This document shows positions 1-64,000 of a DNA stretch of 64,000 nt, piece after piece. The first letter of the stretch is position 1, and the number at the start of each line of letters is the position of its first letter. The translations under genes and the position numbers were made by a program. Below the pieces are notes generated by a model that was not told where the DNA came from, did not search any database, and worked only from the letters and a program-made list of their open reading frames with translations. The stretch is taken from positions 14,180 through 78,179 of the forward strand of contig CASDXH010000001.1 in assembly GCA_949285105.1 (NCBI GenBank), in the 5' to 3' direction. Origin of the DNA: an uncultured Mycoplasma sp. (GTDB lineage Bacteria; Bacillota_I; Bacilli_A; Mycoplasmatales; Mycoplasmoidaceae).

Positions 1-60
1 GGTGCACTTTTGTTCAACAAGGCTATCAATCATACTTTGTACTTCTGGTAGTTCTGGCAT
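1..60 (-). CDS. mutM: formamidopyrimidine-DNA glycosylase (Fpg/MutM), N-terminal fragment; gene runs off the left edge
   Basis: Reverse-strand ATG at 60-58 preceded by AAGGAG. It translates MPELPEVQSMIDSLVEQKCT, the canonical Fpg/Nei N-terminus (Pro2, Glu3). Confidence 0.7.
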   Translation of the reverse strand, partial: MPELPEVQSMIDSLVEQKCT

Positions 61-72
61 ATTATCTCCTTC

Positions 73-942
73 TTATATGTATTTATTAAACCCAGAGAAA
101 TTGTACTTCTTTATAATTTCTTTAAGTTTCTCATTATCCTTATTTCTTATTTCTAAATCTGTTAAGGGTTTGTTATCAAAATAGTCTAATAAGATTGTTG
201 CAAGTCTTTTACATTTAATCCCAACATCTTTATTCTCAAATATTTTAGATTTAACTGATTTTGATTCAATAAAATCTAAATTCGCAATTATTTTTTCTAG
301 CGTCCCAAAACGTTTTAACAGATCAATGGCTGTTTTATGTCCTATACCTTTAATACCAGGCAAGTTATCAGATGAATCTCCAGCAATCCCTTTATAATCT
401 GGAATTTGACTTGGTTTTAAACCATCATTTAAGTTTTCAAAGTTTTCTTCTGTATAAGTTATTGTTTCACTTATCCCTTTTTTAAAATGGATTACATTTA
501 CATTTTTATTTACCAATTGAAGAATATCTTTATCTGATGTGTAAACATCACAATCAATCCCTGAATCTGATAATACTTTAGCACTTGAACCAACAATATC
601 ATCTGCTTCAATTCCTGGAACACAAAACACATTAAAACCAAAATAAGGCATTATGTCTTGTATAATTGGAATTTGTTTAATTAAATGTTCTGGAGTTTTT
701 ACCCGATTAGCTTTATACTCCTCAAACTCCTCTTTTCTAAAGTTTTTTTCTTTGTGATCAAAAGCTATAATAGCATAATCATATTTTTTAGATTCTAAAA
801 TTTTATAAATTATTAGCATCATAGTTTTAATGGCATTAGTTGGGAAAACATTATTTTTAATAAAAAAATCTAATTGGTTAATTGTCCCATAATATGCTCT
901 AAACATTAACGAGTTGCCATCTATTATTAGTGCTTTTTTCAT
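73..942 (-). CDS. 5'-3' exonuclease (Pol I N-terminal domain-like, FEN family)
   Basis: Intact 289-aa ORF, MKKALIIDGNSLMFRAYYG..., with IEADD, GDSSDNLPGIKGIGHKTA (H3TH) motifs typical of 5'-3' exonuclease. It has no polymerase domain, as in Mollicutes. Confidence 0.9.
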   Translation of the reverse strand: MKKALIIDGNSLMFRAYYGTINQLDFFIKNNVFPTNAIKTMMLIIYKILESKKYDYAIIAFDHKEKNFRKEEFEEYKANRVKTPEHLIKQIPIIQDIMPYFGFNVFCVPGIEADDIVGSSAKVLSDSGIDCDVYTSDKDILQLVNKNVNVIHFKKGISETITYTEENFENLNDGLKPSQIPDYKGIAGDSSDNLPGIKGIGHKTAIDLLKRFGTLEKIIANLDFIESKSVKSKIFENKDVGIKCKRLATILLDYFDNKPLTDLEIRNKDNEKLKEIIKKYNFSGFNKYI

Positions 943-945
943 GAT

Positions 946-3891
946 TTATAACCATTCCTTTATTGAAACTATTTGTCTTCCTCTTGAACCACTTTTAATA
1001 TCGACTACAACACGTTTACCTTTGTAATCAGTATCTGCATCAAATAGTGCTGATATAAAACAAGCTGCATCAAAAGTATTGTTTTCAAAATCTATAAAAC
1101 TTACAAAGTACATTGTCTTATCTGTTTTAGTTTTAGTTTTTCTTACAGATTTAATTGTTGCTAATGTTGTGAATTGAGAAACTGAATCATCAACATCTTT
1201 AAAAGATATACAATTGTATTTTCCAACTAGTGGGTCTTCACTTTTTGATGGCTGAATTAATTCTTTATCATTTGGGTCTGGGAAATAGATACCAAGTATT
1301 TCAACCATTTTATCCCTTATTTCATCAAGACTAATTTTATTTACGTCAACAGAACTATGTTTTGTTGATTCTGGAACATCTCAGTAAGCTGCTTGGCTAT
1401 CGCCTTCTTGGAGTTTCAAAATTAATTCTCTTCTTGATACTCCAAAACTATCAAAGGCTCCAGCATAAATTAAAAGATCAATTATAGTTTGATTAATTTT
1501 GTAATCCTGTAAAACTCTGTATGCATCAGTGTATGAATCAAATTTTTTGTTATCAGTATTTTCTCTTGCTTCAATAATTTTTTTGGCTTTTTCATCTCCA
1601 ATGCCTTTTATTGAGCCAAAACCAAACATAATTGAGTTTGTTGATAATCTAAATGTTTTTAATGAATTATTAATACTTGGTGGTAATACTTTAATTTTAA
1701 GTCTGTCGCATTCTTTAACATATGTTCTTGTTTTTTCTTGGTTGCCATCAAATGATGTCATAAGAATGGCCATGAATTCAACAGGATAATAGTATTTTAA
1801 ATAAGATAATCAATACCCAATTAATGAATATGCTATTGAGTGTGAATGATTAAATCCATAATTGGCAAAAGTATAAATATAATTAAATATTTCATCAAGT
1901 TCTTTTGTAGAATAACCATTTTCTTTTGCTTGGTTATAGAACTTAACTTTAAAACCTTCTAGTTCATCACCTTGTTTTTTAGAAATAATTCTTCTAAAAA
2001 TATCAGCCTCACTAGCGGAGAAATTTGCAATTCTTTGTACTAACGAAATAACTTGTTCTTGATAAACTATTATTCCATATGTATTTTCTAATATATCTTT
2101 ACACTTAATATCAACATAATCTACTTTTTCTTTTTTGTCTCTTCTAGCAATAAAAGACTTTATATTTTGTTGAGGTCCTGGTCTGAATAAAGCAGAACAT
2201 AAAGATATATCTTCAATACATTTAGGTTTCATTTGTTTAATTAAAGATCTCATTCCAGGAGACTCTAATTGAAAAATTCCTAATGTGTTCCCCATTGAGA
2301 TATCACTAAAAACTTTTTGATCTTCTAGATTAATTTTATATAAGTCAATTTCTAATTTATATCTCATGTTAATAAGGGTTAAAATGTTACTTATTGTCGT
2401 TAGGTTAGTTAAACCTAGCAAGTCCATTTTAATTAACCCAAGTTCTTCTAAATACTCCATTGAGTATTGAGTAACTATTTCCTTGTTCGCACCTAATTGG
2501 ATAGGAATAGTTTCTACCAATTTGTTTTTTGATAAAACAATACCTGCAGCATGAATTCCTATCTGTCTTGGGAATCCAATTATTTTATTAGCAATTTCAA
2601 ATAATAATGGATTATTGTTTTTCTCTAATTTCAAAATTTGATTTGATTCAACATAATCTAAAAAGTTATCCTCCAAATCATTTGGAAACTCTTTTGATAT
2701 TTTATTAATTGTTGGTAAAGGAATTTTTAAAACTCTACCAACGTCTCTAATTGCCATCTTTGCTTTTAGTCTTTGAAAAGTTGAGATATGAGCTACATGA
2801 TCATATCCATATTTTTCAAAAATATAATCAATGATTTCTTGACGTCTTGTATCCATAATATCAATATCAATATCTGGCATACTTAGTCTTCCTGGATTTA
2901 AAAATCTTTCAAAAACTAAATCATATTTAATGGAGTCAATTGAAGTAATTCCTAATAAATAAGCAACTAAAGAACCAGCGGCTGAACCTCTTCCTGGACC
3001 AACAAGAATTTTCTTATTTCTTGCTTCTTTAATGAAGTCTTGGATCACAAGGAAATAATCATTGAAACCCATGTTATGAATGATATCTAATTCATAGTTC
3101 ATTCTTTTAATATAAATATCTTTTTTATTTTGATCTATGAAACCAGCTAATATTTTTTCATTTAATCCTTCTTGGCAAAGTTTGTTAATATAAACTTTTG
3201 AAGAAAGGTTAGATGTATTTTTAAATTCAATAAGGTTATCATGTTTAGTGTCAAAAACTAAATCTATCTCCTTTATTTCTTTTGACAAATTTGACATTGC
3301 AACGTCATCAAACAACTTAGAAAAATCTTTAGGAGTTATAAAGTGTTTTAACTCTTCTTTATCATCATCTAAATCTATTTCATCAATAGTTTTATTATCT
3401 TTGACAGCACCTATAACTTTAAGTGTTTTTAAATCATTATTATCGTTTAGTCTTACTTCATTTATTGCAATTCTATTTTCTTTAGTTTGGTCTTGAGAGT
3501 AAATGTTTGTTTTCTTGCTATTAAAGTTTGAACCAACTTTATTAACTAAAAAAACATTTTTATCTAATAATATTTCAATATCAAATTCTTTTTCTGTAAG
3601 AATAAAAGAAGAAATTTTGATAAGACTTTTAAATCCATCAAAATTTTTTGCATATACTAAAAAATTAAAATCTTTGTAATTAACATCAAGCCCAATAATT
3701 GGCTTTAGTTTATTTTTTAAAGCTAGTTTATAAAACTCAAAAGCACCATACAAATTAACATCTGTAACTGATGCATATCCAATGTTATTTTTAATAGCAA
3801 AATCTATAATGTTTTGAAAATTAACTGTTGAAGATAGTAAAGAATATGAAGAATATGTGTTTAAATTTGGAACAATAAAATTATCTTTCAT
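946..3891 (-). CDS. dnaE: DNA polymerase III alpha subunit DnaE
   Basis: Track fragments 1810-3891, 1381-1773 and 946-1308 share one frame. The gaps contain only TGA (checked). N-terminal PHP domain, GPGRGSAAGSLVAYLLGIT and FNHSHSIAYS motifs. 981 aa. Confidence 0.95.
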
Positions 3892-4129
3892 TAAGTATTT
3901 TTTTAATGATCTCTTTTTCTTGTTTGCTTAAAGTATCGTTATCAAGTCTATACTTTAATTCTTTTGTGCTTAAACTACTATATCTTTCATAAGTCAATTC
4001 ATCTTCAGTTTTTGACAAATTAAAGTTATGAATATCAATTTTTGTAGTCTCTTCTTTTCTATTATCTTCTAATAATTGTTTTCTATATTCATCTTTAACT
4101 TTTTTATCTTTATTTTTCTTAAAAAACAT
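3881..4129 (-). CDS. hypothetical small charged protein (82 aa)
   Basis: Intact ORF overlapping the dnaE start by 11 nt. Lys/Glu-rich, no motif I recognise. Confidence 0.4.
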   Translation of the reverse strand: MFFKKNKDKKVKDEYRKQLLEDNRKEETTKIDIHNFNLSKTEDELTYERYSSLSTKELKYRLDNDTLSKQEKEIIKKILNER

Positions 4130-4158
4130 ATACTATTACCTACCGAATTAATTATAAA

Positions 4159-5127
4159 TTAATTAACTAAGTTTAAATCATTTAAATATTGCTTTAATCT
4201 ATTAACAACTTTATAGAATTCTCTTTCGCTATCTAAAGTAAATCCAGCAGCGAACTTGTGACCACCACCACCAAGTTCATTAGCGATATGGTTGATTTGA
4301 ATATCCCTACTTCTAATAGATCCTTTTCAGCTTTTTGTTTGTTCATCAAAATAGATAGTAGTTCAAATATATACATTTTTGATGTCACTTAATAAGTGAA
4401 CCATTGATAATTGAGGAAAGATGTGGAATTTATTATGTGCCCCTTTAGGTATTACAAAGTAAGCAACACCATCTTCAATTTTTGCTCTCTTCATTAAATA
4501 ATTTGTAAATAGAATTTGAGATTTTTCTCTAAGATAAACAGCATCATGTACATCAATTCTACTAAAACCTGTTGAAAGTAACTTCCCAGTTATTTCATAA
4601 GTTGATGGTAAAGTATTTGTGTGTAAAAATCTTCCAGTATCTGTAATGATTCCAGCATATAAATATTTAGCACAATCTGAAGTTAACTTTAATTTACTTT
4701 CAATAAATAAAGTAGCTCACATTTCACAGGCTGCTGGCATCATAGGATCAATTCATTCATAGTCTGCAATTGTTTCAACTTGCGGGTGATGATCAACCCT
4801 TATAGTTTCTTTACATATTGTGTTTCTTCTTGAGTAAACTCTAGAAGCATTAGCAGTATCTGAAATAATACCAAGAGATGATGCTAAAAATTCATCTGAA
4901 GCTGCATTTTCTTTTTTATCAAATTTGAATAGAGTAGAACCATATATTTCTGGCAAAGTATCAAGACCAATAATTTTAACTTTCTTATTTTGGAAATTGC
5001 TATTAATAAATTCTTTTAAAGCAAAGCAAGATCCAAGGGCATCAAAGTCAGGTCTTTCATGAAAGAATAATGATATATTGTCATACATGTCTATCTTACT
5101 AAGAATGGCATCAAGAATACTTTTCAT
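4159..5127 (-). CDS. DHH-family phosphoesterase (NrnA-like bifunctional oligoribonuclease/pAp phosphatase)
   Basis: N-terminal fragment 4753-5127 carries HERPDFDALGS and VDHHP (DHH motif). The frame stays open through TGA codons down to TAA at 4159-4161 (checked). 322 aa. Confidence 0.85.
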
Positions 5128-5130
5128 TTT

Positions 5131-6288
5131 CTACCCCTCAATAATTCTTAAATTTTTTATAGCACTATTTTCTAATAATTCTAATAGTTCTAGACTTTTT
5201 TCATTTATTTTTGCACGCTTAATTGTTGGTCTAGTAATTGGATTTTTCGGTGCAAATAAAGAACAAATATCTTCATGGTCTGTAATAGAAATATCATAAG
5301 TCCCAATTTCTCTTGCAATTTTAATAATATCATTTTTGTCATATGTTAAAAGTGGTCTAAATACTATCATGTCATTAACAACTGAATTTATTGTTGTCAT
5401 ACTTTCAATAGTTTGAGATGCCACCTGACCCAGTGAGTCTCCACAACATAAAGAATCATACTTTAAAGACTTAGCTAATTGGTTTGCTATTCTATAAAAA
5501 CTTCTTCTCATTAATGTTATTCTATACTTCTCATCCCTTGCATGAGTTAATTCATGCTGTATCTTTGTAAAATCCACAATATAAAATTTGGGTTTAAATA
5601 TTTTACCATTTAAAGTTACTTTATTTATCAAGTTTTTAATTTTATCAATTGTTTTTTGTGTAACTTCAGAAGTAATGAAAGTTAAATAATCTACAGACAA
5701 ACCTTTCTTTTGAACCAGAAAAGATGCCACTGGAGAATCAATCCCCCCAGAAATTAATGAAAGACACGAACCATTCAATCCAATAGGCAATCCATTACAT
5801 CCTTGAATTCTATTGAAATAAAATAATGATTTATCTTTTCTTAATTCTATTCATATGCAAAGATTTGGATTATGAACATCAACTTTTAAATTTGAACAAG
5901 AAGCTAAAAGTTTGGTTGCTACATATCTTTTTATTTCTAAATGATCTAACCCTATGTCATATTTTCTTTTAAGTTCAATTTTAAAAGTTGTTTCTTGCTG
6001 AGGAATTATTTTCTTAATTGATTCAGATATTTTGTCCAAATCAGTTTCAGTTTCATAGGCTTCTATAATATACATTATTCCTGGAGTTAAAGAAAGAATT
6101 TTTATAATGTCTTGTTTTTCAGAAGCATTATTGAAAAGCACTTTTGCACAATCAATTTGTTTTTCAACAACAACATCATATCCATTTAGAGAACTTTTTA
6201 TATTTTTAATTAACTGGTTAATAAATTCATTTTTATTATTACCCTTTAATGTTAGATCACCATACTTTATATATATAATCTCTTTCAT
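5131..6288 (-). CDS. thiI: tRNA 4-thiouridine(8) synthase ThiI
   Basis: Fragments 5851-6288 (ferredoxin-like/THUMP N-terminus) and 5131-5790 (PP-loop SGGIDSPVA) are in one frame, joined through a TGA. 385 aa. Confidence 0.9.
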
Positions 6289-6480
6289 CTAACCTCCAGG
6301 GGATATTATATTATGATAATACAAAAATTAACTTTATCAAATTTAGAATAAATTAAAATAATTCACCAAAAAAATTATATATGAATGCAAATAAATAATT
6401 GCTTTATTTTAAAATTCTGTTTCCAAATTACAAAGTAAAAATATTTATCTAATATTAAAATAAAACTATTGAGGTGAAAT

Positions 6481-7125
6481 ATGAACAAAAAAATAGAAGC
6501 ATCAATTTTAGCTTTTGAAAAAAATTTTTTCAAATTTAAAAAAACATCAAAACTTATGTGAGAACAAGGTATTACAAACATTCATTATGATGTAATGGAT
6601 GGGATATTTGTTCCCAACACTGCATATAATGGCGAAAGAATAAACTTACTTAAAAAAATAGGATTTAAAATTAGCGTCCACTTAATGGTCACAGATGTTG
6701 AAAAATATATAAAAAAATTTGTTTACAAGAACATTGATTATTTGACATTCCATTGCGAAGCAACAGATAAAAATAAAGCGATGGAAATTATTAAATTTAT
6801 CAAAGGGAAAAACATAAAAGCTGGGATAGCAATAAAACCAGAAACTCCAATAGAATATTATATAGAACTTATAAGAATGAGTGACATTATCACTGTCATG
6901 GGTGTTCAACCTGGATTTGGTGGACAAAAATATATTCCCCAAACTACATACAGATTAAAAGAGTTGTCAAAATTAAAACCTGAAGGTTGTATCATCCAAC
7001 TTGATGGTGGTGTTACAACAGAGATAATAAAACTAACAAAAGAATATGTTGATTCTTTTGTTAGCGGAAGTTTTTTAGTTAAAACAGAAAATAAGAAAGA
7101 AATTTTAGACTTATTAAATAACTAA
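6481..7125 (+). CDS. rpe: ribulose-phosphate 3-epimerase
   Basis: ATG at 6481 follows GAGGTG. It reads MNKKIEASILAFEK...LMWEQGITNIHYDVMDG, with one TGA=Trp, into track ORF 6595-7125 (GVQPGFGGQKYIP, DGG). 214 aa. Confidence 0.9.
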
Positions 7126-7976
7126 CTTTTCTTAAGGTCACTTAATCAGAATTTGTCATCATCACCAAGTTCTGGACTAATACCTGAAATAATGTGTTGG
7201 TTATATCAATCTCTTGCAATATCTATAATTTTACTAAATGCATCACGATCCAAAGTTAGTTCTACTAATTCAATTTTTCTTGTCTTTGGATCAAATTCCT
7301 CTGGTCTTGCATAATCTTCTTTTTCTAAGAAAGCGATTGCAAAAATACCTTTAGATATATTTCTTAAATATAGATATAAAGAAAGTTGAAGTTTATATTC
7401 TAATGGAACTTCAATTTCTTTTTTTTCATTGTATCAAGATTCAAGCTTTCCTCCTTTTAATTTAACAAGCGGAATATTTTCGTCATCTTTTTGAAGTTTC
7501 AAAACACCGTTTTCATTTTTATAAACAAATGAATCTATAGATGTAGTTTTTATTTCAAGCATTGGCAAATTTTTATCATATAAAAAATTACCATTGTTAT
7601 CAATTGGTTCCCCATCTGGAATACCACCAAATATTGGGTCATCAAAAACGTCTCATTTTACTTCAAATGGATTATATTGTTTAAAAGAAATATCTAATTT
7701 TTCTTCAACATATTTTTTGACTTTTGGTTCAATAGCGTTTCCAACAAATGATAGGGTTTCATCCATTTCTTCATAATAAATGTTTGTCATCATTGCCCAC
7801 ATTTTTGCTGGAGAAGTATATTGGTTTCTATTAATTATAGAAGCTAGTCTACTACCAGTAATCTTTTTGAACTTTTTATTGTTTGCTAAAAGATAGTCTG
7901 TTGAAAGATGTATTCTATTGTTTTTGATTGTAAAATCTACACCATATTTAGCTTTAAAAGGCATCTTAAACCTCAT
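7122..7976 (-). CDS. putative PD-(D/E)XK / YqaJ-like nuclease
   Basis: Fragment 7653-7976 continues in frame through four TGA codons to TAG at 7122-7124 (every codon checked). Contains DGEPID...LPMLEIKTTS...EYKLQLSLYLY, which matches a D...E-x-K nuclease core. 284 aa. Confidence 0.5.
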
Positions 7977-8106
7977 GTAATTAAATAATATTTTAATTAT
8001 ATAGAAAAACTTACTAATTTATAAAATTGTAACATTTGTTAAATGTACACTGTGGTTTTTAATCATTAAATAAGTTTTATAAACTAAAGAAATTCATAAA
8101 TAAAAA

Positions 8107-8134
8107 CTCTACTATGTTTTGCAACATAGTAGAG
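8107..8134 (-). terminator. rho-independent terminator after ispD
   Basis: Perfect 12-bp stem ctctactatgtt/aacatagtagag with a 4-nt loop, followed on the minus strand by a T-run. Confidence 0.6.
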
Positions 8135-8153
8135 CTGAATTTTTAAACCTGAA

Positions 8154-8858
8154 TTACTCATAGTTATTTTGTGCGACAATTTTTAATGCAACCTCATAAT
8201 CGAATTCAGTTGTTATTTTAAAGTTTTTTGATTCGCCAATAACATTACTTATTACAACATTATTTAAATAAAATAATTTAATTACATCATTAATTTCTTG
8301 GTCATTAAAATTTGTTGCAAGTTTGTTATAGGATCTTAGTTTAAAAGATTGTGGTGTTTGAACACAATAAAATTTACTTCTATTTGGATAGCTTAATATA
8401 TTGTTGTTTATATCCATTTCTAATAATGAATCAATTGTTGGAACAATTGTATTTACAACTCCAAAGTACTCTAGTCTTTCAATGTGGTTATTAATTAATT
8501 CATCGCTAACAAATGGCCTTGCTGCATCATGAGTAATAATATTAATTTCAAATACCTTATAAGCTATAGTGTCGTTAATGACTCTAATTGCATTGTTTAA
8601 ACTATCATATCTTGTTGGACCTCCAGAACAAACAATTATTTTTTTATCTTGATACTTATTTTTTACTTCTGCTTTTATGTGTTCAACATATTCAAAATTT
8701 GTAACAAAGAAAATTAAATCAATATTTGGATTTTTATAAAAGGTATTAAGACTATAATGATAAACTCTTTTATCATGACCTAATGGAAGAAATTGTTTAG
8801 GTAAGGATGAGTTAATTCTTTCTCCAATGCCTGCAGCTAAAATAATACCTATGTTCAT
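8154..8858 (-). CDS. ispD: 2-C-methyl-D-erythritol 4-phosphate cytidylyltransferase (IspD/TarI family)
   Basis: Intact 234-aa ORF with ILAAGIGERINSSLPKQFL, GGPTRYDS, HDAARPF and QTPQSF motifs. RBS AGGAG. Confidence 0.8.
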   Translation of the reverse strand: MNIGIILAAGIGERINSSLPKQFLPLGHDKRVYHYSLNTFYKNPNIDLIFFVTNFEYVEHIKAEVKNKYQDKKIIVCSGGPTRYDSLNNAIRVINDTIAYKVFEINIITHDAARPFVSDELINNHIERLEYFGVVNTIVPTIDSLLEMDINNNILSYPNRSKFYCVQTPQSFKLRSYNKLATNFNDQEINDVIKLFYLNNVVISNVIGESKNFKITTEFDYEVALKIVAQNNYE

Positions 8859-8867
8859 ACTCTTCTC

Positions 8868-11800
8868 CTAAAAAAATGATATTTGATTATCATCTTCTAA
8901 ATGTTTTAACACACCAAGTTCATTTAATATACTTAGATGCGTTTTAGTTAATTTAGTTCTTTCCATTAAATCTTCTTTAGAAGTAAACGGACGTTCTTTT
9001 CTTGCTTCTACAATTGAATTAGCAACTGCTTCACCCAATCCATCAATAGCACTAAAAGGTGCTATTAGATGTGAATCCTCAACCACAAATTCTGTTGCTA
9101 AAGACTTGTTTAAATCAATATTCTTTATTGCATATCCTCTTGCAACCATTTCTAAACAAATTTCATATATTGGTAATAAATCTCATTCTTTGTTTGTTAC
9201 TGTAGATTTAGTTTTGTTATTATAGTATCTTTTTTTAATATCATTTATCTTGTCTTCAATAGCGTGCTTTCCAGCTATGATTGAACGAAGATCAAATGAC
9301 TGAGTTCTAATAGACAAAAACGAAGAATAAAAATATAGTGGATAATAGATTTTAAATCAAGCTATTTTTCAAGCCATAATAACATAAGCTGTTGCATGAG
9401 CTTTTGGGAAAAGATATTGAATTTTATTACAAGAATTAATGTATCATTCAGGAATGTTTTTTTCTTTTAAAAGCTTTTCATATTCAGGTGTTAGTTGTTT
9501 ACCTTTTCTTATGTCTTCCATTATCTTAAATGACTTAAGTGAATCAATTCCTTTTTGAATTAGATAAACCATGATGTCATCTCTACATGAGATAACTTCT
9601 GAAATTTTAACTCCACCAGTTTCAATTAAATCCTTTGCATTATTTGTTCAAACAAATGTACCATGAGATAAACCAGAAATTCTTATTAGATCTGAGAATT
9701 TTTTAGGTCTAATTACAAGTAGCATTTCTTTAACAAAGTTTGTACCAAACTCTGGAACTCCATTTGTACCAACCTTAAGAATTTCATTAACATCACCGAA
9801 TTTTAAATCTAGCGATTCTGTAGAACTAAATAGCTCCATAACCTTGTCATCATGCATTGGTATTGTATCTGGATCAACATTTGTTTTTTCAGTAAGCATT
9901 TTTAATACTGTTGGATTATCATGTCCTAGAATATCAAACTTTAGTAAGGTGTCATGTAAATATTCAAAAGCAAAGTGGGTTGTTAATCAACCTTGTGATT
10001 TGTCATCTGCTGGATAATTTACCGGTGTGAAATCATAAACATCAAATTCGTTTGGTATTACTATAATACCACCAGGGTGTTGGCCGGTTGTTCTTTTAAC
10101 ATCTTCACACTTAGTGGCCATTCTAGTAATTTCAGCACCTCTCACTTTATCTTTACCAATGGATTCAAAGTAACCTTTTACAAGACCATAAGCTGTTTTT
10201 TCAGCAACAGTACCAATTGTACCTGCACGAAGCACTTTGCTTTTACCAAACATTTCTCTAATAAATTCATGAGCTCTACTTTGATAAACTGCTGAAAAGT
10301 TTAAATCAATGTCTGGGATTTTGTCTCCATCAAATCCCATGAAGGTTTCAAATGGGACATTGTGTCCATCACTAATTAATTTGTTATTACAGTAAGGGCA
10401 ATTTTGATTTGGCAAATCAAAACCACTTTGATATTCATTCATAAATTTAATGTACTTACAATTTGGACAAAGATAATGGGGAGGAAGTGGATTTACTTCT
10501 GTTATGTTAACAAGTCATGCTGCAAGAGAAGAACCAACAGACCCTCTTGAACCAACCACATAACCATCATTAATTGACTGCTTAACAAGTAGGTGCGAGA
10601 ATCAATAAATCATTGCATATCCATTGCTAATAACAGATTCTATTTCCCTATTAATTCTATCCAATATAATTTGATCTATTTTTTCTCCATAGATTTTTCT
10701 AGCATTTTCATAAATTAATTCTTTTAATTTTTCTTCTGCACCATTAATTGAAGGAGAAAATAATTCATCTTTAATAGGTTTAATTTTTGGTTCAAACATG
10801 TCTGCAATAGCATTTGGGTTTTTAACAACTATTTGTTCAATCAACTCTTTATCTTTTAAGAAGCTAAATTCATGTTTCATTTCTTGTGTTGTTCTATAAA
10901 ACAAATCAGGCATTACTTCATTTTGCCCATCATATCTATAGAATCTATGTCTTTTACCACCAATTGATTTTGAATGTACATATACATCAAAAAATTGTTT
11001 ATCAGATCTATTAATATAATATGTGTCAGAAGATGCTATCACTAATTTATTTAATTCTTTTGCAAATTTAATGATTCTTTTTGTTGCGTCAATGTAAGCT
11101 TCTTGAGAATAAACTTTTCTACTTATTTCATGGGCAAAACAAGATAAAGGAGATATTGTTATAAAGTCATAATATGATATTGCTTTTTTAAGTTCTAAAT
11201 CTGTATCTGACATCGCTTTATCAATAAGTTCTCCCTCAGTTGGTGAGTTTGAAATAAGAAAACATTTTTTATTATCATCAATATTTTCTTTATATATTTT
11301 TGCACCTTCATAGAAGTTATCTGTAAGTGATATTGAAACTAATTTATAAAAGTCTCTCATGAATTCTTTTTTAAGACAGTAAACTGTAACCCAATGTCCT
11401 CTAGTTCTAGATTTTAAGTATTCATTATTTTCCAATCTTTCATTAATTTCTTTAAAAGTGAATATTTGTTCTTTTTCCAAAATTTCAATGAATTTTTTTC
11501 ATACTGATAACAAATATTCACAGTCCACTAATGATCTATGAGCTACAGTTTCATCATAGTTAATTTTAAACTTTCTACAAATTGCTCCTAGTGTGTGTCC
11601 AGATATTTGTTCATTCAATGCTCTTGATAAGTAAAGAGTATCAACTGAAGTATTTGTTATTAAAGGCATATTGTGTTCTGCAAATTTACAATTTAAAAAA
11701 GGAATATCAAATTTAAATCCGTTATGTGCAACTATAATAGCATCACCAAAAAACTCTCTTATTTTTATTAGGGCCTCTTTTATAGAAATACCTTTTTTAA

Positions 11801-13187
11801 CATCCTCATTTGTTATCTGTGTAATTTTTGTAATATGCTCTGGAATATCAATTCCTGGATTTACAAAGAACTCAATTTTATCAATAACTTTACCTTTAAA
11901 ATATTTGATTGCACCAAATTCAATTATCTTGTCATAATAACCAGATAACCCTGTGGTTTCCAAGTCAAAGAAAACTATTTCACAATCATAAGGTTTTTTA
12001 TCAATTGGATTAATAACAAGGTTAATATTTTTTTTAAGCATTTCAAATTGAGCACCATATATTACATCAATATCATTTTCTTTTGCAAGCTTAGCTGCAA
12101 CAGGAAAAGACTGACAATCAGATTTATCTGTAATGGCAACTTTTTTGTGCCCTAGTTCTTTAAGTGTTTTAAATAATTCTTTGGGTTTTACTAAACCCTC
12201 AGAAGCTGTCATATTAGTATGAACTATAAATTCAACTCTTTTTGTTGGTTCATCATCTACTCTTACAAATTCAGAAGGAATAGAAATAGCTTTCATTGCA
12301 GTTATAGTTCCAGATATATCATTGTTCTCAAATGGATCTAACTGAATCTTAACATTCGCTTCAATTCAATGACCTATTTTAAAACTATCTATATATTCTT
12401 TTGTGATTCCTTTTTCTTTAGGAAATATTTTTAATACAATAGAGTCTGTATGGTCTGTAATATAGAATTTGATAATGTCATGTCCTGTTTTAGTTTTGAC
12501 GCTATCAATTTTAAATATTTCACCTCTTACACAAGCATAAAGCATTTCATGGAATATGTTGGCAAGGGGAGTTATATCACCTTTTTTTACCTTATTAAAT
12601 TGTTTAACTTCCTTACTTTGAAAGTTCATATTTTTACTTGATTCAAGTAATCTTTTGACTTGCGAATTAACTATTTCTTTCTTATCTTTTTTATGGTTAT
12701 AAACTTCTGTTGTAATTTTATCGATTGATAATTCAATATCATCAAATACAAAGTCACATCTTTCTAAGAACTTTTTAAAAGAGCTCTTATTTTGATTTAG
12801 AACATATTCTTCATTTTGATTTAAATAATATAAATTAAAAATATGATTTTCATAAGTTGCTGTTCTTCTATTTAAAATATTCAAAAGAATATCCTTATTA
12901 TTTAAATTGTTCTTATCAATAAAATAAAGTAAATAATCAATAAGATTATTTACATTAAATTCAGAATAATTAGCTGTGAAATTTATATCGATTGTTTTAT
13001 CAATATTTTTGATTTTATTTAGTATGTGAAAATATCTTTTAGGTTCGATTGGCTGATTTAACTCAATATTAATTGAGATGACACCATCTATATTTTTAGC
13101 ACTACATTTAATCTTGTCAGATAGATAATTAATATCCTCTTTTTTGATTAAGTTTATGCTGTAAAAAAAATCAAGGAATTTTTTCAT
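8868..13187 (-). CDS. polC: DNA polymerase III PolC-type
   Basis: Six track fragments (12366-13187, 11499-12296, 10602-11480, 9987-10442, 9648-9899, 8868-9149) share one frame. All gaps checked: only TGA. Has the DEDDh exonuclease block ([21 protein letters not shown]) and a Zn-finger CPYCN. 1439 aa. Confidence 0.95.
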
Positions 13188-13204
13188 CTTAATGGTTTTC
13201 CTTT

Positions 13205-14092
13205 CTAAATAAAATCGTTAATAATACTACTTACAAAAATTCATAACATGATAATTACACCAATAATAGTTATTGCATTTTCAACTCTAGGGTTTATTTT
13301 AAAGTTAAATCATTTTTGTGAAGTCTCAATTGCTATCTTATATCCATCTAATGGAGGAATAGGAATCAAGTTAAAAAAGAAAAGCATGAAATTAAATATG
13401 TACATGTAGACAAAGAAAGTTTTGGTAAAATCAATATTCTTAATTACATCTGATGGAGTTTGAATAATATCACCAAATGAAGTACCAGCCCCACTATTTA
13501 TAAAGAACATATTTTTAAAAATAATTTCAAAAGATTGTCCAATTTGCATAAAAGGATTTATTTTTAGATCAAGGGCAAAAAAAGCAATTAATCAGAAAAA
13601 TACCGCAAGTAAAATGTTAACAAAGACTCCACCAAAGAAGATAATATTTTTCTGTCACAATTTACAATCATCAATTAAAAGTTTAGATTCTTCTCTTTTA
13701 GAAAGTCTTTCATATTTATCATGTGATTTCAAAAAGCAAAATCTTCTAAATTTATATTTAAATGAATTCTCCTCTGATTCATAACCACCAAAGTAATGGT
13801 TCTTATATCCAAGTTCCAAACTATCATTGTATATTTCAGTATAAACATTAATAAGTTTATTACTATCTATTAAAACATAAGCCATTAACAAAAACGGCTT
13901 AATGCTAACAATCATTCCGCTCCTTGTTCTAAAAGAGAAAATCTTTGGACCTATACCAATAGAAAATTCTTTAACATTAACTTTAAATAACTTAGCAAAT
14001 AAAAAGTGACCTAGTTCATGTAAAGTCATACCTACAAGGATGGAAACAAGCACTAAAAGTATTAAGATTATCTTCTCTCATACAACACTCAT
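13205..14092 (-). CDS. RseP/RasP-like site-2 (M50) zinc metalloprotease, short form without an obvious PDZ domain
   Basis: ATG at 14092 gives [33 protein letters not shown] (HExxH). Downstream [10 protein letters not shown] motif. The frame is open through TGA codons to TAG at 13205-13207 (checked). 295 aa. Confidence 0.8.
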
Positions 14093-14094
14093 GC

Positions 14095-15204
14095 TTACCC
14101 CCTATTATATTTATTATATACATAAGTTGAAATTAAACTATGTAATCTATAGATATCTGTAACACCAACAATTTTTTCATTTAAAAATGTTGATATACAT
14201 TCTTCAATGATGCTTATAATTTGTGTGTATTTAATTTTTTTATTTTTAAACAATTCAACACAAGCATCATTGGCGCTTATCAAAATAAGTGGTAAAGTTC
14301 TTGAGTCTGAATTCAAGCAATCATATGCTCACTTAATTGGTTTTCATTTTGCAACATTAATTGTATCAAAATCTAAACTTAAATTAGAAAAGTTAATGGG
14401 TTTAATTATTTTTTTATTATCACTATTAAATTTATTTATTGCTAATGATATAGCAAGTTTCATATCAGGATTAGATAAATGTGCAAAAACACTATTGTCA
14501 CCAAACTCAATCATAGAGTGAACTATAGCTTGAGGATGATATACTGCTTCAATGTTATAAGTATTAAAAAGATATCTTGCCTCAATGATTTCAAAACACT
14601 TATTCATAAGTGTTGAAGAGTCAATAGATATTTTATATCCCATATTTCACTTAGGGTGTTTTACGGCTTGATCAAAAGAAATATTATCAAGTTCATCTTG
14701 GTTATTTATTTTATAAAATGGACCACCAGAAGCTGTAATTAAAATTTTACTTACAGGTTTATTACTATTTTTTAAAAGATCATAAATTGCTGAATGTTCT
14801 GAATCTATAGGATAAACGTTTATCTTATATTCTTTAATTAGTTTACTTATTAATCATCCAGCAGCAACAAATGATTCTTTGTTAGCATTAGCCAAATCTA
14901 TTTTATTTTTTAAAGCAAGCAATGTTATTGATAATCCACTAAATCCAGAAACTGCATTAATAATTAGATCAGGTTGTGTTTTTAAAATCATATCTTGGAT
15001 AGAATCACAATTATTTAATGAACTATTGTTTGGAGAATAAACAAACAAATCTTTATATATACTTAATTCATCATTTAATAAAGCATTCATCTTTTCAATA
15101 TTCTTATTAAAAACAACACCCACTATTTTGTGACTTGTCTTACGAATTACATCAATAGATTGTAGTCCAATTGAACCTGTCACACCACATATCAAAATCT
15201 TCAT
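14095..15204 (-). CDS. dxr: 1-deoxy-D-xylulose 5-phosphate reductoisomerase
   Basis: Fragments 14854-15204, 14344-14643 and 14095-14316 are in frame. N-terminal [16 protein letters not shown] (NADPH site), then [32 protein letters not shown]. 369 aa. Confidence 0.85.
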
Positions 15205-16109
15205 TAGTTAGCCTTTTGAATAATCACAATTTTATTGTCTTTACTTATACCAAGATAAATATTGTCTTCTAATCTAAAGTGTTTTTCATCAATCTTATTT
15301 TTATTAATGTATTGGATAATAGAGTGTATTTTGTTTGCACTTATATTTTTAAAATTATAGAAACTTAAAAAACTATATACCAAGTGGTATTGGTAATCAT
15401 TGTTTAATGTAATAAAAAACTTAGCATCAAATTTAACATTCTTTCAGTTTTCAAATAGAGTTTCTACTTCTAAATATTTTCCTCTATTTGAACTATTATA
15501 TTGAGAAACTCAATTAGCAAATTTATTAATCTCATATCTGTTCATATTGTTAATAACTTTTCTAACAATGTTTCTTTGATACATATCACTATGATTTGTT
15601 CAATCATCAGCATAATCTATAAAATGTTTTTCACAATAACTTTTAAGTGTTGATTTACTATAATATAGCAATGGTCTTCAAATTCTTAAATCATTATATT
15701 TACCATGCTCTTTAATACCGTAAAATAATGAGGTTGAGTTCTTTTGTTTTTGCATATATGCTGTTTCTAAAAAGTCATTGAAGTTGTGTCCAACCATAAT
15801 TGTTTTAATGTTTGTTTTGTTTGCAACATCACAAAAAAATTCATATCTTAGAATTCTATATTTCGCTTGTGGATTTTTTATTTTTATATCGTTATACATT
15901 TCTTTTTTAACATCTAAAACATATAAAAGAATATTATTATCTTCACAATATTTTCTTACTATTTGTTCATCAATGTGTGTGTCATTACGATCATGATAGT
16001 TAACATGGCATACTGCATATATTTCATTTTTGTATATATCAAGCATTGCCATAGAATCTGGTCCACCAGAAACTGCTGCCAAGTATTTTTTGGTTTTGTT
16101 TTGTTCCAT
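15204..16109 (-). CDS. tilS: tRNA(Ile)-lysidine synthase
   Basis: PP-loop AAVSGGPDSMAML. The frame was checked codon by codon from 15678 to TAA at 15204-15206, with only TGA interruptions. Its stop overlaps the dxr ATG (TAATG). 301 aa. Confidence 0.85.
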
Positions 16110-16111
16110 AA

Positions 16112-16681
16112 TTAGCCACCATTAAATTTATTCATAGCCTGTGTAAAATCATTTTCTAAATAAAATAAAATTGCTTCTGATACCTTATTAATAACAGTAT
16201 CAATTTTTGGTTTATCTTCACTTTTAAATTTAGATAATACATAACCACTAACTGATATATTTTTGCCAGGTCTTGAAATCCCAATTTTAATTCTTTTAAT
16301 CTCTTCTGTTTTAAGTAAATTAATAATGTTTTTAATTCCGTTCTGTCCCCCAGAACTTCCCTTAGTTTTTAACTTCAATTTACCTATCTCACTATCAAGG
16401 TCATCATATACAACTAGGATGTTTCTAATTGGTATTTTATAAAAATTTATGAACTTGCTTACAAACTCTCCTGATAGATTCATAAATGTTTGTGGTTTTG
16501 AAATATAAACCTCTTTATTATACAAATTTACTTTAGTATAAAGACCATTAAATTTGTTTGATAATAAAGAAACATTTATTTTATTACAAAGGGAATCAAT
16601 GGCATTAAAACCGACGTTATGTTTTGTGTTCTCATATTGAAAACCAGGGTTACCAAGTCCAACAATTAAATATTTATCCAT
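16112..16681 (-). CDS. pth: peptidyl-tRNA hydrolase
   Basis: Intact 189-aa ORF, MDKYLIVGLGNPGFQYENTKHNVGF. Confidence 0.95.
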   Translation of the reverse strand: MDKYLIVGLGNPGFQYENTKHNVGFNAIDSLCNKINVSLLSNKFNGLYTKVNLYNKEVYISKPQTFMNLSGEFVSKFINFYKIPIRNILVVYDDLDSEIGKLKLKTKGSSGGQNGIKNIINLLKTEEIKRIKIGISRPGKNISVSGYVLSKFKSEDKPKIDTVINKVSEAILFYLENDFTQAMNKFNGG

Positions 16682-17142
16682 TATCTAATACCTAACATTT
16701 TAGAAGCCAATAAGAAAAGAAGTTGTGACTTATAAACAGAGACTGGTAGCCCACGATTATTTTTTATATTGATATCATATTCTTTTAAAAGGTTAGATAA
16801 CTTAGTTGATTTATGGCCTCTAATTTTTGCTTCATTTGATAAATCAATTATCTTATTATCAAAAGTTTCTTTGAATTTTTTTTCATAGATATGTTGTAGA
16901 ATTTGTAGATCTATATTGTCATCATTTTTTAAAATAATAGTTTTATCTTTAAATACTTTTCTCAGATCATTAAAAGCATCAACTACATCAACAGCATCTC
17001 AAGATTGTTTAATGCCATTTTTAATAAATCTAGTCATATATTTAAAAGATCCATTATGAACGAAAACAATAGATACTTGTTGTATCTCCACCTTATTTCT
17101 TAAAACTGTTTTTAAAATAAACATAGCCACGTAGTCTTTCAT
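16681..17142 (-). CDS. hypothetical protein (153 aa), absent from the ORF track
   Basis: ATG at 17142 after AGGAG. One TGA (16999-17001). All codons down to TAA at 16681-16683 checked. The stop overlaps the pth ATG (TAATG). MKDYVAMFILKTVLRNKVEIQQVSIVFVHNGSFKYMTRFIKNGIKQSWDAV... No motif I recognise. Confidence 0.6.
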
Positions 17143-17199
17143 TGTTACAGTCTCCTAATGTACTAATATAGATTTTAAAATAAAATAATTTATATACTG

Positions 17200-17348
17200 T
17201 AAAAAACACAAATTCTCTAATCAAGCTCCGTTTCTGTAATCCTATCAAAATATAAGAGTTATCATAACATTTGATCAGTTGTCAATCAATCAATTATATT
17301 TTTCAATTCAAACTTCTCGTATGCCTTTTTGAGAATTTGTGTTTTTTA
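17200..17348. repeat. 18-bp perfect inverted repeat enclosing 113 nt in a non-coding gap
   Basis: taaaaaacacaaattctc (17200-17217) is the exact reverse complement of gagaatttgtgtttttta (17331-17348). Confidence 0.8.
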
Positions 17349-17723
17349 AAGTTTACAAATTTGCGAAATTTTGGGTAGCTAATCCAAAAATATTTATTTA
17401 GCGCTTATAGCATGCTAACTAGAACATTCAGTGGGAATGACCCACTAAATTTTATTTCTAATTATAATTATAATCTTGGCCATGGGTTACTAATTTTTAA
17501 GAAACTAGGTCATCGAGTACAAAGTTCTTAAAAGTCAATAACCCATATAAATTATAGTATAAAATTTTTTAAAATGCAAACTTGGTTAAAAATAAATCAC
17601 TAAATTTTGCAAACTATCCAAACACGTAAAATATTTAGTAAAACCAATTCCATTATCTATAAAAAATATTTTTATATAGAGAGAATCTACATAAAAATAC
17701 AAATTGTTTTTTAAAATAATTTA

Positions 17724-19344
17724 TTATGCTTTAATCCCGTTTTTAAATATATTAGTTCTTAATCCATTTGGATATAAAACATTTAATTGTGATTTATAAT
17801 ATCTTTTTTGGTTTGAATGCCCACCATTAATTAAGCCATATGGTTGAAGATTATAAGAACCATAAGAATCATTATAGTTATAACCTTTGCTCATTAATGC
17901 AAAGTTGATTCCAACATGAGCTGTAAAATCACTTGCAAAATGAATTCCATATATGTTGTTATCTTGGTCTACAAATATACTTACAGACAAACCAACGGCC
18001 ATATCCCCATTTTGATCTGTATTACCAAGTCCTGATAAATATATGGAATTATACCACCAGAAGAAACAGTGTTTGATATTGGATTAAGTTTATAACCAAA
18101 ATCAGCTAAACCAATAAAAAAACAAAAAATACCAGGAGTATCTTTAAAAGTGTTATAGTGTGTTTCTTTCACTAGTTTTGAATCGTCAGATTTTTTATCA
18201 TTTGATAATGTTGAATGTCTATTTATAAATAAAGCAAGATCACTTGTTGTTCTACTTCCACCAATTGCCTTTTCTTGAGGGAAACCTAAATCATAAAAAT
18301 CTTTCTTTCTACTTTTTGAATAATTGATTAAAGATTTTTGTGCTGGTTTAAATTTATCTTTTTCTTTTCAGTTGGCATAATTAGAACTAAATCTTTTGCC
18401 ATCTTTTGTGCTGTTCCATAACCTCCATATGATGTATCATTCACCTTATTGAAGTCTATTTCATAAACACTAAAGTCAGTCATTTCTTCAACGTGATAAA
18501 ACTTAACATCGTTTGGAACATTTACGGGTTTGGGCACATTCTTAATGAAGTCAGATGGTTTTGAATATAAGTAATCAAAACCCAAAAATACTGGCCTTAC
18601 AACTGAACATCCAATGGTTTATAGTCCCTATCAGTCATTGCTAAATCAAATGATTCACATGATGGATTGTTGGCAAAATTTTTAGCATAGTTACCATTGC
18701 CATTACCAATTTCTAGATGTTTAATTCTTGTTAAAATAACATTACTAGTTGAAAAACTTGGTATCTTTGAAGTATTTGCTTCCTCATAAAAGTTGTAGGA
18801 GTTTTTAGATCGTCTATAACATGGGTATTAGTTGCCATATATCACTTAGTTGGATAATTATCATCAGTATAAGAATTACCTTCATCTTTTTGTTGGATTC
18901 CTTGAAAAATTTCATAATCTAAAATTCAAGTAATTTCAGGATATGGTGTACCACCTATAGCAAAGTTAATTGAATATAAAATTTGGCAAATCTTTTATAC
19001 TGCTCATTTATGATATCACTACAAAGAGGTTTTGCATTTAAACAACCGCCATTAGAGTCTGTATTATAAATGCCATCAGCACCTCCGTCTTGCACTATGC
19101 TTAATTTATTATTTGAATCTAAAGTTGAAAACTTATTGTGCTGTTTCCAACATTTATTCATGTTTCATAATTATAAATATTTTCAATGTTTCCACCACTT
19201 TGAAGATTTATAACATTTCCAAAATTGTTCTGTTTATTACTAAAGGTAACAGCTACATAATCAGCAATCCTTGCAGCACCTGCAGGAACAGAGCTAATAA
19301 TGAAATTAAAACCAAACCGCCTGTTTTTTTAATCTTTATCACAT
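17724..19344 (-). pseudogene. frameshifted DUF31-type (trypsin-like) secreted peptidase/lipoprotein pseudogene
   Basis: Signal-peptide-like start VIKIKKTGGLVLISLL, then a frame change to SSVPAGAARIADY. Fragments lie in all three minus-strand frames (17724-18002, 17981-18172, 18328-18585, 18955-19161). WYMATNTHVIDD (His-motif-like) lies near 18817-18843 and TVSSGG (Ser-motif-like) near 18050. There is a frame switch at the ccc run at 18899-18901 and several in-frame TAA/TAG. Confidence 0.7.
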
Positions 19345-19503
19345 AGACCTTTCTTTGTTTATAAATAAAATTTTTAAAAAATAAATGGTAATGGTTGACT
19401 TTAAATTAATCAAAAGGTATAAAGAACCATTCATGAAAAAACCTCACAATATTATAGAAATTACAAAATTATTAATATATAAAAAATTGTAATAAATAAA
19501 AAA

Positions 19504-19532
19504 ATCGAAAATAACTTTTTGTTATTTTCGAT
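19504..19532 (-). terminator. rho-independent terminator after the SSB-like gene
   Basis: 12-bp stem atcgaaaataac/gttattttcgat with a 5-nt loop and a T-run downstream on the minus strand. Confidence 0.6.
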
Positions 19533-19566
19533 AGGAAAAACAAAATAAGTAAAAAGATTTATTTTT

Positions 19567-19839
19567 TTAAAAGACTTGTATTTTTTCTGCAATAACTCTT
19601 AAAGTGTTGCCCTCTTGCGGTCTTACTCTTCCTTTTAATCCGATAAGAGTTCCACTTTCTATTAATTTCAAATCTGTCTTAAACATTGAATTGTTAAGTT
19701 CAATGTCAAAGTTGTCATAGTAGTCATCTAAACCATTTCTATTTTCAAAGAAAGGTTTTTCAACTTTTAGTTTTATATTAGTAATAGCTTTATCTGTTTT
19801 TATAGCTTCTACTATGCCAATCATAGCGACTAAGTTCAT
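19567..19839 (-). CDS. short OB-fold single-stranded-DNA-binding-like protein (no acidic C-terminal tail)
   Basis: I place the start at MNLVAMIGIVEAI..., directly after AGGAGG; the longer track ORF start has no RBS. MNxVxxIG ... LIGLKGRVRPQ ... VIAEKIQVF resembles the SSB OB core. 90 aa. Confidence 0.5.
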   Translation of the reverse strand: MNLVAMIGIVEAIKTDKAITNIKLKVEKPFFENRNGLDDYYDNFDIELNNSMFKTDLKLIESGTLIGLKGRVRPQEGNTLRVIAEKIQVF

Positions 19840-19958
19840 TCTATTCTTACCTCCTTTCCAAAATAAATTGTAGACAAAAAACAAATAGTGGGTACGGGTA
19901 AAAAACTATCAAATTTTTCTAAAAATTTTCTTAAAAAATTACAAAGAAAAAACAACAC

Positions 19959-20300
19959 CTATTGATCAGTGTTGTTCTCATAAATTGCAAAAGCTATTGC
20001 ATATTCTCTTTCATGAGAAATAGAAATACTTACATTATTTATATTTGTACAAATTGGTTTTCCATTCTTATTATTAAGTACTTCAATGTCCTTAACAAGG
20101 ATTTTAATATTGTTACTTATAGCTTTAAATATTGCTTCTTTAGCTGCTCATCTTCCAGCAAGGTAAAATGGTTTATATGAATTTTCTTTTTTTAAATATT
20201 CTTTAAATTCTTTATCAGTTAAAAAATATTTTGCTTTAGTATCATCATATGAATTAAATCTACTATTTAAAACTATGTCAACACCACAACTATATTTCAT
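19959..20300 (-). CDS. acpS: holo-[acyl-carrier-protein] synthase
   Basis: Absent from the track (one TGA). MKYSCGVDIVLNSRF...LAGRWAAKEAIFKA...ISISHEREYAIAFAI. The ATG overlaps the upstream stop (TAATG). 113 aa. Confidence 0.8.
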
Positions 20301-20647
20301 TATTGTTTTTTAGATTTTTTTAAAAAATCTATATCCTGCATTATTGCTGAAATATCTTTAATCATTTTTTGATTTTCATACCCATCATTAACATAACTTT
20401 GAATTTCGTGATTTAATAATTTAATTCTTTCTTGATTTGAAGAGATTTGTTTTTTTAGTTCATTTATCTCAGCAGTTTTTTCATTTATCTTTTTATTAAG
20501 ATCATTATTATCTTGATATATTTGGATAATAAATGTACATATTCTGTCAAAGAACATATCAACTTCTAATGGGTCATAACCTGAGGTTAAGTTTTTAGAA
20601 AACTTTTTGTTTAATATTTGATCTAAAACTTTTGTATATTTATTCAT
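20300..20647 (-). CDS. DivIVA-domain protein (GpsB/DivIVA-like)
   Basis: Intact 115-aa ORF. N-terminal KFSKNLTSGYDPLEVDMFFD (DivIVA N-domain signature) followed by a coiled-coil-like segment. Confidence 0.75.
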   Translation of the reverse strand: MNKYTKVLDQILNKKFSKNLTSGYDPLEVDMFFDRICTFIIQIYQDNNDLNKKINEKTAEINELKKQISSNQERIKLLNHEIQSYVNDGYENQKMIKDISAIMQDIDFLKKSKKQ

Positions 20648-20709
20648 ATAACACTCTTCATAACTTTATAATATTATATATTAATTTAATACAAAGTTGG
20701 TTTGATAAT

Positions 20710-21585
20710 ATGGAAAAAACTTACACGAAAAACGGAACAAAAAAAGATATTGAGTTAATAAAAAAATATCTAAAAGATTATCAAATTCCTATATCCTCTC
20801 CTCCTATTGATAGTGTTTTTAAAACAAAAAATTATAGAATCACAATATACAAAAATGATAAGATTATGATTCAAGGAAAAAACTATCACAACATTTTAAA
20901 AATGATAGATCCTATAAAAGTAAAGAGGTTATTCCCAACAAATGAAGAGCCAACTGATAACCCACTATTAATAGGTTCAGATGAAGTTGGTACTGGTGAT
21001 ACCTTTGGGGGTATAGTGGTAGCAGCAGTATACCCACTAGGTTATGAGCTACTAAAAGATATGAGTATTACAGACTCAAAAGTATATTCAAATGAACAAA
21101 TCATTAACTTATTTAACAAAATAAAAAATCATATTGCTTATGAAGTATATGAACTTCTTCCAAGTGAATATAATGATTTGTATGAAGTTTATGATAATTT
21201 AAACATCATTAAAACAATTGGTCACAATAAGTCACATAAGGGTTTAATATCTAAAATTTATAATTTTAACAAAAAGTATTCAAACATCATTATTGATGAA
21301 TTTACCCCGATTCATAAATACAAATGATATCTTAAAAAGGTTGGCATTTCTCCAATAGAAAAAGAGATAACAGTTAAAAAAGCAGAATCAAAATATTTGT
21401 CTGTTGCCTTAGCTTCAATTGTTGCTAGATATTATTTCATAAACCAGATTAAATCCTTATCTGAAAAATTCAATACGAAGATTCCTTTTGGATCAACAAC
21501 ACATGTTATTCAAGAAGCATTGGAGAAAGCAAAAAAAACAGATTTAAGACAGATGTGCAAAATGCATTTCAAATCTGTTAAATAA
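20710..21585 (+). CDS. rnhC: ribonuclease HIII
   Basis: ATG at 20710 (MEKTYTKNG...). GSDEVGTGDTFGG active-site block. One TGA at 21325 joins fragment 21397-21585 in frame. 291 aa. Confidence 0.85.
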
Positions 21586-21604
21586 ATCCATTTTTTTTAA
21601 TTTT

Positions 21605-22642
21605 TTATCCTTGAGATGTTTGATCTATTCCTTTAAAGAAACCTAACATATTAATGTTTAAAGGAAGTGAAATAGTTGCTTGGTTTGTATTATTTTTATA
21701 AGCATTTCTATACTGAGTTACTTGAGTCGTATTGGTTGGGTTTAAATTTGAATTGTTATAGTTGTAAGTAACATTATAGATAATTTTTCCCTCTTGAGAG
21801 TTATCTTTATCAAGACTGTAGTTTGAAACCATAGGACTATTAGCAATACCTTTTTCAGTTATTGAATAAGCATCCAAGTATTTTTTTTGTTCTGTGTCTT
21901 CTTTTGTTTCAGCATCCAGTTTAGCTGGATTTGTGTTTAATGTAACAAAAGAACCAGTTTGATTATAGGTTCAAGAATATATACTTGTTAAACCATTATT
22001 TGAAGGTGTTTTAACATCAAGGTTAGTAATTTTCTTTCCAGTAGAACCACCTTGCGTTGTTACATTGTAGTCCAAAGTGTAGTTGCCATATTTTGCAGTT
22101 GATTGTGTATCATTTCCAGTAAAACTAGTACTTGTAGTAACTCCTCTTGCATTTACATTTTGCATAGAGATATCACCATTCGTTCCAAATGTTACATGAC
22201 TACTTGAAATTGAACCACCATTATATCTATCACTTAAAAATACATCTGCATTATAGTTTGTTGAAGTAATGTTGTACCGAATTTTTGCAATTAGATTATA
22301 TTGGTTATCTTTTGTTTCAAGTTCTGTAAGTGTTTTCATATTTGCAGATTTATAGTTGTAATAAGAAACTGTAAAGTTAGAAGCTGAAGTTTCTTGAACT
22401 ACAAGCTTTGAAGGCATGTTGTATTGAATTCATGTTTGAACTGACATTTCATCAATTTGAAAAGCACCATCACCATTTTGCCCAAGTGATGTAGTAGCAT
22501 TTGCAATTGAAGTTGCAAAAGCATCACCTCTAGGGTTTTTATTACCAGAATCTATAATAGCTCAAGATGCAACAGCAAAAACCCCTAAAGTTAAACAAGA
22601 AGCAGCAGAAACAAGTGCGATTTTCTTTCTCGAATTATACAT
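21605..22642 (-). CDS. secreted/membrane-anchored Asn/Thr/Tyr-rich surface protein
   Basis: ATG at 22642 gives MYNSRKKIALVSAASCLTLGVFAVASWAIIDSG (signal/anchor). It is in frame with fragments 21971-22417 and 21605-21877. 345 aa. No motif I recognise. Confidence 0.6.
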
Positions 22643-22757
22643 ATTTAAAAGCCTCCATAACTATATTAATTATATAAAAATTAGAATTCATAGTAAAGAG
22701 CGCAATAAAATTTAATGTTTAGAAACAGACAAATTGTAGTATAATAAACATTTATTT

Positions 22758-22786
22758 AAAAAACACAGCTTATTGCTGTGTTTTTT
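22758..22786 (-). terminator. bidirectional-type terminator after rplQ
   Basis: aaaaaacacagc / gctgtgtttttt 12-bp stem with a 5-nt loop, immediately downstream of the rplQ stop. Confidence 0.65.
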
Positions 22787-22793
22787 AAATATA

Positions 22794-23153
22794 CTACACT
22801 AATTGAATAATAGCCTCTTCAACATTGTCCCCACGTCTAGGGCCTAATTTTAAAACTCTTGTGTATCCACCATTTCTATCTTTATATTTTTTGCTTAATG
22901 TGTCAAATAGTTGTTTTAACAATTCATCTCTTGTAGCTTTTGTTGTATCTAATAAGATAGCAGCAGCTTGTCTTCTAGCAGCTAAAGTTCCTTTTTTAGA
23001 TAAAGTAATAATTTTATCTACATGTCTTCTTGTTTCTTTAGCTTTTGTTAAAGTTGTTTTAATTTGACCATATGCTAATACATCAGAGACTTGTTGACGA
23101 ATAACTCTAATTCTTCATGCAGTAGTTTTACCATCTTTGTTAATATATGACAT
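22794..23153 (-). CDS. rplQ: 50S ribosomal protein L17
   Basis: Absent from the track (TGA). MSYINKDGKTTAWRIRVIRQQVSDVLAYGQIKTTLTKAKETRRHVDKII...GGYTRVLKLGPRRGDN. 119 aa. Confidence 0.9.
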
Positions 23154-23161
23154 AACTACTC

Positions 23162-24148
23162 CTATTCATCCTTCAATTTCATATTTCTGTCTTCGATTTT
23201 TTTAATAATTTCTTTAAATGATTTTTTACCAAGATTTCTAATTTTTTCAATTTCAGATTTAGTTTTGTCAGTTAATTGTTGAATAGTCTGAATTCCAGCT
23301 CTTTTCAAACAATTGTAAGAACGAACAGTTAATTCTAGTTCATCAATTGAGATAGCTAAAGATTGATTGCTTGCAGTATCAGCACCTTTTTCCATAATGA
23401 TCTTTTCATTCATAGATTCATTTAGGTTAACAATTGGTTTGTAGTGTTCAACTAATATTTTTGCACTTAATGCTAAAGCATCAGCAGCACTTACTGAACC
23501 GTTTGTTGCAATTTCAATTGTTAAAGTATCTGTAGTAGCACTTTTACTAGTTTTAGATTCAGTTACATGGTATGCAACTTTAATAATTGGTGAGTAGTTT
23601 GAATCAACTGCAATTGTGTTGATTGCATTAACTCTTTCTTTGTTTTCTTCAAATGTTCTAAAACCACGACCAGTATCAGCATAAAGTTCCATTTTGAATT
23701 TATGACCTTCACTAACTGTGGCAATGTAAATGTCTTTATTAATAATTGTAAATCCAGCTGGCGTTTCAATATCAGCACCAGTAATTGGTTCACCTTTACC
23801 AACTACATCAATTTTAAGGGTTGGTCATTTTTCAAGCTTAGTTTGTGCTTGTTCTTGTTCGCCAAAAACATCTGAATCAATTTTAATAATTAATTTCTTT
23901 AAGTTTAAAATGATTTGAGTTAAATCTTCTTTAACTCCATCCATTGCTTGGAACTCGTGATTAATTCCAGGAACTTTAATAGCAAATAAACTATATCCTT
24001 CTATGTTGCTTAACAAAACTCTTCTCAAACTGTTACCTAAAGTATTACCAAAACCTCTTTCTAGTGGTTTGATTTCAAATACTCCATGATCAGGACTTGA
24101 TTCACTTTGTTCTACAGCTTCAATTTCATAATGAGTGAATTTTTCCAT
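23162..24148 (-). CDS. rpoA: DNA-directed RNA polymerase alpha subunit
   Basis: Fragments 23825-24148 (ERGFGNTLGNSLRRVLLS) and 23162-23692 (C-terminal domain, ELTVRSYNCLKRAGI) are in one frame. 328 aa. Confidence 0.95.
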
Positions 24149-24168
24149 GTTATATATCTCCTACTAAA

Positions 24169-24536
24169 TTATCTTGGTTTTTTAGGTGGTCTACACCCGT
24201 TATGTGGAATTGGAGTAACATCATGAATTTCTGTTATTTCCAATCCTGCAGCGTGTAAACTTCTTATTGCTGTATCTTTCCCTTGACCTGTACCATTAAC
24301 TTTAACAATAATTTTTTTAAGTCCTAAATCCATTGCTGCTTTAGCTGCAGTTTCAGCTGCTATACCCGCTGCATATGGAGTAGATTTTTTAGAACCTTTA
24401 TATCCAACACTACCAGAACTTGATCATGAAATTGCATTTCCTAATTCACATGTCAATGTAACAATTGTGTTGTTTGCAGTTGCATGAATGTGAGCTATAC
24501 CATTAGGAGAAGATAATTTTCTTTTTTTCTTTGCCA
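24169..24536 (-). CDS. rpsK: 30S ribosomal protein S11, with an apparent 1-nt frameshift in this sequence
   Basis: [19 protein letters not shown] is read from ATG 24536. The rest ([39 protein letters not shown]...[12 protein letters not shown]) is in the -1 frame. The total span is 368 nt, not a multiple of 3. The junction is at catgca|ctgca, about 24479-24483. Confidence 0.85.
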
Positions 24537-24555
24537 TATTAATACTCCTTTAATA

Positions 24556-24930
24556 CTATTTAGATTCAATCTTTTTATTTGCAACTGTTTTTCTAGGACC
24601 TTTTCTAGTTCTAGCATTTGATTTAGTTCTTTGACCTCTTACAGGTAAAGAACGTCTATGTCTAATACCTCTATAACAACCAATTTCCATCAATCTTTTG
24701 ATGTTCATTGCTGTTTCTCTTCTAAGGTCACCTTCGATCATGTATTCAGCAGCGATTTTTCTAATTGTTGCTAATTCTTCATCAGTTAGAGTAGAAACTT
24801 TTCTATTTTCATCAATTTTAGCTTTAGCTAAAATTTCAGAACTTCTAGATCTTCCAATCCCATAAACATAAGTTAACGAAATAACTACACGCTTATTATT
24901 TGGAATATCAACACCTAATATACGAGCCAT
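24556..24930 (-). CDS. rpsM: 30S ribosomal protein S13
   Basis: Intact [29 protein letters not shown]. Confidence 0.95.
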
Positions 24931-24939
24931 TCTTTCCTC

Positions 24940-25053
24940 CTACCCTTGTCTTTGTTTGTGTTTAGCTGTTTTACAAATAACCATAACACGCCCATTTCTT
25001 TTAATTACCTTACAATCTTTACAGATTGGTTTTACTGAAGCTCTAACCTTCAT
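24940..25053 (-). CDS. rpmJ: 50S ribosomal protein L36
   Basis: Too short for the track. [37 protein letters not shown]. 37 aa. Confidence 0.9.
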
Positions 25054-25067
25054 AATTTAATTTCCTC

Positions 25068-25286
25068 CTAAGAAATTCTATATACAATACGGCCACGTGT
25101 TAAATCATAAGGACTTAACTCAACTTCTACAGTATCACCTTTTAAAATCTGAATTTTATAAACACGGATTTTACCAGATACGTTTGCCATAATTTCTACA
25201 TTATTTTCAAGTTTTACTTTAAACTGTCCACCTTGTAATGTCTCAGTAACAACGCCTTTTAATTTAATTTTATCTTCTTTTGACAT
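25068..25286 (-). CDS. infA: translation initiation factor IF-1
   Basis: Intact [31 protein letters not shown]...GRIVYR. Confidence 0.95.
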
Positions 25287-25298
25287 TCTAATTTCTAC

Positions 25299-26045
25299 CT
25301 ATTCTGTTAAAATTTCACAACCATCTTTTGTAACTAAAACCATATGTTCTCAATGACAAGTTAACTTATGGTTTTTTGATATTACAGATCAGTTATCTTT
25401 TCTATCTATATAATATGCATTATTGTCAGTTAATATCATTGGTTCTATGCAGATAATCATTCCAGGTCTAAGTTTTGCACCAGAACCTTTGTTTCCATAA
25501 TTTAAAATAATTGGATCTTCATGTAACTTCTTACCACAACCGTGGCCACCAAAATCTGAGATTACTTTGTAGCCATTTGCTTCAACATAGTTTTGAACAG
25601 CATGTGATATGTCACCAATTGTATTATTTGGCTTTACTTGTTTTATCCCTTCAATCAATGAGTTGTAACAAACATCACTGATTTTTTGTGCTTCACTATT
25701 ATCACCAATAATAACAGTGAAAGCAGCATCACAAATATAACTATTATATTCAACACCTATGTCGCAAGTTACCATGTCTTGGTATTTTAATTTGTAGTTT
25801 GTTGGGACTCCGTGAATTACTACATCATTCACTGAAATACAAATATGTCCTGGAAAACCATTATAGTTATGAAAACAAGCTTTACACCCATTATCATCTT
25901 CTATTAGTTTTCTAGCATATTCATCTATTTCCAATAAAGAAACACCCTCTTTGATAAAGGATGTTAATTTGTCTCTAACTTCTTTTCAAATTGAACAAGC
26001 TTTTTTAATTTGTTCAATTTCATAATTTGATTTAATGTATATCAT
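25299..26045 (-). CDS. map: type I methionine aminopeptidase
   Basis: ATG at 26045 (MIYIKSNYEIEQIKKACSIW...) is in frame with 25389-25934 and continues through TGA to TAG at 25299-25301 (...CHWEHMVLVTKDGCEILTE). 248 aa. Confidence 0.9.
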
Positions 26046-26065
26046 AACAAGATAATTTTAATTGA

Positions 26066-26695
26066 TTATTTTAAATATGATTCTATTTCTTGATTTACTT
26101 TAGATGCTGAATCACTTGCTTCAATCGTTACTAATTTATTTTTAGATTTGTAATAGTCAATCAGTGGAGCTGTAGTTTTTTTGTACACTGACAATCTATT
26201 TTGAATTGTATTAATTTCATCATCTTTTCTTTGGGTTAATAACCCATTATCAAGATCACAGATACCGTCAACCTTTGGCGGAGAAAAGTAGATATTGTAT
26301 ATTTTTTTACATACGCTACAAGTTCTTCTACCAGTAAGTCTTTTTTCAAGTATTTCGTGATTTACATCTAAATAAAATACTCTGTCTAATTCTAAGATGT
26401 TGTTTAAAAATTCAGCTTGTTCTATTGTTCTAGGGTAACCATCTAAAACAATAGAGTGGTTTTGTTTTACAAGATCTTGTAAATAGTTTTTAACAATTTT
26501 ATTTGTTAAATCATCTGGTACAAGATCACCTTTCAACATATAGCTTTTTAACTCGTTAGCAAATTCTAAATTTAATTCAATTGTTTTTCTAAATATGTCT
26601 CCAGTAGAAACATGAACAAATTTATGTTGTTTAACTAAGTATTCAGATAAAGTACCTTTACCTGAACCTGGAGCTCCTAATAATAAGATTTTCAT
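26066..26695 (-). CDS. adk: adenylate kinase
   Basis: Intact ORF, MKILLLGAPGSGKGT (P-loop), with a Zn-lid CSVC... Confidence 0.95.
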   Translation of the reverse strand: MKILLLGAPGSGKGTLSEYLVKQHKFVHVSTGDIFRKTIELNLEFANELKSYMLKGDLVPDDLTNKIVKNYLQDLVKQNHSIVLDGYPRTIEQAEFLNNILELDRVFYLDVNHEILEKRLTGRRTCSVCKKIYNIYFSPPKVDGICDLDNGLLTQRKDDEINTIQNRLSVYKKTTAPLIDYYKSKNKLVTIEASDSASKVNQEIESYLK

Positions 26696-26704
26696 TTATT
26701 ACCT

Positions 26705-28126
26705 CTATCATAAATGCTGTGATTTTTTAGAGTCACCATCTCCATTACCATTTGATAAATAAGATTCGTTTGATGATTTGATATCTTTTGTAAGATTTGA
26801 ATAACCATAATTTGTTTGAGCACTCTTAAGTGCTTGTCAGAATTCTAGTGAACCACTAACCATAATAATGATCCCTGTACCACCAATAGCCAAACCATTG
26901 GGAATGTTTGTTGTCATTGAAATAATATATGGAATAATTGCAATAACAACTAAAAAAGGAACTCCTAGTCAGTTAACTCTGTTTAATGTTCTAGTTATAT
27001 ATTTATATGTTTCATCCCCAACTTTTACACCAGGAATATATTTACCTGATTTCTTTAAGTTCTCCGCAAGTTTTTCTGGATTAACTTGAATGTGAGAATA
27101 GAAGAAACCAAACAAGAATATAAGGATGGCGTATATTGTTAAACCAACAGGTGTTTCAATTGCTAAAAACTCGTTTACAAAAGTTACAAATCCATTAGTA
27201 GGAGAAAGGAATTGTGCAATTGTTGGTGGAATAGTCATCAATGAACTTGCAAAAATTACAGGTATAACACCAGCAGCATTTAACTTAATTGGTAAATAAG
27301 GCATTTCTTCAGAATCTGTAGTTAAACCTTGACCAATTTGTTGAATAGGAATTTTTCTTGTTGAACCATTCATAAATACAACAGCAAGTAAGATTAGTAT
27401 AAAGAATACTAAATATAAGATAAAGCTAAAGTATTTTAATAGTTCATAAGTTGATGTTGATTGATTAACTAATACTTGGAATACATTACTAAAGTTGCTA
27501 AATAAAGAAGATAGAATCCCTGAAAGTATGATTAGCGTAATACCGTTACCAATACCTCTTTTTGAAATAACATCAGCTAAGAAAATTGTTAAGAAAGTAC
27601 CAGCAGTCATACCTATTAATAATAGAAATAATTGACCACTAGAAACTGCCGCTAAAGAAGTTTGCCCAAAAATAGTAATAGCTCCACTATTTGCAGCTAA
27701 ACTTATTACAGCATAAGCTTGCATGATTGCAAAAGGAATAGTTAATATACGGTTTATAATCTCAATTTTTCTCTTACCTTTTTCACCAGCTTTGGTTAAC
27801 CTAGTAAGTGGTTTTATCAAATCACTTGATAACAACTGAATAATAATCTGAGCAGTAATATATGGCGAAACACCAATAGCCATAAAAGAAAATTGAGTAA
27901 TTCCACCACCACCCAAAATATTTAAAATACCTAAAAATGATTGTTCAGTATCTGATGTCACTTCATTAAGCTTTACACCCGGCAATGTAAGGTTTGCACC
28001 TATCCTAAACAACAAAAGCAAAATCATGGTTGCTAATAAAGAAATCATGACTTGCTTATTTGTAAATATTCTTTTTAGATATGTTCAGTTTGATATCTTC
28101 TTATTTCTATTATTTATATTAGCCAT
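26705..28126 (-). CDS. secY: preprotein translocase subunit SecY
   Basis: ATG at 28126 ([21 protein letters not shown]...) is in frame with 26969-28048 and continues through TGA codons to TAG at 26705-26707. 473 aa, multi-TM. Confidence 0.9.
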
Positions 28127-28170
28127 TTGTATAATATGATACTATATAATTTTTATTTTGAAAATAAGAA

Positions 28171-28653
28171 TTATTTTTTAGCTGACTTAACAGTTTTATT
28201 TTTTTCTGTAGAAACAATTGAGACTTTACTTTTAGATTTTTCTAATGCTTCCATAGCACCTTTAGAAACTTTATGAACAAAAACATTTAATGGTTTTTTA
28301 ACTTCTGTTGCACCAATAATTTTAATAGGTAAATTATTGTCTTGGATTAATTTTTTCTCAACTAATGATTTGTAATTAATTTCAGTTACATTTCATTTTG
28401 AGATCATGTCTAATGTAATAACATTGTATGCATTTTCAAAGTTTTTGTTATTGAAACCAACTTTAGGTATTCTTCTATATAAAGGTGTTTGACCACCTTC
28501 AAAACCTAAACGAGTTCCACCTGATTTTCTAGAATTTTGACCTTTGCTACCTCTTGTAGAAGTTTTACCTATTCCAGATCCAAAGCCACGACCAACTCTT
28601 TTTTCTTTATGATTTCTAGCACCTTCGTTGTATGATAATTTATTTAATTTCAT
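28171..28653 (-). CDS. rplO: 50S ribosomal protein L15
   Basis: Fragment 28393-28653 ([20 protein letters not shown]) extends through TGA to TAA at 28171-28173. 160 aa. Confidence 0.9.
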
Positions 28654-28670
28654 ATTTAAATCTCCAGTTA

Positions 28671-29321
28671 TTATAGTTCACTAAGTTTTTTATCTCTAAG
28701 GTGCGCGATTTCTTTAGGAGTTTTTTGTGACAATAATCCTTTCACTGTAGCTCTAACCATATTTAAAGAAGTATTTTTACCAAGGTTTTTAGAATAAACA
28801 TCTTTAAACCCTGCTAACTCTAATACCACTTTGATTGGACCACCAGCGATAATACCAGTACCCTCAACTGCTGGTTTTAATAAAACTCTACCTGCACCAT
28901 GTTTACCAATTGTTTCATGGAACACAGTTGCTTTTTTAGTCATCTTAACTTTAACCATGTTATTTTTAGCATTCTTTAATGCTTTTTTAATAGCTACTGG
29001 AACTTCAATAGATTTACCCATTCCAAATCCAATGCTACCCTTTTTATCCCCAATAACTACTAGGGCACTAAATCTCATGTTTCTACCACCCTTTGTAGTT
29101 TTAGAAATTCTTTTTACACCAACAACTTTTTCTTCATATCCAGTCATTGATGTTCTTGGAGCTTTTTCTCTAGAATTTGAATCTCTATTGTTGTCTCTAT
29201 TTGGTCTGTTATTGTTGTTGTTTGAGAAATTGTTATTAGTTTGTTCTTTCTTTAAGACTTTTTTGTCTTCTTTTACTTGCTCAGTTGCTTGAGCAGTCGA
29301 TTGATTTTTAATTTCTTCCAT
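28671..29321 (-). CDS. rpsE: 30S ribosomal protein S5 with a roughly 60-aa N-terminal Asn/Lys-rich extension
   Basis: Intact ORF. The S5 core starts near [28 protein letters not shown]. It is preceded by ...[30 protein letters not shown]. Confidence 0.95.
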
Positions 29322-29333
29322 TTTAAGATCCTT

Positions 29334-29693
29334 TTAGAATTTTAATCCTGCGTTTCTTGCTGCATCTGCTAATGCAGAAATTCTACCATGGTATTTAGAA
29401 CCACCACAGTCAAAGTGAATTTTTTTCACTTTCTTAGCAATTGCTTTCTTAGCAATATCTTCTCCAACTTTTTTAGAGTTTTCAACGTTACCATTTTTTA
29501 GTTTAAGTTGAAGTGAAGAACTTGAAGCAATTGTGATGTGTTTATTGTCATCAATTAATTGTGCGAAAATATGAGCATTTGTTTTTGTAACTATTAGTCT
29601 TGGTAAACCATTATCAATTTTGTGAAATTTTCTCAAAACCTTTTTGTGACGTAATTGTTTGTTAAGTTTTCTATTAACATTCATGTCTTTCAT
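29334..29693 (-). CDS. rplR: 50S ribosomal protein L18
   Basis: Intact ORF after AGGTGG. ...HIFAQLIDD...GGSKYHGRISALADAARNAGLKF. Confidence 0.95.
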   Translation of the reverse strand: MKDMNVNRKLNKQLRHKKVLRKFHKIDNGLPRLIVTKTNAHIFAQLIDDNKHITIASSSSLQLKLKNGNVENSKKVGEDIAKKAIAKKVKKIHFDCGGSKYHGRISALADAARNAGLKF

Positions 29694-29711
29694 AATTGTA
29701 TACCACCTAAA

Positions 29712-30263
29712 CTATTTTTTTGAACCTTCAGCTGTTTTACCAACTTTTCTAACAATATGCTCATCAGAGTACATAACCCCTTTACCTTTATATGGTTCAG
29801 GTTTTCTCTTGCTTCTAATAACAGCTGCTAACTGTCCAACAACAATTTTATCAGCACCTCAAATTTTAATTTCAGTAGCTGAAGGACATTCAACCTTAAC
29901 ACCGTTTGGAATAGGTACTAAGATATTGTGTGAATGACCAAGATATAAATCAACATTTGTACCAGACACAGCAGCTTTATAACCAACCCCGCTGATTTTT
30001 AATGTTTTAGAGTGCCCTTGGTCTACACCAATAATTGCATTTCTAATATTTGCATTTACTGTACCATGTAGCATTTTGGTGAATTTTTCTTCATTATTTC
30101 TTTTCACATATATTTTGTTATCTTTTGAAATGACAGATATAAGTTTGCTATCGAATTTAATATCAAGGTTTCCATTCTTGCCAGATACTTTTACATTACC
30201 TTTTTGAACATCAACATTAACACCACTTGGAATATCTAAAATTCTATTTCCTATACGTGACAT
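29712..30263 (-). CDS. rplF: 50S ribosomal protein L6
   Basis: Fragment 29859-30263 ([15 protein letters not shown]) continues through TGA to TAG at 29712-29714. 183 aa. Confidence 0.9.
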
Positions 30264-30272
30264 ATTAAACTC

Positions 30273-30668
30273 CTATCAAACAAAAGCGATTACTTCGCCA
30301 CCAATACTTTTAGCTCTTGCAGCTTTATCTGTCATTAATCCAGCACTTGTAGAAACAATTGCAATTCCTAATCCGTTTAAAACCTTAGGAAGTTTTTCTG
30401 CTTTACTATAAACTCTTAGTCCCGGTTTTGAAATTTGTTTTAATCCAGAAATTGATGATACATTGTTTTTATATTTCAAAATAACTTTTGTTTCTTTTTT
30501 GTTGTTTGGAAGCTTTTTTGTTTTGTAGTCTACAATGTAACCTTCATTTTTTAATATTGTTAATATTCCTTCAACTAATTTAGAAGAGTGAACAATAACT
30601 TCTTCCTTTCTTGCTTTAGTTCCTGTTTTAATTCTTAATAATAAATCTGATATTGGATCCATGAACAT
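30273..30668 (-). CDS. rpsH: 30S ribosomal protein S8
   Basis: ORF 30276-30668 ends at a TGA read as Trp, then TAG at 30273. The C-terminus ...GGEVIAFVW is typical of S8. Confidence 0.95.
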
Positions 30669-30686
30669 ATTCTTAAATCCTCCTTA

Positions 30687-30872
30687 TTATCAGCTTGCTT
30701 TTTTAACGCCAGGAATTGCACCTTTATATGCAAGATCTCTAAAGCATAAACGACAAATACCGAATTTTCTTAGTACGGCTCTTGGTCTTCCACATCTTTC
30801 ACATCTAGTGTATTCTCTCACTGAGAATTTTTGATGCTTTTTTTGTTTTACTATTAATGATTTTTTAGCCAT
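30687..30872 (-). CDS. rpsN: 30S ribosomal protein S14 type Z
   Basis: CxxC...CxxC zinc motif (CERCGRP...CRLCFR). The terminal ...KKASW uses TGA=Trp before TAA at 30687. 61 aa. Confidence 0.95.
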
Positions 30873-30874
30873 AA

Positions 30875-31438
30875 TTATTTAGTCTCCTTAGTTCTAACAA
30901 AAGGCATACCTAATGCTTTTAAAAGAAACAAAGCTTCTTTATCAGTATTAGCTGATGTAACAATTGTTATATCAAACCCTCTAATTTTTTTAATATCATC
31001 ATAAACAATTTCTGGGAAAATAATTTGTTCTTTAATTCCTAAAGTATAATTTCCTCTACCATCAAATGATTTAGTAGATAAACCTCTAAAGTCTCTAATT
31101 CTTGGAATAGCTACAGAGATTAACTTATCCAAGAAGTTTCACATGTTTTCTTTTCTTAAAGTAACTTTAACACCAATAACTTGGTCTTTTCTTAGTTTAA
31201 ATGTAGCAATAGATTTTTTTGCTTTAGTTTCAGCTGGTTTTTGACCAGTGATCACTTCAAGTTCTTTTTTACCTAATTCGATTATTTTAGAATCCGCTGT
31301 AGCATCACCTAATCCTGAGTTAATAACAATCTTTTCAATTTTTGGTATTTGCATAACAGATTGATATTTAAATTCATTTAGTAATGCTTTGCTAACTGTT
31401 TTTTTATATTTTTCATATAAACTTGATTTAATAGCCAT
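30875..31438 (-). CDS. rplE: 50S ribosomal protein L5
   Basis: Fragments 31139-31438 and 30875-31132 are joined in frame by one TGA. 187 aa. Confidence 0.95.
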
Positions 31439-31450
31439 AAATATCCCCTA

Positions 31451-31774
31451 TTACTTTTTATCTATTTCAGAATTTGTTGCTTTAGCGATTCTAACTTTTT
31501 TATTATTTTTGTCATAACCAAATCTAACTTTAGTTATTTTAGTTTTAGCTTTAGGTTCAACTAAAGCTAATTTACATAAGTGGATTGGTAATTGTTTTTC
31601 AACAATTCCACCTTCTTCTTTTTGATGATTAGGTTTTTGGTGTTTTTTAACAATGTTCACACCTTCAACTATCGCTTTATCTAGTTTTGGAAACACTTGT
31701 AAGATAATTCCTTCTTTTCCAATTTCTTTTCCAGAAATAACTCTTACTCTATCACCTTTTTTAAGTCTTTGCAT
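31451..31774 (-). CDS. rplX: 50S ribosomal protein L24
   Basis: Intact ORF, MQRLKKGDRVRVISGKEIGKEG (KOW). Confidence 0.95.
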   Translation of the reverse strand: MQRLKKGDRVRVISGKEIGKEGIILQVFPKLDKAIVEGVNIVKKHQKPNHQKEEGGIVEKQLPIHLCKLALVEPKAKTKITKVRFGYDKNNKKVRIAKATNSEIDKK

Positions 31775-31786
31775 AACAGTTACCTC

Positions 31787-32155
31787 CTATAATACTTCTG
31801 GCGCTAAAGAAGCTATCTTAGCAAAACCTTTATCTCTTAACTCTCTAGCAACAGGTCCAAAAATACGAGAACCTCTAGGAGTTTTATCTTCTTTAATAAT
31901 TACACATGCATTATCATCAAATGATAAATAGTTTCCACTAGATCTTTTAATTGTCTTTTTTGTTCTAACTATAACCGCTTTACAAACTTGACCTTTTTTA
32001 ACGATTCCATCTGGTTGAGCTTTTTTAACTGACACTATTACAATGTCACCAACAGATGCATATCTTCTTTTTGAACCACCAATAACTTTAATAACTCCAA
32101 CTATTTTGGCACCAGTATTATCAGCTACGTTCATTCTTGACATAAATTGAATCAT
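31787..32155 (-). CDS. rplN: 50S ribosomal protein L14
   Basis: Intact [20 protein letters not shown]. Confidence 0.95.
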
Positions 32156-32180
32156 ATAGTTTATCTCCTTATATTAAAAA

Positions 32181-32435
32181 TTATTTAGCTTTTTCAATGA
32201 TGCTGTTTAGTCTTCAACGTTTTAAAGCACTTAAAGGTCTTGTTTCAATGATTTCTACAAAATCACCAATTTTACATTCTTCTTTTTCATCATGTGCATG
32301 GTATTTTTTATGAGTAATAACTAATTTTTTATATAAAGGGTGTTTAGTTTTAGTTTCAACATTAACTACAATTGTTTTTTGCATTTTATCTGAAACTACA
32401 ATCCCTTGTAAAACTTTTCTTCTATTTCTTTCCAT
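32181..32435 (-). CDS. rpsQ: 30S ribosomal protein S17
   Basis: Fragment 32214-32435 continues through TGA (..[16 protein letters not shown]) to TAA at 32181. 84 aa. Confidence 0.9.
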
Positions 32436-32448
32436 AATTTATACCTAA

Positions 32449-32937
32449 TTATCCTTTAGCAGTCTTTCTTATTTGCACTGATGATTGTTTTTTTGTTGAT
32501 TTGCTAGCCACTGATTTAATAGCTGGTTTAGTTTGAACTTTATTCTTCTTGTTATCAATGTTGTTAACTTGTTTTTTAGGTTCGCTTGTTTTTGTTTTGT
32601 TAGCTGATACTTTTGTACTTGTTTTCTTATTAGTTTGTTGAGCTTTTTGAGAAACTACAGATGAAATTAAACTTGCATTGTTAATTGAATTTATTACTTG
32701 TTTATTGTTAACTGTTTTAATCAATTGTGTGCTGTGGGTTGTGAATGAAACTTTTACATTTCTTTGAGATAATACTGTCATTGCATTAGCAATTGTTTTT
32801 CTTATTTCTTTAGCTGTATGAGTAGTTTCTAATTCACCATTAGCAGCTTTAAATCTTAGTTCTAATAATTGGATTTTAAGCTTACAGATTAATTGACCTA
32901 ATTCAATATCAGTTTTATTTTGTAGTTCTTTGATCAT
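32449..32937 (-). CDS. rpmC: 50S ribosomal protein L29 with a roughly 95-aa Lys/Thr/Ser/Asn-rich C-terminal extension
   Basis: Intact 162-aa ORF. The L29 core is [50 protein letters not shown], followed by a low-complexity tail. Confidence 0.9.
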   Translation of the reverse strand: MIKELQNKTDIELGQLICKLKIQLLELRFKAANGELETTHTAKEIRKTIANAMTVLSQRNVKVSFTTHSTQLIKTVNNKQVINSINNASLISSVVSQKAQQTNKKTSTKVSANKTKTSEPKKQVNNIDNKKNKVQTKPAIKSVASKSTKKQSSVQIRKTAKG

Positions 32938-33352
32938 TTACAAAATCCTCTTTTTTAACTATTTTTCAATTAACGTTTAATTTGTGTCCGGCTCTTCTTA
33001 AACCTTCTCTCATTTGCTCTTCTGGAATTCCTGCAACTTCAAACATAACAGTTCCAGCTTTAACAACAGCCACTCAAAATTCTGGAGAACCTTTACCAGA
33101 ACCCATACGAACCTCTAGTGGTTTTTTAGTTAAAGACATATGAGGGAAAATTCTAATTCACATTTTTCCTGTTTTTCCTAAAGTCTTTGATATAGCAATA
33201 CGTGCAGCTTCAATTTGTCTATCTGTAACTCAATTACCAGATGTTGCCATTAGACCCATTGTTCCAAAAGCAATATAATTGTTACCTTTAGCTTTTCCCT
33301 CATAGCTAACACGATGAGGTTTTCTATATTTTGTACGTTTTGGTTGTAACAT
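32915..33352 (-). CDS. rplP: 50S ribosomal protein L16
   Basis: Absent from the track. [25 protein letters not shown]...[25 protein letters not shown]. Read with TGA=Trp, it ends at TAA 32915-32917 and overlaps rpmC by 23 nt. 145 aa. Confidence 0.85.
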
Positions 33353-33382
33353 AATAAACTCCTTATTAAGTTTGGATAGATA

Positions 33383-33925
33383 TTATTTTAAATATTGGAA
33401 GCCGCTTGGACCTTTTTTCATATTGAAGTCTTCAAGTTTTTTTGGTTTGCTATATCTAAATGATTTTTTAGAAATAAGAGCATGTGCTTCTTTTTTTCCT
33501 TCATAGTAATCATCAAACTCTTTTTTAGTAAGTACTGAATTTTTACCAAATCTTGTTCAAGATGTTGATAGAGCATGAATATCTATCTTCTCTAAGTCAA
33601 ATTCACCAACAACTGCTTGAATTGGTGCAGTTGCATAAATAAGAACTCTTTCAACTTTATTAACTGGTGTAACCTTATAGAAAAGAACATTAGTTTCAGC
33701 TTCATCTAATAATTTATTAGCGTGTTTTGGAGAAGCTGAAATCATGATAATTGATGTCTCTTCAACTTTAACATTCTTTTCAGATGGTTTACTTTCAACA
33801 ACTTTTAATTGTTGTTGTTCTCTTTTCAATGCTTCTGGATCAACTACTTTTACAGGCTTTTCTTCTATAGGTTTTTGAATTGGTTTTTGAACTAGTTTTT
33901 TAGGTTCAGGTTTTTTAGCAGGCAT
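33383..33925 (-). repeat. copy 1 of the duplicated linker plus ASCH-like coding module (S3 tail)
   Basis: Homologous at DNA and protein level to 34602-35156. Both copies end with the same ...[21 protein letters not shown]. Confidence 0.85.
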
Positions 33926-34582
33926 TTCTCTTTTTTGAACTTTTTTATCAAAGATTTCACCACGGTTAATTCAAACCTTAACACCAATTAAACCATAAGT
34001 TGTATGAGCTTCTTCTAAAGCATAATCAATATCTGCTCTTAAAGTTGTTAGAGGAACAATACCTTCTGAATATCCTTCCTCTCTAGCCATTTCAACCCCA
34101 CCAAGTCTACCAGACACGTGAGTTTTAATCCCTTTTGCTCCATTCATTAAAACTTTTTTAATAGCAATTTTTTGAGCATTTCTAAAAGAGATTCTGTTTT
34201 CAATTGCATCAGCAATTTCTCTTGCAATAATTCTTGCTGATAAAGCTGGTTTTTCCAAAGCTAAAACATTAACATTAACTTTAACATCTCTACCAACAAT
34301 TAGATTTACATCTTTTTTAACAACTTTTAAAGTTGCCATATCTTTACCAAGAATAATTCCTGGTTGAGAACAATGAATAAATAGATCTATTTTTTTCTGT
34401 TGTCTTTCAATTTCAATGTTAGCAATTTGCGCAGCTTTGAATTTTTTAATTAAATGGTTTCTGATCTTATCATCTTCAACTAATCACTTAGCTGTTTGTT
34501 TTCCATCTAAAGCGATTCATCTTGATTGTCAGTTTTTGTTAATCCCGATTCTTAATCCATTTGGATTTACTTTTTGTCCCAT
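33383..34582 (-). CDS. rpsC: 30S ribosomal protein S3 fused to a C-terminal Lys/Pro/Glu linker and an ASCH/PUA-like domain
   Basis: ATG at 34582 after GAGAGGA ([29 protein letters not shown]...). In frame through TGA codons with 33971-34339 and 33557-33925, down to TAA at 33383 (all gaps checked). 399 aa, against about 215-235 aa for a usual S3. Confidence 0.9.
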
Positions 34583-34601
34583 AATAATTTTCCTCTCTTA
34601 A

Positions 34602-46341: not shown

Positions 46342-47391
46342 CTATTTGTTGTATACAACTTTTCTGTATTCTGGTTTCTTTTTAATAACTTCTGGCAAAA
46401 CAATTTCATCATCTTTTTTACCAACAAATGATTTTGGCAATCCTTTACCTTCAGCAATTGCATCAGAAAGAATTCCAATTAAAAGATACACAGATTTAAT
46501 TGAGTAGTTGTTTGCTGGAATTACATAATCTATATCAGTTGGGTCAGCATTTGAGTTACAAATAGCTACAACCGGAATTCCAAGTTTCTTTGCTTCTTTT
46601 AAAGCATTCTTTTCATTTTCAGGGTCAGTTAAAATTAAAACCTTTGGTAGTTCTTTCATAGTTCTAATTCCACCAAATGCTTTAGCAAGTTTTTCTGTAT
46701 CTTTTTTAATTTGAACTTGTTCTTTTTTAAGATACTTTTCAACTTCACCAGTTTTGTGGATAACTAATAAGTTATTGAATTTTTTAATTGAATTACTTAT
46801 AGTTCTAAAGTTTGTAAGAGTACCACCTAATCATCTTTCGTTGATGTAGAAAGATTGAGTTCTCTTAGATTCTTCTTTAACATGATTTTTTATTATCTTT
46901 CCTCTAGTACCAACAAATAATGCAGTGCCGCCGTTTTTAGTTAAGTTAACCAAAAAGTTATAAGCATCACTTAAAGCCATAACAGTTTGCATTAAATCAA
47001 TTATATGGTTAGTACCTTTTTTAGCATAGATATATGGTTTCATTTTTGGATTTCATTTTCTAGTAGTTAATCCAATATGAGCCCCTGTTTCCATTAATTT
47101 ATTAACACTTACAAGTTTTCTAAACTTGTTGTTTGCCATAGCTGGATTTGCATTAATTTTTAACATAATGTTATTTTCGATTTCAGAAGCTTTGTCTTTG
47201 TAACTTACTGGTTCTGAAGTTTTTGTAACATTAGTATTAGTAGAAATTGGTTTTTCTAATTTTTTAGTTGCAGAACTTTCTTTTTTTGTTTTTGTTGTAG
47301 TAGCTGGTTTTTTAGCTACTTTTTTTTCTGCTTTTACAGCAACTGATTTAGTTGCTGATCCAACTTTTTTTTCATCTGCTTTTTTAGGCAT
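46342..47391 (-). CDS. rpsB: 30S ribosomal protein S2 with a roughly 90-aa Lys/Thr-rich N-terminal extension
   Basis: Fragments 47053-47391, 46831-47043 and 46342-46659 are in frame (gaps checked). The S2 core begins near LVSVNKLMETGAHIGLTTRKW. 349 aa. Confidence 0.9.
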
Positions 47392-47485
47392 TTTTTCTCC
47401 TTATAAAATTAAATACTTTAAGATTATATAACAATTTGTAACTATATTAAATTATTAATAAAAAAATAATTAGCTAACTTAATAA

Positions 47486-48457
47486 CTAATTATTTTCAAA
47501 ACCTAATTCAATATCAGTAATTGAGACATCAATTACAGATTTTCTACCAAACATATCAATTTCAACTTTAACCATGTTATTTGTTTTATCAATTGAAATT
47601 ATGTTTCCTTTTTCTCCAACCATTTCGCCTGATTTGATTGTTACAAATGTTCCAACTTTAATATTTTCAAGATCTTTATCATTAATATCAAAATCAAATA
47701 CTTGTGGTTCATTTTCATTTTCAAGATATATAGATTCATTGTTTGAATCTTGGTTTGATTCATTAAGATCTTCTTTTACTACATTTACAGTTTCAAGTTT
47801 TACTTCTTGATTATCATTTGAATTTTCTTCATTATTTTGAACTTTAGTTGAATCATAATAATCATCATTGTTTGGAATGTTTACAACAAATGGTTTGTTG
47901 TGAACAGCAACAACTTCTGGCTCATCAAATTTAGTATCAACATCTTCAATTGGTTTTAAGTTTTCTAAATCATCTTCAACATATGAAATTCCAGATTTGT
48001 TAATAATAATGTCTTCATTACTTGCTTCATTAAATAATCTTTCAACTTCAAATTCAGACATTGGAATTGGTTTAGCACCTTTACCAGATGAACCAACAAA
48101 TCCTGTAATACCAAATGTATTTCTAATAACATATCAAGCTTGCTCTTCCATGATCATCTTGATGTATATGTACCCTGGAAATCTATTAATCTCTCTAATT
48201 CTAGTTTTTTTGTATCTATTACCTGGTAAAGTTGTTCAAGTAATAGATTTAGTATTTCTCATTAATTTAGGTGGGGGGTTGTCTTTATTATCAAATACTT
48301 CGATAGTAATTTCTCTAGATTTAAGAAGTTTGATTTCTTTAACAACATCATTTAATCTAAATGCTCTAATCTTATCTTCAAGTTCTTTATAAACAACATC
48401 TTCATTACCAATGATACACGTAGCAATATATCATTGAGCTTCATTAACAATACTCAT
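47486..48457 (-). CDS. nusG: transcription termination/antitermination factor NusG with a roughly 120-aa acidic insertion
   Basis: ATG at 48457 (MSIVNEAQWYIATCIIGNED..., NGN domain, ...GITGFVGSSGKGAKPIP) is in frame (checked) with 47486-48061, whose C-terminus is a KOW motif (KVGTFVTIKSGEMVGEKGNIISID). 323 aa. Confidence 0.9.
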
Positions 48458-48470
48458 TTTTTAACTCCAA

Positions 48471-48806
48471 TTATAAACTTAATAATTTTTGCATACCGAT
48501 ACCAACTCCAGTAAAGATTGCAGTTAGTATAATAACAATACAAATCACAACAATAAAATTTTTAATTAAATCTGATTTGCTTGTTCATGACATTCTTTCA
48601 AATTCTTTTCCTAAGCCAAAAAAGAATGTTTTAAGTTTTAAAGATAAACCTTGTTTTTTTACTTTATTGTTTTTTACTTTCTTTTTCTTTTTGTCTTCAA
48701 CTATGGTTTCAACTCTCTCTTCTTGTGTTATTTGAACATCTTCATCATTGGTGTAGATATCAGTTAATACAAGTTCTTGGTTTTCTTTATTTTTTTTATC
48801 TTCCAT
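48471..48806 (-). CDS. secE: preprotein translocase subunit SecE with an N-terminal charged extension
   Basis: ORF 48585-48806 continues past TGA into a single TM segment (NFIVVICIVIILTAIFTGVGIG) to TAA at 48471. 111 aa. Lies between rpmG and nusG. Confidence 0.8.
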
Positions 48807-48811
48807 AATTA

Positions 48812-48958
48812 TTACCTTGTTTCTTTGTGAAGAGTTTTTTTATTGCATTTAGGACAATATTTGTTTAACTCTAATCTTTCTTTTTTAAACTCATTTTTTT
48901 TAGTTTTATAGTTTCTAGAGAGACATTCATCACAAATCATTATTATTGATTTAGACAT
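48812..48958 (-). CDS. rpmG: 50S ribosomal protein L33
   Basis: [48 protein letters not shown]. 48 aa, CxxC...CxxC. Confidence 0.9.
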
Positions 48959-50475
48959 AATCTTTTTATTTCCTTTTTAAGCTTAATAGTTTGCATTTCC
49001 TTTTCTTTTTTAACTAATAAGTAATTTATAAAAGGTATCCCTATAAATAATATTATAAATGAAAAAAAGACAATTGAACCTTCCCGGTTCTTAACCTTTA
49101 ATGCATCACTTGGTCCATAGAACACACCTCAACTCAATGTACCGTTAGGATTAGAAAAAGCATTATACATAAAATCATAGAAGAATTGGTAACCAAAGAT
49201 AACAAGTATTCCAATACATGCAAATATAGCTATAGGCATAAATCCTTTAACTTTAGTAATCTCAACCTTTTTGGTAAATCTATTTATTATTGCAAATAGA
49301 ATTACAATTCCATAAATTGCAAAGAAGAATAATGTAGGGAAGTTTGACATACCATCTGTGAAAGCATCATGTTTAAACACTATTGCAAAAATAAGATTAA
49401 TTATGAATCAAGGTACACAAGAAATCGAGAACAATATTGCACCAGGAATTAATTCTTTTTTACCAGATAGTGTATATAAAACATCTGCTTTATATACAAT
49501 TCTTTCGTGAATTAAATAATCAAAAGATCTAATTGATGTCATTGTGATTGAGTTAGCAACACCAAACACAGCAATAAACATTGAAACCTTTACGATGTAT
49601 TCAAAAGCAAGTTGTACTTTTACATTATCTTGGAATATTGCTTTAAATACATTTGATACAATACCTTCACCAACTAAAATTTGAACAATAGTTATAAGAA
49701 TATAGATGATAGAACAGAATATCATACCAAAAACAATTACTTTAGAAACCATTTCTGGTTTTTTCATTTCTTTACTTAAATTACCAACGCCCAAAAATGA
49801 ATCAAAAGCGAATAGAATTGCAGGTAATGAACTTAGAATACCAGCTGGATTAATTGGACCAAGTGGGGAAACAGTTTCACTCCCATTCTCACCACCTGAA
49901 ATAATTACATTAAATCTGTTTCCGTTTTCCACTTGGTTAAAGAAAGCAAATCCTAAAATTATTACTAACACTATTGGTAAAAACTTAACTATTGTGATTA
50001 CCATTTGCATTTGCTTTGATGCATGAAAAGCAAATGTATTTAAAGCAATTAATCCCGCAAATATAAATATAGAAACAATCACCACTCAATAAAAAGGAAC
50101 TTTATTATTTTGGTCAAAAATACTAAATAAAGCTTCACCTGTAAATATGAATATAGCAACCATCAATATTGAGAAATAAAAGAATGGCATATTCACTTTA
50201 ATAAAGTAACCTGTTTTTTTACCAATTAATTTGCCAGCCCAACTAGCAAGTCCTGCTTTTGAGTGCTCGGTTGATGAAACTTCAGCAAAACTAAAAGCAG
50301 TACAAACCGAAACAACTGCTGCAATAATTCATGAAATAAGAATTCCATAACCATTTTGATGATTAGCAGCAAATACTGATCCATTTTTTAAAAATATACC
50401 AATACCAATTACACTACCAATAAGTATTGCCAAAGCAGAGAAAAATCCTATTTTTCGCGCTTTCTTTACACTCAT
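48943..50475 (-). CDS. APC-family amino acid permease
   Basis: ATG at 50475 after AGGAG ([28 protein letters not shown]). In frame (gaps checked) with 49408-50085, 49129-49380 and 48943-49125. 510 aa, multi-TM. The 3' end overlaps the rpmG start by 16 nt. Confidence 0.85.
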
Positions 50476-50627
50476 TATCGTCTCCTTTCATTAATAAAAA
50501 AATCTCTTTTTAATAAAGAGATTTTCTATATGTATATATTGTACATAAATATTTATTCAATTGAAATAATTTTAAGGTACAAGTTGATATATTGTTATTA
50601 ATCTATTATTTTTGATAATTCTTCCCT

Positions 50628-51233
50628 TAGGTATTTTTTAGTTATTTGATATTGTCTTCATAAAACTATTTTCTCTTTTTCACTAAATTTAGAATCATCA
50701 AATATAGTTCTTTCACCACCATTTGAAAGTTTATCAATAATTCATTTTTTATTTTTAGGTTCAATATTGTTTTCTTTTAAAAACTTACTAGTTAAATCTA
50801 TTATGTATTTAGCAAATAAGTCTTCTGAGAAGTTATAGAATATTGTTCCAGAATAAATAGATATTGAAGGGTTTATGCTTTCAATAACATGTTTATCTTC
50901 AATCCCATTAAACTTCATGTTCCCTTTAGTTCCTGCAGTGAAAGTTCTATTATAGTTTAAGATTGTGTTTTTACAAAAAGTAAATCAAAGTTTTGGAAAA
51001 AAATCTGAGGTATATTTTTTTAACTTAATATTGGATTTTAATACTGCTTTTAAAAAGCAATCATATAAAATTGTTTTCAACTCATTTTCACCCAGTGTAT
51101 ATGCTAAGTATTTTAGTTTGTATCATTTAAAAGTATATCCATATACTTTGTTTCAGTATTTATTTAATAAGTAGTTAAAAGCATCTTTATTTTTTGATTC
51201 TCTAATCAAATAAATAATTTCTAAGTCAGTCAT
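50628..51233 (-). CDS. putative sigma-70-family RNA polymerase sigma factor (SigH-like, highly divergent)
   Basis: Absent from the track (7 TGA codons). ATG at 51233 after AGGAG. All codons checked to TAA at 50628. The region-2-like N-terminus is IYLIRESKNKDAFNYLLNKYWNKVYGYTFKW. It sits where sigH sits in the Firmicute cysS-rlmB-sigH-rpmG-secE-nusG cluster. 201 aa. Confidence 0.45.
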
Positions 51234-51241
51234 GTTACTCC

Positions 51242-51970
51242 TTAAAATAATAAATAGAATAATATTATTCCAACAGAGACTGCAACATTAAATGATTGCA
51301 CAGAATTTTCTTCCATTGGAATCTTTACAATAGCATCTGACTTTTTTAAAAGGTTTTGTGAAACACCGTTATTTTCATTGCCAAATATTATGGCTATTTT
51401 ATCAAAGTTAAGTTTTTGTTTTGAAATATCAATAGAATTATTACTTAAAGCTGATGACACTATTCAATAGTCTTCATCTTTTAGTCTTTCTATAGTGTTT
51501 GATAAATTGGTAACTCTTAACAAGTTTAATTGCTCATATGAACCCATACTAGTTTTCACTACTGTTTCATTTATTTGGACTTGGTTATCTTTCTTGAAAA
51601 CTATATTATTAACCCCAAGTCCAAAACTTGTTCTCATTATCGATCCAAAATTACCAGCATCTTGAATCTCATCTAGAATTAAAATAATTTTTTTATTAGA
51701 TAAACTAGAGCTAGTATTATTTATAATATTTAAAAATTCATTTATATCTTCTATAAATAATTTATCTTTAGATTCAACTATACCAATAACATTTTGGTGA
51801 TTGACATTATTAAATGTATTAAATATTTTGTTATTACCAAAATAAACAGGAATGTTTTTCTTTTTAATATCAGATACTTCGGGGAAAACAACTTTAGTGT
51901 ATAAAGCTTTTAATCTGTTAACTTTAAAAGCTTCGATAACAGATTTTTTCCCTATAATATATTTTTCCAT
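51242..51970 (-). CDS. rlmB: TrmH/SpoU-family 23S rRNA (guanosine-2'-O)-methyltransferase RlmB
   Basis: I place the start at MEKYIIGKKSVIEAF. LDEIQDAGNFGSIMRT and IPMEENSVQSFNVAVSVGI motifs. Two fragments joined by a TGA. 242 aa. Confidence 0.8.
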
Positions 51971-52041
51971 AATATTCAACTCCTGCTTACCGGTAATAAC
52001 TATCAATTTTTTATTAAAAAATTATATTAATACTTTTAAAT

Positions 52042-53355
52042 TTATATTAGTTTTTTATCAATTAATTCTTTTCTTGAAATATCTGATTTTTCAAAATCTT
52101 TATTATTTTTATATTGATTTCATTTTTTTAGTAGTTCTATATTTTCGGGTGTATGAACATCAACATATTTTATTCCCATTACATTTAAATATAAAAGTAA
52201 TTCATTTACTTTAAGGTTTAAACCATTATATTCTTTTTGTCTTAACATTGTGTTTGCATCTTTAACAATTTTGTTAATGTCACTCACAGCATTTGGAAAG
52301 TTTAAATCATTTAATAAACTTGAAAACAAGTTATCTTTGTCTATATCACTTATTGAACTAAGTTTATCTTCTATGATTAAATAACTTTTAAAAGTATTTA
52401 GAGAATATAAAATGTTTTCTATTGATTGTTTAGCATTATCTATTGAATCATGTGTATAGTTAATTGGATTAGCATAGTTTGTTTGGTAAAAGAATCATCT
52501 AATATCATTAGAACTATATTTAGATAGTATATCTTTAGCCAAAATGAAGTTATTTAATGATTTAGACATTTTATTATTATCAATATTTAAATGCCCAACG
52601 TGAATTCAATGCTTAGCTAATTCACAACCGTTAATAGCAACATTTTGAGCATTTTCATTTTCATGGTGTGGGAATTTTAAATCGACTCCACCACCATGAA
52701 TATCAACTTGTGGTCCTATGTATTGAGAGATTAAATAAGAACATTCTGTATGTCATCCAGGTCTTCCCTTAGAAAACTTAGTATCTCAATTTATTCCTTC
52801 ATTGGTTTGCTTTCATAGTACAAAATCAAATGGTGATAATTTTTTATTATTATCAGCAACTCTACTACCTACTTCTAATTCATTTGTCTTCTTATTTGAT
52901 AGGTTACCATAAGTTGGTACATTTAAAGTTTTAAAATATACATCCCCATCTACTTGATATGCAAATCCATTATTTTGGATTTGTTCTATATAATTATTAA
53001 TTCCATTTATATGATCTGATACTTTTGGCATTTTAATAGATAAATCAATATTAAGTTTATTTAATATTTCTAAATATTTTTCAAAGTAGTAATTACTTAA
53101 ACTAAGTTCTCCTACATTTTCTTTAGCAGCTTGTTTTATTATCTTGTCATCAATATCTGTAATATTATGTACAAAATTAACATTTATATTTTTTTGTTTT
53201 AGTAATCTATGTAATACATCAAAAGTTATTATTGGTCTAATATTACCAACATGTACATGATTGTACACTGTTGGTCCACATAAATACATTGATATACTGT
53301 TGTTATTAATTTCAAGATCTACATATTCTTTTTTTATAGCATTATAGAGTTTCAT
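52042..53355 (-). CDS. cysS: cysteine--tRNA ligase
   Basis: I place the start at [14 protein letters not shown]...[19 protein letters not shown] (HIGH-type). In frame with 52120-52329, ending at TAA 52042. 437 aa. Confidence 0.9.
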
Positions 53356-53420
53356 ATTGTCAAATACCTCAATATTAATTATGATATATTGTTTTTTAAA
53401 ATTTATAGTAACAAATAAAA

Positions 53421-53442
53421 AACATAACATTAATGTTATGTT
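53421..53442 (-). terminator. terminator hairpin after the 1372-aa surface-protein gene
   Basis: aacataac / gttatgtt stem flanked by A/T runs, immediately downstream of the stop at 53451. Confidence 0.5.
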
Positions 53443-53450
53443 TAAAAATA

Positions 53451-56400
53451 TTATCTAAAGTTGTGTTTTCTTTTTTTGAATTCTTCATCAAGTCTTCTAT
53501 CAAGTTTCTTAGCAATTTTTCTTCTATCTTTAATGTTTTGGATGTATCCAAGAGTTAAGATAGGGATTAATAGAACAACTGTAGGAATAACTACTGATAG
53601 AACAACTATATCTCATCTAGTACCTTCATTTGTTGGAACAAACACTCTCATTCCAGTATATGTAATATTACTACTTGTAGTTTTACCAGAGAATGGGTCT
53701 TGAATAGTAATTGATACTAATAATGTTCCAGTAGCATCATCTGGTCCTAAAGTAATTTCAACTGGGTTATTGTTATTGTTGTTGCTTATATTATACAAGC
53801 TTGCAACATCATTCACTGTAACTTCTGAAGGAAGTTTGCTTTTTATAACAGCAGCTTCTGCTGAACTATCTTGCATAAATGTAATAGTTGTTTCAGCTGT
53901 ACTTGTATTTCTAAATCCACTATATGGCGTTGGTGGAGAAATAGTTTTAGTTACACCATTATCATTTATAGTGAATGCAACATTTAAAGTACCAGCAACA
54001 TCATCAGCAATTAAAGTTACTGAAGATATATCACTATTTGCAATATCTAAGCTATTTGTAACATTAGCAAAATATAATAGTGCTGATTTCTTTTGAGGAT
54101 CATCAGTATTTAACATAAATCTAGCAGTTAAAAGTTCTTTTGCTCTTGAAGGAACATTTGCATTAGAGAATGCACTATTACTTCCATCAGAAGTTGAGAT
54201 TTCATTGAAAGATTTAAATCCAACAATGTTAACAGGATTTTTACTTGTTTTGAAACCGCCATAGATTCTTGTGAATGTTTTTGTTGGGTAAACAGTAGTA
54301 GTTTTAGAATTTGTATTTTCAATATAGTTTTTGAATGAAACACTTACCTCAAGAGTACCACTTGAACGTGACGGAGTTAAAGTAACTGTTGCTTTGTCTT
54401 TAGTAGCGTTGTTGCTACCATAGTTTAAAACGCCAAGGGTCTCTAATTGGTTTTGAGTTACATCTGTTGCAAACATATTAGATGCACCACTAATTGTTTC
54501 TCCAAAACTAAATGTGTCAGCTAGTTGACCAGTTAAACTAGATCCACTAAATCCACTATAAGTAATTTGAATAGTCTTATTGTTAAAGCCACTAATATTT
54601 GCTCCAGATACATCAATAGAAATATCCAATGTACCTAATGTATCATTACCATTGGCTTTTACTACTTGAAAGTTTTGTCTTATGTAATCATTAAAGAACG
54701 AAGAGAAATCTGCAAAGTAAGATAATAAATCAATTTTTGATTCAGCAACATCACCATTTAATATACTAGCTATCGTTGAAGGTTTTTGTCCACGAATAGT
54801 AGTTGTATCTCTACTTGAAGTATCACTATTTAAAGTTGTATTTAAAGCTTGTTCATTAGGTTTGAAAGAGAAGAATATTGGTCTATTTGCACTTGCATTT
54901 TTTAAAAAGAAACTAGGAGTAGTAAATACAAATCTAACGTTTTCTTGGGTTCCAATTTGAGGAACAGTTAGATCAACTAGTATCGTACCATCTGCATCAT
55001 TTGGTGTAAGTTGAACATTATCTTCAGTGGCTTTTATTAAATCATCATTTTGCTCATTGTTAAATGCAGAACCATAGATTATAAAATCATCAAGAATTTC
55101 TTTTTTAGAAACAGAAGAAGCAACTTTATCTGAATATTTAACACTTAAGTTTTCATATTTTGTAGAAGTTTTATCATAGTTAGTATCTACTACTTTGACA
55201 CTACCTTGATCTCCATATTTATCAACTCTAAAGAAAGGAACAAGTTCGCTACCTAAAGTACCCGAGAAAGTTCAATTTTCACGCTTAGTATATGTTTCAC
55301 CTTCTTTAGTTCAAGCAATTGGAATAGTAACACTTATATCCATAGAACCATTTTGATCATGTGGAGTAAATGATACTATAGGGTTAGTAATGTTTGTAGT
55401 TTGAATTAAATACTTTTTAACTTCATCAGCTGTTATTTCACTAGGTTTTTTATTTCTAATATATGTTGGTACTTCAAAATTTAATATACCGTCTTGTCCA
55501 TCTTCTTGTCTTTCAGCAAACGTAACAGAAGTTTCAGCATTGTTAAAAGTATATTGTTGTTTACCAATAACAATTTCTTTTGTATCTGTTGAATTAATAC
55601 TTCCGTCAATATTTACTTGTCTAAGTTTTTGTTTGAATGTTAATTCAATAGTATAAATTCTTTGGGCTTTTTGACTCGTTAATGTACTGGCTTGTGGATA
55701 TTCAATAACAATATCAGGGTTAGTAGTAATACGTGGATCAATAAAGTTTATGTTTAAGAAATCTCTATAAGCAGTAGATGATTTTAAGTAAGTTTCAAAC
55801 GAACTAGTGTATTGCCCATCAGCATTAAGCACTTCTTGATATAAAACAGATTGGGAAACTTCACTATTTGATTTAATAGAAACAGAAGCTGGAAGCTCTC
55901 TGTTTGCTGAAGAAGAAAGTTTATCTCATTGACCAATTAATGTACTACCTAGGAATTGAGCAAAAGTCCCATCTTCCATTTGAGCAAATCAACTTGGATT
56001 AGTTCTTCTTGTTACTAAGTTATATATTTTTCCTAATTTAATAGTAGAAGTTTCAAAATCATATAATAACTTAGGGTTTTTCTTACTTGCATCTAATTGA
56101 ACTACTCTATTTTGTTCATCTAGTAATACATAACCATCAATTGCATCTTCATTTGCTTTATATAATTTTTGAATTGAATATAGTTTGCTATTTGAATATA
56201 AATAATCAAATAGATCAATGTTTCTTTCAGCTAAATTAAATGCATTAGATAGATTTAATGAAAGTGACCCTATTTTTGAAGGATTTGGTGAAATTGATTC
56301 ACTATTCTTTTTAAATGTGTAGAAAAGTTCATAAGATGTACTTGAGTTTTGGATTATATTAATTCCAGAAAGTTTTTTATCAGCTAAGAATTGAGGGTTA

Positions 56401-57569
56401 TTTGTATCATTTAATTTAAATGTTGTTGCATTGTTTTTATCATTAACATTTATAGTTTGACTACCAGTGTTTACTCCATCAATTTTTATAATAGATAAAA
56501 ATTTATCTTTAGTTTCTGTACTGTATTCCTCTGCTTGATAAGTTAAATATACAGTAGCACCATCTCTGACTGTAATAATTGGTTTGTACTTTTTATTTGA
56601 AGCAAATGCTTGACCACCAAGAACAGTTGAATCTATTGTTATTGTTTTAGTAACTGTTGGTTGAACTTGCGGATTAGAAAAATCAGTTTGACTCAAACTA
56701 ACAAAACTCATTGATGCATTGGTTGTTGTTGCAATTCCTCCAGTGTTATTAGAATTTATATCAGGCACATTCATTATTTGCATAGTGTGAGTAGAAGAAG
56801 ATTCAAGAACCATAAAGTTATAATCTTGTGTTCCACCTGATGGAGCATCTAAAACTTTTACAAATTCATATGAACCACCCTTCATCTCTTCCTGACCAGT
56901 TAGAGTTTGATTTTCTCATTGAATTCTAAATAAATAAAATTTAGAATCATTCCCTTTTGTTAACACAAATAGAGATTTACCAGCACCATTACCACCAGGA
57001 GAATAAAGTAATGATTTAATAGTTAAAGAATTAAGAGATGTAGTAGATCCTGTTCCTGTACCACCGCTATTGGTTTTAGCAGCACTAAATAAATCACTTG
57101 TTTTTACAACTCAATCAATTGAACCAGCAGCTGATGCCAATCCACCACTACTTCCAGTATTAAACGTATTAACTAAATTAAACTTAGTAATTTCATCTAA
57201 TGTTAGAGCTGCTTGACCACCAGTGCCACCAGAAGTAGAACTATATTTTGTACTTGAAGTAATTGTTGCATATGCATTATAGTCATAATCATATACAGTG
57301 TTTTGTTGAGGAATATTTGAATTATTAGTAATAATATCATTCAAAGGAACAATATTAGTTGTTTTATTTGTATTTGGATTTTTAGTTAGTGCCTTTTCTG
57401 TTACACCAGATCTTGAAACATTCGTTTGTGAGTTAAGAGATGTTTGATATGAAAAAGAATCAACAGAATTATTGTTGATCAAACTTGCAGAAACAACTGA
57501 AACAACACCAGTTGTTACAAGTGATAGTGTCGAAATTTTAAATAATCTATTTTTTAAATTCTTTTTCAT
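53451..57569 (-). CDS. very large modular surface protein (1372 aa): N-terminal signal peptide, repeated modules, C-terminal TM anchor
   Basis: Fragments 57111-57569, 55989-56885, 55311-55832 and 53613-54629 share one frame. All gaps checked: only TGA. N-terminus MKKNLKNRLFKISTLSLVTTGVVSVVSA. C-terminus WDIVVLSVVIPTVVLLIPILTLGYIQNIKDRRKIAKK... Recurrent (D/N)xxxGTLxVxxxI ... GF(K/R) modules. Confidence 0.85.
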
Positions 57570-57587
57570 ATTTAACCCTCTCTAAAA

Positions 57588-60182
57588 CTAAAATTTATTT
57601 TTAATCTTGTTTGTCTTAACTCTATTAAATATAGTCTTACCTAGATATCCACCCAGTCCTAATACTACCAATCCACCTAATATAGCACTTAAAATAACTG
57701 TTAGATCAACAGGCGCTTTATATGAGTTTCTATCTTCTATACTACCTACAGGGAAACCTCTAAGTACAGTAGAGAATTTATTATTAGCCATTGGGATATC
57801 TTGATTAAATTCATCAATAGTAACATATACAGTTAATGTACCAGTATCTGAGTTTTTAACTATTTGTACATTTTGATTTGTAAGATTCATATCTTTAAAG
57901 AAATCTATTTTCTTTAAGTATTGGTTTATTACATCATCAACAGTAATTGATTCAAGTTCTTTTTGTGAAAGAGTTGCATCAACTTCTGAGTTATTTATTC
58001 ATCCAAATTCTTGGAATTGTTCGTTTGTAGCCTTAAACCCAGTAAAAATTCTTGTTTGTATATTTCCTGAATTAACTGCTTTTGCAGTAGCATCATTAAG
58101 AAAAGTAGTTGCTGATCTTTTCTTTACAGTAGTAGTGTTTGATTGAGCTTTAACAATCAAACTACCTGTAGAGTTATCAGAAAAATACGATAATGTAGCA
58201 TTTGCAGGAACTCCGTTCGTGAATGCTGTATTTAAACTATCGTTTGTATATAATAGGTCAACAATTTCACTTGGAGAAAAATCTGCTATAGTTTTGCTTT
58301 GATCATTTGGACTAGTTTTAATGATTGCATTTATATCATTAGCAACTGTCGTGTTGTCTTTTCAGTTAACTGAAACTGAACTATCGATTGATGGAAATTC
58401 AAAAGTTTGAATAATTTGTTTACCATCAACTTTATTTCCACTAGACATATATGATTCTCCATTTCAAGAATCAAATGTTAATGTCATTTTTACATTTTCA
58501 GTAGGACCTGTTGCTCTTTGCCCATTATCATTTACATATTCAAATTGAACTTGTCTATCTTTAGATAAAGCATCGTTTGTGCCATTAACAAATAAGTTAG
58601 ATAAAGATTTTAAATAAGTATTGTTTGTTTTGTTGGCTTCATATAAATCCATTAAGTCCTTTGATGAAGTAAATGCATTTACTTCATTAGGGGCTTTAGC
58701 TGACAATATTAATTGTTTTCCAGCATCTGGATTTACTTTAAATGACCCAGCAGGGAATGTTTGAGATAAAACAGCATCTTTAATAGTCTTACCAGAATAA
58801 ACATCATAGTAGTCATAATGATAAGTGAATATTGCACTACCATCTTTATCATTTGGAGTTACATCAATACTTTTTATATCTGAATCTTTTCTATATTCTT
58901 TTGGTAAGATTTTGTTATCAGTACTATTATCATTAAATTTTCTTACGTCCTTACCAAAATAAGATAATTTAATTAAACTATCCGAAACTTGCGGTTCTCT
59001 TCATTCATTATTATATAAGAAATTTAATAATGAATTACCATTTAGACTTAATTCTTTTAGTTCACTAGGCATTAAGTTAGATAATTTGCTTTCATCATTT
59101 AATAAATATTTAGTAAACGGATTATTAGTACCAGTTTTCGTTATTGTGGCATTTTTTATATTATCAATATTTCCATTGTCTAAGAAAACATTAGTATTTT
59201 GAATTTCACCATTCTTAGAATAGAATCCTCTAAATACTTTTTTAATTTCTATTCACTTAGTTTGAGTATCAGTTTGGTCTTGTCCTTCTATTGCTCCAGA
59301 AGGAAAACTATCACCTATTCAATCTGTTTTTTCTGTATTGTTAAACTTGATTGAAACTTCAAGTAGACCAAATTTATCTCAATTTGTAAAGTTTTCACTA
59401 GAAGATGCATCTTGAGTGAAATTTTTTATTGTAATGTCATAATCATTTGGAACAATATGATTATCATCTTGCTTTATAAAATTGGAAAAAATTGAAGCAG
59501 GCGTTATATTTCCACTATTTGCTTCTAATCTATCATCAAATGTTTTTTTAATGTATGCACCAATAATGTCATCATCATTTCAAGCAAAGTTATATTTTTC
59601 TATAACTGCTAAATCTTTAAAGTTTCCACCAATCGTTCCTCATGCAGATGGTGTTATTGGGACTTTTGAATAATCTTCATAAGTAGATCATGTATAGTCA
59701 ATATCATTGGTACTTGTCGCACCAGGTTTTTTTATTTTAACTTCAACAATAGGTGTGTTTGGATCTAAAACGCCATTTGAATATTTTTTAGCTATTTGTG
59801 TTATTGTAAATCTAACTCCACCACTTCTTCTATCATCATTTGAAATTGGTAGAATTTGAACATTGTAATCAACAACGCCAACAAGGTTTTCCCCGCTTGT
59901 AGTATCATAAGGAATTAATAAAGATTTTATTTGTTCATTTGTTACATTATCAACACGTTGTTTTCCTCATCACTCATTTTTTTGAGCAACATCTTGCTCA
60001 ACAAATTTGAAACCAGCTGTGGCTTCTTGGCCGTCTTGGATTGCTCTAGTTTTGGGATTAGAAATATCATAGCTTAAGTTAGATTGAGTCAAGCTATTAT
60101 TGATAGTTGCAACTGAGGGAATAGTAGCAATTACTGTTAACGAACTTAATCCGATAGTTAATATTTTTAATGTCTTTTTCAT
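57588..60182 (-). CDS. large modular surface protein (864 aa): N-terminal signal peptide, C-terminal TM anchor; paralogous module type
   Basis: Fragments 59970-60182, 58464-58706 and 57588-57890 are in one frame. Both long gaps checked codon by codon: only TGA. N-terminus MKKTLKILTIGLSSLTVIATIPSVA. C-terminus LTVILSAILGGLVVLGLGGYLGKTIFNRVKTNK. Modules ...SDTGTLTVYVTI...LRGFP and ...DNSTGSLIVKA...FTGFK. Confidence 0.85.
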
Positions 60183-60308
60183 GACTCAATCCTCTCATTG
60201 TATATATAAAAATTATAAATTTTATAGAAACCAAAATCAAGTTTTTGAATATGTTTTTTACTTACATGATATAATAATTAATTTATAAAAAATTGGTTTT
60301 CACCAATT

Positions 60309-61476
60309 CTCCATAACTGACATGTGAAGTGCAACAATTTAATGTTGCATTAAACTCTCGACCTTAAAATATAAGTAGAGAGTTTTTTGTTTTAAATATT
60401 TTCTTGGTACAATTGATAAGCTGTTTTATAACCAAACATTTTTCTTGGCATATTATTTAATTTTCATTCAAGAGTTTTAATTTTATCTTCACTTACTAAA
60501 CTAAAATAAGTTCCTTTCTTATATCATCTTCTAACTACACCATTTATGTTTTGTTAGTACTTCTTTGGAATGAAGAATAAAGTTGACAATAATAAACTTT
60601 AAAGTTGAATTGTTTTGCTTTTATACCCATCATTTGAAACTCTAATCCTTTATCAACAGTTATGCTCTTGATTGGTAATTTTCATCGCTAATAATGGTGT
60701 ACATTTTAGCCAGCATTGACCTAGTTTTTTTACCTTTTATTTTTCTAATAATTGCCAACATTGTTTTTCTTTTAACTAATATTAATAAGTGATAGTATCC
60801 ACTCTGTCTTCTACTAACTATTAGATTGGTTTCTCAGTGCCCAAACTCTTTTCTGTTATTTAACTTTTCTGGTCTTAAACTATATGGAATATAGTATTTT
60901 CCATCAATTTTAGAAAATATTCTTATTTTTCTTATTTTTTCTTTAACATATTTTCTTCTTAAACAATCCCTTCTTTGTATCTTTCAAATATTGCTATTTA
61001 TTCATCTAAAAACTTGTTTAGTACTTGAAAATTTAACTAATGGATAATTTTTCTTTATTCAAAAAATTGTAGCTAGAACACCATGGGATTTTGGGTTAAA
61101 TTTTTGAATAAAAATATCAGTAAAGTTTTTATATTTCAACATAGAAAATAAATGACAATTAGATTTTCTTCTAATGTATTTTTTATGAGCAGATGATGAA
61201 TAATAAATTCCAGTTGAAGATGTATTTCTCTTCAACTCTCTAGATATTGTTGATCTATTATTTATTTAAGATTTTTAATATTTTATTCATTGAATATTTT
61301 TCTTTATTTCAAAGTAAATAAATTAAGTGTTTTCTTCTTTTGTTAAATGTTTATAAGTGTTCATAGGTACTCCTAATACTTATTATCTTTTTTATTGGTG
61401 AACACTTACAAATAAAATAAATGAAGTGCACACTCTTTTTGAGTGTTGCACTTCACATGTCAATCCAGCAAAATTC
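60309..61476 (-). mobile_element. decayed IS30-family insertion sequence
   Basis: 18-bp perfect terminal inverted repeat, gacatgtgaagtgcaaca (60319-60336) / tgttgcacttcacatgtc (61444-61461). Flanked by the 13-bp direct repeat gttttcaccaatt (60296-60308 and 61477-61489). The interior encodes an interrupted IS30-type transposase. Confidence 0.8.
60392..61364 (-). pseudogene. IS30-family transposase, disrupted by frameshifts and stop codons
   Basis: MNTYKHLTKEENT*, then a shifted frame LIYLLWNKEKYSMNKILKILNK, then NNRSTISRELKRNTSSTGIYYSSSAHKKY...GHWETNLIVSRRQSGYYHLLILV...SRA*, then a shifted frame ITVDKGLEFQ...YYCQLYSSFQRSTNKT*... and the C-terminal ...KQLINCTKKIF. This order matches an HTH, DDE, C-terminal IS30 layout. 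Confidence 0.75.
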
Positions 61477-61495
61477 GTTTTCACCAATTTTTAAA

Positions 61496-62416
61496 TTATA
61501 TTTCTTCTTCGCTAATATCTATATCTTTGAAGTAGATATCAGTATCAATTTCATAGTCTTCAAATGGAGATATATTGATTTGTTGTCTTTGTCTTTCAAT
61601 CTCTAATGGTTCATCTATGATTAAATTGTTTTCATAGAATTTTTGATAAGTTTCAGTTGATGCTTTATATAGATATTTCATTAAGATTGAAATATATTTA
61701 GGTGATGTTGATTTTTCATTATCAATCATTACCCCATCAACGTGATTTGAATTAACTATTTCTTCAAAGTCCTCACTTAAGAATTCTCCACCAAATAAGA
61801 TAGGAATATTATTTCCAATATAGAAACTATATTCTTCTCTAATAAAGTTTCTTATAGTAGTTATAGCACCAATAACAAATTCAGGAGTAGCACGAACTCC
61901 AACTTCACCTATGAATGTTGGTTTATATACTATAGTTAAATGATTAGCAAATAGTGTTGGATCAATACTATCCAAGTATTTTCTTAATTTTAGTTTTAGT
62001 GATTCTTTAGTTGAATCTTTTAAAAGATCTGTTCTATCTTCACTTAAAACTAAAATTACATTCATTTCATTTTCTAAAAAAGTTTTAACCTTTTTATTAA
62101 TTAAAATATCACTTTCACCAAAAGCTTTACAAACTTCTGGATGACCTACCATAACATTTCTAATATTGTAATCTTTCAGTTCAATTCAAGAAGTATCTCC
62201 TGTATGGTTACCAACTGTAACAATTCCACAGTTTTGAGCAGCAACACCCACTTGTTTATTTCTACTTAGATTCATGGCAGGCAAAATACCAAGTAATGAA
62301 GGAACAACAATTAAATCTACATCTTCATTTGTAGAAACATTGTCAAAGAATTTCTTCATTGAAACATAATCAGCATTAAGTTTTCAATTAGCTATAAGTT
62401 TTTTTCTTCTATCCAT
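61496..62416 (-). CDS. triosephosphate-isomerase-like protein with substituted catalytic Glu and an acidic C-terminal tail (probable pseudoenzyme)
   Basis: ATG at 62416 after AGGAG (MDRRKKLIANWKLNADY...) is in frame through TGA with 61496-62152. TIM landmarks: IANWKLN, AAQN, VGHPE. The YEPxWAIGTG block reads VYKPTFIGEVG and GGASL reads IDNEKS. 306 aa. Confidence 0.7.
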
Positions 62417-62430
62417 AAAATTATTTCTCC

Positions 62431-64000
62431 TTAATTACTATTTAATGAATCTTTTTCTTTTTTAGTTCATAAAGAATTTAATTCAGAATATTTTTCAAGT
62501 TTTTGTTCTGCTTCTCTAATCTTCTTGTTTACTTTAACAGCATTAGCTGCATCATTACCAACAAATTCCATGAAGTTTTTTCTATCTTTTAATTCTTCAA
62601 TTCTCTTCTCATTTCATAAAGAAGTTAAATCATATTCACCTTTAGTACTAATAGTTCCAGAAACATCTGGAATAACCAATACTGTACCATCATCTAAAAC
62701 AACTTCTTCTTCACCAAGATTATTTATTTTTAGATCTTCTTCATCATCTTCAACATCTAAAGTTGGGTAATCTAAGAAACCATCATATTTAACTTTTTCA
62801 ATCATTTGAAGATTTAGTTGTTCTTGCTTATCTAAGTTAATTCCCTCTAAGAATTCACCATCATATGCAATACCAGCAATTGCATTTTCATAACGTTTAT
62901 TATATTTAAGATCATATTTAGATATATTTTTCTTAACTTCTCTCTTCTTGTCTTGAACAATTATTTTTATAGATCTAAATCATTTAGAGTAGTTGTAAAC
63001 AATTTTTCTTGTTAATGGATTTAATTTAAAAGCTTCAGCTTCAAATAGATCATCATAAGATACATCTATTTGAGATTTCATTTCAGCATATTTTCTATTA
63101 GCTTGTTCTAATTCATTCTTAGATTCTTTTACAATGTATAAAGTTTCTTTAAATATTTCATAGTAAGCTATTACTTTTTTAAAGTCTGCTTCATTAAAAG
63201 GACTATCTGGTGATACTTCTTCATCTTCCCCTGGTACTTTAGGAGCAAAGTATTTATTATATACATCATCTACATCAGCTTCTATATTTTCATAGAATTC
63301 AGCTATTTTAAATGCATCATTTGTGTTTAAAATATCAACTTCTGATTTAAATAATCTAGTAAAGAATGAGTATGGAAGAATTTCATCATCCAAAATTTTA
63401 TTAATTTTCTTAATACTCATCTTAGGCATTTTTCTAGAAATAATAGGAGTCAATTCATCTTTTACTTTATTAACTCAATTTGTATTTCTTTTAATTTGAG
63501 TTCTTCATAAGAAACTATCAAAGAATCTATTTGATAGTTTAGTCATCTTTGATAGTTTAATTTCGTCATCAAATAATGTCATGATTGTTCTATTGTAGTT
63601 GTATTTAAATCCTACAAAATCAATGTCATTATATTTAATATATTCTAAAAGAACATCGAACAGTTTCTTTCTGGATTCTGGTGTTGTAAAAAGCTTCTCA
63701 TGCGTTTTAATAATTTCTTTTAAAACAATGTACTGACGTTTTTGATTTACATATTCATCAGTCTTATTAAAGTCATTATATAAAGATAAATTATTTTCTT
63801 CGAATTGTTCAATTAAAGGAGAAGCTAAATTATCTTTCCAAACATTATAGTGATCTTCTAAGCTTTTTTGGATTTCATTTTTGCTAAAGTTTTTAGTAAT
63901 TAATGATCTATAATAAGTTTTTTCATCTAGATTTTCTACACCCAAAGTAACAAGTAATGTTGAATATAATCCAAAAAAGTCACTAGTTAACTTTTTAGAA
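62431..64000 (-). CDS. large uncharacterised acidic protein, C-terminal part (gene continues beyond the right edge)
   Basis: Fragments 63505-63945, 62980-63453 and 62614-62805 share one frame. The frame is still open at 64000. TAA at 62431-62433. No motif I recognise. Confidence 0.6.

Follow-up and report, generated by a model that had tools for sequence, protein, structure and literature searches.

The locus studied here raises the question of what two very large proteins, encoded one after the other and both built like proteins of the cell surface, do for the mycoplasma that carries them. They lie in a window of 64,000 nucleotides, the whole stretch of DNA that was analysed, from an uncultured Mycoplasma sp. 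that is a relative of Malacoplasma iowae, a turkey pathogen. An earlier note on this DNA had proposed an adhesin or host-interaction pair with no obvious characterised counterpart. We favor a reading in which the two proteins, PA and PB, assemble at the surface as a heteromeric complex that is fibrillar and adhesin-like, a function that we infer and to which we give an even chance of being correct.

An intact and conserved gene pair

Both genes lie on the minus strand. Under translation table 4, PA (A family; 57588..60182) codes for 864 aa with 12 TGA codons read as Trp and ends in TAG, and PB (B family; 53451..57569) codes for 1372 aa with 7 such codons and ends in TAA; neither contains a TGG codon or an internal TAA or TAG. 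The earlier note had collapsed its track fragments into two intact genes of these sizes, 18 nt apart, on the assumption that TGA codes for Trp, and had named in-frame TAA or TAG as grounds for giving this up; the translation bears the two genes out. In independently called public homologs Trp is invariant at six of the seven PB TGA positions (W153, W218, W527, W548, W753 and W1319). Homologs of PB (n=19) are 76-94% identical and those of PA (n=6) 67-98%, and because both proteins are conserved in this way we regard PA and PB as real genes. The 18-nt spacer between them (57570..57587, minus strand) carries a Shine-Dalgarno-like AGAGAGGG at 57576-57583, and a similar GAGAGGA stands upstream of PA at 60190-60196. 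A consensus scan found a promoter-like TTGATT-17-TATAAT (60212..60240, minus strand) about 30 nt upstream of the PA start, a site that is suggestive at most, since the region's count of such sites is not above chance. Directly after the PB stop, an AT-rich hairpin, AAACATAACAT-TA-ATGTTATGTTT, is followed by a T-run (53412..53443, minus strand) and looks terminator-like by eye; it went unflagged in the scan because its stem has fewer than three G-C pairs. A degenerate IS30-like remnant is present upstream of the pair.

Besides the window itself, 10 related loci show the order A then B, in 13 occurrences altogether, and in all of these loci 11-47 nt separate the two genes. The usual place of the pair is directly upstream of pgm-tpiA; in ten loci the ancestral pair is followed by the iPGM gene at a distance of -1 to 42 nt, and it appears to be co-transcribed with pgm-tpiA. 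The adhesin model leaves this co-transcription unexplained. The M. iowae clade has two A-B pairs, the unit having been duplicated whole, and the window copy is the clade-specific second pair. Neighboring genes are pgm, tpiA, cysS and spoU, and the locus occupies a fixed, syntenic position in every lineage examined. The conserved order, short gaps and duplication as a unit suggest that A and B are functionally coupled. Among 1.84 billion representative proteins, the A family accounts for only 42 clusters, and nearly all of its members are 780-925 aa long, with a membrane helix at the C-terminus and then a basic tail. Named members of the pair families all belong to Malacoplasma and none has been characterised, the public names of homologs being all "hypothetical" or generic. 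M. penetrans HF-2 has four tandem A-like genes with no B gene alongside and one related contig has a lone A gene at the site of the second pair; A can therefore occur without a neighboring B.

Membrane anchors and the shared stalk

Hydropathy analysis found exactly two hydrophobic segments in each protein: the h-region at the N-terminus and, close to the C-terminus, a helix after which the chain ends in a tail rich in Lys and Arg. In PA, the signal-like N-terminus (residues 1-25) has SVA|T after the h-region, and in PB the corresponding segment (57483..57569, minus strand; residues 1-29) consists of MKKNLKNRLFK, a hydrophobic core and SAS|L. These small residues resemble a signal peptidase I site and mark a putative cleavage point, read from the sequence only; the segment might instead be an uncleaved anchor. 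The PA membrane helix (residues ~826-848) is Gly-rich, LGGLVVLGLGGYLG, and precedes a basic tail of residues 849-864. The PB helix and tail (53454..53615, minus strand) comprise residues 1319-1342, with a conserved IP..LLLIPIL, and 1343-1372, where the cytoplasmic tail bears the family-wide motif K-x-LD-x-RL-x-E-x(2)-KK(K/R)K. All A and B relatives have the same layout of signal, ectodomain, C-terminal helix and tail, as judged by sequence and hydropathy. There is no Cys in the whole sequence of either protein, and therefore no lipobox; members of the two families have 0-2 Cys each, none noted in a lipobox context. The absence of a lipobox Cys and the layout of signal and C-terminal anchor, both put forward in the earlier note, are thus in line with what we found.

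Between head and anchor, PB has a stalk of six Lipoprotein_17 (PF04200) modules (residues 700-1310; 53640..55472, minus strand). The Pfam match, in six stretches, reaches 40.8 bits (E 2.8e-10) where the cut-off is 22.4, and boundaries from a self-built HMM place the modules at ~702-774, 811-888, 932-1010, 1028-1109, 1148-1222 and 1241-1310. Almost all B-family members (25 of 26) match PF04200. The A family is too divergent from PF04200 for any whole protein to reach Pfam significance, neither PA itself nor any of the 41 A-family members scanned giving a match. PA has six divergent Lipoprotein_17-like stalk modules, of which module 6 scores 20.2 bits (E 7.4e-4), slightly under the cut-off, and module 5 aligns with PB module 4 (hhalign 92%). 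Aligned as families, A and B match at 99.2% (hhalign, E 1.5e-19) and are collinear over 615 columns, with A columns 59-820 on B columns 630-1296. PA thus falls short of formal Pfam membership and is better called a divergent relative; by its sequence, it corresponds to the PB stalk as a paralog that has no head. Repeated units of roughly 90-120 aa had been described in both proteins: all six of the PB examples then quoted fall inside the six PF04200 stretches, and the PA examples are modules 5 and 6. The suggestion of a Lipoprotein-17-like family holds directly for PB and, for PA, by way of its alignment to the B family. In an AlphaFold2 (AF2) model of the homolog P0019, modules 1-4 (residues ~698-1099) each have helices and then three strands, mostly at pLDDT 63-88, so that the modules are predicted to fold as helices plus a small three-stranded sheet, consistent with the published description of the PF04200 domain (bioRxiv 10.1101/2022.09.07.507039).

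The predicted propeller head and its variation

The part of PB that precedes the stalk is a domain of ~670 aa (residues 30-699). A separate beta-rich domain had been proposed here, and the AF2 model agrees with this, although the size then given, roughly 450 aa, was too small. The model was made on P0019, which is 90% identical to PB, from a diversified alignment of 26 sequences that form only ~12 sequence clusters; its mean pLDDT is 73.7, and 831 residues reach at least 70. Mapped to PB, it predicts a seven-bladed beta-propeller (residues ~91-547; 55929..57299, minus strand) of seven times four antiparallel strands, mostly at pLDDT 70-90, whose first half has variable Gly/Ser/Thr-rich loops. 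A predicted neck of helices and a long beta-hairpin (residues ~562-694; 55488..55886, minus strand; pLDDT ~70-89) links propeller and stalk. In a Foldseek search against the PDB the top matches were all beta-propellers (best E 5.4e-11), and they were generic ones, at 7-12% identity, among the best 50 of 248 significant matches. The analysis picked up no known adhesive domain and no ligand-binding motif.

Seven-bladed propellers are commonly enzymes, and the nearest structural relative reported for the propeller of the M. genitalium cytadhesin P110 is a lyase (PMC6203739). It is conceivable, then, that the PB propeller is a surface-tethered enzyme or nutrient-scavenging receptor such as a glycosidase, lyase or lectin; such a role would explain why the ancestral pair, closely followed by the iPGM gene, appears to share a transcript with the glycolytic pgm and tpiA. 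One B-family member also has a weak match to a PQQ-propeller family of Pfam (E 0.0046). However, no catalytic family was significant in Pfam or NCBIfam, the top structural matches, among the same best 50, are scaffold or receptor propellers (WD40-type, Sema) rather than enzymes, and conservation in PB is lowest in the first half of the head, unlike in an active-site domain. We regard an enzymatic or scavenging role as very improbable.

Conservation in the B family is graded along the protein. Overall identity is ~27-30%; compared in pairs, members share 15-21% in the most variable region, the distal head, and 46-48% in the most conserved one, which comprises the membrane helix and the tail with its motif. 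Between strains, variation lies mainly in PB residues 41-400, while the stalk is almost invariant and the length is conserved. Compared with M. iowae, PA is 67% and PB 76% identical, against 96% for TIM, 91% for iPGM and 88% for CysRS. Such a gradient, read from sequence comparison, is what one would expect of a protein whose head is exposed and whose anchor is conserved.

Strong variation of the head between strains and species would also be found if PA and PB were variable surface antigens, an Mvsp-like protective or immune-evasion coat in which the head is an immunodominant decoy with no specific binding. Variable proteins of the Mvsp type typically carry PF04200 modules, NCBI has named the M. 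iowae B1 paralog "lipoprotein 17-related variable surface protein", and paralogs have accumulated as the two pairs of the M. iowae clade and the four A-like genes of M. penetrans. We nevertheless consider a passive coat unlikely. The proteins have no lipobox, and phase- or size-variation devices (tandem repeats, homopolymer tracts and the like) were found neither in the genes nor upstream of them: Tandem Repeats Finder returned only short arrays of 2-4 copies with scores of 31-52 in 53300-61600, and self-BLAST gave no match that would indicate repetition of the modules at the DNA level. Fixed synteny, conserved length and an almost invariant stalk likewise speak against such a coat, and a tail motif conserved at so low a family identity is hard to fit to it.

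Function and comparison with known systems

In the adhesin-like reading that we favor, both proteins would be exported by way of the N-terminal signal-like segment and held in the membrane by the single C-terminal helix and short basic cytoplasmic tail. The homologous stalks and membrane helices of PA and PB would pair side by side in a hetero-oligomeric fibril, which would hold the fast-evolving PB propeller away from the wall-less cell for binding to a host ligand, and the PB tail motif (K-x-LD-x-RL-x-E...KKKK) may couple the complex to a conserved cytoplasmic partner. A conserved, membrane-anchored pair with a stalk and a predicted propeller head is therefore a good adhesin candidate for this group of mycoplasmas, and of the candidates available we rank it first as the possible cytadhesin of the M. 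iowae/M. penetrans group.

Several systems share parts of this layout. Among the better Foldseek matches are extracellular Sema domains from plexins and semaphorins, which align to the PB head over ~520 columns at 9-12% identity and a target-normalised TM-score of 0.36-0.43. These eukaryotic type I membrane proteins also carry a seven-bladed propeller on top of a stalk of small domains, a likeness to PB by analogy only, since neither the organisms nor the domains of the stalk are related to those seen here. Fibrillar adhesins, a class defined for Gram-positive and other bacteria, have the same succession of head, repeated stalk and anchor, and PF04200 is on a published list of their stalk domains (bioRxiv 10.1101/2021.12.07.471604). 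PB departs from them in having a membrane helix and conserved cytoplasmic tail in place of a sortase motif or lipid, a head that is none of the catalogued adhesive domains, and a headless paralog, PA, encoded alongside.

A close likeness in the order of parts is to the Nap cytadhesins, hetero-complexes that bind sialylated receptors, P1 and P40/P90 of M. pneumoniae and P140 and P110 of M. genitalium, whose hosts belong to the same phylogenetic "pneumoniae group" as those of PA and PB. In P110 a signal peptide (1-22) is followed by a large N-domain, folded as a seven-blade beta-propeller, then by a stalk, a single membrane helix near the C-terminus and an intracellular part; together with P140 the protein forms a reciprocally stabilised transmembrane complex of two large proteins at the terminal organelle (PMC6203739). 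By sequence and prediction PB has its parts in the same order, with the partner gene PA adjacent; for a PA/PB hetero-complex the support consists of gene adjacency and co-duplication. Yet PA and PB are not detectable members of the Nap family. The Pfam P1, MgPa and MgpC families gave no match to 26 B members (E<=1) or 41 A members (E<=0.01), and neither single sequences nor family profiles matched a PDB chain, although structures of Nap ectodomains are published; nor are Nap structures among the best 50 of the 248 significant Foldseek matches to the head. Clear homology to a characterised adhesin family, which the earlier note held would speak against its proposal, was thus not detected in Pfam or the PDB, and its view that the pair has no characterised counterpart stands. 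The stalk differs as well, with six Lipoprotein_17 modules (~610 aa) in PB against a single C-domain of ~125 aa in Nap proteins, and no Nap "crown" or sialic-acid site was identified in PB. Both Nap partners have a propeller, whereas here it is predicted for PB alone, PA aligning only with the stalk and therefore having none.

The stalk module itself points to M. mobile, where PF04200 is present in Mvsp, Gli123 and Gli349, surface and gliding proteins (bioRxiv 10.1101/2022.09.07.507039); PB has this repeat in six copies above the gathering score. Most of the Lipoprotein_17 family is anchored by an N-terminal lipid, unlike the Cys-free PA and PB with their C-terminal helix, and the conserved heterologous pair and the predicted propeller head set them further apart from other proteins with this module. 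Since Lipoprotein_17 repeats occur in both Gli349 and Gli123, PA and PB could, by analogy, be gliding machinery of the Malacoplasma attachment organelle, PB as a "leg" on a PA mount with force passing through the PB tail. Both M. penetrans and M. iowae are gliding species with an attachment organelle, M. penetrans lacking homologs of the organelle cytoskeletal proteins of M. pneumoniae and M. genitalium (PMC12398969), and the long, flexible, modular shape of both proteins and their conserved membrane helix and tail would suit this role. However, PF04200 is the only established feature shared with the gli cluster (Gli123/Gli349/Gli521/P42), to which the pair does not belong; the pair is flanked by pgm, tpiA and cysS, with no motor or gli521/p42-like genes nearby; and Gli123 is anchored by an N-terminal membrane segment (bioRxiv 10.1101/2022.09.07.507039), not a C-terminal one. 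A role in gliding of this kind, which overlaps the adhesin model rather than excluding it, is in our view quite improbable.

Joining the two comparisons, we tentatively raise the possibility, itself doubtful, that A-B is the missing cytadhesin and gliding "leg" of the attachment organelle of Malacoplasma (M. muris cluster), a hetero-complex with a propeller head and a type I anchor that would be either an extremely diverged relative of the P1/P110-type Nap or a convergent re-invention of it. If so, the long Lipoprotein_17 stalk would be an evolutionary link to the gliding proteins of M. mobile, and a novel cytoskeleton would use the conserved motif in the PB tail as its handle for positioning or moving the complex.

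Reading frames, signals and anchors

The two genes had been described in an earlier note as intact when TGA is translated as Trp, and this proved accurate to the base: PA, the shorter, encodes 864 aa (60182..57588, minus strand) and PB, the longer, encodes 1372 aa (57569..53451, minus strand), with a spacer of 18 nt between them. The window has a G+C content of 27.8% and holds long reading frames only under this code. TGA supplies every Trp codon of both genes (12 in PA and 7 in PB), TGG is absent from both, and at six of the seven TGA positions in PB, public homologs called independently have an invariant Trp. Neither reading frame is interrupted by TAA or TAG. The possibility of a pseudogene or an artefact was ruled out, since the frames are uninterrupted and many independent assemblies conserve them. 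Both start codons are preceded by a Shine-Dalgarno-like GAGAGG, a promoter-like TTGATT-17-TATAAT lies 30 nt upstream of PA, and an AT-rich hairpin with a T-run is found 3' of the PB stop.

Cys is absent from the whole sequence of both proteins, in line with the previous observation that neither has a lipobox Cys, and PA and PB are not lipoproteins. Each protein contains only two hydrophobic stretches, one forming the N-terminal h-region behind a Lys-rich start and the other a C-terminal helix that is followed by a basic tail, in agreement with the topology that had been proposed. The ORF at 21605-22642 (minus strand, ~345 aa, beginning MYNSRKKIALVSAASC) has a plausible lipobox, AASC, and may be a genuine lipoprotein, unlike the Cys-free PA and PB. 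Identity with MIB-MIP, P97/P102 or P35-family lipoproteins was rejected for lack of a lipobox and of DUF31 or another Pfam signature, and the "P35 lipoprotein family" label of one M. iowae entry in UniRef, an A protein of the type described below as the first pair, has no support from domain matches.

Stalk modules and the predicted head

The bodies of both proteins had been interpreted as repeated modules reminiscent of the Lipoprotein_17 repeat (PF04200), here on a non-lipoprotein. This holds for PB, which exceeds the Pfam gathering score and matches in six stretches. PA as a whole protein has no match in Pfam; the same is true of every one of the 41 scanned members of its family (the A family). 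An HMM built from the six stretches places the PB modules at residues ~702-774, 811-888, 932-1010, 1028-1109, 1148-1222 and 1241-1310. In PA, the last module alone reaches 20.2 bits on PF04200, just below the cut-off, and module 5 aligns with PB module 4 at 92% in hhalign. When the profile of the A family (41 sequences) was compared with that of the PB family, or B family (26 sequences), the probability was 99.2% (E 1.5e-19) over a collinear alignment of A columns 59-820 with B columns 630-1296. Because of this collinear match, PA is a headless paralog of PB, equivalent to its stalk, membrane helix and tail, and its modules are divergent copies. PB belongs to the PF04200 repeat superfamily, and PA is a divergent relative. 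Self-BLAST did not detect the internal repeats of either protein, which profiles alone reveal, and an NCBIfam search returned no match.

AF2 was applied to residues 1-1145 of P0019, a homolog 90% identical to PB, so that modules 5-6 and the anchor are outside the model. With 19 near-identical sequences the mean pLDDT was only 41, while an alignment diversified with divergent B genes, gathered from contigs bearing A-family members and amounting to about a dozen sequence clusters, raised it to 73.7, and 831 residues reached at least 70. The N-terminal part of PB, previously suspected to be a separate beta-rich domain, is predicted to consist of seven successive groups of about four antiparallel strands each (~91-547) and a neck of helices and a long hairpin (~562-694). 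Each Lipoprotein_17 module is predicted as helices plus a three-stranded sheet, which matches the published description of the domain (bioRxiv 10.1101/2022.09.07.507039). In a Foldseek search of the PDB, the top matches of the head model were all beta-propellers (best E 5.4e-11, probability 1.0), including WD40-type scaffolds and the extracellular Sema domains of plexins and semaphorins, at 7-12% identity; no mycoplasma adhesin structure was among the 50 matches listed. When the PDB was searched by sequence, neither single sequences nor family profiles yielded anything beyond an ErbB2 membrane-helix look-alike and matches at chance level, and a homolog search with the head alignment returned two close fragments only.

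Distribution, gene neighbourhood and variation

Close homologs of PB (n=19, 76-94% identity) and PA (n=6, 67-98% identity) include a single match from a named organism, a hypothetical protein of Malacoplasma iowae. In the chromosome of this species (CP129195.1), the gene order pgm - tpiA - A - B - cysS - spoU is shared with the window. Neighbouring housekeeping proteins are 88-96% identical between the two, and therefore the window belongs to a close relative of this species. Since PB is only 76% and PA 67% identical to the M. iowae proteins, the pair evolves much faster than its neighbours. Across 1.84 billion representative proteins, an exhaustive search with the A-family HMM found 42 clusters only, nearly all of 780-925 aa, matched over their full length and ending in a membrane helix and a basic tail. 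Named members are all Malacoplasma (M. iowae, M. penetrans HF-2 and Malacoplasma sp. MAGs), annotated throughout either as hypothetical or under a generic name. M. iowae is pathogenic to poultry, and M. penetrans is a species of the human urogenital tract.

Across ten related loci, an A gene followed by a B gene at a gap of 11-47 nt occurs 13 times, and the window adds a further case. In every locus of sufficient length, a pair lies directly upstream of a double-length gene for cofactor-independent phosphoglycerate mutase (iPGM) and tpiA, and B and pgm are -1 to 42 nt apart. Only the apparent linkage of the pair with pgm-tpiA in an operon suggests a tethered enzyme or nutrient receptor, a role that we regard as highly doubtful. 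In the comparison for paralog families that had been recommended, a second pair, between tpiA and cysS, is found in the M. iowae clade only, and PA-PB is of this type, being 27-31% identical to the first pair. Two exceptions to pairing were observed, namely one contig with a lone A gene at the second site and M. penetrans HF-2, which has four tandem A-family paralogs and no adjacent B (locus L003, 7177-18321; BA000026.2, ~462-473 kb). These four proteins (878, 880, 880 and 881 aa) all have a GTG start, a signal-like N-terminus, a membrane helix and near-identical tails, and the next gene after the array belongs to the MG280 family. The strict adjacency, co-duplication and shared stalk speak for a joint action of A and B, probably as a hetero-oligomer.

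Other features of these loci were recorded. The window's iPGM gene (62431-63999, minus strand) runs past the window end; its equivalent in the related locus L001 is at 5948-8929. In all these Malacoplasma loci the protein has ~990-1015 aa, roughly double the usual iPGM size, and Pfam iPGM domains cover only part of it. A degenerate IS remnant (~60317-61467) divides PA from tpiA, two genes that in M. iowae are only 137 nt apart. The remnant carries terminal inverted repeats (TGACATGTGAAGTGCAACA / TGTTGCACTTCACATGTCA), flanking direct repeats (AATTGGTGAAAAC) and a frame-shifted transposase-like ORF, IS30-like from its sequence (...ISRELKRNTSSTGIYYSSSAHKKYIRRK...), whose fragment gave nothing significant in Pfam. 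The adjoining genes rplV (34602-35621) and rpsC (33383-34582), both on the minus strand, encode L22 (339 aa) and S3 (~399 aa) with a long, nearly identical C-terminal extension, composed of a Lys/Pro/Glu-rich linker and a globular-looking domain of ~120 aa with a weak, sub-threshold match to DUF365 (E 5e-5, 24 bits against a cut-off of 25.9); it is unusual to find one extra domain fused to each of two adjacent ribosomal proteins. Ribosomal protein S2 (46342-47391, minus strand) has a Lys/Ala/Thr-rich N-terminal extension of ~90-110 aa (MPKKADEKKVGSATKSVAVKAEKKVAKKPATTTKTKK...) before its conserved core. On a Malacoplasma-like metagenomic contig (L007, Logan SRR31860986), a partial CARDS-toxin-like ADP-ribosyltransferase gene (22208-22517, minus strand; Pfam Pertussis_S1, Scabin-like, CARDS-D2 trefoil and CARDS_D3) lies ~10 kb downstream of an A-B pair.

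Mean pairwise identity among twelve divergent B proteins is 15-21% in the first ~450 residues of the head, 24-41% in the rest of the head, 24-44% in the stalk and 46-48% in the membrane helix and tail. A motif common to the whole family, K-x-LD-x-RL-x-E-x2-KK(K/R)K, lies in the tail, and ancestral B1-type (first-pair) tails have an extra C-terminal V-x2-I-x-DLL that is absent from the window's lineage. The conservation of the B tail points to a cytoplasmic partner that is likewise conserved. Within the window's species, strains differ in PB mainly at residues 41-400 and hardly at all in the stalk. It is on this variation that the idea of a non-adhesive, variable antigen coat bears, which we consider unlikely; phase-variation devices, tandem repeats included, were not found in or upstream of PA-PB.

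Candidate role and comparison with known systems

Two paralogous stalks on C-terminal helices, one tipped by a fast-evolving predicted propeller, fit a surface fibril. Lipoprotein_17 counts among the stalk domains of fibrillar adhesins (bioRxiv 10.1101/2021.12.07.471604), and M. iowae and M. penetrans are adherent, gliding species with a polar attachment organelle, while M. penetrans has no homologs of the organelle cytoskeletal proteins of M. pneumoniae and M. genitalium and its adhesion factors are still poorly defined (PMC12398969). Because of this stalk use, the organelle background and a plan like that of P110, we favour an adhesin-like host-binding complex, a reading with about even prospects. 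Lipoprotein_17 is also present in the leg protein Gli349 and the mount protein Gli123 of M. mobile (bioRxiv 10.1101/2022.09.07.507039); a dedicated gliding leg, which overlaps with the adhesin reading, is nevertheless decidedly unlikely, and PA and PB, in contrast to the M. mobile proteins, are not in a gli-type gene cluster.

The pair, a conserved two-gene unit observed among named organisms in Malacoplasma only, is a concrete candidate that makes the Malacoplasma adhesin question directly testable. If the adhesin role is true, the pair would offer a vaccine or serology target with variable and conserved regions already mapped, show the rebuilding or divergence of attachment machinery within the pneumoniae group, and define a new protein family, with A outside Pfam coverage and the B head undescribed. 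If the proteins are merely surface antigens, they would still illustrate clearly that Lipoprotein_17 repeats can sit on a scaffold anchored at the C-terminus instead of on a lipoprotein.

That the pair has no obvious characterised counterpart was corroborated by sequence and profile comparisons, which found no homology to a characterised adhesin family. Pfam scans of 26 B and 41 A proteins and the PDB searches gave no sequence or profile similarity to P1/P110 adhesins, and no preferential structural match to them was among the Foldseek matches listed; as judged from these searches, PA and PB are no detectable members of those families. Unlike phase-variable surface protein systems, they are without phase-variation machinery. 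The combination of C-terminal anchor, predicted propeller head and conserved headless partner appears to be undescribed. The same holds for the B tail motif and for the A family, which Pfam does not cover. In P110 of M. genitalium, a signal peptide is followed by a seven-blade propeller, a stalk, a membrane helix and an intracellular region; P110 and P140 together make up the Nap complex (PMC6203739). The A-B pair resembles Nap in its predicted propeller head and in its stalk, membrane helix, cytoplasmic tail and partner protein, but is built from different parts.

What the first reader, a model, noticed from the sequence alone, without database searches (positions are those of the whole stretch)
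61496..62416. Triosephosphate-isomerase look-alike with the catalytic Glu replaced and an acidic tail
- **TIM-like alignment.** The 306-aa product aligns with TIM through IANWKLN (Asn/Lys), AAQN, GNHTGDTS and VGHPE (His).
- **Lost catalytic and binding motifs.** The AYEPxWAIGTG block containing the catalytic base reads IVYKPTFIGEVG, with Glu changed to Lys. The phosphate-gripping YGGS and GGASL loops read FGGEF and IDNEKS.
- **Extra tail.** It carries a roughly 60-residue acidic C-terminal extension (...EIERQRQQINISPFEDYEIDTDIYFKDIDISEEEI).
- **Context.** It lies 15 nt downstream of a large uncharacterised acidic protein (62431 to beyond 64000) and looks co-transcribed with it.
- **Interpretation.** This points to a TIM-barrel pseudoenzyme recruited to a non-glycolytic role rather than the housekeeping tpiA.
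Basis: partly seen in the sequence, partly recalled or inferred. Interest (0 to 1): 0.65.

Follow-up and report, generated by a model that had tools for sequence, protein, structure and literature searches.

The report
Dead TIM paralogue in Malacoplasma
This gene encodes a conserved, almost certainly inactive copy of the glycolytic enzyme triosephosphate isomerase that sits in one operon with an equally inactive copy of phosphoglycerate mutase and two large surface proteins, which suggests that Malacoplasma (Mycoplasma iowae/penetrans/muris) has turned two metabolic enzymes into structural parts of an unknown cell-envelope machine.

Summary
The ORF must be read with genetic code 4 (TGA = Trp); it then gives 306 aa. 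The window is a Malacoplasma iowae-like genome.

**The TIM look-alike**
- It is a clear TIM-family barrel (Pfam E 5.5e-33; model TM 0.85-0.88 to solved TIMs).
- In all 20 orthologues the catalytic Glu is Lys (18) or Gln (2).
- The phosphate-gripping positions of loops 6, 7 and 8 are acidic residues.
- A 56-residue acidic tail (net charge -11) with a conserved C-terminal motif is appended.

**The real enzyme exists elsewhere.** Canonical tpiA-gpmI-eno operons occur in the same M. iowae, M. penetrans and M. muris genomes. The paralogue is under strong purifying selection (dN/dS 0.04).

**New finding.** The "uncharacterised acidic" upstream gene is a ~1000-aa protein. Its N-terminal half is a cofactor-independent phosphoglycerate mutase fold with every metal ligand lost. 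It is fused to a helical and acidic C-terminal half.

**Operon.** Both dead enzymes lie directly downstream of two single-pass surface proteins with basic cytoplasmic tails, and a terminator follows the TIM-like gene. This holds in every Malacoplasma locus examined.

**Best reading.** The two proteins are non-catalytic cytoplasmic partners of that surface complex, possibly part of the uncharacterised Malacoplasma attachment and gliding apparatus. That function is inferred, not shown.

The parts
61496..62416 (-). TIM-like pseudoenzyme gene, 306 aa under genetic code 4
   Evidence: Code-4 translation. Pfam TIM E 5.5e-33. 96% identical to M. iowae P0001/P0002.
61667..62416 (-). TIM-barrel domain (residues 1-250). 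Asn10, Lys12 and His92 are kept. Lys165 replaces the catalytic Glu (codon 61924-61922). Acidic residues sit at the phosphate-binding positions of loops 6, 7 and 8.
   Evidence: PDB alignments. Residue table over 20 orthologues. AF2 barrel with pLDDT about 85-93. Foldseek TM 0.85-0.88.
61496..61666 (-). C-terminal extension (residues 251-306, net charge -11). Two or three short helices are followed by a disordered acidic tail with the conserved motif F-[DE]-x-Y-[DE]-[IV]-x(3,4)-Y-F-x(2)-[IV]-x-[IV]-x-[DE]-E-x-[IMF] at the C-terminus.
   Evidence: (pLDDT below 50 for residues 267-306).
62384..62386 (-). TGA codon read as Trp11, inside the NWK motif
   Evidence: Sequence. It aligns to the conserved Trp of all TIMs.
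62186..62188 (-). TGA codon read as Trp77
   Evidence: Sequence. Conserved Trp in all orthologues.
62417..62430 (-). 14-nt intergenic gap. An AAGGAG ribosome-binding site overlaps the upstream stop codon.
   Evidence: Sequence.
62431..64000 (-). C-terminal 522 residues (helical plus acidic half) of a ~993-aa degenerate iPGM fusion protein. The N-terminal iPGM-like half lies beyond the window end.
   Evidence: 91% identical to the C-terminal part of the M. iowae 993-aa protein. The full-length protein hits Pfam iPGM_N and Metalloenzyme. Its fold matches iPGM at TM 0.82. Metal ligands are lost in 28/28 family members.
61408..61456 (-). Intrinsic-terminator-like hairpin plus U-tract, starting 39 nt after the TIM-like stop codon; end of the operon
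   Evidence: RNA fold -27.7 kcal/mol, z = -4.7. Equivalent hairpin plus U-run in M. iowae L005, M. penetrans and M. muris.
60660..61265 (-). IS30-like transposase remnant, inserted between the operon end and the next surface-protein pair
   Evidence: Code-4 ORF. At the same place M. iowae L005 has ORFs with HTH_38 and rve.
57588..60182 (-). Surface protein, 864 aa, with a signal peptide, a C-terminal TM helix and a basic tail. It is a paralogue of the ~855-914-aa protein encoded upstream of the pseudoenzyme pair in other genomes.
53451..57569 (-). Surface protein, 1372 aa, with a signal peptide and a weak Lipoprotein_17 match. It is a paralogue of the ~1340-aa protein encoded immediately upstream of the iPGM-like gene in other genomes.

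Best explanation
**What it is.** The gene encodes a catalytically dead paralogue of triosephosphate isomerase. It keeps the TIM barrel and probably the dimer-forming loop 3, but it cannot bind or isomerise triose phosphates.
- The catalytic base Glu165 is Lys or Gln.
- The backbone and side-chain positions that grip the substrate phosphate (Gly171, Ser211, loop-8 Gly-Ser) are Asp, Glu or Asn.
- These acidic side chains would repel phosphate. They may pair with the retained Lys12 and the new Lys165 to fill the old pocket.

**What it is encoded with.**
- It is translated from the same mRNA as a ~1000-aa protein. That protein's N-terminal half is an equally dead cofactor-independent phosphoglycerate mutase, and its C-terminal half is a long helical and acidic region.
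- In every Malacoplasma locus examined the pair follows directly on two large single-pass surface proteins that have short basic cytoplasmic tails.

**Proposed mechanism (inferred).** The two pseudoenzymes are the cytoplasmic, non-catalytic subunits of a Malacoplasma-specific envelope complex. Their folded enzyme-derived cores act as rigid building blocks. Their conserved acidic C-terminal regions dock onto partners, most plausibly the basic tails of the co-encoded surface proteins. This would make the four-gene module a candidate component of the attachment and gliding apparatus of this clade, whose parts are unknown.

**Shown versus inferred.**
- Shown: homology, fold, residue losses, the presence of genuine tpiA/gpmI elsewhere, purifying selection, conserved synteny and operon signals.
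- Inferred: lack of activity, physical association, tail docking, cellular role.
For: **TIM family and fold.**

**Catalytic and phosphate-site substitutions.** They are conserved in 20/20 orthologues, while Asn, Lys and His are kept. Scores are far below every NCBIfam TpiA equivalog cut-off, for example 90 against 293 bits.

**Canonical operon in the same genomes.** tpiA-gpmI-eno is present in M. muris, M. iowae and M. penetrans.

**Selection.**
- TIM-like dN/dS is 0.040, against 0.059 for cysS.
- Orthologue identity iowae-muris is 63% for the pseudo-TIM and 60% for the canonical TpiA.

**Family limits.** The family is monophyletic and confined to Malacoplasma. Among 1.84 billion representatives only one scores below 1e-30, and the NJ bootstrap is 100.

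**The partner is a dead iPGM.**
- In the 28-member family the ligands read H66 to D (27), D403 to A (26), H407 to K/R/Y, D444 to A/P/S, H445 to Y/F, H462 to N/K/I/V and R261 to D (28).
- The fold is confirmed at TM 0.82.

**Synteny.** The order [~800-957 aa surface][~1281-1354 aa surface][iPGM-like][TIM-like] holds in the 11 fetched loci (7 distinct gene arrangements), from M. iowae, M. muris, M. penetrans and uncultured Malacoplasma. The gaps between the genes are tens of bases at most (8-43 nt in M. iowae and M. penetrans).

**Operon signals.**
- No convincing terminator lies inside the module.
- A hairpin plus U-tract follows directly after the TIM-like gene in three species.

**Charges.** The smaller surface proteins have a signal peptide, a C-terminal TM helix and tails of +5 to +13. 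The TIM-like tail is -11.

**Precedent.** The M. mobile gliding motor incorporates phosphoglycerate kinase. That genome also holds a PGK homologue without catalytic residues (PMC11864180).

**Open question it bears on.** The Malacoplasma attachment-organelle proteins and adhesins are reported as unknown, with no homologues of the M. pneumoniae set (PMC12398969; PMC9282661).
Against: - No activity assay, localisation or interaction data exist for either protein.
- The link to the surface proteins rests on gene order alone.
- Asn10, Lys12 and His92 are invariant. That could mean residual or altered ligand binding rather than pure structure.
- The AF2 model gives no information on the tail (pLDDT below 50), and I could not model complexes.
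- The surface proteins have no detectable relation to known mycoplasma adhesins. Their own role in adhesion or gliding is therefore also a guess.
- The key proteomic paper on the M. penetrans Triton-insoluble fraction could not be read.
Confidence: 0.5

Rival explanations
1. **Regulator or anchor of the real enzymes.** TIM is an obligate dimer. The dead paralogue could heterodimerise with the canonical TpiA, and the iPGM-like protein could bind GpmI or another glycolytic partner. This would either tether lower glycolysis to a membrane site for local ATP supply or damp its activity.
For: - The loop-3 dimer-interface segment (GNHTGxxSW) is among the best conserved parts of the pseudo-TIM.
- The pseudo pair copies exactly the two enzymes that are neighbours in the canonical operon.
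- In M. mobile an apparently active PGK is built into the gliding motor (PMC11864180).
- From general knowledge, pseudoenzymes often act on their active paralogues.
Against: - Identity to the same-genome TpiA is only about 27%, so interface compatibility is doubtful.
- The iPGM-like domain is about 22% identical to the canonical GpmI.
- From general knowledge, bacterial iPGM is monomeric, so paralogue pairing has no obvious basis there.
- No complex modelling was possible.
Confidence: 0.15
2. **Retooled enzyme.** The barrel catalyses a different reaction on a non-phosphorylated, possibly cationic or neutral, substrate. It would use the retained His92 and Lys12 and the new Lys165 at the end of strand beta-6. 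From general knowledge, this is where several class I aldolase-type barrels carry their Schiff-base lysine.
For: - Asn10, Lys12, His92 and Glu/Asp94 are invariant in 20/20 sequences, although the original chemistry is lost.
- Lys165 is conserved in 18/20.
- Selection is very strong.
Against: - Two orthologues have Gln at position 165. An essential catalytic lysine should not tolerate this.
- The co-transcribed partner has lost all metal ligands as well. That pattern fits joint loss of catalysis better than two simultaneous new chemistries.
- Both proteins acquired long non-enzymatic extensions.
- The operon has no transporter or other metabolic gene.
Confidence: 0.1
3. **Moonlighting surface protein.** Like several mycoplasma glycolytic enzymes reported on the cell surface, the TIM-like protein would be exported and act directly as an adhesin or host-factor binder.
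For: - M. gallisepticum TpiA, enolase and pyruvate kinase are reported as surface adhesins (review PMC7954426).
- The gene neighbours encode surface proteins.
Against: - The protein has no signal peptide, lipobox or TM segment (sequence).
- The strongly acidic disordered tail and the pairing with a 1000-aa helical protein suggest a cytoplasmic assembly.
- Between M. iowae lineages it is highly conserved (96% identity, dN/dS 0.04). The true surface proteins next to it diverge quickly (77% identity, dN/dS 0.16-0.20).
Confidence: 0.05
4. **Housekeeping tpiA or decaying pseudogene.** It is either the organism's working TIM with unusual residues or a duplicate on its way to loss.
For: - Public annotation calls it triose-phosphate isomerase.
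- It is adjacent to a gene annotated as phosphoglycerate mutase.
Against: - A canonical tpiA with all motifs is present in each genome.
- The reading frame is intact in 20 lineages with dN/dS 0.04.
- The substitutions are the same across the genus rather than random.
Confidence: 0.03

Closest known systems
Canonical triosephosphate isomerase TpiA (EC 5.3.1.1; Pfam PF00121), including the TpiA of the same Malacoplasma genomes (P0220, P0227, P0212)
   Same: - Same superfamily and the same (beta/alpha)8 barrel.
- Asn, Lys and His of the active site are kept.
- Loop 3 and the YGG of loop 7 are recognisable.
- It is encoded next to an iPGM-family gene.
   Different: - Only 22-31% identical.
- Catalytic Glu is replaced by Lys or Gln.
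- Trp168 is Phe.
- Gly171, Ser211 and the loop-8 Gly-Ser are Asp, Glu or Asn.
- A 56-residue acidic tail is added.
- Gene order is reversed: iPGM-like then TIM-like, against tpiA then gpmI then eno.
- It is not in the glycolytic operon.
- It scores far below the TpiA equivalog cut-offs.
Glycolytic-enzyme paralogues in the Mycoplasma mobile gliding machinery: PGK MMOB4530 in the twin motor, and the PGK homologue MMOB4490 that lacks catalytic residues (Toyonaga et al. 2025, PMC11864180)
   Same: - A wall-less Mollicute has duplicated a lower-glycolysis enzyme.
- One copy is built into, or degenerated beside, a surface-motility machine.
- This is a precedent for enzymes used as structural parts.
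   Different: - A different enzyme (PGK, not TIM or iPGM) and a different clade.
- In M. mobile the incorporated copy appears catalytically intact, and its association is shown by cryo-EM.
- Here both copies are dead, both carry extensions, and the association is only inferred from gene order.
Other diverged TIM-family paralogues, such as L-erythrulose-1-phosphate isomerase (the annotation given to hit P0016)
   Same: A second TIM-family gene exists in a genome beside the housekeeping tpiA.
   Different: - Those paralogues keep the catalytic Glu and the phosphate-binding loops (P0016 reads AYEPVWAIGEKG) and are enzymes.
- They have no acidic tail and no iPGM-like partner.
Cofactor-independent phosphoglycerate mutase GpmI (Pfam PF06415 plus PF01676), for the co-transcribed partner
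   Same: Two-domain iPGM fold, TM 0.82 to 1O98 and 1EJJ. Several substrate-side residues persist (D154, R185, K336).
   Different: - All Mn-binding residues are lost, and Arg261/264 are lost.
- About 22% identity.
- A ~490-residue helical and acidic C-terminal half is fused on.

Membership tests
Triosephosphate isomerase (TpiA, EC 5.3.1.1) | Homology to PF00121 and a (beta/alpha)8 TIM fold | tested here: met
   Pfam E 5.5e-33. AF2 plus Foldseek give TM 0.85-0.88 to solved TIMs.
Triosephosphate isomerase (TpiA, EC 5.3.1.1) | Catalytic base Glu165 in the AYEPxWAIGTG motif | tested here: not met
   Lys in 18 and Gln in 2 of 20 orthologues. Lys165 in the window protein.
Triosephosphate isomerase (TpiA, EC 5.3.1.1) | Electrophilic and binding residues Asn11, Lys13 and His95 | tested here: met
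   Invariant in 20/20.
Triosephosphate isomerase (TpiA, EC 5.3.1.1) | Phosphate-gripping loops 6, 7 and 8 (Gly171, Ser211, Gly232-Gly233 equivalents) | tested here: not met
   Gly171 is E/D/Q. Ser211 is E/D. The loop-8 Gly is D/E and the loop-8 Ser is D/N, in 20/20.
Triosephosphate isomerase (TpiA, EC 5.3.1.1) | Reaches the curated equivalog score of an NCBIfam TpiA model | tested here: not met
   The best TpiA-only model scores 90 bits against a cut-off of 293. TIGR00419 scores 59 against 130.6.
Triosephosphate isomerase (TpiA, EC 5.3.1.1) | Is the genome's glycolytic tpiA (sole copy, or in the glycolytic operon) | tested here: not met
   Canonical tpiA-gpmI-eno lies elsewhere in the same M. 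iowae, M. penetrans and M. muris chromosomes.
Triosephosphate isomerase (TpiA, EC 5.3.1.1) | Interconverts DHAP and GAP | not testable with these tools
   Needs a coupled enzyme assay on recombinant protein.
Pseudoenzyme (conserved non-catalytic homologue of an enzyme) | Loss of residues essential for the parental chemistry | tested here: met
   The partner iPGM-like protein shows the same.
Pseudoenzyme (conserved non-catalytic homologue of an enzyme) | Maintained by purifying selection, with an intact frame across lineages | tested here: met
   dN/dS 0.040. Twenty intact orthologues at 42-96% identity.
Pseudoenzyme (conserved non-catalytic homologue of an enzyme) | Experimentally inactive | not testable with these tools
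Mycoplasma attachment-organelle or gliding-machinery component | Encoded with surface adhesin-type or leg-type proteins | tested here: inconclusive
   The operon with two single-pass surface proteins is conserved. Those proteins have no detectable similarity to known adhesins.
Mycoplasma attachment-organelle or gliding-machinery component | Localises to the cell pole or the detergent-insoluble cytoskeleton, and its loss impairs adherence or gliding | not testable with these tools
   Needs microscopy, fractionation and genetics. The relevant proteomic paper was not available.

The most novel reading that the evidence does not exclude
The conserved four-gene module consists of two fast-evolving single-pass surface proteins plus a dead iPGM fusion and a dead TIM. 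It may be the core of the Malacoplasma attachment organelle and gliding machine, a third type of mycoplasma motility apparatus. In it, two duplicated and inactivated glycolytic enzymes would have become the cytoskeletal or force-transmitting elements that connect to the surface 'legs' through acidic-tail to basic-tail contacts.
Probability: 0.2. Interest if true: 0.85.

Novelty: new variant of a known kind. Interest (0 to 1): 0.62.

Why it matters
**Annotation.** Public annotation labels these proteins "triose-phosphate isomerase" and "phosphoglycerate mutase". That would mislead metabolic reconstructions of M. iowae, M. penetrans and M. muris, which would appear to have two copies of each enzyme.

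**Biology.**
- TIM is the textbook "perfect enzyme". A genus-wide TIM barrel under strong selection, with the catalytic base reversed in charge and the phosphate site filled with carboxylates, is a clean natural case of an enzyme fold reused for something else.
- It comes paired with a second dead glycolytic enzyme, copied from the same operon neighbourhood.

**A testable lead.** M. penetrans and M. iowae glide and adhere through a polar organelle whose components are unknown and unrelated to those of M. pneumoniae or M. mobile. This module gives four concrete, genus-specific candidate genes to test by knockout, tagging and fractionation.

Tried and rejected
1. **Table 11 reading.** It gives a truncated 218-aa ORF and was rejected in favour of code 4.

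2. **Looking for the canonical TpiA among AT-rich top hits of the representative search.** This returned unrelated organisms (Improbicoccus and unnamed MAGs) and was abandoned. A code-4-specific DNA pattern scan followed by a protein search with the M. muris TpiA succeeded.

3. **Origin of the duplicate.** The NJ tree places the pseudo-TIM clade among Mycoplasmoidaceae and Ureaplasma TIMs with 4-16% support, so the origin is unresolved. It is not specifically closest to its own genome's TpiA (27% identity).

4. **Literature.** Distelhorst 2017 (PMC5446615), Jurkovic 2012 (PMC3370623) and my guessed PMC id for the M. penetrans genome paper (Sasaki 2002; PMC137978) are not held. Other searches found no mention of these proteins.

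5. **Surface proteins against PDB sequences.** No hits. The C-terminal half of the iPGM-like protein has no Pfam family; only a sub-threshold Helicase_C_2 match appeared and was treated as noise.

6. **Consensus terminator scan.** It missed the post-gene hairpin because of a bulge. Direct folding found it.

7. **Housekeeping tpiA, decaying pseudogene and exported moonlighting adhesin.** All were considered and judged unlikely (see the rival explanations).
Full report
**1. The observation**

The window has 25-30% GC. Under table 11 many long reading frames are broken. Under genetic code 4 (TGA = Trp) they close into typical Mollicutes genes, including a ribosomal protein operon, adk, map, ldh, cysS and dnaE.

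The finding's ORF is listed by the table-11 tool as only 218 aa (61496-62152). Two in-frame TGA codons, at 62386-62384 and 62188-62186, sit at Trp positions that are conserved in every homologue. The code-4 product is 306 aa.

It is 96% identical to proteins of Malacoplasma (formerly Mycoplasma) iowae. The window therefore comes from M. iowae or a close relative. dS of about 0.5-0.8 against strain CP129197.1 shows it is a distinct lineage.

**2. It is a TIM-family barrel**

- Pfam PF00121 matches residues 7-234 at E 5.5e-33.
- Sequence search of the PDB returns only triosephosphate isomerases, down to E 1e-25.
- An AlphaFold2 model of the 96%-identical P0002 has mean pLDDT 78, with the barrel mostly 85-93. 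It superposes on solved TIMs at target-normalised TM 0.85-0.88.

**3. It is not a working TIM**

I aligned 20 orthologues with five canonical Malacoplasma TpiA sequences.

| Position | Canonical | 20 orthologues |
|---|---|---|
| Asn, Lys, His of the active site | kept | invariant, 20/20 |
| Catalytic Glu165 | Glu | Lys 18, Gln 2 |
| Trp168 | Trp | Phe 20 |
| Gly171 | Gly | Glu 18, Asp 1, Gln 1 |
| Ser211 | Ser | Glu 10, Asp 10 |
| Loop-8 Gly | Gly | Asp 16, Glu 4 |
| Loop-8 Ser | Ser | Asp 16, Asn 4 |
| Arg98-Arg99 of GHSERR | Arg-Arg | lost |

The phosphate-binding site has been systematically filled with carboxylates and the catalytic base has been reversed in charge. This is inference from established TIM enzymology, where Glu165 is the proton-abstracting base and loops 6 to 8 clamp the phosphate. 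Such a protein should neither bind nor isomerise triose phosphates.

The protein scores far below all NCBIfam TpiA equivalog cut-offs.

It extends 56 residues past the canonical C-terminus. The net charge of the extension is -11. AF2 predicts two or three short helices followed by disorder.

The last ~25 residues carry a motif conserved across the genus: F-D/E-x-Y-D/E-I/V ... Y-F ... I-x-I-x-E-E-x-I at the C-terminus.

**4. The real enzyme is elsewhere**

A DNA pattern for Y-E-P-x-W(TGA)-x-I-G-T-G was scanned over one genome per species. It hit the M. muris RIII-4 chromosome and a Malacoplasma MAG.

In M. muris the locus encodes a textbook operon:
- tpiA, 255 aa, with NWKM, GHSERR, AYEPVWAIGTG and YGGSV;
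- gpmI, 503 aa, with GNSEVGH, NPDMIGH and ADHGN;
- eno.

Searching with that TpiA found named canonical TpiA proteins in M. iowae (P0220, 253 aa) and M. penetrans (P0227, 250 aa).

Contig look-ups place tpiA-gpmI-eno in the same assemblies as the look-alike:

| Genome | Canonical operon | Look-alike locus |
|---|---|---|
| M. iowae CP129197.1 | 713953-724714 | 876791-897711 |
| M. penetrans BA000026.2 | 477025-487777 | 18477-41512 |

**5. It is maintained, not decaying**

Between the window and CP129197.1:

| Gene | Amino-acid identity | dN/dS |
|---|---|---|
| TIM-like | 96% | 0.040 |
| iPGM-like, C-terminal half | 91% | 0.063 |
| cysS | 91% | 0.059 |
| Neighbouring surface proteins | 77-78% | 0.16-0.20 |

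Across species the pseudo-TIM diverges about as slowly as the true enzyme. Iowae-muris identity is 63% for the pseudo-TIM and 60% for TpiA. Iowae-penetrans identity is 44% and 56%.

An exhaustive HMMER scan of 1.84 billion cluster representatives found only one other representative above the general TIM background (P0047, 305 aa). All other hits scored 106 bits or less.

In an NJ tree the family is monophyletic (bootstrap 100). It sits on a long stem whose attachment among Mollicutes TIMs is unresolved.

The duplication therefore predates the split of the M. penetrans, M. iowae and M. muris lineages. The family appears confined to Malacoplasma.

**6. The upstream gene is a second dead glycolytic enzyme**

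The "large acidic protein" that runs off the window end is the C-terminal 522 residues of a ~993-aa protein. Precomputed and fresh Pfam searches hit iPGM_N and Metalloenzyme in its N-terminal 505 residues. PDB iPGMs align end to end at E 1e-9.

I aligned 28 family members with the canonical M. muris GpmI.

| Canonical residue | Pseudo-family residue |
|---|---|
| His66 | Asp 27/28 |
| Asp403 | Ala 26/28 |
| His407 | Lys/Arg/Tyr |
| Asp444 | Ala/Pro/Ser |
| His445 | Tyr/Phe 28/28 |
| His462 | Asn/Lys/Ile/Val |
| Arg261 | Asp 28/28 |
| Arg264 | lost |

The position of the phosphoserine nucleophile is variable or ambiguous in the alignment.

The AF2 model (mean pLDDT 76) has four parts:
- an iPGM fold, TM 0.82 to 1O98/1EJJ;
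- an all-helical region at 511-846;
- a disordered acidic stretch at 846-930;
- a long terminal helix at 951-992.

The helical and acidic half has no Pfam family and no sequence match in the PDB.

The operon thus carries inactivated copies of exactly the two enzymes that are neighbours in the genuine operon. Their order is reversed and each has a C-terminal extension.

**7. Conserved genomic context**

In all 11 fetched loci (7 distinct gene arrangements) the pair is preceded on the same strand by two genes. These are M. iowae L005/L006, M. muris L001-L003, M. penetrans L009/L010 and the uncultured Malacoplasma loci L004, L007/L008 and L011.
- The first is a ~800-957-aa gene and the second a ~1281-1354-aa gene.
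- The gaps between the genes are tens of bases at most (8-43 nt in M. iowae and M. penetrans).

M. iowae, M. muris and some MAGs carry a second, paralogous copy of that gene pair just downstream of the TIM-like gene. In the window these are 57588-60182 and 53451-57569.

The smaller protein of each pair has an N-terminal signal sequence, one C-terminal transmembrane helix and a short basic cytoplasmic tail, with charge +5 to +13. The larger one has the same layout where I read it directly: in the M. iowae 1340-aa protein a C-terminal hydrophobic helix is followed by KNRIDVKKFSKKL.... The simple TM detector did not flag any of the larger proteins.

The larger protein matches Pfam Lipoprotein_17, weakly in most loci. 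Neither protein has a sequence relative in the PDB.

Operon signals:
- No convincing terminator lies within the four genes in M. iowae.
- Directly after the TIM-like stop codon there is a hairpin plus U-tract in the window (-27.7 kcal/mol, z = -4.7), in M. iowae L005, in M. penetrans and in M. muris.
- In the window, an IS30-like remnant (60660-61265) separates this terminator from the next surface-protein pair.

**8. Interpretation**

Shown:
- a genus-specific TIM-barrel paralogue under strong selection that lacks the catalytic base and the phosphate site;
- co-transcription signals with an iPGM paralogue that lacks its metal site;
- conserved linkage to two surface proteins.

Inferred:
- Both are non-catalytic.
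- They assemble on the cytoplasmic side with the co-encoded membrane proteins.
- The conserved acidic C-terminal motif of the TIM-like protein and the acidic stretch of the iPGM-like protein are the docking elements. The basic tails of the surface proteins are the obvious counterpart.

M. penetrans and M. iowae adhere and glide by a polar organelle. Its components and adhesins are described as unknown, with no homologues of the M. pneumoniae proteins (PMC12398969). The molecular basis of gliding has no obvious similarity among M. mobile, M. pneumoniae and M. penetrans (PMC9282661).

There is a precedent for glycolytic enzymes in such machines. The M. mobile twin motor incorporates phosphoglycerate kinase. 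That genome also has a PGK homologue without catalytic or binding residues (PMC11864180).

I therefore regard the four-gene module as a candidate part of the Malacoplasma apparatus. I give this specific reading only about 0.2-0.25 probability. The broader "structural partner of the co-encoded surface proteins" reading gets about 0.5. The bare "pseudoenzyme, not tpiA" claim gets about 0.9.

**9. Rivals**

- An anchor or regulator of the real TpiA and GpmI through paralogue pairing is possible, because loop 3 is conserved. It is weakened by 22-27% identity.
- A new catalytic activity using His92, Lys12 and Lys165 is weakened by Gln165 in two orthologues and by the parallel death of the partner.
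- An exported moonlighting adhesin is unlikely. There is no export signal, and the protein evolves slowly while the true surface proteins next to it evolve quickly.
- Housekeeping tpiA or a decaying pseudogene are contradicted by sections 4 and 5.

**10. Novelty and limits**

I found no paper describing these proteins. Databases name them as the active enzymes. Pseudoenzymes and enzyme recruitment are known concepts, so this is a new variant of a known kind rather than a new category.

Nothing here measures activity, localisation or binding. The most relevant proteomic study of the M. penetrans cytoskeletal fraction could not be consulted.

Noticed in passing
window 33383-34582 (-) and 34602-35621 (-): Ribosomal proteins S3 (399 aa) and L22 (339 aa), encoded side by side, each carry a ~190-residue C-terminal extension. 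It consists of a Lys/Pro/Glu-rich linker plus a ~115-aa globular domain ending in [19 protein letters not shown]. The extension is 69% identical between the two proteins (blastp 1e-88). It matches no Pfam family above cut-off. The same unknown domain appended to two neighbouring ribosomal proteins is unusual.
   Followed up: partly
window 53451-57569 (-) and 57588-60182 (-): The two large surface proteins downstream of the TIM-like gene are only 77-78% identical to their M. iowae CP129197.1 orthologues (dN/dS 0.16-0.20). The adjacent cytoplasmic genes are 91-96% identical (dN/dS 0.04-0.06). The pattern fits immune-driven or host-driven diversification of exposed proteins.
   Followed up: partly
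window 60660-61265 (-): An IS30-like transposase remnant is wedged between the terminator of the pseudoenzyme operon and the next surface-protein pair. It reads as a single 201-codon frame without an obvious start. M. iowae CP129197.1 has separate HTH_38 and rve ORFs at the same place. M. muris and M. penetrans have no insertion there.
   Followed up: partly
L131-L134 (M. iowae), upstream of the canonical tpiA: The genuine tpiA-gpmI-eno operon of M. iowae is preceded by a tandem array of ~495-511-aa MpPF1-family (PF07668) genes and an IS-related HTH_38 ORF. In strain CP129194.1 the gpmI call is truncated to 242 aa next to an MFS transporter and dnaA. This suggests a rearrangement or an assembly-origin artefact.
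   Followed up: no
P0017, P0018 (JGI metagenome proteins): Two unrelated metagenomic TIM-family proteins read CYMPIWSIGTG, with Met in place of the catalytic Glu, but keep the Gly-rich loop 6. Loss of the TIM catalytic base may therefore have occurred independently elsewhere.
   Followed up: no
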